This document shows positions 1 to 64,000 of a stretch of DNA of 64,000 bases, piece after piece (within the stretch, counting starts at the first letter, position 1; each line of letters begins with the position of its first letter). This stretch comes from Alphaproteobacteria bacterium (GTDB lineage: Bacteria; Pseudomonadota; Alphaproteobacteria; JAEULC01). The position numbers and the translations under genes were made by a program. The stretch is from the NCBI GenBank assembly GCA_023150455.1, contig JAKLKW010000001.1, forward strand, positions 74,907 through 138,906, written 5' to 3'. The notes below the pieces were generated by a model that saw only the letters and a program-made list of their open reading frames with translations, did not search any database and had not been told where the DNA came from.

Positions 1-61
1 CGGAACGCGCCGTCGCGGCGCGCGGGCGATGGCTGCGCGCCGCCGTCCGGAACCGGCATGA
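1..61 (+). CDS. 3' end of an upstream gene (5'-partial at window edge), ending TGA at 59-61 and overlapping the next start by ATGA
   Basis: Open frame from position 2 to TGA 59-61 (..RRRGARAMAARRRPEPA*); ATGA overlap with the permease start at 58. The product cannot be determined from 20 codons. Confidence 0.2.
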   Translation, partial: GTRRRGARAMAARRRPEPA

Positions 62-885
62 CCTCGCATAGCATCGTGGACAGCCGCAGGCTCGGGCGCT
101 GGGCGCTCAACGGCGCTGCCGGCGCCGTGCTCGGCTTCGTCCTGCTGCCGCTGTTCTTCGTCACCTGGCTCGCCTTCTTCCGCCAGGAGATTCCGTCGTT
201 TCCGCCCGACGGCTACAGCCTGCGCTGGTTCGCCTCCATCTGGAACAACCCGAAGTTCTTCGACGGCTTCCTGCTCAGCCTGCAGGTCGCGGTCACGGCC
301 ATGGTGGTCGGGCTGGTGATCGGTGTGCCGGCGGCGCTGTGCATCGCCCGCTTCCGCTTCGTCGGGCGCGAGGCGCTGAACAGCCTGCTGCTGCTGCCGC
401 TGGTCGTGCCGGGGATCGTGCTCGGCACCTCGATCTACGTGTTCCATGTCGAGGTGACGATCTGGACCGAGCTGCCGATCCTGGGCTCGATCGCCGGCCT
501 CGTCGCCGGCCACATCCTGATCGTGATCCCGTGGTGCGTCAGGCTGGTGACGGCGAGCCTCGCCGGTTTCGACCGCAGCATCGAGGAGGCGGCGCAGAAT
601 CTCGGCGCCACGCCGGTCCGGACCTTCTTCCGCGTGACGCTGCCGACCATCCGCCCGGGCATCGTCGCGGCGGCGCTGTTCGGCTTCGTCGTCTCGTTCG
701 GCAATCTCGAGATGACGCTGTTCCTGGTCGGCGCCGGCCGCACCACGCTGCCGATCGCCATCCTGCAGTACCTGGAATGGAAGATCGACCCGACCATCGC
801 CGCGGTCTCGGTGCTGCAGATCGGGCTGATCGCGGGCGCGATGATCGTCACCGACCGCTTCGTCAAGCTCTCGCGCGTGGTGTAG
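58..885 (+). CDS. ABC transporter permease (spermidine/putrescine-type, PotC-like inner-membrane subunit)
   Basis: 275-aa hydrophobic ORF with the ABC permease EAA loop (DRSIEEAAQNLGATPVRTFFRVTLP); immediately followed by an ABC ATPase. Confidence 0.85.
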   Translation: MTSHSIVDSRRLGRWALNGAAGAVLGFVLLPLFFVTWLAFFRQEIPSFPPDGYSLRWFASIWNNPKFFDGFLLSLQVAVTAMVVGLVIGVPAALCIARFRFVGREALNSLLLLPLVVPGIVLGTSIYVFHVEVTIWTELPILGSIAGLVAGHILIVIPWCVRLVTASLAGFDRSIEEAAQNLGATPVRTFFRVTLPTIRPGIVAAALFGFVVSFGNLEMTLFLVGAGRTTLPIAILQYLEWKIDPTIAAVSVLQIGLIAGAMIVTDRFVKLSRVV

Positions 886-889
886 GGAA

Positions 890-1960
890 ATGGCGCGACT
901 CGAACTGCATCATCTCTCCAAGCATTTCGGCCCCACGGTCGCGGTCAGCGACGTCACGCTCGACATCGCCGACGGCGAGTTCGTCGTGCTGCTGGGGCCG
1001 AGCGGCTGCGGCAAGACGACGACGCTGCGCATGATCGCCGGCTTCGTCGCGCCCACCGCCGGGCGCGTGCGCCTGGGCGGGCGCGAAGTGACGACGCTGC
1101 CGCCGTGGAAGCGCAACGCCGGCATGGTGTTCCAGAGCTACGCCTTGTTCCCACATCTGAGCGTGGCCGAGAACGTCGCCTTCGGCCTGGAGATGCGCAA
1201 GATCGCGCCGGCCGAGATCAAGCCGCGCGTCACCGAGGCGCTGCGCATGGTCCGGCTCGAGGGCTTCGCCGAGCGCCTGCCGCGCCAGCTCTCGGGCGGG
1301 CAGCAGCAGCGGGTGGCGCTGGCGCGCGCGCTCGCGATCCGGCCCGACGTGCTGCTGCTGGACGAGCCGCTGTCGAACCTCGACGCCAAGCTGCGCGAGA
1401 CGGTGCGCGTGGAGATCCGCGAGCTGCAGCGCCAGCTCGGCATCACCACGGTGATGGTGACGCACGACCAGGAAGAGGCGCTGATCATGGCCGACCGGCT
1501 GGTGGTCATGTCCGAGGGCGAGGTGCGCCAGGTCGGCTCGCAGCGCGACCTCTACGAGCGCCCGGCCGACCGCTTCGTCGCCGGCGTCGTCGGCCGCAGC
1601 AACATCCTGCCGGGCAAGGTGGTCGAGCCCGGCCGGTTCGAGACCCAAGGCGGCATCCGGATCGCCTGCGCCGGCGGCCAGGCCGGCCCGGCGGTGATCG
1701 CGCTCCGGCCCGAGCGGCTGGCGCTCGGGCCCGCGGCCCAGGGCCTCACCAACCGCCTGCACGGCACGGTCGAGTTCGTCTCCTATCTCGGCGCCAACAT
1801 CGACGTGCACGTGCGCGTCTCGGCGGCCGACCGCGTCGTGGTAAGCCAGCCGAACCGCGCGGACGGGAGACTGCCGAGCGAGGGCGACAAGGTCGAGGTC
1901 GGCTGGCCGGCCGAGGCCGGGGTCGTGTTTGCGGAGGAGGCCGGCAGGCCGCAGGCCTGA
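890..1960 (+). CDS. ABC transporter ATP-binding protein (PotA/MalK-like, with C-terminal TOBE-like domain)
   Basis: Walker A GPSGCGKTT, ABC signature LSGGQQQRVALARAL, Walker B LLLDEP, H-loop VTHD; 356 aa. Confidence 0.9.
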   Translation: MARLELHHLSKHFGPTVAVSDVTLDIADGEFVVLLGPSGCGKTTTLRMIAGFVAPTAGRVRLGGREVTTLPPWKRNAGMVFQSYALFPHLSVAENVAFGLEMRKIAPAEIKPRVTEALRMVRLEGFAERLPRQLSGGQQQRVALARALAIRPDVLLLDEPLSNLDAKLRETVRVEIRELQRQLGITTVMVTHDQEEALIMADRLVVMSEGEVRQVGSQRDLYERPADRFVAGVVGRSNILPGKVVEPGRFETQGGIRIACAGGQAGPAVIALRPERLALGPAAQGLTNRLHGTVEFVSYLGANIDVHVRVSAADRVVVSQPNRADGRLPSEGDKVEVGWPAEAGVVFAEEAGRPQA

Positions 1961-2006
1961 CGCGCCGGAGACGTTCGACAACGGATTCAACAGGAGGAGA
2001 GACAGG

Positions 2007-3092
2007 ATGACCAAACGTCTGGGGACACCCACCATCATCACCCGCCGCGACGCGCTGAAGGGCGGCGCCGCGGCCGTGGCCGGTGCGAGCGCGCTCGGCA
2101 TCTTCGGGCCGACGGGCCAGGCCCTTGCGCAGAACAAGAAGGTCGTGCTCGGCACCTGGGGCGGCGACTACTCCAAGCTGCTGGCCAAGAACATCTCCAC
2201 CCCGCTGATGGCGCCCAAGGGCTGGGAGATGGTGCACGACGACCTCGGCAGCCAGCAGCGCAAGACCAAGGTGCAGGCCGAGGCGCGCCTGCCCAAGGGC
2301 ACCTCCGACATACAGGCGCTCGCCGACACCGACATCGGAGAGCTGACGCAGCTCGGCCTGCTGGAGAAGCTCGACCCGTCGAAGTTCCCGAACTCCAAGA
2401 ACATCCTGAAGAACTTCAGCGTCGACAAGGGCTCGTACATCTCGCCGCACATCTACAGCGGCAAGGTCGTGCTCTACAACCCGAAGATGATCCCGACGCC
2501 GCCGACCAAGATCGCCGACCTGTGGGATCCCAAGCACCAGGGCAAGGTCGGCGTGATCGACATCCAGTTCAACTACACGACCATGGCCGCGGCGCTGGCG
2601 GGCGGCGGCAAGACCGGCGACTTCGAGACCGCCAAGAAGATGCTGCTGGAGCTGAAGAAGCTGAAGCCGCGGATCTATCCGACCAACGAGGCGCTGGCGC
2701 AAGGCCTCAAGACCGAGGAGATCGGCCTCTGCATCATGTGGAAGGCGCGCGCGGTGCAGTGGCAGAACGCCGGCATCCCGGTGCAGACCGTCGCGCCGAA
2801 GGACGGCATCATCACCTACATGTCGGGTTTCACCATCCCGAAGAACGCGCCGAACAAGGAAGGCGCCTATGCCTTCCTCAACGCCGCGCTCGAGCCGTCG
2901 GCGCAGGAGGCCTTCGCGGTCGACATGGGCTACAACCCTGTCGTCAGCAACGCCAAGGTCGCGCCGGACCTCAGGAAGCGCATCGGCTTCTCCGAGGAAG
3001 AGGCGGCGCTGCTGGTCAACCCCGACCTCGAGTTCCTGACCAAGAAGGGCCCGGACCTGCGCGACTTCTGGGACAAGCAGTTCAAGGCCTGA
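2007..3092 (+). CDS. Periplasmic substrate-binding protein of the ABC transporter (PotD/PotF-like, family 1 SBP) with a Tat-type signal
   Basis: Internal ATG at 2007 gives MTKRLGTPTIITRRDALKGGAAAVAGASALG (twin-arginine signal) and then a typical polyamine-type SBP body; the upstream part of ORF 1929 overlaps the ATPase gene. Confidence 0.8.
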   Translation: MTKRLGTPTIITRRDALKGGAAAVAGASALGIFGPTGQALAQNKKVVLGTWGGDYSKLLAKNISTPLMAPKGWEMVHDDLGSQQRKTKVQAEARLPKGTSDIQALADTDIGELTQLGLLEKLDPSKFPNSKNILKNFSVDKGSYISPHIYSGKVVLYNPKMIPTPPTKIADLWDPKHQGKVGVIDIQFNYTTMAAALAGGGKTGDFETAKKMLLELKKLKPRIYPTNEALAQGLKTEEIGLCIMWKARAVQWQNAGIPVQTVAPKDGIITYMSGFTIPKNAPNKEGAYAFLNAALEPSAQEAFAVDMGYNPVVSNAKVAPDLRKRIGFSEEEAALLVNPDLEFLTKKGPDLRDFWDKQFKA

Positions 3093-3117
3093 GCATCGAG
3101 ACGCCGCGGATACGGAC

Positions 3118-4020
3118 ATGACCGCGTCCGCCACGGCCGGCACGCTGCAGTCGCTCGCCGCGCGCGAAATGCGCGGCGGGCGGCTGTCGACCGCCGGGTT
3201 CCTCATCGGTCCGGCGACGATCTTCGTCACCGTCGGCCTGCTGTTCCCGATCCTGTTCCTGTTCCGCTACAGCCTGAACGACTTCAAGCCCGGCGTGCTG
3301 ATGATCGATGCGTTCACGATCAAGCAGTACGTCCTGTTCTTCACCGACCCCTATTTCACCGCCGCGTTCTACCGCACGCTGCGCGTCGCCGTGGTCGTCA
3401 CCGCGATCTGCGTGGTCCTGGCGTTTCCGCTCGCCTACGTGATCGCGCGCACGCAGAGCCGCTGGAAGCACCTGCTGATCATGCTGGTCGTCCTGCCGCT
3501 GTTCGTCGGCAACGCGGTGCGCGCGGCGGGCTGGATGACGCTGTTCGGCAACAAGGGCTTCCTCAACGTCAGCCTGCAGTGGCTTGGTCTGATCGACGAG
3601 CCGCTGCGCATCATGTTCACCGAGACCGCCGTGATCGTCGGCATCCTGGCGGTGAACCTGCCCTATGTCGTGCTGACCCTGCAGAGCGTGATCGAAGGCA
3701 TCGACCGCGCGGTCGAGGAGGCCGCCTTCAGCCTGGGCGCGGGGCCCATGACCATGTTCCGGCGCGTGCTGCTGCCGCTGGCGCTGCCGGGCTTCGTCGC
3801 CGGCGGCATCTTCTGCTTCATCCTGACGATGAACGCCTATGCCACGCCGGTGCTGCTGGGCGGGCCGCAATTCGTCATGATGGGGCCGCTCGTCTACATC
3901 CAGTTCGCGATCAAGAGCAACTGGCCGCTGGGCAGCGCGGTGGCCTTCATCCTGATGGCGGCGACCCTCGTCCTGACGGCCGCCGCCAATCTCGTCGTGC
4001 AGCGTCGCTATCGACGGTAA
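3118..4020 (+). CDS. ABC transporter permease (PotB-like second inner-membrane subunit)
   Basis: 300-aa multi-TM ORF with EAA loop (DRAVEEAAFSLGAGPMTMFRRVLLP). Confidence 0.85.
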   Translation: MTASATAGTLQSLAAREMRGGRLSTAGFLIGPATIFVTVGLLFPILFLFRYSLNDFKPGVLMIDAFTIKQYVLFFTDPYFTAAFYRTLRVAVVVTAICVVLAFPLAYVIARTQSRWKHLLIMLVVLPLFVGNAVRAAGWMTLFGNKGFLNVSLQWLGLIDEPLRIMFTETAVIVGILAVNLPYVVLTLQSVIEGIDRAVEEAAFSLGAGPMTMFRRVLLPLALPGFVAGGIFCFILTMNAYATPVLLGGPQFVMMGPLVYIQFAIKSNWPLGSAVAFILMAATLVLTAAANLVVQRRYRR

Positions 4021-4046
4021 TTCCGACGCGGCGCGGTTTCGGATCG

Positions 4047-7000
4047 ATGCGGCGCGCCTTCCGGCGCGCCCGTGAAGGGGAGAGAACGGCCTTGGCGACC
4101 AGCGTAGAGGGGATCCAGGCGAGCCTGCTCGGCAGCCTGGACTGGCGTCTCATCGGCCCGCATCGCGGCGGGCGCGTGGTGGCCGTCGCCGGTTGCCCGG
4201 CGGACCCCGCCACGTTCTATTTCGGCGCCTGCGCCGGCGGCGTGTGGAAAACGACCGATGCCGGCCAGACCTGGCTTTGCACGACCGACGGTTTCTTCCG
4301 CACCGCCGCGGTCGGCGCGATCGCCGTGGCGCCTTCGGCGCCCAACGTCATCTATGCCGGCACCGGCGAGGCCTGCATCCGCAACGACGTCTCGCATGGC
4401 GACGGCATCTACAAGTCGGTCGACGCGGGCAAGACCTGGACCCATCTCGGCCTCGACGACACGCGCCACATCGGCCGCATCGTCGTGCATCCGGCCAACC
4501 CGGAACTGGTCTATGTCGCAGCGCTCGGCCATGCCTGGGGCCGCAACAGGCAGCGCGGCGTGTTCCGCTCCAAGGACGGCGGCAGGACCTGGGAGAACGT
4601 GCTCTACAAGAGCGACCGCGCCGGCTCGCACGACATCGCGCTCGATCCGGTCAACCCCAACGTCCTCTATGCGCCGATCTGGCAGGCGCAGCGCTACCCG
4701 CATGCGCTGATCAGCGGCGGCGAGGAGTGCGGCCTGTGGCGGTCGGCCGACGGCGGCGATACCTGGACCGACATCTCGCGCAGCGCCGGCCTGCCCAAGG
4801 GCATGCTCGGCAAGATCGGCGTCGCCGTCTCGCCCGAGCCGGTCGGCGGACGCGGCTACGGCCGCGTCTGGGCGCTGGTCGAGGCCGAGGACGGCGCCAT
4901 GTTCCGCTCCGACGACGGCGGCCGGAGCTTCGAGCGCGCGTCCGAGTTCTCGGGGCTGCGCACGCGGCCCTGGTACTACATGCACGTGACCGCCGATCCG
5001 CAGGATCCCGACACGGTCTACGTGCAGAACTACCGGCTGTGGAAGTCGATCGACGCCGGCAGGACCTTCCTGCAGGTGCCCACGCCGCACGGCGACGACC
5101 ATGCGCTGTGGATCGACCCGAAGAACCCGAAGCGCATGATCGAGGGCAACGACGGCGGCGCCTGCGTTTCGTTCACCGGCGGCCAGTCCTGGTCGTCGAT
5201 CTACAACCAGCCGACCGCGCAGCTCTACCACGTCACGACCGACGACCGCTTTCCCTATCGCGTCTATGCCTCGCAGCAGGACAACACCGCGATCAGCATC
5301 CCCAGCGCCTCGCCGATCGGGGCCATCACCGAGCGCGACTGGATCAAGCCGGGCGGCGGCGAGAGCGGCTACATCGCCATCAAGCACGACAACCCCGACC
5401 TGGTGGTCGCCTCCGGCCCGATCGGACGGCGCTCGCCCAACGACGTCATGTACCTGTTCGACCACAAGACCGGGCAGGACTGGCAGAACACCGTCTGGCC
5501 CGAGCTCTACGGCTGGGGCGTCGGCGCCGAGACCCTCCGGTACCGCTTCAACTGGACCTTCCCGATCCACTACAGCCGGCACGATCCCGACGTGCTGTGG
5601 GTATGCTCGCAGCACCTGCACCGCTCGCGCGACAACGGCGCGAGCTGGGAAGTGGTCAGCCCCGACCTGACGCGCAACGACAAGTCCAGGCTCAAGCCCT
5701 CGGGCGGCCCGGTCACGCGCGACAACACCGGCGCCGAAGTCTATTGCACGATCTTCGCGCTGGCCGAGTCGCCGCAGCGCCGCAACTGGCTGTGGTGCGG
5801 CACCGATGACGGCCTCGTGCACCGCTCCAGGGACGGCGGCAAGCGCTGGGACAACATCACGCCCGACGGCCGGAACGCGAAGGTCGATGGCGCCAAGGCG
5901 AACGCCCTGCCGGAGTGGGCGCTGATCAGCATCGTCGAGGCCTCGCCGCATCACCAGGACGCCTGCTACGTCGCGGCGACGCGCTACAAGCTCGACGACA
6001 CCAGGCCCTATCTCTACAAGACCGCGGACGGCGGCAAGAGCTGGACCAAGATCACGGGCGACATCCCCGACGGCGAGTTCACGCGCACGATCCGCGAGGA
6101 TCCCAGCCGCCGCGGCCTGCTCTATTGCGGCACCGAGACCGGCATCTACGTCTCGTTCGACGACGGCGGCCAGTGGCATCGCCTGGGCGGCAACCTGCCC
6201 GTGGCGCCGATCTACGACCTCGTCGTCAAGGGCGTCGAGATGGTGGTGGCGACCCATGGCCGGTCGATCTGGATCCTCGACGACCTCACGCCGTTCCATC
6301 AGCTCTACGACCTGCTCAGGGAAAAGAAGGGCGGCAAGCCGGCGGCGCACCTGTTCCAGCCGCGCTCGCGCGTGCGCATGCGGGTGATCGGCGGGTTCGG
6401 CGGGATCGCCGCGCAGGCGACCGCGTCGCGCGGGCCCGCCTGGCCGGGGATGATCTCCTATCCGCGCACCGGCACCAACGTGATCCGCGTCCTGCCGCTG
6501 AAGCAGCCGGACGGCAGCTACGACAACCTGCTGCTCGATTCGGGCAGGAACCCGCCCTACGGCGTGGTCGTGCAGTACTACCTGCCCGATAAGCCGAAGG
6601 GCGGCGCAAGCCTGACCTTCCTCGACGAGAAGGGCAGGGAACTCCGGCACTATGCCGGCGTGCCGGCCGAGCCGGGCGTCAACCGGTTCCTGTGGAACCG
6701 GCGTCTCGACGGCGCGCCCAACGTGCTGGCGAAGGACCTGGAGCCATGGAACCGCCCCGACGGCGCCATGGTCGTACCCGGCCGCTATGCGGTGCGCCTG
6801 ACCGTCGACGGCGACAGCCGGACGCAGCCCTTCGAGATCGAGCGCGACCCGCGCGTGAAGACGCGGCTTTCCGACCTCAAGGCGCAGTTCGTCTTCCTCG
6901 GCGAGATCATCGCCAGGCTCACGGCGGTCAACACGATGATCAACGACGTCGACGCGCTGCTGGCGCAGCTCGCCTTGCTCGATCGCCGCGCGGGCGGGCG

Positions 7001-7304
7001 CGCCGCCGTGCGCGACGGTGCGGCGAAGCTTGCAGCAGAGCTGCGCGCGATCCGCGGCGCGCTGATCGACGTGCATTATCCCGGCGCCCAGCTCTACGCG
7101 AGCGGCCTGCACGAAAAGCTCAACGGCTTGTTCGACACGGTCGACAGCGGCGATTTCGCCCCCGCGCAGCAGACGCGCGACGTCTATGCCGTGCTCAGCG
7201 CCGAGCTGGACGCGCTAACGACGCGCTGGCAGCGCGTGCGCGACAAGTCGCTGCCCGCGCTCAACGCCGCCATGGCCCAGTCCGGCTTGGCGGCGATCGG
7301 ATGA
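4047..7304 (+). CDS. Large BNR/Asp-box repeat beta-propeller protein (sortilin/VPS10-like or GH74-like glycosyl hydrolase fold), about 1085 aa
   Basis: At least 10 Asp-box motifs S-x-D-x-G-x-T/S-W/F (SVDAGKTW, SKDGGRTW, SADGGDTW, SDDGGRSF, SIDAGRTF, SRDNGASW, SRDGGKRW, TADGGKSW, FDDGGQW...). Start set at the first in-frame ATG after the preceding gene's stop (4047); the 5' part of ORF 3579 overlaps the permease in another frame. Confidence 0.7.
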   Translation: MRRAFRRAREGERTALATSVEGIQASLLGSLDWRLIGPHRGGRVVAVAGCPADPATFYFGACAGGVWKTTDAGQTWLCTTDGFFRTAAVGAIAVAPSAPNVIYAGTGEACIRNDVSHGDGIYKSVDAGKTWTHLGLDDTRHIGRIVVHPANPELVYVAALGHAWGRNRQRGVFRSKDGGRTWENVLYKSDRAGSHDIALDPVNPNVLYAPIWQAQRYPHALISGGEECGLWRSADGGDTWTDISRSAGLPKGMLGKIGVAVSPEPVGGRGYGRVWALVEAEDGAMFRSDDGGRSFERASEFSGLRTRPWYYMHVTADPQDPDTVYVQNYRLWKSIDAGRTFLQVPTPHGDDHALWIDPKNPKRMIEGNDGGACVSFTGGQSWSSIYNQPTAQLYHVTTDDRFPYRVYASQQDNTAISIPSASPIGAITERDWIKPGGGESGYIAIKHDNPDLVVASGPIGRRSPNDVMYLFDHKTGQDWQNTVWPELYGWGVGAETLRYRFNWTFPIHYSRHDPDVLWVCSQHLHRSRDNGASWEVVSPDLTRNDKSRLKPSGGPVTRDNTGAEVYCTIFALAESPQRRNWLWCGTDDGLVHRSRDGGKRWDNITPDGRNAKVDGAKANALPEWALISIVEASPHHQDACYVAATRYKLDDTRPYLYKTADGGKSWTKITGDIPDGEFTRTIREDPSRRGLLYCGTETGIYVSFDDGGQWHRLGGNLPVAPIYDLVVKGVEMVVATHGRSIWILDDLTPFHQLYDLLREKKGGKPAAHLFQPRSRVRMRVIGGFGGIAAQATASRGPAWPGMISYPRTGTNVIRVLPLKQPDGSYDNLLLDSGRNPPYGVVVQYYLPDKPKGGASLTFLDEKGRELRHYAGVPAEPGVNRFLWNRRLDGAPNVLAKDLEPWNRPDGAMVVPGRYAVRLTVDGDSRTQPFEIERDPRVKTRLSDLKAQFVFLGEIIARLTAVNTMINDVDALLAQLALLDRRAGGRAAVRDGAAKLAAELRAIRGALIDVHYPGAQLYASGLHEKLNGLFDTVDSGDFAPAQQTRDVYAVLSAELDALTTRWQRVRDKSLPALNAAMAQSGLAAIG

Positions 7305-7326
7305 TCGCGATATTTGACTCGTCATG

Positions 7327-7356
7327 CCCCTCGCCCGCGCGCAGCGCGGGAGAGGG
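7327..7356 (+). terminator. GC-rich hairpin downstream of the BNR gene (possible intrinsic terminator)
   Basis: CCCCTCGCCCGCGC-GCAG-CGCGGGAGAGGG imperfect inverted repeat 22 nt after the stop, followed by TTGAAAAC (weak T tract). Confidence 0.3.
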
Positions 7357-7378
7357 TTGAAAACGAAGGAGGTCAGCC

Positions 7379-7588
7379 ATGTTCACGCTGCTGAAGTCGC
7401 TCAAGGACCGCCAGGTCTGGCTCAGCGAACCGGTCAGCTTCGTCGCCGCGCTGGTGATCGCGGAGCTGTTCTACAAGTTCAAGAGCTTCCTGCTCGAGAC
7501 CGGCGCCTTCCTGGTGACCTGGTTCGTGCTGGGCGCCATCATCCACATGGTGGCGAAGCTGGTCCTGCCGAACCCGAGCCGCCGCTAG
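7379..7588 (+). CDS. Small hydrophobic protein (69 aa, two predicted TM segments), hypothetical
   Basis: Strong SD (GAAGGAGG) 6 nt upstream of ATG 7379; GC3-rich codon usage like its neighbours; hydrophobic sequence FVAALVIAELFY...LVTWFVLGAIIHMVAKLV. Confidence 0.45.
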   Translation: MFTLLKSLKDRQVWLSEPVSFVAALVIAELFYKFKSFLLETGAFLVTWFVLGAIIHMVAKLVLPNPSRR

Positions 7589-7595
7589 GCGATCC

Positions 7596-9230
7596 ATGTC
7601 CAGGCCCGCGCGGCGGCTGCCGGCCGCCCGCTCGATGATCACCGCGCCTCAGCCGGAAGCGGTCGAGGCGGGCGCGGACATGCTGCGCGCCGGCGGCAAC
7701 GCGCTCGACGCGGCGCTCGCCTGCGCCTTCACGCAAGGCGTGGTCGATCCGCTGATGAGCGGCGTCGGCGGGCTCGGCAGCCTGCAGATCTACGATCCGA
7801 AGACAGGCGCCAATCTCGTGCTCGACGGGCTGTCCACCTGTCCCGGCAGCTCGACGCCCGGGATGTGGGCGCATCTGTTCGAGCGCGAATGCGCCGACGG
7901 CTATGGCTTCGTGCTCAAGGGCGGCGTCAACGAGCTGGGACATGCTTCCGTCACCACGCCGGGCATCCTGCGCGTCTTCGGCCTCGCCCATGGCCGGTTC
8001 GGCCGCAAGCCCTGGGAGCAACTCTTCGAGTCCGCCATCGCCGCGGCCGAAGAGGGCTGGATCGTGCGGGCGCATGTCTACACCATGTTTTCGCTCGACG
8101 AGGCGTGGCTCGGGCGGCTGCCCTATCGCACGAAGCTCGCCTTCACACCTGACGGGGCGCGGCTCTACCTGCGGCCGGACGGCACGCCGAAGCGCGTCGG
8201 CGACGCGGTGCGCAACCCGGAGCTGGCCGGGACCTTGCGCGGGATCGCGCGCGACGGCGCGGAGAGCTTCTACACCGGCGCGATCGCCCGGCGCATCGTC
8301 GCGGACATGGAGGCGCATGCCGGCCCGTTGACGCATGACGACCTCAAGAACTTCAAGCCGCGCGCCGAGGAGCCGCTGAAGGTCGCCTATCGGGGCCGCG
8401 TCCTCGCCCTGCCGCCGCCGCCTGCGGGCGGCATCGTCGTGGCCGAGATGCTGCGCATCCTCGAGCATTTCGACCTCGTGTCGCTCGGCCACAACGGCGC
8501 CGAGTACATCCGCGTGGTCGCCGAGGCGATGAAGATCGCCGGGCGCGACAAGGAGAGCCATATCGGCGACCCCGACTTCCAGGCGGCGCCGCTCGACCGC
8601 CTGCTGTCGGACGACTATGCGGCGCAATGCGCCGCCGGCATCAGGCGCGGCGACAAGGTCGACTTCGCGCGCATGACCGGCGATGCCAAGGGCACGACGA
8701 CGGTAAGCTGCGTCGATGCCGACGGCATGGTCGTTTCCCTCACGCACACGCTCGGCACGCCGTCCGGCGTGATCGTGCCCGGCACCGGCTTCATGCTGAA
8801 CGGCGCCATGAACTGGTACGACCCGCGGCCCGGCCGGGCCGGCTCGATCGCGCCGGGCAAGCGGCGCTTCTCGTCGCTGACGCCGACCATCGTGTTCGAG
8901 GGCGGCAAGCCGGTCGCGACCGTGGCCTCGCCCGGCGGCGCCTGGATCGGCGTCGCCATCCTGCAGGTCATCCTCAACGTGTTCGACTGGGGCATGACGA
9001 TGCAGGAGGCCGTGCAGGCGCCGCGCTTCTCGGCCACGACCAACACGATCGACATCGGCAACCGCATCCCGCGCCGCGTGGAGCGCGAGCTTCAGGCGAT
9101 GGGCTACGCGGTCAAGCGCTGGCCCGCGACCTTCCCGTTCGCCGCGCCGCACGGCATCACCATGTTCGACGGCATTCTCGAAGGCGGCGCCGACCCGCAG
9201 CGCGACGGGTATGTCGCGGGCGTGGCGTAG
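7596..9230 (+). CDS. ggt: Gamma-glutamyltransferase family protein (GGT/Ntn-hydrolase), no obvious signal peptide
   Basis: N-terminal GGT block (APQPEAVEAGADMLRAGGNALDAALA...SGVGG) and the autoprocessing region TTTVSCVDADGMVVSLTHTLG..SGVIVPGTGFMLNG. Confidence 0.85.
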   Translation: MSRPARRLPAARSMITAPQPEAVEAGADMLRAGGNALDAALACAFTQGVVDPLMSGVGGLGSLQIYDPKTGANLVLDGLSTCPGSSTPGMWAHLFERECADGYGFVLKGGVNELGHASVTTPGILRVFGLAHGRFGRKPWEQLFESAIAAAEEGWIVRAHVYTMFSLDEAWLGRLPYRTKLAFTPDGARLYLRPDGTPKRVGDAVRNPELAGTLRGIARDGAESFYTGAIARRIVADMEAHAGPLTHDDLKNFKPRAEEPLKVAYRGRVLALPPPPAGGIVVAEMLRILEHFDLVSLGHNGAEYIRVVAEAMKIAGRDKESHIGDPDFQAAPLDRLLSDDYAAQCAAGIRRGDKVDFARMTGDAKGTTTVSCVDADGMVVSLTHTLGTPSGVIVPGTGFMLNGAMNWYDPRPGRAGSIAPGKRRFSSLTPTIVFEGGKPVATVASPGGAWIGVAILQVILNVFDWGMTMQEAVQAPRFSATTNTIDIGNRIPRRVERELQAMGYAVKRWPATFPFAAPHGITMFDGILEGGADPQRDGYVAGVA

Positions 9231-9233
9231 GGA

Positions 9234-11234
9234 TCAGTCCAGCCTGACCGCGTGCCTCGGCCGGCCCCAGTCGGCGGCGCGGGCGGCGGCGCGCTCGACG
9301 TCTTCCTGCAGCATCAGCCCGTCGGCGACGAGCCGCTGCGCGGCCTGGGTGATCGCGCGCACATAGCCTTCCTTGCTGGCGTAGCGCTCGAGCACCGAGC
9401 GGCGCGGGTCGCCGGTGCGGTCGCGCTCCTCGGGCGTGTCGGCGAAGGCGATCGTGCTTCCCACGATCGGGCCCATGGTGCCGTAGCCCAGGCCCGGAGC
9501 ACGCATGTTCCAGCCGGCATAGGTCGCGAGCGGTGCGGCGACCATCGGCGCGCGCACGCCGGCGATGTCGTTGCCGTCCTGGTCGACCGCCGGCACCAGC
9601 ACGGCATAGCGCTTGCCGGCGATCACGTCCGGTGGCTCCTTCGTGATCACGCCGCGGTCGATGTCGGGGCCGAAATCCAGCAGGTCGAGCTTGCTGGGGC
9701 CACGCGGGATCACGGCGCCGGGGATGGCGGGGAACTGCTGGCGCCATTCCGCGGCGGGTACGAGCGAGCCGTCGGCGCGGCGCGGGTGGCGGCTCGGCGG
9801 CGGCGCCTTGCCGGTCGTGGCCCAGCGGTCGAGGTTGTCGAGCGCGGCACGGAACAGCATCGAGGTCACGACCACGTTGGCCGGGTAGAGGCAGATGCCG
9901 CGCGGCGGCTCTTTCATCTGCGGATCGGCGTAGTGCTGCGAGCTCGCCCACATGTAGACGCGCACCGTGTCGGGCAGGGCGATGTCGTTGCCTTGCGTGT
10001 CGGTCACGACCAGCGAGCCGCGCCGCATCCAGTACTCGGTCGCCGTGTCGGTGTGGATGACCAGCGGGTCGGTGTCCGGACGCTTGAGGATCGCGTCGGT
10101 GCGGCCGGTCAGGTGGTCGGTCGTGCGCGCATAGGAGAAGGGGAAGCGGTCGACCGGCGTGAAGTGGTTCTCGTATTCCTGGCCCGGCAGCGGCATGATG
10201 GCGGCGAAGCGGTGGTTCATCCACATCCGGCCGCCGCCGGCCACGTGCGGCATCACGCCGTCGAATACGCGCCGCCCGGCCGCGTCGGCGTTGAACCCCA
10301 GGTAGACGAAGTCGCGGATGCATCTTCCGGTCTGCGAGCGGCCCCAGGCATAGGCCTTCTCGATGCCCTTGCCCAACGGATTGCCGCCCTCGGCGTGCTT
10401 CAGGAAGCTGACGAACTCGCGTACCGCGACGTGACCCAGGCCGAGGATGACCGGATCGCGCGCGGTGTAGACCAGCTCGTAGATCCAGCCGGGTTCGAAG
10501 CCCTTCTCGACGTAGATGTAGTCGTCCGCCGGGATGACGGCGCGCTCGCGTCCGCCGCCGTCGACCGTCGTCCCCTGCTCCAGCCGGGCGAAGGACCAGG
10601 CGCCGGGCGCGACCGGCTCGCGCCGGCTGTCCGCGTAGCGGCGGCGCGTGAGCTGCGCCTTGGTCGTATCGCGCGACACGGTCGGATAGCAGCGCGCCGC
10701 CGCCTGGCCGCTCAGGGGCAGGGAGAAGACGTTCGGCTCGCTGACGATGTACTCGACGCGCACCGGGCCGGTGATGGACTTGCCCTTGTCGGTGGCGACC
10801 GGCAGGTCGATCAGCACGCGCCCTTCGCCCGGCTGCAGGTCGCCCTGCCAGCCGAGCCAGGCGACAGTGTAGCCGCGGCGCATCAGGAAGCCGTTGCCGG
10901 CATGCTCCGGCGCGCTCGGCGCGTTCGAGCCGATCGCGTCGTTGAAGAACTGCAGGCAGCGCTTGTTGCCGCGGTTGCCGTAGTCGAAGAACACCCGGCG
11001 GTTGCCGCGCGCCATGTCCACCGGCTTCAGCAGCGCGAAGTCGGCGGCGAAGCGCAACTTGCCGTCGCCGCCGACCGGCGCGAAGGCGATGTCGGTCACC
11101 GCCTGCAGGTCGGGCGATTTCGGGTCGAGCGCGAACTCGGCGCGGCCGGTCAGGTACTCGTAGGCACCGGCGTCGGCGAAGGCCTGGCCGCCGGCGAAGG
11201 CGGCGCGGGAAGTGATGGTGAGGGTGAGGAGCAT
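9234..11234 (-). CDS. Conserved hypothetical protein of about 665 aa (alpha/beta-hydrolase-domain-like family)
   Basis: Long GC3-rich ORF not attributable to a partner-strand gene; start placed at the second in-frame ATG (MLLTLTIT...) because 11288 would be longer; no detectable signal peptide; family assignment from memory only. Confidence 0.55.
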   Translation of the reverse strand: MLLTLTITSRAAFAGGQAFADAGAYEYLTGRAEFALDPKSPDLQAVTDIAFAPVGGDGKLRFAADFALLKPVDMARGNRRVFFDYGNRGNKRCLQFFNDAIGSNAPSAPEHAGNGFLMRRGYTVAWLGWQGDLQPGEGRVLIDLPVATDKGKSITGPVRVEYIVSEPNVFSLPLSGQAAARCYPTVSRDTTKAQLTRRRYADSRREPVAPGAWSFARLEQGTTVDGGGRERAVIPADDYIYVEKGFEPGWIYELVYTARDPVILGLGHVAVREFVSFLKHAEGGNPLGKGIEKAYAWGRSQTGRCIRDFVYLGFNADAAGRRVFDGVMPHVAGGGRMWMNHRFAAIMPLPGQEYENHFTPVDRFPFSYARTTDHLTGRTDAILKRPDTDPLVIHTDTATEYWMRRGSLVVTDTQGNDIALPDTVRVYMWASSQHYADPQMKEPPRGICLYPANVVVTSMLFRAALDNLDRWATTGKAPPPSRHPRRADGSLVPAAEWRQQFPAIPGAVIPRGPSKLDLLDFGPDIDRGVITKEPPDVIAGKRYAVLVPAVDQDGNDIAGVRAPMVAAPLATYAGWNMRAPGLGYGTMGPIVGSTIAFADTPEERDRTGDPRRSVLERYASKEGYVRAITQAAQRLVADGLMLQEDVERAAARAADWGRPRHAVRLD

Positions 11235-11288
11235 AGGACGTCCGAGAAGATGGGGCCTTATTGTGCGGAATCGTTCCCCCTCACCCAA

Positions 11289-11440
11289 CTCCGGCTAAGC
11301 GCGCCCTTCGCTTCGCTGCGGACGCGCTAAGCCTTCGTATCCCTCTCCCCCCGCTTCGCGGGTGGCGAGGGCAGGACCTTTGAACCCTCGCCCGCCGGAG
11401 GCGGGAGGGTGGGGGCCGGCGCAGAACAAAAGTGTCTGCG
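11289..11440. repeat. REP-like G/C-rich palindromic intergenic element (two short hairpins CCCGC-TTC-GCGGG and CCCGCC-GGA-GGCGGG flanked by CCCTC/GAGGG arms)
   Basis: Seen directly: ccctcaccc...ccctctccccccgcttcgcgggtggcgagggcagg...ccctcgcccgccggaggcgggagggtggggg between two convergent/tandem minus-strand genes. Confidence 0.4.
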
Positions 11441-11459
11441 ACGAACTGCAAGCCAAGGA

Positions 11460-12389
11460 CTACGCCGACTTCGCGCGCTTCGGCTTCTCGAGTTTCGGCC
11501 GGTTGGCGAGGGCCTTCTTGACGACGGCCTCGACGCGCGCGCGCTCTTCGCCGGCCAAGGGCAGGCGCGGGGGGCGGCAGCGGTCGTTGCTGTCGATCAC
11601 CAGCGCCTCGACCAGCTTGATGTTCTGCACGAGCTTGGTGGAGACGTCGAGGTCGAGCAGCGGCTGGAACCAGCGATAGACGGCGAGCGCCTCGTCCATG
11701 CGGCCGGCGCGCGCCAGGTTCCACACCGCCATGGTCTCGTCGGGGAAGGCGCACACCAGGCCCGCGACCCAGCCGACCGCGCCCATGGCGAGGCTCTCCA
11801 GCGCCAGGTTGTCGACGCCGGTGAAGATGCGATAGCGGTCGCCCGTGAGGTTGATGATCTTGGTCACGCGCCGCACGTCGTCGGACGATTCCTTGACCGC
11901 GACGAACAGCGGATCGGCGGCGAGCTCGGCCAGCACCGGCGGCGTCAGGTCGACGCCGTAGGCGACCGGGTTGTTGTAGATCATGACCGGCAGGCCGCCG
12001 GCCTTCGCCACGGCGCGGAAATGCGCCACGGTCTCGCGCGGGTCAGACTTGTAGGGCAGGCCGGGCAGCACCATGAACCCGGCCGCTCCCGCCTTGGCAC
12101 CGGCCTCGGCCATCGCCTGGGCGCGCCGTGTCGAGCCGTCGCACACCGTCAGCAGCACCGGGACGCGGCCCTTGGCGACGCGCAGCGCCGTCTTCAGCAC
12201 CTCGAGCTTCTCCTCGGAGTCGAGCGTCGAGGCCTCGCCCAGCGAGCCGCAGACGATCAGCCCGTGCACGCCGGCGTCGACCTGCAGCGCGAAGCAGCGC
12301 TCCATCTCGGCGACGTCCAAGCGATCGGCTGTCGTGAACTTGGTCGTCACGGCAGGGAACACGCCCTGCCAGGTGCTCTTCGATGCCAC
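11460..12389 (-). CDS. Dihydrodipicolinate synthase family lyase (DapA/NAL-family class I aldolase)
   Basis: 309 aa; DHDPS-family layout (..GLIVCGSLGE..; K-containing strand VAVKESS), typical size and composition. Confidence 0.8.
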   Translation of the reverse strand: MASKSTWQGVFPAVTTKFTTADRLDVAEMERCFALQVDAGVHGLIVCGSLGEASTLDSEEKLEVLKTALRVAKGRVPVLLTVCDGSTRRAQAMAEAGAKAGAAGFMVLPGLPYKSDPRETVAHFRAVAKAGGLPVMIYNNPVAYGVDLTPPVLAELAADPLFVAVKESSDDVRRVTKIINLTGDRYRIFTGVDNLALESLAMGAVGWVAGLVCAFPDETMAVWNLARAGRMDEALAVYRWFQPLLDLDVSTKLVQNIKLVEALVIDSNDRCRPPRLPLAGEERARVEAVVKKALANRPKLEKPKRAKSA

Positions 12390-12541
12390 GTTTCACCCCC
12401 TTGGGACGGCTAACTGGGACAATTCTTAGCAAGATTGTCGATTTTATACAATATGCAATCCAGCGGTCCGACGTCCGGACGAGCGGTGCGTGGGGCTTGC
12501 ATGCTGGTTCCGACTAGAATCGCGGCAACGATCGGGAGAAA

Positions 12542-12978
12542 GCCATCAGCACGCGCACCGAGCCCCCGTTTCGCGCCGACCATGTCGGCAGTCTGCTGCG
12601 CCCGCAGAAGCTGCTGGACGCGCGCGAGCGGCGCAAGCGTGGCGAGATTACCGCCGAGGCGCTCGCCAAAGTCGAGGACACGGCGATCCGCGACGCCGTC
12701 CGGCTTCAGGAGGACATCGGTCTCGACTCCGTCACCGACGGCGAGTTCCGCCGCACCTGGTGGCATCTCGACTTCCTGGAGAAGTTCGACAACGTCACGG
12801 TCATCCCGCCGCGCGTCAAGGTGAAGTTCCACACGCACGAGGGCGACATCGAGCTGGAGCCGCCGGGACTGCGAGTCGACGGCAAGCTCGACCGCGGCAA
12901 GCCGATCTTCGTCGACCACTTCCGCTTCGTGAAGACGGCCACGCGGAAGACGCCCAAGCAGACCATTCCGTCGCCCAG
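12542..12978 (+). pseudogene. Remnant of a cobalamin-independent methionine synthase II family (MetE-like, about 370 aa when intact) gene: N-terminal roughly 145 codons only
   Basis: Frame translates to TRTEPPFRADHVGSLLRPQKLLDARERRKRGEITAEAL..IRDAVRLQEDIGLDSVTDGEFRRTWWHLDFLEKFDNV...KPIFVDHFRFVKTATRKTPKQTIPSPS, matching the conserved N-terminus of this family. Similarity stops after IPSPS and the frame runs into unrelated sequence. No ATG/GTG/TTG at the expected start (GGGAGAAAGCC-ATC-AGC, ATC where ATG is expected). Confidence 0.6.
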
Positions 12979-13026
12979 CTCAGGCTCGTGGTCGAGACCG
13001 CGCGCGAGGTCTGGGGCGGCTGACAG

Positions 13027-13326
13027 TCAGAACGTCTGCCCGGCCAGGCTTGCCGGCAGCGAGATCGGAGCGTCACCGGCCGCCAGCTGGCAGGTACGGC
13101 CGCTCGGGTGCCTCAGGATGAGCGACCAGTGCCCGTCCTCCGCGCGCACGGCCTCGACGGTGGCGCCGTGCGCCGTCATGGCGATGGCACCGGGCTTGTC
13201 GAGATGCCGCTCCTTGATCTGCGCCAGGAGGTCGCCGCGTTCGATGCAGGGTGCGGGTTGAGCCAGGACCGGCGCCGCGAGCGACATCGCCATGGCCAGC
13301 AGCATGGCGGCGAATCGACACGTCAT
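13027..13326 (-). CDS. Small secreted hypothetical protein (99 aa, Sec signal peptide MTCRFAAMLLAMAMSLAAPVLAQ)
   Basis: Clear N-terminal signal peptide with AxA-like cleavage site; no recognisable family. Confidence 0.4.
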   Translation of the reverse strand: MTCRFAAMLLAMAMSLAAPVLAQPAPCIERGDLLAQIKERHLDKPGAIAMTAHGATVEAVRAEDGHWSLILRHPSGRTCQLAAGDAPISLPASLAGQTF

Positions 13327-13798
13327 GGGGTCCTCCTGCTTGATGGGCCGTCAACCGGCGATCCGGTTCCGGATGTCGGATATCGTTGTTCCACGGCCGT
13401 GATTTCACCCTGAAACGCGTGGCTTCCCCGGCGGTTCCGGCGATGCCACGGGCGGTGCGGTGCAACGCCGCGGCGAGTCGTGCGTTTGCGATGCAGCAAT
13501 GACGGGAGAACACGCATGCACGGCAGGGCGAAATCGGGAGCGCAACGGATCGAAGAAGACAACGAGGCCGCCGATGGCCGCGGCAAGGCGCCTCGCGTCG
13601 AGGCCTTCGTCATCGGCCAGGTGGCCGGCCGGCCGCTTTATCTCGTGATCGGCGAGGACGCCGAGCATCGCCTCGCCGCTGGTCTGCCCTTCAACGACGG
13701 CTGAGGCCGGCGGCGCTGAAACCAATCTGTGTCCGGACCGTTTGCCGACCGCGCGGCGCCCGGGGCGGTGGCGCGCCGATCATGTGAGGAGCGACGCA

Positions 13799-14119
13799 AT
13801 GGCGACAGCAACACGACGCACGCGCGGCAAGACGAAGGCGCGGTCCAGGGCAAAGGCCCGTTCGGCCAGCCGGCGCGGGACCGCCGCGCCAACCGCGCGC
13901 GGCGCAGCGCAGGTCGGGCGCGTCACCAAGCAGGCGAAGCGGCGCGCGGCTCGCCGACGGGCGGCAAAGAAGGCCTCGCCGCGGCGCGCGACCAGGGCGG
14001 CCGCGACCCGGCGAGCATCGAAGTGCAAGCCGGGCCGCAAGCGCGACAGCGCGGTCTCCAGCCTGATGAGGACCCTGTTCGGCCCGGCCATCGGCTCGAA
14101 CCGCGACCGCGCCGAATAG
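13799..14119 (+). CDS. Small highly basic Ala/Arg/Lys-rich protein (about 106 aa), histone-H1-like or nucleoid-associated-like low-complexity protein
   Basis: GAGGAG SD 8 nt upstream of ATG 13799; sequence MATATRRTRGKTKARSRAKARSASRRGTAAPTARGAA...KRRAARRRAAKKASPRRATRAAATRRASK; GC3-rich codons. Could also be a GC-driven artefact. Confidence 0.4.
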   Translation: MATATRRTRGKTKARSRAKARSASRRGTAAPTARGAAQVGRVTKQAKRRAARRRAAKKASPRRATRAAATRRASKCKPGRKRDSAVSSLMRTLFGPAIGSNRDRAE

Positions 14120-14217
14120 AGGCCGGCTCCCGGCGCGCAGCTTTCAGCGGTCCGGCTGATGCCTGACCGCCGATGGCCGGGCGCTGGTATTGTAGGGGCC
14201 GCACCAAGGGGGACCGG

Positions 14218-15216
14218 ATGCGGCGCAAGGCGGCGTTCTTCTACAACTACCCGGCGGCGGACGGGGACGTGTACGGGCAAGGCCGGCGCGAGCGCGTGGC
14301 GGCGCTGGCCGAGCTCTATCCGCACGTCGTCTATGCCGGGAATTTCGACCAGCATGCGGCCGGCCTCGACGAGGTCGAGGCGATCTTCGCCACCTGGGGC
14401 ATGATCCGCTTCGAGGAGCGGCATTTCCGCGCCATGCCCAGGCTGAAGGCCGTGTTCTACGCCGCCGGCAACGTCAAGGCCTTCGCCGAGCCGCTGGTGG
14501 CCCGCGGCGTCGTGCTGGTCAGCGCCTGGGAGGTCAACGCGATCCCGGTCGCCGAGATGTGCCTGTCGCAGATCCTGCTGTCGCTGCGCGGCTATTTCCG
14601 CGCCGTGCGCCGCTATCGCGAACTGAGGACGTTCGCGGCGAAGGATTTCCGCCGCGCCGGTGTCAACGGCGAGACCGTCGGCATGATCGGCATGGGCAGG
14701 ATCGGCACGCGCCTGACGCGCCTATTGTCGGCCTATCCGCTGCGGGTGATTGCGCATGACCCGTTCCTGACCGAGGAGCGGGCAGCGGCGCTCGGGGTCG
14801 AGCGCGTGTCGCTCGATCAGGTGTTCCAGCGCTCGGGCGTCGTCTGCAACCACATCCCCGATCTTCTGTCGACGCGCGGCGTGCTGACGGCGCGGCATTT
14901 CCGCTCGATGTGCGAGGGCGCGAGCTTCGTCAACACCGGCCGCGGCGCGCAGGTCGTGGAGAGCGATCTTGCCGCCGTGCTCGGCGAGCGCCCCGACCTG
15001 ACCGCGCTGGTCGACGTCACCTGGCCGGAGCCGCCGCCGCCGGACTCGCCGCTCTGGACGCTGCCCAACCTCGTCATCAGCCCGCATGTCGGGGGCACGA
15101 TCGGCGACGAGGTCGTGCGACTGGCCGACTGCGTCATCGACGAATACGAGGCGTGGTCCGCCGGTCGGCCGCTCGAGCACCAGGTCACGGCCGAGGTGCT
15201 GGCGACGATGGGCTAG
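14218..15216 (+). CDS. D-isomer-specific 2-hydroxyacid dehydrogenase family NAD-binding oxidoreductase
   Basis: Rossmann motif GMIGMGRIGTRL; typical 2-HADH layout and length (332 aa); SD AAGGGGGA upstream of ATG 14218. Confidence 0.8.
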   Translation: MRRKAAFFYNYPAADGDVYGQGRRERVAALAELYPHVVYAGNFDQHAAGLDEVEAIFATWGMIRFEERHFRAMPRLKAVFYAAGNVKAFAEPLVARGVVLVSAWEVNAIPVAEMCLSQILLSLRGYFRAVRRYRELRTFAAKDFRRAGVNGETVGMIGMGRIGTRLTRLLSAYPLRVIAHDPFLTEERAAALGVERVSLDQVFQRSGVVCNHIPDLLSTRGVLTARHFRSMCEGASFVNTGRGAQVVESDLAAVLGERPDLTALVDVTWPEPPPPDSPLWTLPNLVISPHVGGTIGDEVVRLADCVIDEYEAWSAGRPLEHQVTAEVLATMG

Positions 15217-15232
15217 ACCAAAAGAAAGACCG

Positions 15233-15649
15233 CTATCGCGAATTCCGCAGCGCGCGCTTGAGGCCGCGCAGCTGGCCGCCCACGGCGGCGCGGGCGGTCC
15301 GCTCGATCGCGCGGTAGCGCTGCACGATCTCGCGGCCGATCGGCGTCAGGCCCGACCCGCCGCCCTGGGCGCCGCCGTGCTGCGTCGCGACGACCGGGTC
15401 GCGGAAGGCCTGCTTCATGCCTTCGACCAGCAGCCAGGCGCGCCGGTACGAGATGCCCATCGCCTTGGCCGCCGCGGTGATCGAGCCGTGCCGCTCGATC
15501 AGCTCGAGCAACCGGATCTTGCCGGGTCCGAGCGCGCCGTGCTCGCCGAAGGCGACGCGCACCATCAGCCGTAGGTCGTCTCCCGGAATGACAAGCTCGT
15601 CCGCGCCATCATCGAGCTGCGGCTTCCCGGCGGAACGTCTTGCGGCCAT
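15233..15649 (-). CDS. ModE-N-terminal-domain-like winged-helix transcriptional regulator (molybdate-regulator/LysR-type HTH family, about 138 aa)
   Basis: HTH segment LLELIERHGSITAAAKAMGISYRRAWLLVEGM characteristic of the ModE N-domain; start taken at internal ATG (MAARRSAGK...). Confidence 0.65.
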   Translation of the reverse strand: MAARRSAGKPQLDDGADELVIPGDDLRLMVRVAFGEHGALGPGKIRLLELIERHGSITAAAKAMGISYRRAWLLVEGMKQAFRDPVVATQHGGAQGGGSGLTPIGREIVQRYRAIERTARAAVGGQLRGLKRALRNSR

Positions 15650-15786
15650 GCTCTCTCCATTGCGGCGCGGAATCCTACACCGCGTGCGACGGTTCTGGAA
15701 CACGGCCACCCTTTCGTACCACCGGGCTTGCTCCCCGCAACCGGCTGAGCCACTGTGCGCGGCCCTCGAGAAGAAAAGGCCGCACG

Positions 15787-16788
15787 ATGCCGGTCCCGGC
15801 GAGCAAGCGCGACCCCGATCCCATCCAGGAGATGCGCATCAGCCATGGCACGATGGCAGCGTCGGTGCTGACCTTCGGCGCGGCCATTCGCGACCTGATC
15901 GTTCCCCTGCGCCGCGGTACGCGGCGCGTCGTGCTGGGCTTCGACGACCCCGAGAGCTATCGCGGCAATCCCGCCAATCTCGGCGTCGTGGTCGGACGCT
16001 GCGCCAACCGGATCGCCGACGGTCGCTTCGTGCTGGACGGCCGCGAATACCGCCTGCCCATGAACGAAAAGGGGCGCACGCATCTGCACGGCGGCTCGCC
16101 CGGGTTCGGCCATCGCTCCTGGCGGCTGATCGAGTCCGGAACGGCGCATGTGCTGCTCGCCCTCGACTCGCGCAACGGCGAGCAGGGCTATCCCGGCGAG
16201 GTCGAGGCGACCTGCCGCTACAGCCTGGAGGCGCCGGCGACGTTGCGGGTGGAGCTGCGCGCGCGCACGACGGCGCCGAGCCCGGTCAACCTGGCGCAGC
16301 ATTCCTATTTCACCCTGGTCGAGACGGGCGACATCCGCGCTCACGTGCTGACGCTCGACGCCGACCACTACACGCCGACGGACGACCGGCTGATCCCGAC
16401 CGGCACGATCGCGCCCGTCGCCGGCACGCCCTACGATTTCCGCGCGGCGCGCGCGATCGGCGCGTCGGGGCACCGCTACGACATCAACATGGTCCTGCGT
16501 GGCGCAGCGGGCGTGCTCCGGCACGCGGCACGCGTGGAAGCGCCGGCGCGCGACCTCACGATGGAGCTGTGGACCACCGAGCCGGGCCTGCAGCTCTACG
16601 ACAGTGCCAATCTGGCGCCGGGCGCGCGCGGCATCGGCGGCCAGCGCCATTTCCCGCATGCCGGCCTGTGCCTGGAACCCCAGCGCTTTCCCGACTCCGT
16701 CAACCACCCGAACTTCCCGCCAGTCGTGCTGCGTCCGGGCGAGGAGTATCGCCAGTTCACCGAGTACCGGTTCTCCGTGCCGGAGTGA
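15787..16788 (+). CDS. Aldose 1-epimerase (galactose mutarotase family)
   Basis: Mutarotase-family blocks (..NEKGRTHLHGG.., ..QGYPGEVEA.., ..VNLAQHSYF.., C-terminal ..PQRFPDSVN..); start at the ATG (MPVPASK) within ORF 15640. Confidence 0.8.
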   Translation: MPVPASKRDPDPIQEMRISHGTMAASVLTFGAAIRDLIVPLRRGTRRVVLGFDDPESYRGNPANLGVVVGRCANRIADGRFVLDGREYRLPMNEKGRTHLHGGSPGFGHRSWRLIESGTAHVLLALDSRNGEQGYPGEVEATCRYSLEAPATLRVELRARTTAPSPVNLAQHSYFTLVETGDIRAHVLTLDADHYTPTDDRLIPTGTIAPVAGTPYDFRAARAIGASGHRYDINMVLRGAAGVLRHAARVEAPARDLTMELWTTEPGLQLYDSANLAPGARGIGGQRHFPHAGLCLEPQRFPDSVNHPNFPPVVLRPGEEYRQFTEYRFSVPE

Positions 16789-16868
16789 AGGCGCGGGCGG
16801 TGCCATACGCTTGACGCCTGCCGTCCGCCTGTGGCCGAGTGCCGGGGTCAAGGCGGGGGACAGTGTCC

Positions 16869-19304
16869 ATGAAAACGCATGCGCAGGTCGTGGTCATCGG
16901 CGGCGGCGTGGTCGGCTGCAGCGTTCTTTATCACCTGACCAAGGCCGGCTGGCGCGACGTGGTGCTGGTGGAGCGCGACCAGCTGACTTCGGGCTCGACC
17001 TGGCACGCGGCCGGCGGCTTCCACACGCTGAACGGCGATCCCAACGTCGCCAAGCTGCAGGGCTACACGATCGGTCTCTACGACGAGCTGGAAAAGATCT
17101 CCGGCCAGTCCTGCGGCCTGCACCGCTCGGGCGGGCTGATGCTGGCCGACACGCCCGAGCGCATGGAATGGCTCAAGATGGCGCACGCGCGCGCCCGCTA
17201 CCTGGGCCTCGAGACCGAGCTGATGAGCGCGGCGGAAGCGCGCAAGCTGATGCCGCTGCTCGACGACAGGTATTTCGTCGGCGCCATGCTCGACGCCGCC
17301 GACGGCAACCTCGACCCGGCCGGCACGACGCACGCCTATGCCAAGTCGGCGCGCATCAACGGCGCCGAGATCTACCTGCAGACTCGCGTGACCGAGCTGA
17401 ATCCGCGCAAGGACGGCGGGTGGGACGTCGTCACGACCAAGGGCACGATCCGGGGCGAGCACGTCGTCAACTGCGGCGGCCTGTGGGCGCGCGAGATCGG
17501 CCGCATGGTGGGCCTGGAACTGCCCGTGCTCGCCATGGAGCACATGTACCTCGTGACCGAGGACATGCCCGAGGTCGTCTCTTTCAACAACGAGAACGGG
17601 CGCGAGCTGCCGCACGCCATCGACTTCAAGGCCGAGATCTACATGCGGCAGGAGCGCAGCGGCATGGTGCTCGGCACCTACGAGAAGGCCTGCGTCCCCT
17701 GGCAGCCGAAGGCCACGCCGTGGGATTTCGGCACCGAGCTGCTGCCGCCCGACCTCGACCGCATCGCGCCCTCGCTCGAGCTGGGATTCAAGCATTTCCC
17801 CGCCATGGCGAAGGCCGGCATCAAGCGCGTGATCAACGGGCCCTTCACCTTCTCGCCCGACGGCAATCCGCTGGTCGGCCCGGTGCAGGGCCTCAGGAAC
17901 TTCTGGTGCGCCTGCGCCGTCATGGCCGGGTTCAGCCAGGGCGGCGGCGTGGGCCTCGCGCTGTCGCAATGGATGGTGACCGGCGACCCGGGCTTCGACG
18001 TCTGGGCCATGGACGTCGCCCGCTTCGGCGAATGGGCGACGCGGCCCTACACCAACGCCAAGGTGCGCGAGAACTATTCGCGCCGCTTCTCCATCCGCTT
18101 CCCCAACGAAGAGCTGCCGGCCGCACGTCCGCAGCAGACCACGCCGCTCTACGACGTCTTGGTCGCCCAGGGCGCGGTCATGGGCGACAGCTGGGGCCTC
18201 GAAACGGCGCTGTGGTTCGCGCCGCCGGGGGTCGAGGCCGCCGATGCCGTCTCGTTCCACCGCTCGAACGACTTCCCGCACGTCAAGGCGGAATGCCTGG
18301 GCGTGCGCAACGGCGTCGGCGTCACCGAGATCGCCAACTTCGCCAAGTACGAGTTCACCGGGCCGGGCGCCGAAGCCTTCCTGTCGCGCCTGATGACCAA
18401 CCGCATGCCGCGCCCGGGTCGCATCGTCCTGACGCCGATGCTGAACCCGCAGGGCAAGCTGATCGGCGATTTCACCATCGCCAAAGCCGGCGACGAGCGC
18501 TTCGTGGTCTGGGGCTCATCCCAGGCGCAGAAGCACCACATGCGCTGGTTCGAGCGGCATCTGCCGACGGACGGCTGCGTCCGCATCCGGCGCTACGACA
18601 TGAGCCTGATCGGCTTGTCCATCGCCGGGCCGAAGTCGCGCGACCTGTTGCAGAAGCTGACCGACGCGGACGTGTCGAACGCCGCGTTCAAGTTCCTCGA
18701 CCACCGCGCGATGGATGTCGCCAGCGTGCCGGCCATGATCAATCGGGTGACCTACACCGGCGATCTCGGCTACGAGATCTGGGTGGCGCCGGAATACCAG
18801 CGTCGCCTCTACCAGGCGATCATGGTGACGGGCCGGGAGCTGGGCGTCATCAATTTCGGCATGCGGGCGCTGCTGTCGCTGCGGCTCGAGAAGAATTTCC
18901 CGACCTGGTACCGCGAGTTGCGCTCCATCTACGGGCCGTTCGAGGCCGGGCTCGACCGCTTCGTCGACCTGGGCAAGAACGACTTCATCGGCCGCGAGGC
19001 GGCCATGAAGGAAAAGCAGAGCGGCGGCACGCTCAGCCGCGTCAGCATGGTGGTCGACGCCGCCGATGCCGACGTGCTGGGCGACGAGCCGATCTGGCAC
19101 GGCGGCAAGGTGGTCGGCTGGGTCACGTCCGGCGGCTACGGCCACTATGTCGACCGGTCGCTCGCCCAGGGCTATGTGCCGAAGGCGCTGGCCGGGGACC
19201 TGGCGCAGGGCGCGTTCGAGATCGAGATCATCGGCGACCGCCGCCGGGCGACCGTCATCGCCGAGCCGTTGTTCGACCCGGAGGCGCAGCGGATGCGGAT
19301 GTAG
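16869..19304 (+). CDS. Dimethylglycine/sarcosine dehydrogenase family protein (FAD-dependent oxidoreductase fused to a GcvT-like folate-binding aminomethyltransferase domain)
   Basis: N-terminal FAD motif VVVIGGGVVGCSVLYHL; C-terminal GcvT-like part (..YTGDLGYEIWV..); about 811 aa, typical of DMGDH/SarDH. Confidence 0.85.
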   Translation: MKTHAQVVVIGGGVVGCSVLYHLTKAGWRDVVLVERDQLTSGSTWHAAGGFHTLNGDPNVAKLQGYTIGLYDELEKISGQSCGLHRSGGLMLADTPERMEWLKMAHARARYLGLETELMSAAEARKLMPLLDDRYFVGAMLDAADGNLDPAGTTHAYAKSARINGAEIYLQTRVTELNPRKDGGWDVVTTKGTIRGEHVVNCGGLWAREIGRMVGLELPVLAMEHMYLVTEDMPEVVSFNNENGRELPHAIDFKAEIYMRQERSGMVLGTYEKACVPWQPKATPWDFGTELLPPDLDRIAPSLELGFKHFPAMAKAGIKRVINGPFTFSPDGNPLVGPVQGLRNFWCACAVMAGFSQGGGVGLALSQWMVTGDPGFDVWAMDVARFGEWATRPYTNAKVRENYSRRFSIRFPNEELPAARPQQTTPLYDVLVAQGAVMGDSWGLETALWFAPPGVEAADAVSFHRSNDFPHVKAECLGVRNGVGVTEIANFAKYEFTGPGAEAFLSRLMTNRMPRPGRIVLTPMLNPQGKLIGDFTIAKAGDERFVVWGSSQAQKHHMRWFERHLPTDGCVRIRRYDMSLIGLSIAGPKSRDLLQKLTDADVSNAAFKFLDHRAMDVASVPAMINRVTYTGDLGYEIWVAPEYQRRLYQAIMVTGRELGVINFGMRALLSLRLEKNFPTWYRELRSIYGPFEAGLDRFVDLGKNDFIGREAAMKEKQSGGTLSRVSMVVDAADADVLGDEPIWHGGKVVGWVTSGGYGHYVDRSLAQGYVPKALAGDLAQGAFEIEIIGDRRRATVIAEPLFDPEAQRMRM

Positions 19305-19425
19305 CTGCGGGCGCCGACCGGAGACCCAATTCGAATCGCAGCCGGCTGCAACATAGGTCTTGTGGCCCCGACGCCGGACCGCCATACTGGTTGCTGGTTT
19401 CAATAACGTGAAAGGAGGTGATCCA

Positions 19426-19494
19426 GTGTCTCATTGTCATGTTCGGTTGACGGCCGGGACCTGGGTTATCACCGCCTTGGACAGGGCGAGCTAA
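19426..19494 (+). other. Mini-ORF (22 codons, GTG start) preceded by a 15-17 nt perfect complement of the 16S rRNA 3' end (GAAAGGAGGTGATCCAG)
   Basis: Seen in sequence: gaaaggaggtgatccaGTGtctcattgtcatgttcgg...gcgagcTAA. Function unknown (leader peptide, sRNA or regulatory element). Confidence 0.25.
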
Positions 19495-19533
19495 CCCGAC
19501 GTTTTGGTCCTCGGCACCGACCGAGGGACAATG

Positions 19534-19563
19534 GAAGGGCCGCTTCGAAAGAAGCGGCCCTTC
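19534..19563. terminator. Perfect 13-bp stem hairpin GAAGGGCCGCTTC-GAAA-GAAGCGGCCCTTC (GNRA-type tetraloop) in the 500-nt intergenic region; no U-tract on either strand
   Basis: Seen directly; preceded by a second imperfect hairpin GTCCTCGG-cacc-gac-CGAGGGAC at about 19508-19530. Confidence 0.3.
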
Positions 19564-19803
19564 TTCGTTCCGGCGCCGGCGCCGGGCCCCTTTCCGCCAG
19601 CCTGGCTGCGGTTTGGCGGCCTGCGTACCCGCCCAGGTGCCGTGGCGCGCGGTTTCTCTTGCGGCCGGGCGGCATGTTAGGGTTATGTGCAGCGGGGGAA
19701 GCCCGTGATTCTGATGGAATTTCATGATGCTGCCGGCGCCAGGTGAGATCGCCAACCGGGCCGCGGTCGCCGCCGCGGCGGATGGTGGGATGGCGCCCGC
19801 GCC

Positions 19804-20997
19804 ATGACCCTGCCGCAGCGCTACATCCTCGGCGCCCTCGTCAAGACCGTCGTCGCGGTTGTCGTGATCGTCGTCGCCGTCGCGTGCATCACGCGGTCGC
19901 TGGTGTTCCTGGACTACATCGTGAACCGCGGCATGTCGGTCTCCATCTACTTGTACATCATGCTGCTCACGATGCCGATGCTGCTGTTCGGCCTGTTGCC
20001 GCTCGCCGGGTTCGCGAGCGTGCTTTTCATCTATCACAAGCTCAGCATCGACAACGAGCTCGTGGTGCTGCGCTCGGCCGGGATGAGCAACGCCGCGCTG
20101 GCAACGCCCGCCATCATCGTCGCGGGCGCCACGACGATGCTTTGCCTGTCGATGTCGGCCTATTTCATGCCGAGGTCGTTCGGCGAGTTCAAGGACATCG
20201 AATTCTTCCTGAAGCACCGCGTTGCGAGCCTGATCGTCAAGGAGGGCGAGTTCAGCCGGCTCGGGGCGAAGGTCACGATCTACGTCCGCGAGCGCAAGCG
20301 AAGCGGCGAGCTGATCGGCGTGCTCGTCCAGGACGATCGCGATCCCGAGCGGTCGAAGACCGTCACCGCCGAAAGCGCCCTGTTGTCGCGCGTGGGCGAC
20401 GTCAACAAGGTCCTGCTCAAGCAAGGCAATATGCAGGAGTTCGAGCGGCGGACGGGAAGGCTTTCAGTGGTGTATTTCGACCAGCACGTCACGGAGATCG
20501 ACATGCGGGAGTCCGGGCCCGCCCGGATTCGCGAGCGCGGCATGGCCGAGCGCGGCATCCTCGAGCTGCTGAATCCTCCGACCGAGACGCCGCGCGACCG
20601 CGAGCTGGTCGGTCGGTCCCTGGCGGAAGGCAATCAGCGCATCGCCTTGCCGCTGCTGTGCCTGACCTATGTTGCGATCGCCCTGGCCACGCTGCTGATC
20701 GGACCGTACGACCGCCGTGGCGCGCGCGTGCGCATCCTGGTTGCCTGCGGCGTGGTCGTGATCGTGCAAGCGCTGAACCTTCTCCTTGCCAGCGCGGCAT
20801 CGAAAGCCACGATCCTGCTGCCGGCCATTCATCTGAACACGCTCCTGCCGGGCCTTGCCTGCGCGGTCCTGCTCGCCTACTGCGACAGGCGGCTTCCGCG
20901 CGGCCAACTGCTTGGCCGGTTGCAGCGCCACGCAACCGTCTCCCTGCCTGGCTGGCGCGGGACCGCGCCATCGATGCGGGACGGCGGCGTTGGATAG
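19804..20997 (+). CDS. LptF/LptG family permease (YjgP/YjgQ)
   Basis: 397 aa, N-terminal TM helices, large central periplasmic domain, C-terminal TM helices; typical YjgP/YjgQ architecture. Confidence 0.75.
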   Translation: MTLPQRYILGALVKTVVAVVVIVVAVACITRSLVFLDYIVNRGMSVSIYLYIMLLTMPMLLFGLLPLAGFASVLFIYHKLSIDNELVVLRSAGMSNAALATPAIIVAGATTMLCLSMSAYFMPRSFGEFKDIEFFLKHRVASLIVKEGEFSRLGAKVTIYVRERKRSGELIGVLVQDDRDPERSKTVTAESALLSRVGDVNKVLLKQGNMQEFERRTGRLSVVYFDQHVTEIDMRESGPARIRERGMAERGILELLNPPTETPRDRELVGRSLAEGNQRIALPLLCLTYVAIALATLLIGPYDRRGARVRILVACGVVVIVQALNLLLASAASKATILLPAIHLNTLLPGLACAVLLAYCDRRLPRGQLLGRLQRHATVSLPGWRGTAPSMRDGGVG

Positions 20998-21070
20998 GTC
21001 CGCGGCCGGCGGTCCGCTTCGCGCCCTGGCGTCGTCCGCGACGGCAGCCCATGTCCTGTGCCTGCTGATC

Positions 21071-21823
21071 GTGATCAGCTTCTTCGGGTCGGTCGCGATC
21101 GCGGCGTCCTTGTTCCCGACCGGCTTCGACATGCGCTACCGCTGGGTTTCCTCGCTCGCCTCCTCGCGCGACAATCCGGGCGGCCATCACTATTTCGGTG
21201 CCGGCCTGATCCTCGTCGGCCTGCTGTCGATACCGGTTGTCCGCTACTTGTTCCTGACGCTCCCGCGCCATCGATCGCTGAACCGCCTGGGCCTGGCGCT
21301 GCTGTATATCGGCGCCGTGGCGCTGGTGACCCTGGGCATCGAGGCGGCATTCTTTCCCAATCCCGGAAAGGTGCGTTTCGTCCACGAAGTGGCGACTGGC
21401 GCCGGATTTGGCGGCTACGCCTTCGGGTTCGCCTGCTTCACGGCCATTGCGATCCGCCAGGCGCCGGGATCGCGCTATGCGCAGATGTATGGCGGTCTCA
21501 CAGCCGTCCTCATCGGGCTGCCGCTGATCGCGACCGGAATCTGCGAGCTCGTCTGGCTGGCGACGCACTCCCCGGATCTGTTCGGCTCGGACTTTCCGGA
21601 GAAGAAGCTGCCTTGGCTGGTTTTCAGCAAGGCTCTCTGGGAATGGATGCTGATCATCGACCTCATCCTCGTGCTGTGGATGACGGTCTGGCATGTATCG
21701 CGCAATTCGCGCCCGGTTGGAGAGCCCGCCCGCGGCCTTGGCGATCTCGTCGGCGTCCCGGTGCGAGGCGACGCGCCGGCTTCCCTGGTCGCCCGCGAGG
21801 CGAATATCGACCAGGGCGCATGA
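21071..21823 (+). CDS. Integral membrane hypothetical protein (about 250 aa, 6-7 TM)
   Basis: Hydrophobic ORF following the LptF-like gene; 5' part of ORF 20855 overlaps the preceding gene so start placed at in-frame GTG 21071 (uncertain). Confidence 0.4.
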   Translation: MISFFGSVAIAASLFPTGFDMRYRWVSSLASSRDNPGGHHYFGAGLILVGLLSIPVVRYLFLTLPRHRSLNRLGLALLYIGAVALVTLGIEAAFFPNPGKVRFVHEVATGAGFGGYAFGFACFTAIAIRQAPGSRYAQMYGGLTAVLIGLPLIATGICELVWLATHSPDLFGSDFPEKKLPWLVFSKALWEWMLIIDLILVLWMTVWHVSRNSRPVGEPARGLGDLVGVPVRGDAPASLVAREANIDQGA

Positions 21824-21856
21824 GCCCGCCGCACGCCTTTGGCGCACGCGGGAGCG

Positions 21857-23707
<1,851 letters not shown>

Positions 23708-23826
23708 GGGGGCGCAAACATAGCGCCGGGTGGGCAGGATGCACGCGAAAAGCGCCGCGGCGGGGCGTCCGCGCGGCGGTCGCTGCGATGCGCGCCGAAG
23801 CGGCGGCTCCGGCGCCCCGGCGAATA

Positions 23827-25500
23827 TCAGCGTGCGCCGTGTGGCACGTAGACTCCGACGCTCTCGCGACGGAGGCGGCCGATCGGCGTGCCCACGACGC
23901 GCTCGCGCAGTTCGGCGCCGATTTCCCGAGCCGCGATCTCGGCCTGAAAGACCCGTTCGTTCCGGGCGTCGATCAGCGCGATGCGGCAGCCGCCGGCTGC
24001 CAGAAAGCGCGCCGCATCCTCGGCAAAGGTGAGCCGGGTGCGGGTACCGACCATGAAGACCAGGCTCGGCTCGTGATAGCCGGCCGATGCGACCGCGGGG
24101 TCCGGGCAGGGCGCGTGGCGCGCGATGGCGGCGGCGAGACGCGGCGTCATCCACACGCTGTCGAGGCGCGGGAATACCAGCCCGAACGTGCTGAACTGCA
24201 GCAACACCGTGGCGGTCGCCAGCCCCGCCGCCATGCCGGTGGGCCGTTCGCGCAGCCGGTGCATCGTCAGCACCGCGGCGACCAAGCCGGCGAGCGAGAC
24301 CACCGCGGCCGTCGGCGCAAGCTCGCCTTCGATCGCGTAGAGCAGCATGGGCCCGGCGGCCGCGACGCCAGGGGCGGCGGCCATCGCAAGGCCGGCGAGA
24401 ATCCTACCGGGTTGCCGTCCGTCCAGCAGCGCCATGGCGGTCAGTACGGCGATCGCCGGATAGGTGGGAAGCACGTAGTGCGGCAGCTTGGTGACGACCA
24501 GCTCGAACACGACCCAGGTCGGGATGATCCAGGCCAGGCAGAAGCGGACGCGTCGATCGGACCCGTGCTGCCAGGTCCAACGCGCCGCGACGGGGGCCAG
24601 CACGGCGGCGGGAAGGAAGGTCATCCAGAACAGCGCGAGGTAGTATCCGGGCGGCGCGCCGTGACCTTCCGCGCCGGCCGCGACTTTCCCGAGCAGGTTC
24701 CTGCCCACCGCCCTCGCGAAGAAGTCGCCGCCGCTTTGCACGCCGATGACGATGAACCACGGCATGACCAGGAGCAGCGTCAGGACGATGCCCGGCGCGG
24801 GATGCAGCGCCTTGAGCCATGCCGCGGAGCGGTCCCATATGCAGAGCGCCAGCGCGGTCGATCCGACGACGAGCAGGATGATCGGCCCTTTGACCATCAC
24901 GCCCGCCGCCAAGGCGACCCAGAACAGCATTGCTCTGCCAAGGCCCACGCGTTGGCCCAGATAGGCGCGCGCCAGCAGGCCGATGGCCCCGAGCGTGGCC
25001 GCCAGCAGCACCGCATCGGTCTTGGCCAGCCGCGCCTCGACCCCGAGCAGCACGGACGTCGCGATGAACAGGCCGGCCATGAACGCGCCGGGTGGGCTCG
25101 TGAAGGCAAGCGCCACCCAATAGGTCAGGACGACGGCCCCGACCGCGCCGAGCAGGGACGGAATGCGATAGACCCAGATCGGCGCCCTGTCGCCATAGCC
25201 CGCAAGCTGAAGGGCGGCGTTTTGCAGCCAATAGATGCCGATCGGCTGGTGATGACGGGGCTCGTTCTGGAAGCGGATGTCCAGATAATCGCCGCTTTCG
25301 CGCATCTGGCTGGTCGCTTGCGCGTAGCGGGGCTCGTCCCGGTCGATCGGCGGGAGCTGGAAGAAGCCGGGGAGGAAGGCGAGCAGCGCCACGGCGACCA
25401 GGACCGCGACGGCGCGCCGGTGCGTGAGCGTCGCCCGCTGCACGATCGAGACGAAGCCGTCCGCCGGAATCGCCCTTGGCCCTTGCGTCGACTCGGTCAC
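23827..25500 (-). CDS. ArnT-like GT-C glycosyltransferase (GT83/GT39 family; 4-amino-4-deoxy-L-arabinose or dolichyl-phosphate-mannose transferase-like)
   Basis: 557-aa polytopic membrane protein with the DEPRY motif in the first periplasmic loop (IDRDEPRYAQATSQM) typical of ArnT/PMT enzymes. Confidence 0.8.
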   Translation of the reverse strand: MTESTQGPRAIPADGFVSIVQRATLTHRRAVAVLVAVALLAFLPGFFQLPPIDRDEPRYAQATSQMRESGDYLDIRFQNEPRHHQPIGIYWLQNAALQLAGYGDRAPIWVYRIPSLLGAVGAVVLTYWVALAFTSPPGAFMAGLFIATSVLLGVEARLAKTDAVLLAATLGAIGLLARAYLGQRVGLGRAMLFWVALAAGVMVKGPIILLVVGSTALALCIWDRSAAWLKALHPAPGIVLTLLLVMPWFIVIGVQSGGDFFARAVGRNLLGKVAAGAEGHGAPPGYYLALFWMTFLPAAVLAPVAARWTWQHGSDRRVRFCLAWIIPTWVVFELVVTKLPHYVLPTYPAIAVLTAMALLDGRQPGRILAGLAMAAAPGVAAAGPMLLYAIEGELAPTAAVVSLAGLVAAVLTMHRLRERPTGMAAGLATATVLLQFSTFGLVFPRLDSVWMTPRLAAAIARHAPCPDPAVASAGYHEPSLVFMVGTRTRLTFAEDAARFLAAGGCRIALIDARNERVFQAEIAAREIGAELRERVVGTPIGRLRRESVGVYVPHGAR

Positions 25501-25791
25501 GGAATCGGCCCCGCATTGGAAGCGCAGACGGTCTGTCGGCGCCGGGCTGTCCCCGGGTCTGCCGTCGGGCTGGGTCTTATATCATTCCCGCTTGGAGTGC
25601 ATCGGCCAATCGAGCGCGAGCCGCAACTTGAGGCGCGTATCGCCCGCTTCTCCCGCGCGAGTCGGACGGCGATCGGATCGAGATGGAACGGCAGGCCGAC
25701 GCGCGGCGTGGCGTGCCGGGCCGAACAGGGCCTGTCGGCTTGCCCAATTGGCGCCGATCGGCGAAAACGACACGAACCTGGAGGATGATGC

Positions 25792-26694
25792 GTGACCCTC
25801 GATCGACGCATGGTCGGCCCCGTCTTCGGCGCGCTCGCCCTGGCAGCCGTCTGCACGCACGCGTCGCGGGCCGAGGAAACAACGGTGGCCGCCCTCGCCC
25901 GAACGACGCATTTCCATGGCATCGCGGTCGACCGCGCCGATCCCTCGCGCCTGTTCCTGGCGACGCATCACGGTTTTTATGTGGTCGCCTCTGACGGCAA
26001 GCCGACCCGCGTTTCGCAGGGACGCGACGACTACATGGGGTTCACGCCGCATCCTTCGGATCCCCGGCTCCTGTACGCGAGCGGCCACCCGGCGGGCGGC
26101 GGAAACCTCGGCTTCATGGCGTCGAACGACGGGGGACGCACCTGGACCAAGCTGTCCGATGGAGTCGGCGGGCCGGTGGATTTCCACCAAATGGATGTAA
26201 GCAAGGCCGAGCCCAGCGTCATTTACGGTGCCTACGGCGAGTTGCAGCGCAGCCTGGACGGCGGAAGGACATGGGTACGCGTCGCGCCCGTGCCGGAAGG
26301 GCTCATTGCGCTCGCCGCCTCGGCCCGGAACCGCGACACCGTCTATGCCGCCACGCAGCGCGGACTGCTGATAAGCCGCGATGCCGGGCGCGGCTGGATG
26401 CCGGCGCATCCGGCGCGGCAGCCGGCCACGAGCGTCTACACGGCCGCGGATGGAACGATCCTCGCGTTCATCCTGGGCGCCGGTCTGATGCGGGCCGCGG
26501 AGGATCGTCTGGACTGGCAAGTCGTGACCGGACCAGTCGGGCGACTGGCGATGCTGCACCTGGCAGGCTCTCCCGCGGACCCGAACCTGCTCTACGCGGT
26601 GACGATGCACACCGATACGCGCGTCCAGTCCGTTCAGGTCAGCCGCGACGGCGGCCGGAGCTGGAATGTGCTCGGCGGCAAAGGCCCTCAATAG
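25792..26694 (+). CDS. Secreted BNR/Ycf48-like beta-propeller protein (300 aa)
   Basis: Signal peptide (GPVFGALALAAVCTHASRA) and Asp-box-like motifs (SNDGGRTW, SLDGGRTW, SRDAGRGW, SRDGGRSW). Confidence 0.7.
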   Translation: MTLDRRMVGPVFGALALAAVCTHASRAEETTVAALARTTHFHGIAVDRADPSRLFLATHHGFYVVASDGKPTRVSQGRDDYMGFTPHPSDPRLLYASGHPAGGGNLGFMASNDGGRTWTKLSDGVGGPVDFHQMDVSKAEPSVIYGAYGELQRSLDGGRTWVRVAPVPEGLIALAASARNRDTVYAATQRGLLISRDAGRGWMPAHPARQPATSVYTAADGTILAFILGAGLMRAAEDRLDWQVVTGPVGRLAMLHLAGSPADPNLLYAVTMHTDTRVQSVQVSRDGGRSWNVLGGKGPQ

Positions 26695-27203
26695 GCCGGG
26701 AATCGCGCGCGCATCGCGCGTTCCTCCAGCCGGATGCGGACGACGAGTGGAACCAGGTAGAGCGGCAGCCCCAGCAGCAGCGTGCCGTAGGCATTGAGGG
26801 CCAGCGCGAATCCGACAAGCTCGGGCAGGATGTTCAGGTAGTAGTTCGGATGCCGAAGCCGGCGGAACAGCGGCCCGGTCACGAGCACATGGTCGGGCGA
26901 CAGGAGCAGCTTGACGGTCCACAGGCGGCGCAGCGAGCGGACCACGACCAGCAGCATGGCCATGCCGAACAGGTACAGCGCCATGCCCGCGAGCGCGGCG
27001 GTATCGAGCCTCTGGTCGCGGAGGGTGAATCCCTCGGCGACCGCGGCGGCGTAGAACGCAACATGCGCCGCCGCCAGCACGGCGCTGTTGCGCGCGCCGA
27101 TCTCGACGGCGCCTCGCCTCTTCAATCGGGCTTCGTTGCGAAGCGAAACCGCGAGCATCGCCAGCCTGACGGCGATGGCGAACAGAACGAAAGCGACGAG
27201 CAA
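26688..27203 (-). CDS. Isoprenylcysteine carboxyl methyltransferase (ICMT/PEMT) family membrane methyltransferase
   Basis: C-terminal ICMT motif ..GPLFRRLRHPNYYLNI...VRIRLEERAM..; start uncertain (TTG 27203 or ATG 27158); the long 5' extension of ORF 26688..27668 is antisense to the CBS gene and is rejected. Confidence 0.6.
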   Translation of the reverse strand: MLVAFVLFAIAVRLAMLAVSLRNEARLKRRGAVEIGARNSAVLAAAHVAFYAAAVAEGFTLRDQRLDTAALAGMALYLFGMAMLLVVVRSLRRLWTVKLLLSPDHVLVTGPLFRRLRHPNYYLNILPELVGFALALNAYGTLLLGLPLYLVPLVVRIRLEERAMRARFPAY

Positions 27204-27330
27204 GACGCACTCCCCGGGGCGCGGTCCCCGTGCCACGCGGACCGGGCTATTGTATACTTGCCTGTCTGGGGCAGGGGACCGCGCTGCAACGCGCAACGCG
27301 TGCAGGCAATTCCAGCAATGGAGGTCCGCC

Positions 27331-27750
27331 ATGAAAGTCAAGGAAGCGATGCACAAAGGGGTCGAGTGGGTCGATCCGGACACCCCGGTCATCGAGCTCG
27401 CCAAGCTGATGCGCAAGCACGACATCGGCGCCATCCCGATCGGCGAGAACGATCGGCTCGTCGGCATGGTGACCGACCGCGACATCGTCTGCAAGGGCCT
27501 GGCGCAGAACGGCGCCGAGGCCGGGCGCATGAAGGCGCGCGACGTGATGACGCCCGGCATCCACTGCTGCCGCGAGGACGACGACCTCGCCCGTGCGGTC
27601 AGGCACATGGAGCAGCTCAAGGTCCGCCGGCTGCCGGTCATCAACAAGAGCAAGCGGATGGTCGGCATGCTGAGCCTGGGCGACCTGGGCCAGACGGCGC
27701 CCGGCGAGCTGGTCAGCGAATGCGTGCGGAACGTCGCCGCGCATCATTGA
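27331..27750 (+). CDS. CBS-pair domain protein (139 aa)
   Basis: Two CBS motifs (..DTPVIELAKLMRKHDIGAIPIGENDRLVGMVTDRDIV.. and ..DDDLARAVRHMEQLKVRRLPVINKSKRMVGMLSLGDL..); GGAGG SD upstream of ATG 27331. Confidence 0.8.
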   Translation: MKVKEAMHKGVEWVDPDTPVIELAKLMRKHDIGAIPIGENDRLVGMVTDRDIVCKGLAQNGAEAGRMKARDVMTPGIHCCREDDDLARAVRHMEQLKVRRLPVINKSKRMVGMLSLGDLGQTAPGELVSECVRNVAAHH

Positions 27751-27870
27751 GCCCGGGCTAATGTCGCTGCCCGGCGGGTACCGTCCCGCCGGGCGCGGCC
27801 GGCTTCGGGTTGACGCCGCGCGCCGGCTGGTCTTGCATCCGGCCGGACGGATCACGCGCGGAGAGGAAGC

Positions 27871-28824
27871 ATGACGGCCAAGGTATTCGCGTCGCAGGGC
27901 GACCTCGCGGCGAAGCAGGAGAAATTCGTCAAGCTGGCGGACAACGCCTACTGCCTGACGGCCGAAGGCGACCCGAATACGGGCATCATCATCGGCAACG
28001 ACGGCGTCATGGTGATCGACACGCGCGCCACGCCGGCCATGGCCGAGGACGTCATCCGCCATGTCCGCGCCGTCACCGACAAGCCGTTCAAGTACGTGCT
28101 GCTCACGCACTACCACGCCGTCCGGGTCATGGGCGCCTCGGCCTACAAGGCCGACTACGTCATCGCGAGCCAGGGCACCTACGAGCTGATCAAGGAGCGC
28201 GGCAAGCAGGACTTCGACAGCGAGGTGCAGCGCTTCCCGCGCCTGTTCCGCTCGGTCGAGTCGGTGCCGGGCCTCACCCGGCCGAACCTGGTGTTCGAGA
28301 ACGCGCTGACCCTGTGGATGGGCAAGACCGAGGTGCAGATCAGGCATATCGGCAAGGGCCACTCCAAGGGCGACACGATCGCCTGGCTGCCGCAGGAGCG
28401 CGTGATGTTCGCCGGCGACCTGGTGGAGGAAGGCACGACGCCCTATTGCGGCGATGCCTATCTCAAGGAATGGCCGGCGACGCTGGAGAAGCTGCGCGGC
28501 TTCAAGCCGGAGATGCTGGTGCCCGGCCGCGGCGATGCGATGATGACCGCCGAGGCCAGCGACAGGGCGATCGCCGCTACCGCCGGCTTCCTGCGCGACA
28601 TGCGCAGCGCGGTGGAGGCCGGCGTCAAGGCGGGCAAGGACCTGAAGGCGGTGTTCGAGGAGACGTCGCGCAGGCTGCAGCCGAGATACGGCCGGTGGGT
28701 CATTTTCGAGCACTGCCTGCCGTTCAACATCTCGCGCTGCTACGACGAGGTTTCCGGCATCACCGACCCGCGCATCTGGACGGCCGAGCGCGACATCGAG
28801 ATGTGGAAGGCGCTGCAGGGGTAG
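27871..28824 (+). CDS. MBL-fold metallo-hydrolase
   Basis: Metallo-beta-lactamase-like motif LLTHYHAVRVMG and downstream His/Asp ligand candidates (GKGHSKGDT); 317 aa. Confidence 0.75.
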   Translation: MTAKVFASQGDLAAKQEKFVKLADNAYCLTAEGDPNTGIIIGNDGVMVIDTRATPAMAEDVIRHVRAVTDKPFKYVLLTHYHAVRVMGASAYKADYVIASQGTYELIKERGKQDFDSEVQRFPRLFRSVESVPGLTRPNLVFENALTLWMGKTEVQIRHIGKGHSKGDTIAWLPQERVMFAGDLVEEGTTPYCGDAYLKEWPATLEKLRGFKPEMLVPGRGDAMMTAEASDRAIAATAGFLRDMRSAVEAGVKAGKDLKAVFEETSRRLQPRYGRWVIFEHCLPFNISRCYDEVSGITDPRIWTAERDIEMWKALQG

Positions 28825-28841
28825 GGCGCGTGGCCGACCTG

Positions 28842-30032
28842 ATGCGGGGCCTGCGGGTCCTCGACCTCACCAACGTGCTGGCCGGTCCGTTCTGCTGCTT
28901 CCAGCTCGCGCAGCTGGGGGCCGAGGTGATCAAGGTCGAGGTGCCCGAGACGGGCGACCTCGCGCGTGAGCTGGGCGCGGCGCCCGAGCTCAACCGACGC
29001 AGGATGGGCGCATCGTTCCTGGCGCAGAATGCCGGCAAGCGCTCGATCACCATCAACCTGAAGGACGGGAAGGGGAAGGAGATCTTCCGCCGTCTGGCCG
29101 CAACGGCCGACGCGGTGGTGGAGAATTTCCGTCCCGGCGTGATGGAGCGGCTCGGCCTCGGCTACGATGCGCTGGCGCGCATCAAGCCCGACCTGGTCTA
29201 TTGCGCCATCTCCGGCTTCGGGCAGGACGGGCCCTTGCGCGACAACCCGGCCTACGACCAGATCATCCAGGGCTTCTCCGGCGTCATGAGCGTCACGGGC
29301 GACGCCCGGAGCGCGCCGTTGCGCGTGGGCTATCCGGTCGCCGACACGATGGGCGGCATCACGGCGGCCTTCGCCATCGCCGCCGCGCTGCTGAAGCGCG
29401 AGCGCACCGGAAAGGGCGAGTTCATCGACGTGTCGATGCTCGAGGCCACGCTGGTGGCGATGGGCTGGGCGGTGTCGAACTGGCTGATCGCCGGCGTGAA
29501 GGGCGAGCCGATGGGTAACGAGAACGTGACGGCAAGCCCGTCCGGCACCTTCGCGACCGGCCATGGCCCCCTGAACATCGCCGCCAACAAGCAGGCGCAG
29601 TTCGAGAGGCTGTGCAACGTCATCGGCCGGCCCGAGCTGATCGCGGATCCGCGCTTCGCCCATCGCGAGGATCGCCTCGTCAACCGCGCGGCGCTGAAGG
29701 CGGAGATCGAGAATGGCCTCCAGCGCGATTCCGCGCGCAACTGGGCCGAGCTCCTGAACCGCCACGACGTGCCGGCGGGCGAGGTGCTCTCGGTGCCGGA
29801 GGTGCTGGAGCACGCGCAGGTGCGCGAGCGTGGTTTCATCAAGCGCTTCGACACGGTTACGGGCGTCGACCGGCCCGTCGCCATGGTGCGCGCCGGCTTC
29901 AAGCTTGGGAGCGGCGATCCCGCGCCCGAGCTGCCGCCGCCGCCGCTCGGCGCCGATACCGACGCCATCCTCGGTTCGCTCGGCTACTCGGGCGACGAGA
30001 TCGCCGCCTTCAGGGCCGACAAGACCATCTGA
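28842..30032 (+). CDS. Family III CoA-transferase (CaiB/BaiF/Frc family)
   Basis: N-terminal LRVLDLTNVLAGPFCCFQLAQLGAEVIKVE, and NFRPGVMERLGLGYD with catalytic-Asp region; 396 aa. Start ATG 28842 (GTG 28830 is an alternative). Confidence 0.85.
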   Translation: MRGLRVLDLTNVLAGPFCCFQLAQLGAEVIKVEVPETGDLARELGAAPELNRRRMGASFLAQNAGKRSITINLKDGKGKEIFRRLAATADAVVENFRPGVMERLGLGYDALARIKPDLVYCAISGFGQDGPLRDNPAYDQIIQGFSGVMSVTGDARSAPLRVGYPVADTMGGITAAFAIAAALLKRERTGKGEFIDVSMLEATLVAMGWAVSNWLIAGVKGEPMGNENVTASPSGTFATGHGPLNIAANKQAQFERLCNVIGRPELIADPRFAHREDRLVNRAALKAEIENGLQRDSARNWAELLNRHDVPAGEVLSVPEVLEHAQVRERGFIKRFDTVTGVDRPVAMVRAGFKLGSGDPAPELPPPPLGADTDAILGSLGYSGDEIAAFRADKTI

Positions 30033-30070
30033 CGTCTCGCCCGGCTGCCTCGCCACGAAAGGGCTCTGCC

Positions 30071-30883
30071 ATGGACACGCGCAACGCCGCCGAGGACTGG
30101 TGGCGCACCTCGATCATCGAGATGCGCCCGAACGTCATCCGCTTCCGCGGCTACCCGATCGAGGAGCTGATCGGCAATGTCGGCTTCCCCGGCATGATCT
30201 GGCTGATGCTGAGGGGCGAGCTGCCGACCCAGGCGCAGGCAGACCTGCTGGGCGCGGCGATGGTCGCGGGCGTCGATCACGGACCGCAGGCGCCGTCGAT
30301 CGCCATCGCCCGCATGGCGATCACCTGCGGCGTCGGCATCAACGGCGCCATGGCCTCGGCCGCCAACGTGCTGGGCGACGTGCACGGCGGCGCCGGCGAG
30401 CAGGCGCTCGCGCTCTACGAGCGGGTGCTGCGGCGCCAGGCCGAAGGGGCGTCGCTCGAGGATGCCGCCGCGGCGGAGCTCGATGCGCTGGCCGCGCGCG
30501 GGGTCGCGCACGTGCCCGGCTTCGGCCATCGCTTCCACACCGAGGACCCGCGGCCGCCGCGCATGTTCGAGCTGATCGACCGCGCCGTCGCCGCAGGCGC
30601 CGTTTCCGGCAAGGTCGCTGCCGCCGCGCGGGCGATCGACGCCGCGCTGGCGCGCAAGAAAGGCAGGCGCATCACCATGAACATCGACGGCGCGACGGCG
30701 GCGGTCTATGGCGAGCTGGGCTTCCCCGCGCCGCTCGCGCGCGGCCTGTTCGTTCTGTCGCGCTCGGTCGGCATCCTGGCGCATGCCTGGGAACAGTCGC
30801 AGCAGGGCGGCCGCAACAAGGGCCCGATCCCGCGCGAGTGCCTATGGACCTATGACGGGCCCACGTTGCGCCACGTGGAGTAG
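30071..30883 (+). CDS. Citryl-CoA lyase-like / citrate-synthase-fold small protein (about 270 aa)
   Basis: Citrate-synthase-like C-terminal domain residues (..VPGFGHRFHTEDPR.., ..MNIDGATAAVY..). Confidence 0.65.
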   Translation: MDTRNAAEDWWRTSIIEMRPNVIRFRGYPIEELIGNVGFPGMIWLMLRGELPTQAQADLLGAAMVAGVDHGPQAPSIAIARMAITCGVGINGAMASAANVLGDVHGGAGEQALALYERVLRRQAEGASLEDAAAAELDALAARGVAHVPGFGHRFHTEDPRPPRMFELIDRAVAAGAVSGKVAAAARAIDAALARKKGRRITMNIDGATAAVYGELGFPAPLARGLFVLSRSVGILAHAWEQSQQGGRNKGPIPRECLWTYDGPTLRHVE

Positions 30884-30918
30884 CGACCCTCGCCCGCCTG
30901 CGACGAGCACGGGGAAAA

Positions 30919-33090
30919 TCACGCCGGCTTCATCACCCTGAACCGCGCATCCCCGTCGCGCTCGATCTGCGGGACGAGCGCGACCTCCCAGGTCAGGTAC
31001 TCGCGCATCTTCTGCTCGGGCGCGCCGCGGTTCTCGTAGGGCTTGTACCAGACGTCCTCCGGCGGGTCGGCCCATTGCTCGTCGCCGGCCTCGAGCCGGT
31101 GGCCGGCGGCGCGCCAGGCCTCGGTGCCGCCGTCGAGCACCAGCACCTTGCGCGCCGTCCTGGGCGCGAGGTCGCGCGCGGCGAACCGCGCGAGCGTGCC
31201 GTCGGGCGAGGCCAGCACGATCGGGCCGTCGCCCGGCAGGCTGGCGACGGTGTCGCCGAGCCGCGCGCGAATTACGAACCAGGCGCCGGGAATATGCGCC
31301 GCGCGGTACCTGAGGCTCGTGTCCAGGTCGACGACGGTCACGCGGCCGAGCTGCCGGTCGAGATCGTCGGCCGCGATCGTCGCGACCGCGGCGTCGTCGC
31401 CCAGCACGGTCGCCTTCTCCGGACCCTTCTCGAGCTTCTGCCCGTCCAGCGCCTTGTCTAGCACGTAGACCTCGCGCCAGCCCATCTGGATCAGCCAGGA
31501 CGCCGTCATGACGGCGCGCACCGCCTCGCCGTCGATCAACACGAGTCGCGCGTTCAGCGTGCCGACATACTGGTCGGTCGCCTGCACCAGCTGGCCGCCC
31601 GGCGCCGAGCGGCTGCCCGGCAGGTGGCCGGCCTCGTACTCGGCCGGGCTGCGCACGTCGAGCACGTAGAGGGAATGCCTGTCCGCCTCGGCGCGGAAGC
31701 GCGCGAGGGCGGCATGGTCGATGCGTCGCACGCCGAAGCGCCCGGCCACGCTCCGGGCCGCTGCCTGCGCGCGCTCGAGGCCCTCGGGTCCCGGCGCCGG
31801 GGCGTGCTGCGTCTTGCCGTGGTCCAGCTTCAGCCCGGCGAGGTGCCAGCCCATCGTGCCGTTCTTCAGCGCCATGACCTTGTTGGGCAGCCCGGCGTTG
31901 ACCAGCGACTGCGTGCCGATGATGCTGCGTGTCCTGCCGGCGCAGTTCACCACGACCAGCGTCTCGGGCGACTTCACCAGGTCGAAAGCGCGGTAGACCA
32001 GCTCGGCGCCCGGGCAGTCGATGCCGCCGGGGATGCTCATGCGCCGGTACTCCTCCAGCGGCCGGCTGTCGAGGATGACGATGTCCTCGCCGCGGTCGAG
32101 CCGCGCCTTGAGCTCGGTCGGCTCGATGCGCGGTGTGCCGCATTTGTGCTCGACGATCTCGCCGAAGGCCTTGCTCGGCACGTTGACGCCGCTGAACAGC
32201 TCGTAGCCCGCCTTCTGCCAGCCGCGCACGCCGCCCTTGAGAACGGCGATGTTCTTGTAGCCGAGGTCGAACAGGCGATAGGCGGCGCGCTGCGCCAGGG
32301 CGCCGCCGTCCTCGTCGACCACGACCACGCGCGTCGCTCGCCGCGGCACCAGCGCGTCGGCGCGCAGCTCCAGGTGGCTCACCGGCAGCGGCACGGCGAA
32401 CAGCAGGTGCTCGCTCGCGAATACGCCCTCCTCGCGCACGTCCAGGATCGCAAGCTCCCCGCCGTCGCGGATCATGGCCTTGAGGGCCTGTGGCGTGACC
32501 TCGGGCGTCGAGATGTTGGGGCTGGCCGGGAAGATCTTGTAGGCGCCGCCCTCGGACGTCGCGAAGCTGATGCGCTCGGGCAGGTGCTCCAGGCTGCGGC
32601 CATAGAGATGCAGGTGCAGCGCCTTCTCGTTTCCCAGCACCTCGATCGTGTGAAAGTCGTCGGGCAGGAACGACACGGCGTTGCCCTTGACCACGGTCAG
32701 CTCGCCGGTCTTGCGGAGGCGGCCCTCGCCCGGCACCGAGCGGTTGTCGATGCGCTCGTAGAAGACGTTGTGCTCCTTGCCGTAGACGCCGGCGATCACG
32801 GCCCAGGTCGTGTGGTTGTGCGGCGGCTGCGCCTTGCCCGGCAATCCCGCCGACGCGTAGAGGGCGAAGCGGTGATCGGCGTCCTCGGCCAGGCGGAAGA
32901 TGCGGCCATGGCTGCCGTCGAACACCTGGAACTGCTCGGGCGGGAACAGCTCGGTGCGCGAGGCGAGATCGATCAGCACGGGCTTGATCCGCGCCAGTGC
33001 CGCCTGCGTGACGCCGTCCTCCTGCTCGATGCGGCGCACCTTGGCGATCGTGTCGGCGACGGCCTGATGGCGGGCATCCATGGTCGACAT
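30919..33090 (-). CDS. Fusion protein: cysteine-dioxygenase-type (3-His) cupin thiol dioxygenase domain followed by four tandem rhodanese modules (only the second has the catalytic Cys loop)
   Basis: N-terminal cupin with PHNHTTWAVIAGVYG...H in FLPDDFHTIEV (CDO/3-mercaptopropionate-dioxygenase-like H-x-H...H triad). Four rhodanese-like modules: LDVREEGVFASEHL (loop VVVDEDGG, Asp), LDSRPLEEYRRMSIPGG (loop VVVNCAGRTRS, Cys), LDVRSPAEYEAGHLPGS (loop LVLIDGEAV, no Cys), VVDLDTSLRYRAAHIPG (loop IVLASPDGT, no Cys). Start at ATG 33090 (33081 also possible; 33189 would overlap tctA). Confidence 0.8.
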   Translation of the reverse strand: MSTMDARHQAVADTIAKVRRIEQEDGVTQAALARIKPVLIDLASRTELFPPEQFQVFDGSHGRIFRLAEDADHRFALYASAGLPGKAQPPHNHTTWAVIAGVYGKEHNVFYERIDNRSVPGEGRLRKTGELTVVKGNAVSFLPDDFHTIEVLGNEKALHLHLYGRSLEHLPERISFATSEGGAYKIFPASPNISTPEVTPQALKAMIRDGGELAILDVREEGVFASEHLLFAVPLPVSHLELRADALVPRRATRVVVVDEDGGALAQRAAYRLFDLGYKNIAVLKGGVRGWQKAGYELFSGVNVPSKAFGEIVEHKCGTPRIEPTELKARLDRGEDIVILDSRPLEEYRRMSIPGGIDCPGAELVYRAFDLVKSPETLVVVNCAGRTRSIIGTQSLVNAGLPNKVMALKNGTMGWHLAGLKLDHGKTQHAPAPGPEGLERAQAAARSVAGRFGVRRIDHAALARFRAEADRHSLYVLDVRSPAEYEAGHLPGSRSAPGGQLVQATDQYVGTLNARLVLIDGEAVRAVMTASWLIQMGWREVYVLDKALDGQKLEKGPEKATVLGDDAAVATIAADDLDRQLGRVTVVDLDTSLRYRAAHIPGAWFVIRARLGDTVASLPGDGPIVLASPDGTLARFAARDLAPRTARKVLVLDGGTEAWRAAGHRLEAGDEQWADPPEDVWYKPYENRGAPEQKMREYLTWEVALVPQIERDGDARFRVMKPA

Positions 33091-33160
33091 GGCCGGTATT
33101 CCTGCGGCTGGAAGTGGAGACCGAAGTGTGGCGCAAATCGGCCGGGGTGGCAAAGAGGGC

Positions 33161-34642
33161 CTAGCGTGCCCGCAGCCGCCGCCAACCATGCGCCAGGGCC
33201 GGCGCGCTGAGGCCCAAGATCGTCAGCGCGAACAGCAGCACCACGATCGGGCGCGACAGGAACAGCAGCCAGTTCTGGTCGAAGATCAGCAGCGACTGCT
33301 TGAACGTCTCCTCGACCATGCGTCCCAGCACCAGGCCCATGATCAGCGGCGCGGGCGAGAAGCCGAAGCGGCGGAACAGCAGGCCGAGCACGCCGAAGAC
33401 CAGCATCGTGCCGACGTCGAACATCGACTGGTTCGGCGCATAGGCGCCGACGACCGACAGCACGAACACGCCGGGCCACAGATAGGCCGGCGGGATCAGC
33501 GTCACGCGCGCGAACAGCTTGGCGGCGCCGAGGCCGAGCACGAGATAGAGCAGGTTGGCCGCCAGCATCGAGGCGAACACGACATAGAGCAGGGTCGGCT
33601 GCTCGTTGAACAGGTGGGGGCCTGGGCGCACGCCCTGCACGATCAGCCCGACCAGGATGATGGCGGTCGTGGCGCTGCCGGGGATGCCGAGCGCCAGCGT
33701 CGGCACCATGGCGCCGCCGACCGCGGCGTTGTTGGCGGCCTCGGGGCCCGCGACGCCCTCGATCGCGCCGCGGCCGAACTCGAGCTTGTGCTTCGACCAG
33801 CGCCGGCTCTCGTTGTAGCAGATCATGGCGGCCGTGGTGGCGCCCAGCGCCGGCAGCGTGCCGATGAAGGTACCGATGCCGCTCGACAGGATGATCGCCT
33901 TTGCGCATTTGCGGAAATCGGCCAGGCTCGGCAGTTTCACCGCGCTCAGCTTGATGTATTCCTTCACCACGTTGCCGTGCGCGGCCTGCTCCAGCAACTC
34001 GGCCATGGCGAACAGGCCGATCAGCACGGGGATGAACTCGATCCCGTCGCTCAAGGCGTAGATGCCGAAGGTGAAGCGCTCGACGCCCGTGGTCAGGTCG
34101 AGTCCGACGGTGGCCAGCAGCACGCCGAAGGCGGCCGACAGCAGGTTCCTGGTCGGCGAGTCGCCGCCGATCGCCGCCACCATCGACAGGCCGAACACGG
34201 CGAGCGCGAAGTATTCGGGCGGGCCGAAATTATAGGCGGCGCGCGCCAGCAGCGGCGCGGCGACGATCAGCACGAACACGCTGAAGATCCCGCCGATGGC
34301 GCTGGAGATCGCGGAAATGCCGAGCGCCTTGCCCGCTTCGCCGCGCGCTGCCATCGGGTAGCCGTCGAATGCGGTGGCGGAGGCCGACGGGTCGCCCGGG
34401 GCGTTGATCAGGATCGCCGTGATCGAGCCGCCGAAATTGGCCGCGCAGTAGATCGATCCGAGGAAGGCGAGCGCGCCGGTCGGCGGCATGGTGATCGTAA
34501 GGGGCAGCAGGAGCGCCGTCGTGGTGCTGCCGCTGATTCCGGGCAGCGCGCCGACGATGATGCCGAGCAGCGTGCCGGCGAACACGAGGAACAGCATGTA
34601 GGGATCGACGAGGATCCCCATGCCGGCGAGGAAGGCGTCCAT
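33161..34642 (-). CDS. tctA: Tripartite tricarboxylate transporter (TTT) large permease TctA
   Basis: 493-aa polytopic protein with typical TctA N-terminus (..VFAGTLLGIIVGALPGISGSTTTALLLPLT..) and duplicated structure. Confidence 0.9.
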   Translation of the reverse strand: MDAFLAGMGILVDPYMLFLVFAGTLLGIIVGALPGISGSTTTALLLPLTITMPPTGALAFLGSIYCAANFGGSITAILINAPGDPSASATAFDGYPMAARGEAGKALGISAISSAIGGIFSVFVLIVAAPLLARAAYNFGPPEYFALAVFGLSMVAAIGGDSPTRNLLSAAFGVLLATVGLDLTTGVERFTFGIYALSDGIEFIPVLIGLFAMAELLEQAAHGNVVKEYIKLSAVKLPSLADFRKCAKAIILSSGIGTFIGTLPALGATTAAMICYNESRRWSKHKLEFGRGAIEGVAGPEAANNAAVGGAMVPTLALGIPGSATTAIILVGLIVQGVRPGPHLFNEQPTLLYVVFASMLAANLLYLVLGLGAAKLFARVTLIPPAYLWPGVFVLSVVGAYAPNQSMFDVGTMLVFGVLGLLFRRFGFSPAPLIMGLVLGRMVEETFKQSLLIFDQNWLLFLSRPIVVLLFALTILGLSAPALAHGWRRLRAR

Positions 34643-34655
34643 CAGCCCGGCCTTT

Positions 34656-35153
34656 TCACGACCACAGCGCGCCGAGCATGCTGCGCGGGAAGCTCACGCC
34701 CACGAAGCGGACGAACAGCAGGTAGATCGCGGTGCACAAGGCTCCGGCGCTGAGCACGAGCGGCAGCAGCCGGCGCTCGCCCCACATCCGGCCCAGCCCG
34801 ACCAGGAGCAGGAACGAGGACGGGAACATGCCGATCAGCTCGACCGCGCCCATGAAGGCGAACAGCACGGCGCCGGTCGCCCACACGCGCGCCGGCAGCG
34901 GCGGCATCGGACCGAGCGGCGCGACGCCGACGCCGAGCGCGATCAGCAGCGACAGGATCGCCATGACGACGAGGACGAGTCGCGGAAACAGCTCGGCACC
35001 CAGCCCGCTCATCAGTGCCTCGGGCACGCTGTCGAAGGTGTAGGTCAGGCCATAGACGAGTGCCGAGAACGCCAGCGCCGAGAAGGCGACGACGCGGTCG
35101 ATCGCGCCCGGCGAGGGCGAGCCCCCGCCGGGCCGGCCGGACGATCCCGACAT
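34656..35153 (-). CDS. tctB: TTT small membrane subunit TctB
   Basis: 165 aa, 4 TM, located between tctC and tctA with 3- and 13-nt spacers. Confidence 0.75.
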   Translation of the reverse strand: MSGSSGRPGGGSPSPGAIDRVVAFSALAFSALVYGLTYTFDSVPEALMSGLGAELFPRLVLVVMAILSLLIALGVGVAPLGPMPPLPARVWATGAVLFAFMGAVELIGMFPSSFLLLVGLGRMWGERRLLPLVLSAGALCTAIYLLFVRFVGVSFPRSMLGALWS

Positions 35154-35156
35154 CGC

Positions 35157-36152
35157 CTACTTCAGGAGGCCGATCGACTTCAGCGCCTCGGCACCTTCGT
35201 TGTAGAAGGCGTCGAGCTGCGCCTGCCATTCCTTGCGCCCGACCACGCTGTCCGGCGACTGGCCGGAGCTCTCGATGTAGGACGCGTACATCTTGCCCTT
35301 CATCGCCTTGACCAGCCCTTCTTCCAGGGCCTTGAGGTTCTCTTCCGGCACGCCCTTCAGCGTCACGAAGCCGCGCACGGTCGAATAGCTGGCGTCGAGG
35401 CCGAGGTCCTTCGAGCACGGTACGTCGGGCAGGGGCCCCAGGCGCTTCGGCGCCAGCACCAGCAGCGGGCGCACGTCGCCCGACTTGATCTGTGAATCGG
35501 CCTCGGCGTAGTTCAGGATGCCGACGTCGACGTTGCCGCCGACGACGTTGATCACGATGTCGCCGCCGCCGCGGAACGGCACGACGGTCGGCTTCTCCTG
35601 ACCGGCCTTCTTGGCGAAACCCAGCACGGCCAGGTGGTCGACGCCGCCAAGCTGCGTGGCGCCGTATTTCATCGACTTCTTCTTGCCCGCCTCCAGGAAG
35701 TCCTTCGCCGTCTTGTACGGGCTGTTCTTGCCCGCCATCAGCACCTGCGGGTCGTCGGTCGCGCGCGCCAGGGCCACGATCTCGGCGTACTTCACCGGCG
35801 CCTTGCCCTGGATCATGGTCAACAGATGCGTCTGCGTGATCAGCATGATCGTGTAGCCGTCGCGCGGGCGGCTGTTGGCGTAGGCAAGCGCCGCGCCGCC
35901 GCTGCCGCCCACCTTGTTGACCACGGCCAGCTCGGTCTTGAACACGCCCGGCGCATGCACCATCATCATGCGCGCCGTGATGTCCGTGCCGCCGCCGACC
36001 CCGGCATGCGTCACCACCTCGATCGTCTTGGACGGGAACTTCTCCTGTGCCCGCAACGGGCTCCAGGCCAGCGCCGTCGTGGCTGCGGCGCCTGCGGCGA
36101 AGGCGCGGCGCGTGAGCGCGAGGCTGCGGTGGTCGGTGATCTTCCTGGTCAT
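35157..36152 (-). CDS. tctC: TTT periplasmic substrate-binding protein TctC (Tat signal RRAFAAGAAATTALA)
   Basis: Bug/TctC-family body (..VVNKVGGSGGAALAYA.., ..PFRGGGDIV..); perfect SD AAGGAGG 7 nt upstream of ATG 36152; the upstream part of the 610-aa ORF is read-through. Confidence 0.9.
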   Translation of the reverse strand: MTRKITDHRSLALTRRAFAAGAAATTALAWSPLRAQEKFPSKTIEVVTHAGVGGGTDITARMMMVHAPGVFKTELAVVNKVGGSGGAALAYANSRPRDGYTIMLITQTHLLTMIQGKAPVKYAEIVALARATDDPQVLMAGKNSPYKTAKDFLEAGKKKSMKYGATQLGGVDHLAVLGFAKKAGQEKPTVVPFRGGGDIVINVVGGNVDVGILNYAEADSQIKSGDVRPLLVLAPKRLGPLPDVPCSKDLGLDASYSTVRGFVTLKGVPEENLKALEEGLVKAMKGKMYASYIESSGQSPDSVVGRKEWQAQLDAFYNEGAEALKSIGLLK

Positions 36153-36193
36153 GGTCGTCTCCTCCTTGCTTTGTCTGTCTTGCCTGCGCCGGG

Positions 36194-36952
36194 TCACGCG
36201 CCGGCGGCAGCCTTGCGGCGGCGCGGCGCGGGTTGCGCCGGAGCCTGCTTGTCGTTGTCCAGGGTCTTCAAGAGCCGCGCCTTGCCCGCGAGGATATGCG
36301 CCTCCATCAGCGCCGCGGCGCGCTGCGGGTCGCGCGCGGCAAGCGCGTCCAGAATGGCGCGATGCTCGCGGTTGGAGATCCGCATGACGCCTTCCGACAC
36401 CAGGCCGCGGCGGCGGAACAGGTGCAGCTCCTTCGCCAGATTGCGGTAGGTCGCGGTCAGGTGCGCGTTGCCACAGAATTCCACCAGCGTGGAATGGTAT
36501 TCGACGTTGAGGGGGTAATAGGCGTCGATGTCTTCGACCGCCTTCTCCATCGCCTCGACCAGCGCGGTCAGGCGGGTAAGCTGCGCCGGGGTGATGCGCG
36601 CGGCCAGCGTGCGGCCGGCGAAGCCGAACAGCGCGCCGCGCAGGTCGTAGATGTCGAGCGCCTGCTGCAGGCCGATCTGGCGCACGAAGGTGCCGCGATT
36701 GACCTGCACCTCGACCAGCCCGCTCTGCTCCAGCCCGCGGCAGGCCTCGCGGATCGGTCCGCGGCTGACGCCCAGCCGCTCGGCCAGGGCGTTCTCGTTC
36801 AGGCGGTCGCCGGCCTGGAGCTCGCCCGTCACGATCATGCGCTCGAGCTCCTTGCGCACGAGCGAGGCGAGCGATTCCGTGCGCCTGATCTTCAGCGCCA
36901 GCGCGGTGTCGCCCCCCTCGTCCTTGGGCGTGCGATCGGCCTGCTCGTCCAT
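36194..36952 (-). CDS. GntR family transcriptional regulator (FadR/FCD subfamily)
   Basis: N-terminal wHTH (..LNENALAERLGVSRGPIREACRGLEQSGLVE..) plus C-terminal FCD-type helical domain; 252 aa. Confidence 0.85.
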   Translation of the reverse strand: MDEQADRTPKDEGGDTALALKIRRTESLASLVRKELERMIVTGELQAGDRLNENALAERLGVSRGPIREACRGLEQSGLVEVQVNRGTFVRQIGLQQALDIYDLRGALFGFAGRTLAARITPAQLTRLTALVEAMEKAVEDIDAYYPLNVEYHSTLVEFCGNAHLTATYRNLAKELHLFRRRGLVSEGVMRISNREHRAILDALAARDPQRAAALMEAHILAGKARLLKTLDNDKQAPAQPAPRRRKAAAGA

Positions 36953-37088
36953 CGAACCCTATCAGGCCGACGCGGTTGTGAATTGTCAACAGTTTTCACT
37001 TTGTCCAAACTCTGCTATCCGTCGCTGCTGCGCGCGCCCGCGCCTGAAGCTGCGGCGGGCCTACGCTTGGCTTAAGGTCCAGGGGTCC

Positions 37089-38288
37089 ATGATGCCGTTC
37101 CGTCCCGCCTCGTCCGCGCTCAAACGCTTCACCGTGCTCGACCTCACGCGCGTGCGGTCCGGCCCGACGGCGGTGCGGCAGCTGGCCGACTGGGGCGCCA
37201 ACGTCATCAAGATCGAGATGCCGGAAGGGCTCGAGCCGGGCGACGCGCCGGGCGGGCCGCGCCACGGCTCGGACTTCCAGAACCTGCACCGCAACAAGCG
37301 CAGCATGACGCTGAACCTGAAGTCGCCCGAGGGCGTCGAGATACTCAAGGCGATGGCCGGGAAGGCGGACGCGATCGTCGAGAACTTCCGCCCCGACGTG
37401 AAGACGCGGCTCGGCATCGACTACGAGGCGATGCGCGCGGTCAACCCGCGCATCGTCTACGGCAGCATCTCGGGCTTCGGCCAGGACGGGCCGTATCGCG
37501 ACCGGCCGGGCTTCGACCAGATCGCCCAGGGCATGGGCGGGCTGATGTGGATCACCGGCATGCCGGGGCAGGGACCGGTGCGCGTCGGCATCCCGATCGC
37601 CGACCTCACCGCCGGCATCTTCTGCGCCTACGGCATCGTCGTGGCGCTGCTCGAGCGCGAGGTGTCGGGCCAGGGCCAGTGGGTGCACACCTCGCTGCTG
37701 CAGGCGCAGATCTTCATGCTCGACTTCCAGGCCTCGCGCTGGCTGATGGACGGCGAGGTGCCGCCGCAGGCGGGCAACAACCATCCGACCAGCATCCCGA
37801 CCGGCGTGTTCAAGACCGCGGACGGCCACATCAACATCGCCGTCACCGGCCGCAAGATCTGGGAGCGGTTCTGCCACGCGATCGGCGCCGCCGACCTGAT
37901 CGACCACAAGGACTATGCGACTGCCGCCGACCGGTCGAAGAACCGCAACGCGCTCAATGCCGAGATCGAGAAGCGGCTCCAGGGCATGGGCAGCGACGCG
38001 GTGATCGAGAAGCTCAACGCCGCGGGCGTGCCCTGCGGACAGATCTACAAGATGGACCAGGTCTTCGCCGATCCGCAGGTCGAGCACCTGAAGACCTATG
38101 TCGAGATCGACTCGCCCGCCCGCGGCCCGGCCACCAGGTTCGTGGCCCAGCCGGTCCGGCTCGAGCGCACGCCGAGCTCGGGCCAGCTGCCGCCGCCCGG
38201 GATCGGCCAGCACACGGACGAGATCCTGCGCGAGTTCGGCTACGACGACGCGGCGATCGCCGGCTTCCGCCAGCGCCGCGTCGTCTGA
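37089..38288 (+). CDS. Family III CoA-transferase (second copy; CaiB/BaiF/Frc family)
   Basis: FTVLDLTRVRSGPTAVRQLADWGANVIKIE, ENFRPDVKTRLGIDYE; 399 aa; divergent from gntR. Confidence 0.85.
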   Translation: MMPFRPASSALKRFTVLDLTRVRSGPTAVRQLADWGANVIKIEMPEGLEPGDAPGGPRHGSDFQNLHRNKRSMTLNLKSPEGVEILKAMAGKADAIVENFRPDVKTRLGIDYEAMRAVNPRIVYGSISGFGQDGPYRDRPGFDQIAQGMGGLMWITGMPGQGPVRVGIPIADLTAGIFCAYGIVVALLEREVSGQGQWVHTSLLQAQIFMLDFQASRWLMDGEVPPQAGNNHPTSIPTGVFKTADGHINIAVTGRKIWERFCHAIGAADLIDHKDYATAADRSKNRNALNAEIEKRLQGMGSDAVIEKLNAAGVPCGQIYKMDQVFADPQVEHLKTYVEIDSPARGPATRFVAQPVRLERTPSSGQLPPPGIGQHTDEILREFGYDDAAIAGFRQRRVV

Positions 38289-38310
38289 CACGCTCAAAGG
38301 AGATAGGGAC

Positions 38311-39099
38311 ATGACGACGGAAAAGATGCTGGCGCGCAAGGACGGCGCCGTCGGCTGGATGAAGTTCAACAACCCCGAGCGGCACAATGCCGTGTCCCTC
38401 GAGATGTGGCGCGCGGCGGAGAAGATACTGTCCGACTTCGCCGAGGATCCGGCGGTGCGCGTCATCGCCATCACCGGCGCCGGCGGCAAGGCCTTCGTGT
38501 CGGGCGCCGACATCTCGAAGTTCGAGAGCGAGCGCGCCTCGATGGAGGCGGTCGAGCACTACAACAGGACGACCGCCCGCGTGTACAGCATGCTGAACGA
38601 CATCGGCAAGCCGACCATCGCCATGATCCGCGGCTACTGCATCGGCGGCGGTGTGGCGCTGGCCGTGTGCTGCGACCTGCGCATCTGCTCGGACAACTCG
38701 AAGTTCGGCGTGCCGGCGGCCAAGCTCGGGCTCGGCTATGCCCTGCCGGGCATCAAGCGGCTGGTCGACCTGGTCGGTCCTTCCTTCGCCAAGGAGATCT
38801 TCTTCACCGCCCGCCAGTTCTCGGCCGCGGAAGCGGCGGTGATGGGCCTCGTCAACCGGGTCGTGCCCGAGGCCGAGCTGCAGGACTACGTGCAGAACTA
38901 CGCCGACACGATCGCCGGCAACGCGCCGCTCACCGTATGCTCGGTCAAACGGATCGTCGGCGAGGCGCTGAAGGACGCCGAGCAGCGCGACGTCGCCCTG
39001 TGTGAGCGCCTGGTCAAGGAATGCTTCGGCAGCCAGGACTACATCGAGGGCCGCCGCGCCTTCATGGAGAAGCGCAAGCCTGCATTCGTCGGGCGGTAG
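38311..39099 (+). CDS. Enoyl-CoA hydratase/isomerase (crotonase) family protein
   Basis: Crotonase fold blocks (..ITGAGGKAFVSGADISKF.., ..IAMIRGYCIGGGVALAVCCDLRI..); 262 aa. Confidence 0.85.
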   Translation: MTTEKMLARKDGAVGWMKFNNPERHNAVSLEMWRAAEKILSDFAEDPAVRVIAITGAGGKAFVSGADISKFESERASMEAVEHYNRTTARVYSMLNDIGKPTIAMIRGYCIGGGVALAVCCDLRICSDNSKFGVPAAKLGLGYALPGIKRLVDLVGPSFAKEIFFTARQFSAAEAAVMGLVNRVVPEAELQDYVQNYADTIAGNAPLTVCSVKRIVGEALKDAEQRDVALCERLVKECFGSQDYIEGRRAFMEKRKPAFVGR

Positions 39100-39119
39100 G
39101 TCAGCGCGTCGCATGGGCG

Positions 39120-39230
39120 GCGAGCCAGCGTCCTTCGACAAGCTCAGGACGAGGTAATAGTCTTACCGGCGGAAACAACAGTCCTCATCCTGAGCTTGTC
39201 GCCCTTCGGCCAGCCCAGGAGACGCTGGCG
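39120..39230. repeat. Palindromic intergenic repeat, copy A (hairpin GCCAGCGTCCTTCGACAAGCTCAGGACGAGG...CCTCATCCTGAGCTTGTCGCCCTTCGGCCAGCCCAGGAGACGCTGGC)
   Basis: Seen directly; related copies at about 45006-45094 and about 60560-60705. Confidence 0.5.
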
Positions 39231-41015
39231 ATGTCTGCCCCCGGAGGAACCATGCCCGTGCTTTCCACCGACACGACGACCGCGGCGCCGCAGGGGATCG
39301 CCTCGCTGAGGCCGACCATCGCGGCGCATGACCACATGGCGGTGGCCGGGCATTACGGCGCGGCGCATGCGGCCTTCCGCGTGCTCGAGGCAGGCGGCAA
39401 CGCGGTCGATGCCGGCGTCGCCGGCGGCATCGCGCTCGGGGTGCTGCAGAGCGACATCGTGAACGTGGCCGGCGTGGCGCCGATCCTGATCTACCTGGCC
39501 GAACGCGACGAGGTGGTGTCGATCGCCGGGCTCGGCACCTGGCCCGCCGCGGCCGATGTCGAGCGCTTCCGGCGCGAGTTCGGCGGCCATGTCCCGAGCG
39601 GCATCCTGCGCACCGTCGTGCCGGCGGCACCCGCCGCCTGGATCGCCGCGCTCGAGCGCTTCGGCACGATGAGCTTCGGCGAGGTCGCCGCGGCCGCGAT
39701 CCGCTTCGCGCGCGACGGCTTCGCGCTGCACCAGCTGATGGCCGAGATCATCGCCGAGCACGAGGCCGACTACCGCAAGCAGCCGGAGAAGGCGGCGATC
39801 TACCTGCCGGGCGGCCGTCCGCCCAGGGCCGGCGACAAGTTCGTGCAGGCCGACCTCGCGCGCACACTGCAGTTCATGGCCGACGAGGAGAGGAAGGCGG
39901 CCGGCAGGGGGCGCGCGGCGGGGCTCCAGGCCGCGCGCGACGCCTTCTACAAGGGAGACATCGCCCGGGCGATCGTCAAGCATCACCGCGCCAACGGCGG
40001 CTGGATGGAAGCGGCGGACCTCGCCGGCTTCGCTGCCGAGATCGAGCCGGCGGTGCGCGTGCGCTACAAGCAGTACGACGTCTTCACCTGCCCGGCCTGG
40101 TGCCAGGGCCCGGCCATGGCCCAGGCCTTCAAGCTGGTCGACGGCATCGACCTGCGCGGCCTCGGGCACAACTCGCCGGCCTACCTGCACGTCGTGGCCG
40201 AGGCGCTGAAGCTCGCCTTCGCCGACCGCGAGCGCTATTTCGGCGATCCGCGCTTCGTCGACGTGCCGGTCGCGCGCCTGCTGTCGGACGACTACATCCG
40301 CGCGCGGCGTGCCCTGATCCGTCCCGACCGCGCCTTCCCGGGCCTGCCGCCCGCGGGCGAGCTCGGCGGGCGTGGCGGCGCCGAGCCGCGGCCCTCGGCG
40401 GCGGCATCGCGGCCGGCGCTCGACACGTCCTATGTCTGCGTCGTCGACAAAGAGGGCAACGCCTTCTCGGCGACGCCGAGCGACAGCTCCTATGACGGCG
40501 AGGTGATCCCCGGCACCGGCCTGGTGCCGTCGACGCGCGGCAGCCAGAACTGGTGCGAGCCTTCGCATCCCTCGGTGGTGGCGCCCGGCAAGCGCCCGCG
40601 CCTGACGCCGAGCCCGGCGCTGGCGCTGGGCCGGCGCGGCCGCAAGGGCAGGGAGGTGCTTCCCTTCGGCACGCCGGGCGGCGACGTGCAGATCCAGGCC
40701 ATGCTGCAAACCTTCCTCAACCGCGTCGAGTTCGCCATGGAGCCGCAGCGCGCGGTCGAGCAGCCGCGCATCGCCACCTACAGCTTCCCGGACTCGTTCG
40801 AGCCGCACGGCTACCAGCCCGGAAGGCTCAACCTCGAGGCCCGCCTGCCGCGCGCCACAGGCGAGGCGCTCGCCGCCCTCGGCCACGACGTGCAGTGGTG
40901 GCCGCAGTGGATCTGGCGCGCCGGCGCCACCTGCCTGATCCACAGCGACCCCGACACCGGGCTGCTGTCCGCCGGCGCCGACCCGCGCCGCGCCTGCTAC
41001 GCGCTGGGGTGGTGA
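39231..41015 (+). CDS. Gamma-glutamyltransferase family protein (second GGT paralog, no signal peptide)
   Basis: N-terminal GGT block (..AGHYGAAHAAFRVLEAGGNAVDAGVAGG..) and nucleophile region RPALDTSYVCVVDKEGNAFSATPSD; 594 aa from ATG 39231. Confidence 0.8.
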   Translation: MSAPGGTMPVLSTDTTTAAPQGIASLRPTIAAHDHMAVAGHYGAAHAAFRVLEAGGNAVDAGVAGGIALGVLQSDIVNVAGVAPILIYLAERDEVVSIAGLGTWPAAADVERFRREFGGHVPSGILRTVVPAAPAAWIAALERFGTMSFGEVAAAAIRFARDGFALHQLMAEIIAEHEADYRKQPEKAAIYLPGGRPPRAGDKFVQADLARTLQFMADEERKAAGRGRAAGLQAARDAFYKGDIARAIVKHHRANGGWMEAADLAGFAAEIEPAVRVRYKQYDVFTCPAWCQGPAMAQAFKLVDGIDLRGLGHNSPAYLHVVAEALKLAFADRERYFGDPRFVDVPVARLLSDDYIRARRALIRPDRAFPGLPPAGELGGRGGAEPRPSAAASRPALDTSYVCVVDKEGNAFSATPSDSSYDGEVIPGTGLVPSTRGSQNWCEPSHPSVVAPGKRPRLTPSPALALGRRGRKGREVLPFGTPGGDVQIQAMLQTFLNRVEFAMEPQRAVEQPRIATYSFPDSFEPHGYQPGRLNLEARLPRATGEALAALGHDVQWWPQWIWRAGATCLIHSDPDTGLLSAGADPRRACYALGW

Positions 41016-41139
41016 AAGCAGCCTCGCGCCTGCCTGCGGCGGGCCAGGGTTGAACGGTTGAGCCGCCCGCCTTCCTCACCTAGGATGCGGCGGCGAGAAG
41101 CAACAACCGCCGGGGCAGGCGGGAGCAGGGGGCCTTTCC

Positions 41140-42081
41140 ATGTACGCCTTCATGGCGCGACGCCTGTTGGCATCGATCCCGGTGATCGTCGTGGTGGCGG
41201 CGTTCGTCTTCCTGCTGCTGCACATCGCGCCCGGCGATCCGGCCGCGATCATCGCCGGCGACATCGCCACCGAGGCGCAGATCCAGAGCATCCGCGTCCG
41301 GCTCGGCCTCGACCAGCCGCTCCACGTGCAGTTCTTCCAGTGGGCGGCGCATCTCGTCCGCGGCGACCTGGGCACGTCGATCTTCTCCAACCTGCCGGTC
41401 AGCCGGCTGATTGGCCAGCGCCTGGAGCCGACCATCGCGCTCACCGTGCTGACGATGATCTTCGCCATCGTCGTGGCCGTGCCGATCGGCGTGATCGCCG
41501 CCTGGCGCGCCGGCACCTGGATCGACCGCTCGATCATGGGTTTCGCCGTGCTGGGCTTCTCGGTGCCGGTCTTCGCCCTCGGCTATTTCCTGATCTGGGT
41601 GTTCGCGGTCCGGCTCGAGGTCCTGCCGGTGCAGGGCTACCAGCCGCTCAGCGCCGGGCTCGGCAAGTTCCTCGAGAGCATCCTGCTGCCGTCGCTGGCG
41701 CTGGGCATCGTCTACATCGCGCTGATCGCGCGCATGACGCGCGCCAGCATGATCGAGGTCTTGAGCCAGGACTACGTGCGCACCGCGCACGCCAAGGGCC
41801 TGTCGCAGCTGCCGATCCTGCTCATCCATGCGCTCAAGCCCGCCTCGGTGCCGATCGTCACCACGATCGGCATCGGCGTCGCGCTGCTGCTCGGCGGCGT
41901 GGTGGTGACGGAGAGCGTGTTCAACATCCCCGGCCTCGGCCGGCTGACGGTCGACGCGATCCTGCATCGCGACTACCCCGTGATCCAGGGTGTGATCCTG
42001 GTCTTCGCCGTCATCTACCTCGCCATCAACCTGGCCGTGGACCTGATCTACACGGTCCTCGATCCGCGCATCCGGTACTGA
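41140..42081 (+). CDS. ABC transporter permease, DppB/OppB-type
   Basis: 313 aa, conserved N-terminus MARRLLASIPVIVVVAAFVFLLLHIAPGDP and EAA-loop region (..MTRASMIEVLSQDYVRTAHAKGLS..). Confidence 0.9.
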   Translation: MYAFMARRLLASIPVIVVVAAFVFLLLHIAPGDPAAIIAGDIATEAQIQSIRVRLGLDQPLHVQFFQWAAHLVRGDLGTSIFSNLPVSRLIGQRLEPTIALTVLTMIFAIVVAVPIGVIAAWRAGTWIDRSIMGFAVLGFSVPVFALGYFLIWVFAVRLEVLPVQGYQPLSAGLGKFLESILLPSLALGIVYIALIARMTRASMIEVLSQDYVRTAHAKGLSQLPILLIHALKPASVPIVTTIGIGVALLLGGVVVTESVFNIPGLGRLTVDAILHRDYPVIQGVILVFAVIYLAINLAVDLIYTVLDPRIRY

Positions 42082-42085
42082 CGCC

Positions 42086-42957
42086 GTGACCGTCGCCGCA
42101 CTTCCGGAAACCACGGCACGGCGCCGCCGTTCGCCGCTGACGGAGGCGATCCGCCGCCATCCCACGGTCACCGCGGGCCTCGCGATCATGGCGGTGCTGG
42201 TGGCGATGGCGGTGCTGGCGCCCTATCTCTGGACCATCGACCCGATGAAGCTCGACCCGCGCTTCCGCCTCAAGCCGCCGTCGGAGCGCAACTGGTTCGG
42301 CACCGACCATCTCGGCCGCGACCTCTACAGCCGCGTGATCTACGGCAGCCGCGTGTCGCTGCAGGTCGGCCTCGCCGTGGCCGTGGTGGCGACGCTGATC
42401 GGCACGGCGATCGGGCTCGTCGCCGGGTTCCTGCGCTGGGTCGACGCCCTGGTGATGCGCGTCATGGACGGGCTGATGGCGGTGCCGGGCGTGCTGCTGG
42501 CGATCGCGCTGATGGCGCTGACGCGCGCCAGCCTCGAGACCGTCGTGATCGCGATCGTCATCCCCGAGGTGCCGCGCGTGGTGCGCCTGGTGCGCTCGGT
42601 GGTCCTGACCCTGCGCGAGCAGGCCTTCGTCGAGGCCGCCGAGGCGATCGGCACCCGCTTCCACCGCGTGCTGGCGAAGCACATCCTGCCAAACGCCGTG
42701 GCGCCGCTGATCGTGCAGGCGACCTACATCTGCGCCTCGGCCATGATCCTCGAGGCGATCCTGAGCTTCCTCGGCGCCGGCACGCCGCCGACCATCCCGA
42801 GCTGGGGCAACATCATGGCCGAGGGAAGGCAGTACGTGCGCGTCGCCTTCTGGCTGCTGGGCTTCCCCGGCCTGTTCCTGACGCTGACCGTGCTGGCGGT
42901 GAACCTGCTCGGCGACGGCCTGCGCGACATGCTCGATCCCCGCATGCGGCGGCGGCT

Positions 42958-42961
<4 letters not shown>
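42086..42961 (+). CDS. ABC transporter permease, DppC/OppC-type
   Basis: 291 aa; GTG start; typical DppC body (..NWFGTDHLGRDLYSRVIYGSRVSL.., EAA region). Confidence 0.9.
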
Positions 42962-44018
<1,057 letters not shown>

Positions 44019-44022
<4 letters not shown>

Positions 44023-45005
44023 CCGCGAGCATGGCCCAGGCGGCATCGCCGCTGCTCGATGTCCGCGGCCTGGTGAAGCATTTCGTCATCGGCGGCGGCT
44101 TCCTCGGCAAGCCCAAGGCCACGGTGCGCGCCGTCGACGGCATCGACTTCAGCCTGAACGCGGGCGAGACGCTGGGCCTGGTCGGTGAGAGCGGCTGCGG
44201 CAAGTCGACCGCGGGCAAGACGATCCTGCGCCTGCTGGCGCCGACGTCCGGCACGATCCACCTGCGCGGCGCGGACATCTCGGGCCTCAGCAAGGCCGAG
44301 ATGCGCCCCTACCGGCGCGACATGCAGGTGATCTTCCAGGACCCGTATTCCTCGCTCAACCCGCGCATGAACGCCGGCGAGATCGTCGGCGAGCCGATGC
44401 TGAACTACGGGCTCGCCACCGCGTCCGAGCGGCGCGGGAAGGTGGCCGAGCTGTTCCAGCGCGTCGGCCTGCGCGCCGACTCGATGGTGAAGTACCCGCA
44501 TGAGTTCTCCGGCGGCCAGCGCCAGCGCCTGGGCATCGCGCGCGCGCTCGCGCTCCAGCCCGGCCTGATCATCTGCGACGAGCCGGTTTCCGCGCTCGAC
44601 GTCTCGGTGCAGGCGCAGATCATCAACCTCCTGATCGACCTGCAGCAGTCCTTCGGTCTGTCCTACCTGTTCATCGCGCACGACCTCGCCGTCGTGCAGC
44701 ACATCAGCCAGCGCGTCGCCGTGATGTATCTCGGCAAGATCGTCGAGCTGGCGCCGACCGGCGAGCTCTTCGCCAACCCGCTTCATCCCTACACCGAGGC
44801 GCTGCTCGCCGCCGTGCCCGCGGCGAACCCGAAGGAGCGCAGGACGCGCGCGCTCTTGACCGGCGACGTGCCGAGCCCGATCAGCCCGCCCCCCGGCTGC
44901 CGCTTCCACACCCGCTGCCCCCACGCCGAGGCCCGCTGCAAGCTCGAGGAGCCGGCGCTGAAGCAGACGGCCGCTGGGCACAGCGTCGCGTGCCATCTGC
45001 GGTAA
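44019..45005 (+). CDS. ABC transporter ATP-binding protein, DppF/OppF-type
   Basis: Walker [10 protein letters not shown], signature [12 protein letters not shown], Walker B IICDEP; ATGA overlap with the upstream gene. Confidence 0.9.
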
Positions 45006-45094
45006 TGCGGACTCATCCTTCGACAAGCTCAGGATGAGGACTCTTCTTTCGGCACAACCTCGTCCTGAGCCTGCCGAAGGACGCCTGCTCGGTA
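45006..45094. repeat. Palindromic intergenic repeat, copy B (..CTCATCCTTCGACAAGCTCAGGATGAGG...CCTCGTCCTGAGCCTGCCGAAGGA..) between convergent genes
   Basis: Seen directly; same family as 39120-39230 and 60560-60705. Confidence 0.5.
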
Positions 45095-45886
45095 CTACAA
45101 CCCGATCACCATCGGCTGCGTCAGCTGGCGCACGGCCTTGACCACGGCCATGGCGACGATCTTGCCGGTCTTCGGGTTGTCCGCGGTCGGCAGCACGTCC
45201 TCGACGAAATCGAAGCGGCCGAAGGCGCCGCGCGCGTGGATCTCGACCACGTGCGTGCGGATGCCGGGGTCGGCGATGACGGTGAGGCGCGTGCGGTCGA
45301 AGCCGATGCCGGCCAGCGCGGTGGCCGCCGAGATGTTGACGTTCTGCGGGTAGCGCCTGGCGCCCTCGCGCACCGGGCCGTCGTAGAGCACGGCGGGCGC
45401 GGTCAGCCTCGCCAGGTCGAACCGGCCTTCCGCCTCGGTGCCGAGCCAGGCCTCGGGCTGCTTGCGCACGACGATGGTGACCTCGTCCAGCCCGCCGACG
45501 GCGGCGCCGGCGAGGATGTCGAGCGCGCCGATGCCGGCGGACGGCAGGATCAGGCGCTTGCCCGACCGGCGCGCCGCCTCGATCAGGCGCTCGCGCAGGG
45601 CGTCGTCGGTCAACGCGCCGACCGAAGTCACCAGCAGGTCGGCGCCGTTGCGCAGCACATGCTCGCCGTGGTCGCGCACCGCCTGGTGGCCGGCGCCTTC
45701 GATGACGGCGTCGAAGCGGCGCCCGAAAAAGCGGTCGGAATCCGTCATGACCACGGGATCGGCGTCCGGGCGCGGCCGGCGCACCAGGATCGCCTCGATC
45801 GCGACGCCGGGCAGGATGCCGCCGGCGATGGCGTTCGCGACCTCGCGGCCGATCGCGCCGAGGCCGATCAGCCCGAGACGGAACAT
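45095..45886 (-). CDS. Aspartate dehydrogenase-domain protein (NadX-like L-aspartate dehydrogenase family)
   Basis: 263 aa; N-terminal Rossmann LGLIGLGAIGREVA and AspDH-type C-terminal domain. Confidence 0.75.
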   Translation of the reverse strand: MFRLGLIGLGAIGREVANAIAGGILPGVAIEAILVRRPRPDADPVVMTDSDRFFGRRFDAVIEGAGHQAVRDHGEHVLRNGADLLVTSVGALTDDALRERLIEAARRSGKRLILPSAGIGALDILAGAAVGGLDEVTIVVRKQPEAWLGTEAEGRFDLARLTAPAVLYDGPVREGARRYPQNVNISAATALAGIGFDRTRLTVIADPGIRTHVVEIHARGAFGRFDFVEDVLPTADNPKTGKIVAMAVVKAVRQLTQPMVIGL

Positions 45887-45890
45887 GGGC

Positions 45891-46478
45891 TCACGGATAC
45901 ATTCCCATGCGGTCCTGCATGACGCGCCCGAACGCGCGCCGCACCATCGGCTCGAACTCCGCGAGCGGCAGGCGCTCGGCCGTGGGATCGAAGCAGCTCT
46001 GGTCGTAGAGGTCGCAGAACCGCATCGTGTGCTCGAAGAAGGGATGGCCGCGGAACTTCTCGCAGGCCTTGGTGTCGAACTTCGAGTGGGTGCGGAAGCT
46101 GAGCTGGAACACCTGGTGGTTGGCGACCATCCAGTGGTTCGCGGGCTCGAGGAACGGCTTCAAGAGCGTGCCGGCGATGCGGTCGTGGCGCATCGGGTCG
46201 AGGTCCTGCGCCAGGTCGTGCAGCAGGACGGCGACGATGTATTCCTCGTCCTCGCCGTTGCGCAGCGCCTTGGTCGCGGCCGAGAGCGAGTGCTGATAGT
46301 TGTTGACCTGCCAGCCGGTGCTCGGCTCGTCCTTCTGGCTTTCCAGCAGCTTCAGCGCGGCGACCCCGGCGTCGGCGATGTACTTGCGCCGGCCGTTCTC
46401 GACCGCGAACGCCCATTCCTCGGCCGTGGTCTCGGTGAAGCTGGTGGCCGCAACGGTCTTCATGGCGACGGTCCTCAT
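45891..46478 (-). CDS. HD-domain metal-dependent phosphohydrolase/oxygenase-superfamily protein (195 aa)
   Basis: HD motif (..YIVAVLLHDLAQDL..), additional His-rich segments; start overlaps the amidase stop (ATGA). Confidence 0.6.
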   Translation of the reverse strand: MRTVAMKTVAATSFTETTAEEWAFAVENGRRKYIADAGVAALKLLESQKDEPSTGWQVNNYQHSLSAATKALRNGEDEEYIVAVLLHDLAQDLDPMRHDRIAGTLLKPFLEPANHWMVANHQVFQLSFRTHSKFDTKACEKFRGHPFFEHTMRFCDLYDQSCFDPTAERLPLAEFEPMVRRAFGRVMQDRMGMYP

Positions 46479-47914
46479 TGCCTTCTCCCCTTCCTGGCCG
46501 CCTTGGCCCGGCCCAGGTGCCGCACGCCGGGCATCGGGAAGGGGCAGGCCGATTCATACGCCCGCGCGATGCGGAACGCCAAATCCTCGCGGTAGCGCGC
46601 GGTGACCACCTGCAACGCCGCCGGCAGGCCGCCGCGCGTCAGGCCGCAGGGCACCGTCGCCGCCGGCTGCATCGTGAAGTTGAACGGGAAGCAGAACGGG
46701 CTCCAGTCGAACCAGGACTTCATGCCGCGCCCCTTGGGGAACTCGATGCCGGCGTCGAACGCGACCAGCGCGTTCTGCGGCGTGATCAGCGCGTCGTATC
46801 TCTGGTGGAACAGGTTCATGTGCCGGCCGAGATTGTGGCGCGCGTCCCAGGCCAGCAGCAGGTCTCTGGCGGTGACGCGCTTGCCGTCCTCGGCCATGCG
46901 CAGGAAGCCCGGGTCGGCCTCCTTCAGCGCCCTCGGCCCCAGCCGTTCCAGGTTCACCGCCATCGCGCCGGCGTAGTGCGCGTAGAATGGTTCGAACGGA
47001 TCGGCGAATCCCGGGTCCTTCTCCTCGACGATGGCGCCGAGATCGGCCAGCACCTTCACCGCTTTGTCGACCAGCGCCACGAGCTCGCGGTCGACCTTGG
47101 CGTAGCCGAGGTCGCGGCTGTAGGCGATGCGCAGGCCCTTGATGCCGTCCTCGAGCCCGATGCGGTAGTCGCGCCCGTCATAGGGCGGCGCCAGCCAGTC
47201 GCGCGCGTCGGGCTCGGTCATCACGTTGTACATGAGCGCGCCGTCCGGGACCGTGCGCGTGATCGGCCCGACATGCGAGCACATCGGCAGCGTGGCGTAG
47301 GGATGCGACGGCACGCGGCCGAACGTGCCCTTGAAGCCGAACACGCCGCAGAACGCGGCCGGCATGCGGATCGAGCCCGCGCCGTCGGAGCCGAGGTTGA
47401 AGGCGCCGAACCCGGAAGCGGCGGCGATGGCCGCGCCGCCGCTCGACCCGCCGCAGGTCTTGTCCACGTTCCACGGGTTGCGGCTGATGCCCGTGAGCTT
47501 GCAGTCGGTCACGCCCTTCCAGCCGAACTCGGGCATGGTGGTCTTGCCGAGCAGCACCGCGCCATGCTCGCGCAGGCGCGCGACCGGCGGCGAATCCTCG
47601 TTCCATGGCCCCCTGGTGGACGACAGCGTCGAGCCGCGCAGCGTCGACCAGCCCTTGGTCAGCCACTGGTCCTTGATCGTGGTCGGCACGCCGTCGACCA
47701 AGCCCTTGGGCGCGCCCCTCATCCAGCGCCGCTCGGATTCGCGCGCTGCCTTCAGCGCCTGGTCGGGCGCGAACAGGCGAAAGGCCACAACGTGGCGGTC
47801 GTAGCGCCGGATGCGGTCGATCGTCGCCTTGGCCACCTCGACCGGCGACAGCTTGCGCCGGCGAAAGAGGCGCAGCATCTCGGTCGCGGTCATCATCGCG
47901 AGATCGTCGGACAT
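46475..47914 (-). CDS. Amidase (amidase-signature family, GatA-like)
   Basis: AS-family signature GGSSGGAAIAAASGFGAFNLGSDGAGSIRMPAAFCGVFGFKGTFGRV with the Ser-cisSer-Lys region; 479 aa. Confidence 0.85.
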   Translation of the reverse strand: MSDDLAMMTATEMLRLFRRRKLSPVEVAKATIDRIRRYDRHVVAFRLFAPDQALKAARESERRWMRGAPKGLVDGVPTTIKDQWLTKGWSTLRGSTLSSTRGPWNEDSPPVARLREHGAVLLGKTTMPEFGWKGVTDCKLTGISRNPWNVDKTCGGSSGGAAIAAASGFGAFNLGSDGAGSIRMPAAFCGVFGFKGTFGRVPSHPYATLPMCSHVGPITRTVPDGALMYNVMTEPDARDWLAPPYDGRDYRIGLEDGIKGLRIAYSRDLGYAKVDRELVALVDKAVKVLADLGAIVEEKDPGFADPFEPFYAHYAGAMAVNLERLGPRALKEADPGFLRMAEDGKRVTARDLLLAWDARHNLGRHMNLFHQRYDALITPQNALVAFDAGIEFPKGRGMKSWFDWSPFCFPFNFTMQPAATVPCGLTRGGLPAALQVVTARYREDLAFRIARAYESACPFPMPGVRHLGRAKAARKGRRQ

Positions 47915-47983
47915 GGCGTTTCCCCGGGTCGAAGAGAAAGGGCGGCGCCGGAGGCGCCGCCCTGCAGAGGTCTCAAATCGCGG

Positions 47984-49552
47984 TCACTTCGTCTTTTCGA
48001 TGTTCCAGGCCACCAGAAGCAGCGCGTTCGGCACGCCCTTCAGGTTGTTGCGATAGGCGACCGGCGCGGTGAACTGCCCCGTGTTGATGTAGGGGAAGGT
48101 CTCAAAGTAGCGCTTCTGCATCGCCTCGGCGGCGGCCTTCTGCTCGGCCAGCGTGCCCGCCTTGACGTAGTCGGCGCGCAGCTTCTCCATCTGCTCGTCG
48201 CACGGCCATCCGAACCAGTTCTTCTTGTCGCAGGTCGTCACCAGCGGCGCGTTGGTGATCGGGTTCGACATCGGGATTCCGGTCCACCAGGTCGGGAAGA
48301 TGTTCCAGCCCGGCGAGCCCTGACCCGGCGCGTCCTGCTTGGTGCGGCGCGTGATGAGCGTGCCCCAGTCCATCGCCTGCAGGTCCACGTTGATGCCGGC
48401 CTCGCGCAGCTTCTGCGCCATGACGACCGCGATGGTGCCGATCAGCTGCTGGTCGGTCGGCTGCATGATGACGATCTTCTCGCCCTTGTAGCCGGCTTCC
48501 TTGAACAGCTGCTTGGCCTTCTCGACATTGGGCTTGCGGTGGTTCTCGCTGTGCTTGGTCGTCTCCAGCGGCGAGCCGCACATGAAGATGGCGTAGCATT
48601 CCTTCTCGTACTCGGGATTGCCCACCATCGCCGCCAGGAACTCCTTCTGGTCGACCAGGAGCTGCAGCGCCTCGCGCGCCTTCACGTTGTTGAACGGCGG
48701 GTGCAGGTGGTTCGGCCGGATATGGCCCATCTTGCCGAGCGGGTCGAGGACGCGAACCGTGATGTTCTTGTCCTTCTTCATCGCCGGCAGCAGGTCATAG
48801 GGCGGCTGCTCGATGGCATCGACCTCGCCGGCCAGCAGCGCCTGCGCCGCCGTGTTGGTGTCGGGGATGTAGATCCACTCTACCCGGTCGAGCTTCGCGA
48901 CCTTGCCGCCGGCGAAGCCGTCGGACGGCTCGTTGCGCGGCACGTAGTTCGGGTTCTTCTTGTAGACGACCTTGCTGCCGGGAACCCATTCCTCCTTCAC
49001 GAACAGGAACGGCCCCGAGCCGACGGACTCGGTGACCGCCTGGAACGGGTCGGTCATCGCGTCCTTCTCGCGCATGATGAAGACCGGCAGCGACGGGTCG
49101 GCCAGCATCTCGCGCACCGGCCCGAACTTCTCCTTGAAGGTCAGCTCGACCGTCTTGTCGTCCTTCGCCACCAGCGATTGGGCGCGCTGCATCATGGCGA
49201 AGCCGCCGCGCGCGGTGTGCTTGCTCCAGCGGTTGATCGACGCCGCCACGTCCTTGGCCGTCACCGGCGTGCCGTCGTGCCACTTCAGGCCCGGGCGCAG
49301 CGTGAAGGTCCACTTCATGCCGTCGGGCGAGGTGGTGTAGCTCTCCACCATCTGCGGCTTCGGCTCGAGCTTGCTGTTCAGCGCGAACAGCGTGTCGTAG
49401 ACCATGAGGCCGTGGTTCTGCGTGATCGCCGCCGTGGTCGAGATCGGGTCGAAAATCTTCAGGTCGGCCTGCGGCACGAGCTTCATCGTGCTCTGGGCCA
49501 TGGCCGGAACCGGTCCGGCCAAGAGCCAGGCGGCAGTGGCGGCCATGGCCAT
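47984..49552 (-). CDS. ABC transporter substrate-binding protein, family 5 (DppA/OppA-like), Sec signal peptide
   Basis: Start at ATG 49552 gives MAMAATAAWLLAGPVPAMAQ; family-5 SBP body; the upstream extension of ORF 49759 has no signal and is rejected. Confidence 0.8.
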   Translation of the reverse strand: MAMAATAAWLLAGPVPAMAQSTMKLVPQADLKIFDPISTTAAITQNHGLMVYDTLFALNSKLEPKPQMVESYTTSPDGMKWTFTLRPGLKWHDGTPVTAKDVAASINRWSKHTARGGFAMMQRAQSLVAKDDKTVELTFKEKFGPVREMLADPSLPVFIMREKDAMTDPFQAVTESVGSGPFLFVKEEWVPGSKVVYKKNPNYVPRNEPSDGFAGGKVAKLDRVEWIYIPDTNTAAQALLAGEVDAIEQPPYDLLPAMKKDKNITVRVLDPLGKMGHIRPNHLHPPFNNVKAREALQLLVDQKEFLAAMVGNPEYEKECYAIFMCGSPLETTKHSENHRKPNVEKAKQLFKEAGYKGEKIVIMQPTDQQLIGTIAVVMAQKLREAGINVDLQAMDWGTLITRRTKQDAPGQGSPGWNIFPTWWTGIPMSNPITNAPLVTTCDKKNWFGWPCDEQMEKLRADYVKAGTLAEQKAAAEAMQKRYFETFPYINTGQFTAPVAYRNNLKGVPNALLLVAWNIEKTK

Positions 49553-49771
49553 GCGGCCAAGCCATCGCTGTGCAGTTGGCGCCACGTTTCGTCTCCTTGC
49601 GAGTGGTGATCCCCCGATCCGGGCCGCACGGGTTGGCCCCGGGGACGCGGATCGCCCACGATCTTGCTCTCTCCCGGCAGCGTCCGCAACTCGCGGAGCA
49701 GCCATCGGATCAGGCAGTGGCTGCCCGATTGTTGGCCGGGCCGGCGGCCCGGTCTGCAACCCTTCGGCCGC

Positions 49772-52093
49772 CTAGGCGGAGCGCGCCTTCATGTCGTCGA
49801 CGGCCGCGAGGATGCGCTCGGGCGTCATCGGCGCGTCGAGCTTCGGCGCAAGGCGATGATCGCCGAGGCTCGCGACCGCGTCGCGTGCCGCAAGCCAGAC
49901 GGCGATCGCCAGCATCAGCGGCGGCTCGCCGATCGCCTTGGACCGGAACACGGTGTCCTCGCGGTTGGGCGCGTCGGGCAGCAGGCGCACGTTGAACACC
50001 GGCGGCACGTCGCGGCTGCCCGGGATCTTGTAGGTCGACGGTCCGTGCGTCCCAAGCCGTCCCGCCCGGTCCCACCACAGCTCCTCCGTGGTGAGCCAGC
50101 CCAGCCCTTGAACGAAGGCGCCTTCGGTCTGGCCGAGGTCGATCGCCGGATTGATCGAGCGGCCGCAGTCCTGCACCAGCTCGGCGCGCAAGGTCCGCAT
50201 CTCGCCGGTCAGCGTGTCGATGGCGACCTCGCAGGCCGCGGCGCCGTAGACGAAGTAGTAGAAGGGGCGGCCCTTGCCGGCCTGGCCGTCCCAATGGATC
50301 TTCGGCGTGCGGTAGTATCCGGTCGACGACAGCGACACGCGCCGGCGCCAGCACATCTCGGCCAGCTCGGCGAAGGCGAGGCTCTTGTTGCCGGCGAAGA
50401 CGCGGTTGTCGGCGAAGACGATCTCGCCGGCCGGCACGCCGAAATGCGCGGCGGCGACCTCGGCCATGCGCGCCTTGATCCGGCCGGCCGCATCGAGCGC
50501 GGCCATGCCGTTCATGTCGGTGCCGGACGATGCCGCGGTCGCCGAGGTGTTCGGCACCTTGCCGGTGCTGGTCGCCGAGACGCGCACATGCTCGACGTCG
50601 ATCTGGAACGCCTCGGCCACCACTTGCGCGATCTTGACGAAGAGGCCCTGGCCCATCTCGGTCCCGCCGTGGTTCAGGTGCACCGAACCGTCGGTGTAGA
50701 CATGCACCAGCGCGCCGGCCTGGTTCAGCGTGGTCAGGTTGAACGAGATACCGAACTTGACCGGCATCGTCGCCAGGCCCTTCTTCACCACGGGGTTCGC
50801 GCGGTTGAAGGCATCGATCTCGCTTCGCCACCGCGCGAGGTCGACGGCGCCGTCCAGCTCGGCCATGACGCGCTCGATGATGTTGTCCTCGACTTTCATG
50901 CCGTAGGGCGTCGTGTCGTTGCGGCCGATGCCGTAGAAGTTCCGCTGCCGCACGGTCTCGAGCGGCAGGCGCAGGTGCCGCGCGACCGCGTCGATCACCG
51001 CCTCGATGCCGAACATGCCCTGCGGCCCGCCGAAACCGCGGAAGGCGGTGTTCGACACGGTGTTGGTCTTGCACGCGAGGCCGCGCAACCGCACGTTCGG
51101 CAGAAAGTAGCAGTTGTCGGCGTGGCACAGCGCGCGCGCGATCACGGCGGGCGACAGGTCGGCAACGTTGCCGGCATTGGCGGCGTAGAGCATGTCCAGC
51201 GCCTGGATGCGCCCCTCGGGGTCGAAGCCGACCTCGTAGCGGATCAGGAAGGGATGGCGCTTGCCGGTCGCCTGCATGTCGTCGTCGCGGGCCAGGCGCA
51301 GCTTCACCGGACGGCGCGTCTTCCAGGCCAGCAGCGCGGCGATGCCGGCGATGATCGTCGCCTGGCTCTCCTTGCCGCCGAAGGCGCCGCCCATGCGGCG
51401 CACGTCGACCGTCACCGCGTTGAACGGCAGGCCGAGCAGGTGCGCGACGCCGTGCTGCACCTCGGTCGGATGCTGGGTCGAGCTGAAGACCTGCATGTCG
51501 CGCTCTTCGCCCGGCACCGCCAGCGCGATCTGTCCCTCGAGGTAGAAATGGTCCTGCCCGCCGCAGCGCGCCTCGCCGGCCAGGCGCAAGGGCGCGGCGT
51601 CGAGCGCCGGGCCCACGTCGCCGCGCTCGATCTTCTGCTCGGGCGCGACGAGCAGGCCGCGTTCCAGCGCCTCTTCGATCGTCAGCACCGGCGGCAGCAC
51701 CTCGTAGGCGATCTCGACCCGCTTGGCCGCCGCGCGCGCCTGGTCGAGCGTGTCGGCGGCGATGGCGGCGACCGGATGGCCGACATACTCGGCGACGCCA
51801 TCCGCCAGTGCCGGCTCGCCCTTCAGGATCGGCGCGATGTCGTTCCTGCCCGGTATGTCGCCGGCGGCGATCGCGGCCCGCACACCGGGCGCGGCAAGCG
51901 CGCGGGCGAAATCGACACTGGCGATGCGCGCATGCGCATGCGGGCTCAACACCAGGGCGGCTTCGAGCGTGCCGGGCACGGTCGGCACATCGTCCAGGTA
52001 CAGGGCGCTTCCGGTGACATGGCCGATGGCGCTCTCATGGCGCACCGGGCTTTGCACGCCGCCCTTGATGCGGTGCGCCGGCGCCGCGGTCAC
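49772..52093 (-). CDS. xdhB: Xanthine dehydrogenase molybdopterin-binding subunit XdhB
   Basis: Aldehyde-oxidase/xanthine-DH a/b-hammerhead and MoCo domains (..VGHVTGSALYLDD.., ..GGAFGGKE..); GTG start overlapping the xdhA stop (GTGA); about 773 aa. Confidence 0.85.
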   Translation of the reverse strand: MTAAPAHRIKGGVQSPVRHESAIGHVTGSALYLDDVPTVPGTLEAALVLSPHAHARIASVDFARALAAPGVRAAIAAGDIPGRNDIAPILKGEPALADGVAEYVGHPVAAIAADTLDQARAAAKRVEIAYEVLPPVLTIEEALERGLLVAPEQKIERGDVGPALDAAPLRLAGEARCGGQDHFYLEGQIALAVPGEERDMQVFSSTQHPTEVQHGVAHLLGLPFNAVTVDVRRMGGAFGGKESQATIIAGIAALLAWKTRRPVKLRLARDDDMQATGKRHPFLIRYEVGFDPEGRIQALDMLYAANAGNVADLSPAVIARALCHADNCYFLPNVRLRGLACKTNTVSNTAFRGFGGPQGMFGIEAVIDAVARHLRLPLETVRQRNFYGIGRNDTTPYGMKVEDNIIERVMAELDGAVDLARWRSEIDAFNRANPVVKKGLATMPVKFGISFNLTTLNQAGALVHVYTDGSVHLNHGGTEMGQGLFVKIAQVVAEAFQIDVEHVRVSATSTGKVPNTSATAASSGTDMNGMAALDAAGRIKARMAEVAAAHFGVPAGEIVFADNRVFAGNKSLAFAELAEMCWRRRVSLSSTGYYRTPKIHWDGQAGKGRPFYYFVYGAAACEVAIDTLTGEMRTLRAELVQDCGRSINPAIDLGQTEGAFVQGLGWLTTEELWWDRAGRLGTHGPSTYKIPGSRDVPPVFNVRLLPDAPNREDTVFRSKAIGEPPLMLAIAVWLAARDAVASLGDHRLAPKLDAPMTPERILAAVDDMKARSA

Positions 52094-53520
52094 AGCGCGT
52101 CCAACCCGGCCGGCGCCGGCCCCGCGCCGGTCTCGAGCTGCAGGCGCCGCACGAGATTGGCCGCGGCGCGCAGCCGGTACGCGGCCGTCGCGCGGACATC
52201 GTCGATCGGCTGGAAATCGCGGGCGACCAGCGCGTCGACATCGACCAGCGATTCCCGCCGCCACATGCGCCCGGTCAACGCCGCTTCCAGCGCCGACGCG
52301 CGCCTTGGCGTCGCCGCCATGCCGCCAAAGGCGGCGCGGAACTCGGCCAGCCGTCCCCGGTCCAGCTCGAGTCGGAACGCGGCGATCACCGCCGAGATGT
52401 CCTGGTCGAAGCGCTTGGACAGCTTGTAGGCGACGAAGCGCTGCCCGTTCCCGAGGCGCGGAATCTCGATGGCGTCGATGAACTCGCCGGGACGGAGATC
52501 GGTCTTGCGATAGCCCGTGATGAAGGATTCGACCTCGAGCCGGCGCGTGCCCTCCGCCGAGCGCAGGACGACCGAGGCGCCGAGCGCGATGAGGCAGGGC
52601 AGCGTGTCGCCGATCGGCGACGCGGTGGCGATGTTGCCGGCCAGCGTGCCGAGATTGCGGATCTGGCGCGAGCCGATGCGCCGCACCAGCGCGGCGAAGC
52701 TCGGGAAGTCCGAGTCGAGACAGGGCAGCGCCTCGGCATAGGTCACCGCGCCGCCGAAGGTCTGCACGTCCGGCCCGCGGAGGATCCGCTTCAATTCGGG
52801 CACCGACTGGGTCGAGATCACGACCGGCGGCCCCCGTCGCTCCTTGCTTGCAAGGAGTCCCAGGTCGGTGCCGCCGCCAAGCAGCGGTGCCTCGGGATTC
52901 TGGCGAAGCAGCTGATGCAGATCATCGATGCTGCGCGGCGCGTAGAAGCTTCGCCCGTGTCGGGTATAGCCGATGCCGGGCGGAACGTCGGACAGCCTGG
53001 CGAGGTCCTCCGCCGCGCGCGCCGCCAGCGGATCGGGCGCCGCGGCGGCGCGCTTGCAGGCGTCGACGATCGGGCGATAGCCGGTGCAGCGGCAGAGGTT
53101 GCCGGCCAGCGCGTCGTGGATCGCCGCGTCGTCGGCCGTCTCGCCGCCCTGGCGGAAGGCGAGCATGGCCATGACGAAACCGGGCGTGCAGAAGCCGCAC
53201 TGCGTGCCGTCGGTCTCGACCAGCGCCTGCTGCACCGGATGGAGCGCGCCGTCGGGCGCGGCGAGGCCCTCGACCGTCAGCACCGCGGCGCCGTCGATCT
53301 GCGGCAGCAGCATCAGGCAGGAATTGACCGCCCGGTAGCGCGCCCCGCCGTGCGGCCACGCGACGGCGATCGTGCAGGCGCCGCAATCGCCCTCGGCGCA
53401 TCCTTCCTTGGCGCCGGTCAGGCGCCGGACCCCGCGCAGGTAGTCCAGCACGGTCATCGTCGGGGAAGCGCTGTCCTCGACGACGCGCTGCCCGTTCAGG
53501 AGGAACCGCAGCGCCGCCAT
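52090..53520 (-). CDS. xdhA: Xanthine dehydrogenase small subunit XdhA (2Fe-2S plus FAD-binding domains)
   Basis: Ferredoxin-like cysteines (CAEGDCGACT.., CGFCTPGFV.., CRCTGY) then FAD-binding CO-dehydrogenase-flavoprotein domain; 476 aa. Confidence 0.85.
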   Translation of the reverse strand: MAALRFLLNGQRVVEDSASPTMTVLDYLRGVRRLTGAKEGCAEGDCGACTIAVAWPHGGARYRAVNSCLMLLPQIDGAAVLTVEGLAAPDGALHPVQQALVETDGTQCGFCTPGFVMAMLAFRQGGETADDAAIHDALAGNLCRCTGYRPIVDACKRAAAAPDPLAARAAEDLARLSDVPPGIGYTRHGRSFYAPRSIDDLHQLLRQNPEAPLLGGGTDLGLLASKERRGPPVVISTQSVPELKRILRGPDVQTFGGAVTYAEALPCLDSDFPSFAALVRRIGSRQIRNLGTLAGNIATASPIGDTLPCLIALGASVVLRSAEGTRRLEVESFITGYRKTDLRPGEFIDAIEIPRLGNGQRFVAYKLSKRFDQDISAVIAAFRLELDRGRLAEFRAAFGGMAATPRRASALEAALTGRMWRRESLVDVDALVARDFQPIDDVRATAAYRLRAAANLVRRLQLETGAGPAPAGLDAL

Positions 53521-53528
53521 GGCGGACC

Positions 53529-54299
53529 TCAGGTGCCCGCGCTCATCGAGGAGCGGAAGGCCCAGCGCGTCATGCGGCGCTCGATCGCGGCGAACACCGC
53601 GTACATGGCGATGCCCTCGACCGCGAGGCCCAGCAGGCCGGCGAAGACCAGCGGCATCTGGAAGTTCGAGCCCGCCTGCACCATCAGGAAGCCGAGGCCC
53701 GCATTGGCCGCGATGGTCTCTGACACGACCGCGCCGACGAAGGCGAGCGTGATCGCCACCTTCAGCGAGCCGAACAGATAGGGCTGCGCGCGCGGGATGC
53801 CGACCTTCAGCATGATGTCCATCTTACGCGCTCCGAGCGCCCGGAGCACGTCCTCGAGCTCCGGCTCCATCGTCGCCAGGCCCGTCGCCACGTTGACGAC
53901 GATCGGGAAGAACGAGATCAGGAACGCCGTCAGGATCGCCGGTATCTCGCCGATGCCGAACCACACCACCAGGATCGGCACCACCGCGACCTTGGGGATC
54001 GAGTTGAACCCGATCATGACGGGGTAGATGCCGCGATAGATGGCGCGCGACCAGCCCACCACCAGCCCCAAGGCCACGCCGAAGGCGACCGCGAGCGCGA
54101 ACCCCGCCATCGTCGTCCACAACGTCACGCCCGAATGCCGGAGCAGCGGACGCCAGTACTGGCCGACGGCCAGGAACACCTGCGACGGCGCCGGCATGAT
54201 GAACGGATCGACCTTGGCCAGGCGACAGACCAGCTCCCATGCGACGAACAGGCCGATGGTGAACAGCCAGGGCGACAGGCGCTCGAGCGTCGAGGTCAT
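53529..54299 (-). CDS. ABC transporter permease, NitT/TauT (SsuC/TauC-like) family
   Basis: 256 aa from ATG 54299 (MTSTLERLSPWLF...), overlapping the ATPase stop by ATGA; 6 TM with EAA-like loop. Confidence 0.85.
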   Translation of the reverse strand: MTSTLERLSPWLFTIGLFVAWELVCRLAKVDPFIMPAPSQVFLAVGQYWRPLLRHSGVTLWTTMAGFALAVAFGVALGLVVGWSRAIYRGIYPVMIGFNSIPKVAVVPILVVWFGIGEIPAILTAFLISFFPIVVNVATGLATMEPELEDVLRALGARKMDIMLKVGIPRAQPYLFGSLKVAITLAFVGAVVSETIAANAGLGFLMVQAGSNFQMPLVFAGLLGLAVEGIAMYAVFAAIERRMTRWAFRSSMSAGT

Positions 54300-55084
54300 C
54301 CCTGCCTTACCTCCGCGATCCTGCCGCGCAGGTCGTGCACGATGTCGACGAAGGCGGGTTCGAAGCACACGGAGAGGTCGCGCGGGCGCGCGAGATCGAC
54401 CCGACGCGTCGCGACGATGCGGCCGGGCCGCGCGCTCATCACGTGGATCGTGTCGGCGAGGAAGGCGGCCTCGCGCAGGTCGTGCGTCACCAGGATCACC
54501 GTGAAGCCGATCTTCTGCCACAGGTCGCGCAGCACGCACCACAGCTCCTCGCGCGTGAAGGCGTCGAGCGCGGCGAAGGGCTCGTCCAGCATCAGCAGCG
54601 CCGGCTCATGGATCAACGCGCGGCACAGCGACACGCGCTGCTGCATGCCGCCGGACAGCTCCCACGGGAAGCGGTGGCCGAAGCCGTCGAGCCCGACCGT
54701 GCCGAGCAGGGCCCCGGCCGCGGCGGCGTAGCGCTTGCGCTCGGCGCGGAAGCGGCCGCGATGCGGTTCCACGATCTCGAGCGGCAGCAGGACGTTGTCG
54801 ATGACGCTGCGCCAGGGCAGGAGACTCGGGTTCTGGAACGCCATGCCGGCGAGCTTGACCGGCCCGGTCACCCTGGCGCCAGCCACGCCGACGGTGCCGG
54901 CCGTGGGCGCGACCAGTCCTGTCACCAGCTTCATCAAGGTCGACTTGCCGCAGCCGGACGGGCCGACCACGGCGGCGAACTCGCCCTTGGCCACCTTCAG
55001 GCTGGTGTCGCGGAGCGCCAGGACCTCGCCCGACGCGCCGCGATAGGCCAGCGAGACCTTGTCGAGCTCGACGAACGCGCTCAC
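54296..55084 (-). CDS. ABC transporter ATP-binding protein, NitT/TauT (SsuB/TauB-like) family
   Basis: Walker A GPSGCGKST, signature LSGGMQQRVSL, Walker B LMLDEP. Confidence 0.9.
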   Translation of the reverse strand: MSAFVELDKVSLAYRGASGEVLALRDTSLKVAKGEFAAVVGPSGCGKSTLMKLVTGLVAPTAGTVGVAGARVTGPVKLAGMAFQNPSLLPWRSVIDNVLLPLEIVEPHRGRFRAERKRYAAAAGALLGTVGLDGFGHRFPWELSGGMQQRVSLCRALIHEPALLMLDEPFAALDAFTREELWCVLRDLWQKIGFTVILVTHDLREAAFLADTIHVMSARPGRIVATRRVDLARPRDLSVCFEPAFVDIVHDLRGRIAEVRQG

Positions 55085-55091
55085 TCCCCGG

Positions 55092-56099
55092 TCACAGCTT
55101 GCGCTCGCCCGCCGGCGGCAGGTATTGCGCGTCGAACACGTCCTCGGGCTTCGGCCTGTTCTTGAACTCGTAGGTCACGGCGATCTGCTCGATCGACGCG
55201 GCCAGCCGCTTCATGTCGACGCCGCCGAAGCCGTTGGCCTTGACCCAGGACGTGACCATGTTGTCGCGCAGGCACATCTCGAGGCGTGCCAGCTCGATCT
55301 TCTCGTCGCCGGTCTCGTTGCGCTTCATCACCGACTTGATGGCGGCGGCCGGATCCTTGACCGTGTCCTGCACGCCCTTGATCGTGGCGCGCACGAAGCC
55401 GGCGACGACCTTCGGGTTGGCCTTGGCGAAGCCGGGGTTGACCATCACCGCGTTGCCGTACAGCACCAGCCCGTAGTTCGACATCAGCATGACCTTGATG
55501 TCCTCGGCCTTCACCCCCTTCTGCAGCAGGTTGAAGTAGGACGAGAACGAGAAGCCGGTGATCGCGTGCACCGCGCCCGACGCCAGCATCGGCTCGCGCA
55601 CCGGGAAGCCGATGTTGTTGATGGTAACCTTCGACGCGTCGATGCCGTTCTCCTTCACGAAGGCCTTCCACTGCGCGAAGGCGCCGTCCGGCGCCGGCGC
55701 GCCCAGGATCTTGCCTTCCAGGTCCTTGGGCTTCGCGATGCCGGTCTTGGACAGGGTCACGATCGAGAAGGGCGGCTGGTCGTAGACCATCAGCACCGCG
55801 GCCACCTTCTTGTCCGGATTCTGGTCCTGGAACTTGACCAGCGAGTTGATGTCGAAGAAGCCCATCGGGTAGGTGCCGGCGGCGACCCGCGCGATGCCGG
55901 CGACCGAGCCCGGCCCGGTGTCGATCGTGACGTCCAGCCCCTCGGCCTTGTAGTAGCCTTTGTCGATGGCGACGAAATAGGGCGCCGCCGGCCCCTCGAA
56001 CTTCCAGTCGAGCGCGAACTTGAGCGGCGTCTGCGCCGCGGCCCCGCCGCCGGCCAGCAACGCCGCGCCCAGCACGCCCGACATCCCGATTCGCCGCAT
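55092..56099 (-). CDS. ABC transporter substrate-binding protein, NMT1/THI5-like (NitT/TauT family), signal peptide
   Basis: Signal MRRIGMSGVLGAALLAGGGAAAQ; SsuA/TauA/ThiY-like body. Confidence 0.85.
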   Translation of the reverse strand: MRRIGMSGVLGAALLAGGGAAAQTPLKFALDWKFEGPAAPYFVAIDKGYYKAEGLDVTIDTGPGSVAGIARVAAGTYPMGFFDINSLVKFQDQNPDKKVAAVLMVYDQPPFSIVTLSKTGIAKPKDLEGKILGAPAPDGAFAQWKAFVKENGIDASKVTINNIGFPVREPMLASGAVHAITGFSFSSYFNLLQKGVKAEDIKVMLMSNYGLVLYGNAVMVNPGFAKANPKVVAGFVRATIKGVQDTVKDPAAAIKSVMKRNETGDEKIELARLEMCLRDNMVTSWVKANGFGGVDMKRLAASIEQIAVTYEFKNRPKPEDVFDAQYLPPAGERKL

Positions 56100-56183
56100 G
56101 GTCTTTCTCCCCTTGTCTCGGCGGTTGCCATTGTGACGATCCTAGGTTGAGAGCAAGCGCCGTGCCAGCGGATCAGCGCGCAG

Positions 56184-57062
56184 CTAGCTTCCGCGATATG
56201 TCGCGTAGCTCCAGGGCGTGACCAGCAGAGGCACGTGGTAATGCTCCTCCGGCTCGGCCACGGCGAAGCGCAGCGGCACGACGTCGAGGAACGGCGGGTC
56301 GGCGAGATCGATCCTGCGCCCGGCGAAATAGGCCCCCACTTGAAAGCGCAGCTCGTAGCGCGCGATCGGCACGGGCCGGCCGCCGATCAGCGGCTGGTCG
56401 GTGCGGCCGTCGGCATTGGTGACGGCGCGGACGATCAGGCGCTCGCCGCCGGCGTCGAGCTCGTAGAGCTCGATCGCCACGCCGGCGGCCGGTCGGCCGG
56501 CGTGATTGTCGAGCACATGCGTGCTGAGCCGGCCATGCACCTTGAGCCGGTCGGCCGCCTCGACCCGCTGGTCCAGGCGCAGGGCCGTGATGCGCGCGAT
56601 TTCCGCCAGGGCCGCTTCGACCTCCGTCGCCGTGTCGTGCGTCAGCCGTCGCTGGTAGGCCCGCAGGATCGATTCCTTGCCGTGCCGTCGCACGCAGATG
56701 ACGAACGGGAAGCCGAACTTCGCGCGGTAGGCGTCGTTCCGGCGATGGAACTCGGCGAGCTCGGCCGCGCTCAGGCGATCGAGCCCGGCGCTGCCCTGCT
56801 CGGCGACGGAATCGGCCGTCATCTGGCCGGCGCGCGCCGCCTTGCCCGCGAGGTCGGGATGCGCCTTGATGAGCGCGAGGCGCGGACCCGCCGGCGCTGC
56901 GCGCACGATCCCCACCGTCGCCGCGTGCAGCGCGGCCAGCGAGGCGAACGGGCGCTGCCCGAATGCGGCCTCGGCGACCCAGGGCGAATGCTCGAAGAGG
57001 TCGCCGAGCGCGGCGACGAACGCATCCTTGCCGCAGCAGTTGAGCTCGTCGAGCGCGATCAT
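56184..57062 (-). CDS. Bifunctional OHCU decarboxylase / 5-hydroxyisourate hydrolase (UraD-UraH fusion)
   Basis: N-terminal OHCU-decarboxylase domain (..LNCCGKDAFVAALGDLFEHSPWVAE..) and C-terminal transthyretin-like HIU hydrolase ending in the diagnostic YRGS. Start ATG 57062 (GGGGAAG SD), 1 nt after the puuD stop; 57110 would overlap puuD. Confidence 0.75.
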   Translation of the reverse strand: MIALDELNCCGKDAFVAALGDLFEHSPWVAEAAFGQRPFASLAALHAATVGIVRAAPAGPRLALIKAHPDLAGKAARAGQMTADSVAEQGSAGLDRLSAAELAEFHRRNDAYRAKFGFPFVICVRRHGKESILRAYQRRLTHDTATEVEAALAEIARITALRLDQRVEAADRLKVHGRLSTHVLDNHAGRPAAGVAIELYELDAGGERLIVRAVTNADGRTDQPLIGGRPVPIARYELRFQVGAYFAGRRIDLADPPFLDVVPLRFAVAEPEEHYHVPLLVTPWSYATYRGS

Positions 57063-57063
57063 G

Positions 57064-58272
57064 CTACTTCCCCGGCGCGCCGGCGGCGATCCAGGCGCCA
57101 AGCGCCGCACGCTCCGCGCCGGTCATCTCGGTCAGGTTGCCGGGCGGCATGGCATCGGAGCGCACGGCGGCGAGCGCGATCAGCGTCGCTTGGCCGCGGA
57201 TGCGCTCCGGCGTGTCGAGCAACACGCCCTTGGGCGCCGTCGCGATGCCGGGCCAGGCGACGGCCTCGCCATGGCACATCGAGCAGCGCGAGACCACGAT
57301 CTCCGCGACCTGGTCGAAGCCGGGCACGGTCGCGGCGGCACCGGTTTGCGTGCGCGGGCCGGCGGCCGAGAGATACAGCACCAGCGCCATGCCGGCCGCG
57401 GCGACGGCCCAGGTCCACCACGGGCTGCCCTTGCCGGCGTGGCGGCTGTTGAAGAAGTGCCGGATCACCGGGCCGATCAGCAGCACGATGGCGACGATCA
57501 GCCAGTTCCAGCGCGTGGCGTAGAGCAGCGGGTAATGGCCGCCCAGCATCAGGAACACGACCGGCAGGGTCAGGTAGTTGTTGTGGACGGAGCGCTGCTT
57601 GGCTTGGCGGCCCAGGGCCGGGTCGGGCGCGCGGCCGGCGACCAGCGCGGCCACGGTCTTCTTCTGGTTCGGGATGATGACGACGAACACGTTCGCCACC
57701 ATGATCGTCCCGATCAGCGCACCGATCTGCACGAAGGCGCCGCGCCCGCTGAACAGGTGCGTGAAGCCCCAGGTCAGAACGACCAGGAAGGCGAAGCCCA
57801 CCAGCGACAGCGGCGTCTCGTTGTCGCCCAGCTTCGAGCGGCACAGCGCCTCGTAGGCGGCCCAGGCCAGCACCAGCCCGCCCAGGCTCAGCAGCACCGC
57901 GGCCCATGGCGCCAGGTCCAGCACGGTCCTGTCGATCAAATAGAGCTCGGCGCCGAGATAGTAGACTACGACCAGCAGCGCGAAGCCGCTGAGCCAGGTC
58001 GTGTAGGCCTCCCACTTGAACCAAGTCAGCTCGTCCGGCATGCGCGCGGGCGCTACGAGGTACTTGACCATCTGGTAGAAGCCGCCGCCGTGCACCTGCC
58101 AGGCCTCGCCCTGCACGCCGGCCGGCTGGCCCCCATTGGCCTGATCCGGGCGCGCGCGCAGGCTCAGGTCGAGATGAATGAAGTAGAACGAACTGCCGAT
58201 CCACGCGATCCCGGCCACGACGTGCAGCCAGCGGATCAGCGCGCTGACGCCCTCGACGAGGATGAGGTCCAT
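57064..58272 (-). CDS. puuD: Urate hydroxylase PuuD (membrane cytochrome c-type urate oxidase)
   Basis: 402 aa, multiple TM helices followed by a C-terminal cytochrome c domain with CSMCH heme-binding motif. Confidence 0.8.
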   Translation of the reverse strand: MDLILVEGVSALIRWLHVVAGIAWIGSSFYFIHLDLSLRARPDQANGGQPAGVQGEAWQVHGGGFYQMVKYLVAPARMPDELTWFKWEAYTTWLSGFALLVVVYYLGAELYLIDRTVLDLAPWAAVLLSLGGLVLAWAAYEALCRSKLGDNETPLSLVGFAFLVVLTWGFTHLFSGRGAFVQIGALIGTIMVANVFVVIIPNQKKTVAALVAGRAPDPALGRQAKQRSVHNNYLTLPVVFLMLGGHYPLLYATRWNWLIVAIVLLIGPVIRHFFNSRHAGKGSPWWTWAVAAAGMALVLYLSAAGPRTQTGAAATVPGFDQVAEIVVSRCSMCHGEAVAWPGIATAPKGVLLDTPERIRGQATLIALAAVRSDAMPPGNLTEMTGAERAALGAWIAAGAPGK

Positions 58273-58281
58273 CGGCGCGGC

Positions 58282-59652
58282 TTAAGCCGCCCGCGCGCCG
58301 ATCAGCGACAGGGCCTCGACCGAGGGCGCCGTCTCCAGGCTCATGATGGCGGCGAAGGCGCGGCTGCGGCCGGCTTGCGGCAGGGTCTGCGCGACGCAGT
58401 CGTCGAACTTGCTTTGCAGCTCGTCGGCGCTCAAGGGCCGCTCGTGGCTGCCCTTGGCGTGCGCGACCTCGGCGCTCTCGAGCTTGCGCCCGTCCGTCAG
58501 CGTCACCTGGACCTGGTCGAACGGCGCGAAGGGGATCGCGCCCACCACCGTGTCGCCGGTCTCGTAGGTCACGCGCGCCATCGCCTGCTGCAGCTCGGGC
58601 CGCCGCACGAAGGCGTCGGTCAGCTCACCCAGGCCCACGCGCCGGGCGATCAGGGCCGAGGCCATGGCGAACTCCATGCTGAACTTCGCCTCGAGCCCGG
58701 TCTGCGGCCGGTGGTTGCGCAGCATCAGCATCTGCGTTCGTCCGGTCTTGACGTGCACGTTCGCTACGTCGGCGGACTTGAGGTCGTTTGCCTGGAGGAC
58801 GTCCAGCGCCGCGTCGATCGAGCGGTGCGTCGCATAGCAGATCGGGTAGCGTTTCACGTTGAGGCCCTGCTTGACGATCTGCCACGCGCGCTTCTGGTCG
58901 AGCGGCCGCAGCGCTTCCTTCCGTTCTGCCGGGGCGAAGGCGAACAGGAACCCGATCTGGTGCTCGAACACGTCGGGCGAGGCGGTGAAGCCGCCGGCCG
59001 CGAGCCTGGCGGCGACGACGCCGGACTGGCAGGCGCGGCCGACCTGGAACGACTTGGTCATGGTGCCGAAATTTGCGACCAGCCCGGCCGACATCGAAGC
59101 CGCGGCGGCGATCGCCATCGCCGTGCGCTCGGCATCGAGCCGGCGCAGCCGCGCGCAGGCCGCCGCGGCGGCGACGGCGCCGAGCACCGCCGTCGGATGC
59201 CAGCCCTTCTCGTGCAGGTGCCCGGGCAGGCGCGCCAGCAGCTCGGCCCAGATCTCGTAGCCGGCGACATAGGCCGCCAGCATGTCGGCGCCGCTCGCCT
59301 GGCTCGCCTCGGCCTGCGCCAGGATCGCCGGCACCAGCGCCGCGCTCGGGTGCCCGTCCAGCGCCACGTCGTCGTAGTCCAGCACATGCGCCGCCACGCC
59401 GTTGACCAGCGCCGCGTCCTGCACGCCGCGCCGCACGCCGGTCGGGATCAGCGATGCCTTGCCCTGGCCGGCCTCGCCGCCCAGCTCGCGGTCGACCAGC
59501 CCGACCACCGGCTCGCGCGCGCCCGCGATCATGCAGGCGATGCAGTCGGCGAAGCCCATCTTGGCGATGCGGCGCCCTTCCTCGGGGATGGCCGCGAGGG
59601 TCATGCCGGCCGCCAGCTCGGCCAGCTGCCTGGTCAGGGACGGTGTCGTCAT
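58282..59652 (-). CDS. MmgE/PrpD family protein (2-methylcitrate dehydratase / cis-aconitate decarboxylase superfamily)
   Basis: 456 aa with MmgE/PrpD-family N-terminus (..ADCIACMIAGAREPVV.., ..AALVNGVAAHVLDYDD..). Confidence 0.85.
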   Translation of the reverse strand: MTTPSLTRQLAELAAGMTLAAIPEEGRRIAKMGFADCIACMIAGAREPVVGLVDRELGGEAGQGKASLIPTGVRRGVQDAALVNGVAAHVLDYDDVALDGHPSAALVPAILAQAEASQASGADMLAAYVAGYEIWAELLARLPGHLHEKGWHPTAVLGAVAAAAACARLRRLDAERTAMAIAAAASMSAGLVANFGTMTKSFQVGRACQSGVVAARLAAGGFTASPDVFEHQIGFLFAFAPAERKEALRPLDQKRAWQIVKQGLNVKRYPICYATHRSIDAALDVLQANDLKSADVANVHVKTGRTQMLMLRNHRPQTGLEAKFSMEFAMASALIARRVGLGELTDAFVRRPELQQAMARVTYETGDTVVGAIPFAPFDQVQVTLTDGRKLESAEVAHAKGSHERPLSADELQSKFDDCVAQTLPQAGRSRAFAAIMSLETAPSVEALSLIGARAA

Positions 59653-59762
59653 AGCTGCTATCGCTCCATGCCCGCTTATCCGGACGCGATTCCAGCATTA
59701 TTCTACGGCGACGGCAAAGGAAAGCGGGGCGTGCTAGGGTCCGGCGCCCCAAGGTTGATGGA

Positions 59763-60557
59763 ATGCAGGAAACCTACGAGACATTGGCGCTGAGCCGCCC
59801 GGCCGAGCACGTGCTGCAGGTGACGCTGAACCGGCCCGAGGCGGCCAACGCGTTCAACACGTTGATGGGGCGCGAGGTGCTGGCCCTGTTCTCGGACCTG
59901 GTGGCCGAGCCCGACTATTGCCGCTGCGTGATCGTGACCGGGGCGGGCGAACGCGCCTTCTGCGCCGGTGGCGACCTGAAAGAGCGCAACGGCATGACCG
60001 ACGAGCAATGGCAGGCGCAGCACCTGGTGTTCGAGCGCATGATCCGCGCCGTGATCGACTGCCCGATGCCGTCGATCGCCGCCGTCAACGGCGCCGCCTT
60101 CGCCGGGGGCCTCGAGATCGCGCTGGGTTGCGATTTCGTCTATGCGTCGCGCACGGCGCGCTTCGCCTTGACCGAGGTCACGCTCGGCATCATGCCGGGC
60201 GCCGGCGGCACGCAAACCCTGCCGCGCGCGGTCGGCGAGCGCCGCGCCAAGGAGATCATCCTGACCGGCAAGCCCTTCACGGCCGAAGAGGCCTTCGACT
60301 GGGGCATGGTCAACCGGCTGTGCGAGCCAGGGGCGACCTTAAGCGAGGCGATCGAGACGGCCAAGGCCATCGCCGCCAACGCGCCCATCTCGGTGCGCCA
60401 GGCGAAGAAGTCGATCCATTACGGGCTGGGCATGACGCTCCGCGACGGCATGGACTTCGAGGTCGAGGTCTACAATCGAACGGTGCCGACCGAGGACCGC
60501 CGCGAGGGCATCCGCGCCTTCAACGAGAAGCGCAAGCCGGCGTTCAAGGGGCGGTGA
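59763..60557 (+). CDS. Enoyl-CoA hydratase/isomerase (crotonase) family protein
   Basis: Crotonase blocks (..VIVTGAGERAFCAGGDLKE.., ..IAAVNGAAFAGGLEIALGCDFVYA..); 264 aa. Confidence 0.85.
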   Translation: MQETYETLALSRPAEHVLQVTLNRPEAANAFNTLMGREVLALFSDLVAEPDYCRCVIVTGAGERAFCAGGDLKERNGMTDEQWQAQHLVFERMIRAVIDCPMPSIAAVNGAAFAGGLEIALGCDFVYASRTARFALTEVTLGIMPGAGGTQTLPRAVGERRAKEIILTGKPFTAEEAFDWGMVNRLCEPGATLSEAIETAKAIAANAPISVRQAKKSIHYGLGMTLRDGMDFEVEVYNRTVPTEDRREGIRAFNEKRKPAFKGR

Positions 60558-60559
60558 GG

Positions 60560-60705
60560 CGCATGAAAGGCCAGCGGCATTCATCCTTCGAGACGCTCGC
60601 TGCGCTCGCTCCTCAGGATGACGCGGATGGTTGGTGGCCGACATCCTATCGCGTCATCCTGAGGAGGGCCGAAGGCCCGTCTCGAAGGATGATGGACTCG
60701 CTCTT
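60560..60705. repeat. Palindromic intergenic repeat, copy C (nested palindromes CATCCTTCGAGACG...CGTCTCGAAGGATG and CCTCAGGATGACGCG...CGCGTCATCCTGAGG)
   Basis: Seen directly; one frame reads ...VILRRAEGPSRRMMDS..., the hallmark spurious peptide of this alphaproteobacterial repeat family. Confidence 0.5.
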
Positions 60706-60738
60706 GGCCGCGACTTGGAAGGAACAGGAGCCAGCACC

Positions 60739-61680
60739 ATGACCGAGACAGTCGCCCTGCGCGAAGTGGGCATGCGCGACGGGCTGCAGAACATCCGGCA
60801 GTTCATGCCGACCGAGCGCAAGCAGGCCTGGTGCGCGGCCGAGGTCGCCGCCGGCATGCGCGAGATGGAAGTGGGCTCGCTCGTGCCGCCCAAGCTGATC
60901 CCGCAATTCGCCGACGCGGAGCAGGTGATCGGTTTCGCGCTGAAGCAGCCTGGGCTCAAGGTCAACGCGCTGATCCCGAACCTGAAGGGCGCGGAACGCG
61001 GGGTGGCGCTCGGCGTGCACCAGCTCAACTACGTGCTGTCGGTCAGCGAGGGCCACAACCGCTCCAACGTCCGCCGCTCGACCCAGGAATCGATCGACGA
61101 CTTCAAGCGCATCGTCGCCCTGCGCGACGCCCAGCCGAAGGAGAGAAGGCCGACGCTCGGCTGCGGCCTGGCGACGTCGTTCGGCTGCACGATCGAAGGC
61201 GCGGTCGACGAGAAGCGTGTCTTGGCGATCGCCGAGCAGATACTCTCCGCCGGGGTCGACGAGCTGATGGTGGCCGACACGGTCGGCTACGCCGATCCGG
61301 CGCAGGTCAGGCGCGTCTTCACCCAGGTGCTGCGGCTGGCGGGCAAGGTCCCGGTCGCGGCACATTTCCACAACACGCGCGGGCTCGGCCTTGCCAATGT
61401 GCTGGCCGCGCTCGAGGTCGGCGTGCGCCGGTTCGACGCCTGCCTCGGCGGCATGGGCGGCTGCCCCTACGCACCGGGCGCCACCGGCAACGTGGTCATG
61501 GAAGACACGGTCTTCATGCTGCAGCAGATGGGGTTCTCGACGGGCGTCGACCTGCCGGCGCTGCTCCTGGTGCGCAAGCAGGTCGAGGCCGACCTGCCCG
61601 GCGTCGCCTTCCACGGCGATGTCGCCCGCGCCGGCCTGCCCAAGACCTGGCGCGGCAACCTCGCCGCGGCGGCGGAGTAG
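60739..61680 (+). CDS. Hydroxymethylglutaryl-CoA lyase family protein (HMGL-like / DRE-TIM metallolyase)
   Basis: ..VALREVGMRDGLQN.., ..HFHNTRGLGLANVLAALEVGVRRFDACLGGMGGCPYAPGATGN..; AGGAG SD upstream of ATG 60739. Confidence 0.85.
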   Translation: MTETVALREVGMRDGLQNIRQFMPTERKQAWCAAEVAAGMREMEVGSLVPPKLIPQFADAEQVIGFALKQPGLKVNALIPNLKGAERGVALGVHQLNYVLSVSEGHNRSNVRRSTQESIDDFKRIVALRDAQPKERRPTLGCGLATSFGCTIEGAVDEKRVLAIAEQILSAGVDELMVADTVGYADPAQVRRVFTQVLRLAGKVPVAAHFHNTRGLGLANVLAALEVGVRRFDACLGGMGGCPYAPGATGNVVMEDTVFMLQQMGFSTGVDLPALLLVRKQVEADLPGVAFHGDVARAGLPKTWRGNLAAAAE

Positions 61681-61776
61681 GGATTCAGCTGTCAGCAATC
61701 AGCTGTCAGCGGTGAGCCGCATAACCTTTGCCTGGCTGACGGCTGATCGCTGAAAGCTGATCGCCTCGATTGGGGA

Positions 61777-62979
61777 GTGAATGACGTGGACACCGTGAGC
61801 GGAACGACCGATCTGGTGACGATGGAGATCGGCGAGGACTATCCGGAGTTGCGCGAGGCGGTGCGGCGGGTCTGCGCGCGTTTTCCCGGCGAGTACTGGC
61901 GCGAGCTGGACGAGAAATCGCAATACCCGACCGAGTTCGTGCGCGCGCTGACCGAGGCGGGCTTCCTCGGCGCCCTGATCCCGGAGGAATACGGCGGCAC
62001 CGGCCTGCCCCTGCGCGCCGCGGCGGTGATCCTGGAAGAGGTCTGCGCCAGCGGCGGCAGCGCCAGCCCGGCGCATGCGCAGATGTACATCATGGGCACG
62101 CTGCTGCGGCACGGCAACGAGGAGCAGAAGAACCGCTACCTGCCGAAGATCGCCTCGGGCGAGCTCCGGCTGCAGGCGTTCGGCGTCACCGAGCCGACCA
62201 CCGGCTCGGACACGACCAGGCTCAAGACCCGCGCCGAGAAGAAAGGCGACAGCTACGTCGTCACGGGCCAGAAGGTGTGGACCTCGCGCGCGCTGCATTC
62301 CGACCTGATGCTGCTGCTCGCGCGCACCACGCCGGTCGACCAGGTGAAGAAGCGCACCGAGGGACTCTCGGTCTTCCTGGTCGACATCAAGGCGAATCTC
62401 GGCAAGGGACTCGAGATCCGGCCGATCAAGGCGATGATCAACCACAACTCGACCGAGGTGTTCATGGACGGCATGGAAGTGCCGGCCGGGAACCTTATCG
62501 GCGAGGAAGGCAAGGGCTTCCGCTACATCCTCGACGGCATGAACGCCGAGCGCATCCTGATCGCCTCGGAGTCGATCGGCGACGGGCGCTGGCTGTTGAA
62601 GAAGGCGGTCGACTACGCCAAGGAGCGCCGCGTGTTCGACCGGCCGATCGGCCAGAACCAGGGCGTGCAGTTCCCGTTGGCCCGCGCCCATGCCGAGCTC
62701 GAGGCCGCCGACATGCTGGCGCGCCGCGCCGCCGCGCTGTTCGCCGCCGGCCGCGACTGCGGCCCCGACGCCAACATGGCCAAGATGCTGGCCGCCGAAG
62801 CGGCCTGGCACGCCGGCGAGGCGGCGATGCAGACGCATGGCGGCTTCGCCTTCGCCAAGGAATACGACATCGAGCGCAAGTGGCGCGAGACGCGCCTGTT
62901 CCAGATCGCGCCGATCTCGACCAACATGATCCTGGCCTACATCGCACAGCACGTGCTCGGCCTGCCGCGGTCGTACTAG
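61777..62979 (+). CDS. Acyl-CoA dehydrogenase family protein
   Basis: ACAD fold blocks (..AFGVTEPTTGSD.., ..YVVTGQKVWTS.., C-terminal ..QTHGGFAFAKEYDIERKWRETRLFQI..); start GTG 61777 after GGGGAG (ATG 61822, MEIGEDYPEL, is an alternative). Confidence 0.8.
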   Translation: MNDVDTVSGTTDLVTMEIGEDYPELREAVRRVCARFPGEYWRELDEKSQYPTEFVRALTEAGFLGALIPEEYGGTGLPLRAAAVILEEVCASGGSASPAHAQMYIMGTLLRHGNEEQKNRYLPKIASGELRLQAFGVTEPTTGSDTTRLKTRAEKKGDSYVVTGQKVWTSRALHSDLMLLLARTTPVDQVKKRTEGLSVFLVDIKANLGKGLEIRPIKAMINHNSTEVFMDGMEVPAGNLIGEEGKGFRYILDGMNAERILIASESIGDGRWLLKKAVDYAKERRVFDRPIGQNQGVQFPLARAHAELEAADMLARRAAALFAAGRDCGPDANMAKMLAAEAAWHAGEAAMQTHGGFAFAKEYDIERKWRETRLFQIAPISTNMILAYIAQHVLGLPRSY

Positions 62980-63056
62980 ACGAAGGGCGAGAGGCACAGA
63001 GAGAAAGAGGAAGACAGGATTCCGCCCGCCGCGAAATCGAGGCGACACAAGTCATC

Positions 63057-63527
63057 ATGCGAAAATTCTTCTACGTCCTTGGCGTGCTGACGACGATCGT
63101 CCTCATGGCGGCCGCGATCGGCATCGGCGTGCTGATCATGCGCGGCGCCGCCGGTGACCCGGAGAGCAAGGCGTATGCGGAGGCCGCCGTGCGCGCGATC
63201 GCCGCGGACTGGAAGAAGGCGGAACTGCTCGATCGCGCCACGCCGGAGCTGGCGGCAACGGCGAAGCCGGCCGAGCTGGACGCCTGGTTCGCGAATCTCT
63301 CGCGACTGGGCCGGCCGCTCGAATTCGCGGAGGCGAAAGCACAGGGCTGGAAGTCCCTCCATACCCTCGGCGGCAGCACCGTGCAGGCGGACTACGCCAT
63401 CGATGCGCGGTTCCAGAACGGCGACGCCACGTTTCGCATCGGGTTGCTGAAGCGAGACGGCGTCTGGCGCATCCGGGGCTTCTTCGTTGATCTCCGTCCG
63501 GGCCCCCGCAAGGAGCAGACGACCTGA
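63057..63527 (+). CDS. Hypothetical membrane-anchored protein (156 aa, single N-terminal TM)
   Basis: ATG 63057 within the long run-on ORF 62277..63527; N-terminus MRKFFYVLGVLTTIVLMAAAIGIGVLIM then soluble domain; no family recognised. Confidence 0.4.
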   Translation: MRKFFYVLGVLTTIVLMAAAIGIGVLIMRGAAGDPESKAYAEAAVRAIAADWKKAELLDRATPELAATAKPAELDAWFANLSRLGRPLEFAEAKAQGWKSLHTLGGSTVQADYAIDARFQNGDATFRIGLLKRDGVWRIRGFFVDLRPGPRKEQTT

Positions 63528-63786
63528 GGCGGCACTGGCGATCAGCCGGTCGGAATACCGAGAAACGCGGTTCGTCGAGGACGGCGCCGCGCTCAAGCGT
63601 TACTGGGACACCGAGCCGCTCCATACGCAGGTGCATGTGTGCCGTCGCGACCTGGGCCGCCGCATGCGCGAATTGACGATGGCGGCGGGCTGACTGCGAC
63701 GCCGGCGTTCCGCGCGTCCGGCGGGATCGGTATGCCGATCAGCGCGCTGCGCGGGCGAAAGGACGACAAGCAGCACCCCGGATCGC

Positions 63787-63978
63787 TCAGCCGGTCTTCG
63801 CATCGTCGCCGCGCAACCCCCTGAGCCAGGTCAGCCGCAGGATCGCGCGCCTGGCGAGCGACTGGACCGCGGTGACGATCGCCTCGTCGCGCGAGCGGTC
63901 GCCGATGTCGAGGTAATCCTCGGCAAGGCGCTCGGCCGCGGCGGGCGCGTTCAATTCGGCGACGGCGGATTCCGCCAC
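63787..63978 (-). CDS. Short hypothetical ORF near the window edge (63 aa; could be the start of a longer gene whose true start lies beyond the window)
   Basis: GC3-rich minus-strand frame; cannot be verified with 22 nt of upstream sequence. Confidence 0.2.
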   Translation of the reverse strand: MAESAVAELNAPAAAERLAEDYLDIGDRSRDEAIVTAVQSLARRAILRLTWLRGLRGDDAKTG

Positions 63979-64000
63979 GCGCGGCGCGAGACGGGCGACC

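Follow-up and report, generated by a model that had tools for sequence, protein, structure and literature searches.

A predicted two-activity protein joining a cupin-type thiol dioxygenase to four rhodanese modules, one of which keeps a catalytic cysteine

The gene located at 30919..33090 on the minus strand of the 64,000-nucleotide stretch of alphaproteobacterial DNA that we analysed (hereafter the window) appears to encode a cupin-type thiol dioxygenase fused to four rhodanese modules, of which only the second one keeps a catalytic cysteine, C383. This organisation had been proposed in an earlier note made from the sequence, and it was borne out by the matches to Pfam and to the PDB entries 1yt8 (the four-rhodanese protein PA2603 of Pseudomonas aeruginosa) and 8vni (mercaptosuccinate dioxygenase, MSDO). 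We give about an even chance to the view that the gene product is a cytoplasmic two-activity enzyme, made of the cupin and a four-rhodanese body. The question matters in that the physiological roles of both the bacterial thiol dioxygenases (3MDO, MSDO) and the 1yt8-type four-rhodanese protein are unsettled. With both in a single polypeptide, their coupling lends itself to a direct test that needs only one protein and one Cys-to-Ser mutant.

The fused gene and its cupin domain

The start of the gene at 33090 is backed by the following lines of evidence. First, a ribosome-binding site (AGGAA) occurs 9 nt upstream. Second, homologues of 719-730 aa share the common N-terminus MS.M..R. Third, the gene of a 90%-identical relative was called with a length of 720 aa. 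The features of the gene and its product are as follows:

30919..33090, minus strand: whole gene, cupin thiol dioxygenase and four rhodanese modules (723 codons plus stop; ORF list and translation)
32530..33090, minus strand: predicted cupin thiol dioxygenase domain, aa 1-187 (PDB sequence and fold matches, residue mapping)
32497..32529, minus strand: junction leading into module 1, aa 188-198 (end of alignment, model)
32191..32496, minus strand: non-catalytic rhodanese module 1, aa 199-300 (the Cys position, codon 32314-32316, holds D259; loop VVVVDEDGGALA)
31825..32133, minus strand: rhodanese module 2, aa 320-422, the only module predicted to be catalytic (C383, codon 31942-31944; invariant loop CAGRTRS)
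31447..31731, minus strand: non-catalytic rhodanese module 3, aa 454-548 (the Cys position, codon 31531-31533, holds D520; conserved PGGQLVQATD motif)
31096..31383, minus strand: rhodanese module 4, in this protein non-catalytic, aa 570-665 (the Cys position, codon 31207-31209, holds S628, within a conserved T/A-S-x-D-G)
30922..31095, minus strand: C-terminal tail common to PA2603, aa 666-723, with a helix at 691-712 (aligned with 1yt8 residues about 480-529; secondary structure of the model)

The AlphaFold model of the 723-aa protein (pLDDT 94.1, pTM 0.92) presents a rigid and confident arrangement of these domains.

The N-terminal domain did not match the Pfam family CDO_I (PF05995), and no Pfam family besides Rhodanese was found in the protein at E <= 1, so that membership in the thiol dioxygenases rests on the PDB sequence and fold matches. 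The closest match was 8vni (E 7.1e-37, 38% identity; TM 0.91 for the model), followed by the 3MDO entries 4tlf/3uss (E 2.3e-5), and the modelled fold matches those of 8vni, 4tlf, 6xb9 and CDO. The alignment with MSDO equates the Fe ligands H91, H93 and H147 with H93, H95 and H149; the outer-sphere residues H159, H161 and Y163 with H161, H163 and Y165; and the carboxylate-binding R173 with R175, which in MSDO binds the Fe-coordinating proximal carboxylate (bioRxiv 10.64898/2026.05.19.726356). All these residues of the fused protein are invariant in 121 fused sequences, and the equivalents of MSDO K88 and A99 are also kept. Together, the sequence and the model assign the domain to the 3-His Fe(II) cupin thiol dioxygenases, in the MSDO branch.

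The other side of the substrate pocket differs. In MSDO, mercaptosuccinate has its distal carboxylate bound by Q64, R66 and N82 (bioRxiv 10.64898/2026.05.19.726356); our protein has G62, I64 and S80 in their places (G/S/A, V/I/L and S/A in the fused clade), and the Arg that is conserved specifically in this family (R66 of our protein) is located two residues further along the strand than the position of MSDO R66. Because the distal-carboxylate triad is replaced, the cupin is predicted not to be a strict mercaptosuccinate dioxygenase, which warns against annotating it as such and means that spontaneous release of sulfite by it cannot be assumed.

The alignment with MSDO stops at MSDO residue 186 (residue 185 of our protein), just ahead of MSDO residues 189-194, which gate the active site (bioRxiv 10.64898/2026.05.19.726356). 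In the fused protein the junction (aa 188-198) is predicted to be ordered, with short strands and a pLDDT of 84-91, and it is probably the counterpart of the C-terminal loop (residues about 187-196) that gates MSDO.

Four rhodanese modules and a single catalytic cysteine

Pfam Rhodanese (PF00581) matches the protein in four tandem stretches (E 1.2e-47; 161 bits for a cutoff of 22.2). The residues equivalent to the catalytic Cys in modules 1-4 are D259, C383, D520 and S628, as established in three independent ways. First, the protein aligns without gaps with PA2603 (1yt8). Second, HMMER alignments of single modules with rhodaneses of known catalytic Cys place D520 opposite the Cys of 6mxv, and S628 opposite both the module-4 Cys of PA2603 and the catalytic Cys of BpPRF, which was located by comparing 5ve3 (Cys) with 5ve4 (Ser). 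The loop of module 1 is one residue longer than that of PA2603 and HMMER sets E260, not D259, opposite the Cys; the residue is acidic both ways. Third, in the AlphaFold model, each of the four residues is the first one past the central strand (254-258, 378-382, 515-519 and 624-627), ahead of a helix; in module 2, C383 stands between strand 378-382 and helix 387-398.

The loops assigned in the earlier note are indeed the catalytic loops: all four quoted strings occur in the translation, the fourth one being correct, and its claim that only the CAGRTRS module keeps the catalytic Cys agrees with all three mappings. Its statement that the other modules carry an Asp or no nucleophile holds for modules 1 and 3, which have the Asp, and has to be amended for module 4, where the Cys position is occupied by Ser628 and not by Ala627. 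Ser628 cannot carry a persulfide.

The whole protein possesses three cysteines: C317, C359 and C383. The idea of a second catalytic Cys was considered and rejected, since neither C317 nor C359 is at a catalytic position. C317 lies in a linker, where the residue varies. C359 belongs to module 2 and precedes C383 by 24 residues; it is a Cys in 121/121 close homologues, and its position is V/A/L in much of the four-rhodanese family (Val in PA2603). With one catalytic Cys in the protein, a relay of persulfide from Cys to Cys between modules is precluded, and the earlier suggestion of persulfide shuttling has to be amended to that extent.

The sulfurtransferase form of the loop comprises six residues, Cys first, between the central strand and the next helix (PMC9163753). 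The loop of module 2 matches this form, with six residues including two Arg and then Ser, and the loops of modules 1, 3 and 4 do not (D259, D520, S628). Thus, module 2 is the only one predicted, from sequence and model, to be competent in sulfur transfer. Its conservation fits this assignment: C383-A-G-R-T-R is invariant among 63 fused homologues (45-90% identity), as are D520, S628, D630 and G631, D259 being at least 90% conserved; and 151 of the 152 family sequences compared (150 representatives, our protein and PA2603) have the Cys of module 2. Module 2 is also the most conserved module (22/103 columns at >=90%) and module 4 the least conserved (2/96), the count for module 3 being 14/95. 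PGGQLVQATD of module 3 was picked as one of the family's two best-conserved peptides. Hence, the modules that had been called degenerate do lack the catalytic Cys, but they are not simply degenerate, since module 3 holds motifs that rank among the best conserved of the family.

The pattern of one active and three inactive modules is not peculiar to our protein. It is the majority state of the PA2603-type family: D-C-D-S occurs in 75 of the 152 sequences, fused or not. A module-4 Cys is found in only 16 of the 152; it does not define the family, and it tracks CDO_I-type partners. One Cys among four modules is therefore an ordinary trait, unsurprising by itself and, judging from the sequences, the usual condition in a large, widespread and uncharacterised family.

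The four-rhodanese body might be mainly non-catalytic for the pathway, acting as a scaffold or regulator, with C383 as a redox or persulfide switch, or as a holder of the gating loop that tunes access to the dioxygenase site. This proposal is consistent with the position of the fusion point, which corresponds to the MSDO gating loop, with the rigid model and its ordered linker, and with three of the four modules having no Cys. There are also precedents: a fused rhodanese domain modulates SQR activity in C. pinatubonensis (PMC9163753), and the C408A mutation in the CstB rhodanese abolishes O2 consumption by the PDO domain, as reported in the literature. However, CAGRTRS as a whole stays unchanged throughout the family, even in members without an adjoining cupin, which indicates a conserved chemical activity of module 2. 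We consider a mainly non-catalytic body to be quite unlikely.

Coupling of the two activities

The fusion occurs in many Alpha-, Beta- and Gammaproteobacteria. All the best 120 homologue clusters are full-length fusions (719-798 aa), as are the best 80 genomic loci, which represent several proteobacterial classes and include the complete genome of Stella vacuolata ATCC 43931, AP019702. Of 65 metagenomic four-rhodanese loci, 46 (71%) have a cupin of the thiol-dioxygenase type immediately upstream, on the same strand; nine of these are fused, and many others overlap by 1-9 nt at the stop and start codons. The other 19 have no cupin directly upstream. Three different types of cupins are coupled or fused to four-rhodanese genes (MSDO-like, CDO_I-like and a very divergent third type), and in one locus (P0219) the four-rhodanese part was independently fused with a CDO_I-type cupin. 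Many adjacent MSDO-like genes with Y-R-[LV]-[AS]-E-D occur. Similarly, in the literature, PA2602 (3MDO) adjoins PA2603, the two forming one transcription unit in P. protegens, and two Betaproteobacteria have msdo in a cluster with a rhodanese gene. Since the pair is adjacent or fused in most loci, the two activities belong together; the fusion and the 71% adjacency are Rosetta-stone evidence that known operon partners serve one common pathway. Our literature searches (thiol/cysteine dioxygenase-rhodanese fusion, 1YT8) returned no description of the fusion.

An incidental fusion, i.e., a chance joining of unrelated enzymes or an assembly or annotation artefact, has nothing in its favour besides the variable gene neighbourhood, and we find it hardly credible in view of the full-length fusions in all these clusters and loci, of the adjacency in 46 of 65 loci and of the confident interdomain arrangement (pTM 0.92).

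The neighbourhood itself comprises the following genes, identified with Pfam:

36194-36952, minus strand: GntR/FCD regulator
about 35157-36152, minus strand: TctC
34656-35153, minus strand: TctB
33161-34642, minus strand: TctA, separated from the fused gene by a 70-nt gap

These genes (33161..36952) possibly form an operon with the fused gene. Their order is the same in the 90%-identical relative (L082) and is not conserved in more distant relatives, so their membership in the system is uncertain. Likewise, the converging genes of the window (MBL, CoA-transferase and citryl-CoA-lyase) recur only in that relative. The upstream and converging genes do not recur in the 80 other genomic loci, and no substrate could be inferred from them. 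We also discarded the idea that the metallo-beta-lactamase encoded nearby is a persulfide dioxygenase: it matches best the uncharacterised 8d2z and falls short of the cutoffs for SoxH-like proteins and B1 lactamases. The cystathionine beta-lyase-like genes known from msdo clusters were discarded as a core partner (nearby in only 2 of 80 metagenomic loci, with one fusion, P0232). In the Reyranella group, the fused gene adjoins ATP synthase F0 genes. The scan for promoters and terminators around the gene returned nothing informative, and no genes for thiosulfate import, assimilation, Moco or sulfite oxidase were found near the fused gene in the window.

The suggestion of the earlier note that sulfite or persulfide is handled in cis is plausible in view of the analogous CstB and BpPRF. 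The idea that the two halves act together gains from the adjacency in most loci and from the occurrence of more than one fusion; the premise of a sulfite-releasing cupin cannot be taken for granted. We propose that the cupin would use O2 to oxidise a small mercapto-carboxylate, not necessarily mercaptosuccinate, bound to Fe via its thiolate and proximal carboxylate and held by R173. The product would be a sulfinate, which may release sulfite. The C383 persulfide would pass its sulfane sulfur to the sulfinate or sulfite coming from the adjoining cupin, yielding thiosulfate or thiosulfonate, so that reactive oxidised sulfur would not be released free, as in Staphylococcus aureus CstB, where the literature describes a rhodanese Cys persulfide that takes the oxidised sulfur and releases only thiosulfate. 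Rhodaneses do transfer sulfane sulfur to sulfite (PMC9163753). The three Cys-less modules would provide a fixed scaffold and binding surfaces, like the inactive N-terminal domain of two-domain rhodaneses.

A two-activity enzyme in which C383 captures the oxidised sulfur of the cupin in cis is the best overall explanation that we can offer, and we regard its chances of being right or wrong as balanced. Several observations speak against it. First, deletion of tst, the PA2603 homologue of P. protegens, caused no significant change in 3-mercaptopropionate levels; it is the only genetic test that we found in the literature. Second, 19 of the 65 loci have no cupin directly upstream, and the neighbourhoods of the fused genes are not conserved. 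Third, BpPRF, another dioxygenase-rhodanese fusion, runs the sulfur flow in the opposite direction (PMC9163753). Moreover, 3MDO-type partners make 3-sulfinopropionate, a sulfinate that is stable, so that the pair cannot in general serve to capture sulfite, whereas thiolation of the sulfinate could be its common purpose.

A coupling reversed as in BpPRF would have module 2 use thiosulfate or another sulfane donor to persulfidate a thiol, or strip or add sulfane sulfur to prepare the substrate, which the cupin would oxidise to yield sulfite for assimilation. The two Arg of CAGRTRS suit an anion such as thiosulfate, and the small or hydrophobic G62, I64 and S80 leave room for a different or bulkier sulfur substrate. 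Yet neither MSDO nor 3MDO needs a rhodanese to oxidise plain thiols efficiently, our cupin shares its Fe site and R173 with these enzymes, and the window holds no thiosulfate importer or assimilation genes nearby. We judge this reversal unlikely.

The rhodanese part could also mobilise sulfur for the synthesis of a cofactor, e.g., the molybdenum cofactor of a sulfite-oxidising enzyme, as proposed for the rhodanese beside msdo in Variovorax paradoxus B4 (PMC5373536). The best NCBIfam similarity is indeed with the rhodanese part of MoeB/MoeZ, but at 124.7 for a cutoff of 449 (all NCBIfam scores being far below cutoff). As the neighbourhood also has no Moco or sulfite oxidase genes, and the tight translational coupling or fusion with three cupin types would be left unexplained, this role seems very improbable.

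Returning to capture by C383, we tentatively extend it, with low confidence, to all the rhodanese-linked cupins (the fused clade, the adjacent MSDO-like proteins and the third type). Rather than mercaptosuccinate dioxygenases, they might be a new substrate class of thiol/persulfide dioxygenases, obligatorily coupled to a single rhodanese Cys. They would then be either a cupin-based counterpart of CstB, in which oxidised sulfur meets the C383 persulfide and leaves as thiosulfate or thiosulfonate with no free sulfite, or enzymes oxidising a persulfide made by C383. If so, the characterised MSDO, with its R66, would be an atypical offshoot.

Comparison with known systems

The closest relative of the rhodanese body is PA2603. 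A colinear alignment of about 515 residues (E 2e-140; residues 204-720 against 15-529 of the 1yt8 chain) takes in the four modules and the tail, and Foldseek superimposes the model with a TM of 0.96 and an rmsd of 1.7 A at 49% identity. CAGRTRS of module 2 is identical, an Asp occupies the Cys position of modules 1 and 3, and PA2603 is encoded beside a thiol dioxygenase, PA2602 (3MDO). However, PA2603 is not fused, its partner is of the CDO_I/3MDO type instead of the MSDO type, and its module 4 keeps the Cys (VLTCGSS) where our protein and most of the family have Ser. The 1yt8 entry is a structural-genomics deposition of 2005, labelled P. aeruginosa 'thiosulfate sulfurtransferase', for which we found no describing paper.

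On the cupin side, MSDO (V. paradoxus B4, 8vni; also Advenella mimigardefordensis) is the closest characterised relative, and its gene is clustered with a rhodanese gene. It is a free-standing protein of 196 aa whose C-terminal loop gates the site, whereas in the fused protein that segment is the linker to module 1. The 3MDO enzymes (PA2602, Av3MDO; 4tlf, 6xb9) share the fold (Foldseek TM 0.73-0.81 across chains), the 3-His site, the Arg binding the Fe-coordinating carboxylate and the operon with a four-rhodanese gene. They are only about 19% identical to our cupin and belong to Pfam CDO_I, which it does not match.

CstB and BpPRF (B. phytofirmans, 5ve3/5ve4) also join a non-heme Fe sulfur dioxygenase covalently to a rhodanese with one catalytic Cys, and the BpPRF rhodanese aligns with our module 4. 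Their dioxygenases have the metallo-beta-lactamase fold, in contrast to our cupin, and act on persulfides, and they carry one rhodanese domain rather than four. The resemblance is thus a functional analogy only, with no homology of the dioxygenase part.

Finally, the two-domain rhodaneses (bovine TST, Escherichia coli SseA and Azotobacter vinelandii RhdA) similarly have an inactive module at the N-terminus and a catalytic one at the C-terminus, and the inactive domains of bovine rhodanese and SseA weakly match residues 58-104 of module 1 (E 0.03-0.09). We rejected a duplication of such a pair, as no clear 1~3 / 2~4 pattern emerges from the HMMER scores between modules, and we keep the analogy only. 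Our protein differs from the two-domain enzymes in carrying two such pairs in one chain, the first with C383 and the second without Cys.

Architecture of the fused protein and its cysteine positions

The studied gene and two motifs of its product are placed in the window as follows:

30919-33090, reverse strand: cupin-four-rhodanese open reading frame, 723 residues
32155-32172: SKAFGE (residues 306-311), in the helix that joins module 1 to module 2
32014-32016: C359 (GGIDCPG, module 2), 24 residues ahead of C383, just past a strand

The start at 33090 fits better than 33189, because AGGAA stands 9 nt 5' of it, homologues are 719-730 aa long and begin alike, with MS.M..R at the N-terminus, and the gene call of a relative of 90% identity gives 720 aa, beginning 71 nt past TctA. 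Read from the ATG at 33189, the longer frame would run into the end of the upstream TctA gene, and it is less favoured.

Pfam recognised four Rhodanese stretches (E 1.2e-47) and no other family. The comparison with solved structures cleanly divided the protein in two: residues 2-185 match mercaptosuccinate dioxygenase (MSDO; 8vni, Variovorax paradoxus; E 7e-37), with weaker matches to 3-mercaptopropionate and cysteine dioxygenases, and residues 204-720 match the P. aeruginosa four-rhodanese protein PA2603 (1yt8) in a single alignment with few gaps (E 2e-140). The AlphaFold model, built with 63 homologues, is very confident, linker included (pLDDT 94.1, pTM 0.92), and superimposes on 1yt8 (TM 0.96, rmsd 1.7 Å) and 8vni (TM 0.91); no PDB entry compared with it spans both halves.

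The earlier note had claimed, from the loops VVVDEDGG, VVVNCAGRTRS, LVLIDGEAV and IVLASPDGT, that only one of the four modules keeps a catalytic cysteine. All four loops occur in the protein and are the correct ones, as indicated by the following lines of evidence. First, D259, C383, D520 and S628 are, in the model, the first residue between the central strand and the helix of modules 1 to 4, respectively. Second, C383 lies in CAGRTRS, a loop that PA2603 has in identical form in its module 2. Third, in 6mxv, a Francisella rhodanese, the residue that aligns with D520 is the Cys. Fourth, S628 aligns opposite both the module-4 Cys of PA2603 and the catalytic Cys of BpPRF, the B. phytofirmans PDO-rhodanese fusion (located from the wild-type/C-to-S pair 5ve3/5ve4). 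The module 1 loop is one residue longer than that of PA2603, so that HMMER sets E260, not D259, opposite the Cys, and the position is acidic under either alignment. The only other cysteines, C317 and C359, are both away from the catalytic positions. As neither a misassigned loop nor an additional active-site cysteine was found, the single-cysteine observation is confirmed; in module 4 the right loop had been chosen, and alignment and model place Ser628, not Ala627, at the Cys position.

C317 occupies a variable position. C359 is conserved as Cys throughout the 121 close fused homologues; in roughly half of the wider family, V/A/L stands in its place (Val in PA2603). SKAFGE is invariant, also occurs in PA2603, and may play a part in the active site of module 2.

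Distribution and conservation of the single-cysteine layout

Judging by the family alignment, the single-Cys layout is not special to the studied gene and is the norm of the family. Among 152 sequences (150 representatives of 50%-identity clusters, the query and PA2603), the residues at the Cys positions of modules 1 to 4 read D-C-D-S in 75, D-C-D-A in 17, D-C-D-C in 13 (including PA2603) and D-C-D-G in 9, and the module-2 Cys is kept in 151. This layout was already visible around the 2005 crystal structure (1yt8). The Cys-less modules do not drift freely: D520, S628, D630 and G631 are invariant in the fused clade and D259 nearly so, while the columns at least 90% conserved across the whole family number 22/103 in module 2, 14/95 in module 3, 9/102 in module 1 and 2/96 in module 4.

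The four-rhodanese family comprises 1086 clusters at E <= 1e-30. The best 120 clusters (90% identity) are all full-length fusions, as are the best 80 genomic loci (52-73% identity), which represent Stellaceae, Reyranella, Rhodospirillales, Burkholderiales, Nitrosomonadales, Acidiferrobacteraceae and SAR324; one of these loci belongs to Stella vacuolata ATCC 43931, whose genome is complete. Source annotations are generic only (e.g. 'rhodanese-related sulfurtransferase/predicted metal-dependent enzyme'). The fusion is thus widespread.

Dioxygenase partners and identity of the cupin domain

Metagenomes were scanned using aligned unfused four-rhodanese proteins, PGGQLVQxTD (module 3) being one of the two most conserved peptides taken, and the count covers the 65 loci that have 750 nt or more of upstream sequence. 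A thiol-dioxygenase-type cupin lies directly upstream on the same strand in 46/65 (71%), and 19/65 have no cupin directly upstream. The 46 cupins fall into 31 MSDO-like (9 fused, 22 separate genes, many with 1-9 nt overlap), 2 of CDO_I/3MDO type (3MDO, 3-mercaptopropionate dioxygenase) and 13 of a third, very divergent type of about 178 aa, found at these metagenomic loci:

L128, 1463-1999, forward strand: third-type cupin directly upstream of the four-rhodanese gene
L124, L125, L129, L130, L139, L148, L149, L151, L157-L160: other third-type cupins

Pfam gave no match for the third type, and 8vni was its sole PDB match (E 1e-5). HDH, the third His and the equivalent of R175 are present in it, but the HxHxY outer-sphere motif is not. 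An independent fusion, here of a CDO_I-type cupin with four rhodaneses, occurs in one family representative, P0219. Together, these data make a functional link between the two halves well founded, and published arrangements of the unfused genes (PA2602/PA2603 and the msdo clusters) agree with it. Module 4 carries Cys with CDO_I/3MDO-type partners in 3/3 loci of the metagenomic set L083-L162 and also in PA2603 and P0219, and Ser with 33/38 MSDO-like partners; its residue thus tracks the type of partner dioxygenase, a correlation in which the CDO_I numbers are small.

A small ACT-domain protein of about 141 aa recurs at L097 (4195-4620, reverse strand) and 11 other metagenome loci; its gene lies on the opposite strand and in most cases immediately upstream of the cupin/four-rhodanese pair. 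Two representatives carry C-terminal additions to the four-rhodanese body, namely a nitroreductase domain (P0169, 745 aa) and a cystathionine beta-lyase-like PLP enzyme of Cys/Met metabolism (P0232, 919 aa). The latter echoes the gene cluster of the Betaproteobacteria V. paradoxus B4 and A. mimigardefordensis, where msdo is accompanied by genes for a rhodanese and a cystathionine beta-lyase.

In the studied cupin, the three Fe-binding histidines are H91, H93 and H147; like the outer-sphere H159/H161/Y163 and R173, they do not vary among 121 fused sequences. R173 corresponds to R175 of MSDO, which binds the substrate through its Fe-coordinating carboxylate, while Q64, R66 (reported essential) and N82 of MSDO hold the distal carboxylate of mercaptosuccinate (bioRxiv 10.64898/2026.05.19.726356). 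These three are replaced here by G62, I64 and S80, and a conserved arginine, R66 in the studied numbering, stands two positions further along the same strand (motif Y/F-R-L-A-E-D). This shifted Arg is found in almost all MSDO-like cupins linked to rhodaneses, so that the characterised MSDO is the exception among them. We therefore regard the cupin as a predicted thiol dioxygenase of the MSDO branch, probably acting on a mercapto-carboxylate, and do not call it MSDO, because the distal-carboxylate residues are replaced and the identity is 38%. The alignment stops at MSDO residue 186 of 196; the C-terminal segment of MSDO forms a substrate-dependent gate (bioRxiv 10.64898/2026.05.19.726356), and we infer that its equivalent here is the ordered linker into module 1.

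Genomic surroundings and proposed sulfur route

The following features surround the fused gene:

Upstream, reverse strand: GntR/FCD regulator, TctC, TctB and TctA (Pfam), then a 70-nt gap before the fused gene
27871-30883, forward strand: three genes converging on its 3' end
37122-45005, forward strand, divergent from GntR: second family III CoA-transferase, enoyl-CoA hydratase, gamma-glutamyltranspeptidase, then Dpp/Opp-type ABC permeases and ATPase; perhaps a cluster for the utilisation of glutathione or peptides
19402-19561, forward strand: Caulobacter sRNA CC2171 (RF01867), 76.3 bits versus a gathering score of 75, consistent with the alphaproteobacterial origin
6979-7070, forward strand: ARAGORN tRNA-Ala (CGC), 92 nt, doubtful because no Rfam tRNA hit at this place attains the gathering score

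The Tct genes suggest carboxylate uptake, and Tct-type receptors of V. paradoxus are described as serving thio-dicarboxylates (PMC8102459). The Tct system may equally serve the converging genes. One of these encodes a protein with a metallo-beta-lactamase fold, for which the best PDB match is the uncharacterised 8d2z; the others encode a family III CoA-transferase and a citryl-CoA lyase, the latter scoring 429.9 bits against an NCBIfam cutoff of 261. We give this neighbourhood little weight, because it recurs only in the 90%-identical relative and was not found in the loci of more distant relatives.

In about 15-18 Reyranella-type genomes (L056-L080; e.g. L058 12706-13434), the fused gene lies between a lytic-transglycosylase-like gene and ATP synthase F0 genes, alone and outside any catabolic operon; in about 10 loci of this group, a CDO_I-like cupin is encoded separately, a few kb further upstream.

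The comparisons establish an intact dioxygenase site, one intact sulfurtransferase site and a strong evolutionary coupling of the two halves. By analogy with known systems, the most likely scheme is that the cupin would take a mercapto-carboxylate, imported or endogenous, and oxidise it to a sulfinate, and that the C383 persulfide would give its sulfane sulfur to sulfite or sulfinate, yielding thiosulfate or a thiosulfonate. It is worth noting that the sulfinate product of MSDO decays to sulfite, that rhodaneses pass sulfane sulfur to sulfite, and that CstB of S. aureus passes oxidised sulfur to the persulfide-bearing Cys of its rhodanese and lets nothing but thiosulfate leave. We hold this scheme with caution, because tst deletion in P. 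protegens did not significantly change 3-mercaptopropionate levels, the 3MDO products are stable sulfinates, and 19/65 loci are without an upstream cupin. The chief rival is a flow in the opposite direction, as known for BpPRF, where a persulfide made from thiosulfate and a thiol feeds the dioxygenase. Less likely, the four-rhodanese part may be a scaffold or regulator, or may supply sulfur for Moco, an idea put forward at one time for V. paradoxus (PMC5373536). The interpretation in the earlier note is thus supported in part: the coupling to the dioxygenase (46/65 loci, fusions) is well founded, analogy with CstB and BpPRF makes sulfur handling in cis plausible, and persulfide shuttling among modules is impossible with one Cys.

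PA2602 (3MDO) adjoins PA2603, apparently as one transcription unit in P. protegens, and the studied gene is a fused variant of this operon pair of a thiol dioxygenase and a PA2603-type rhodanese, and a cupin-fold analogue of the PDO-rhodanese fusions.
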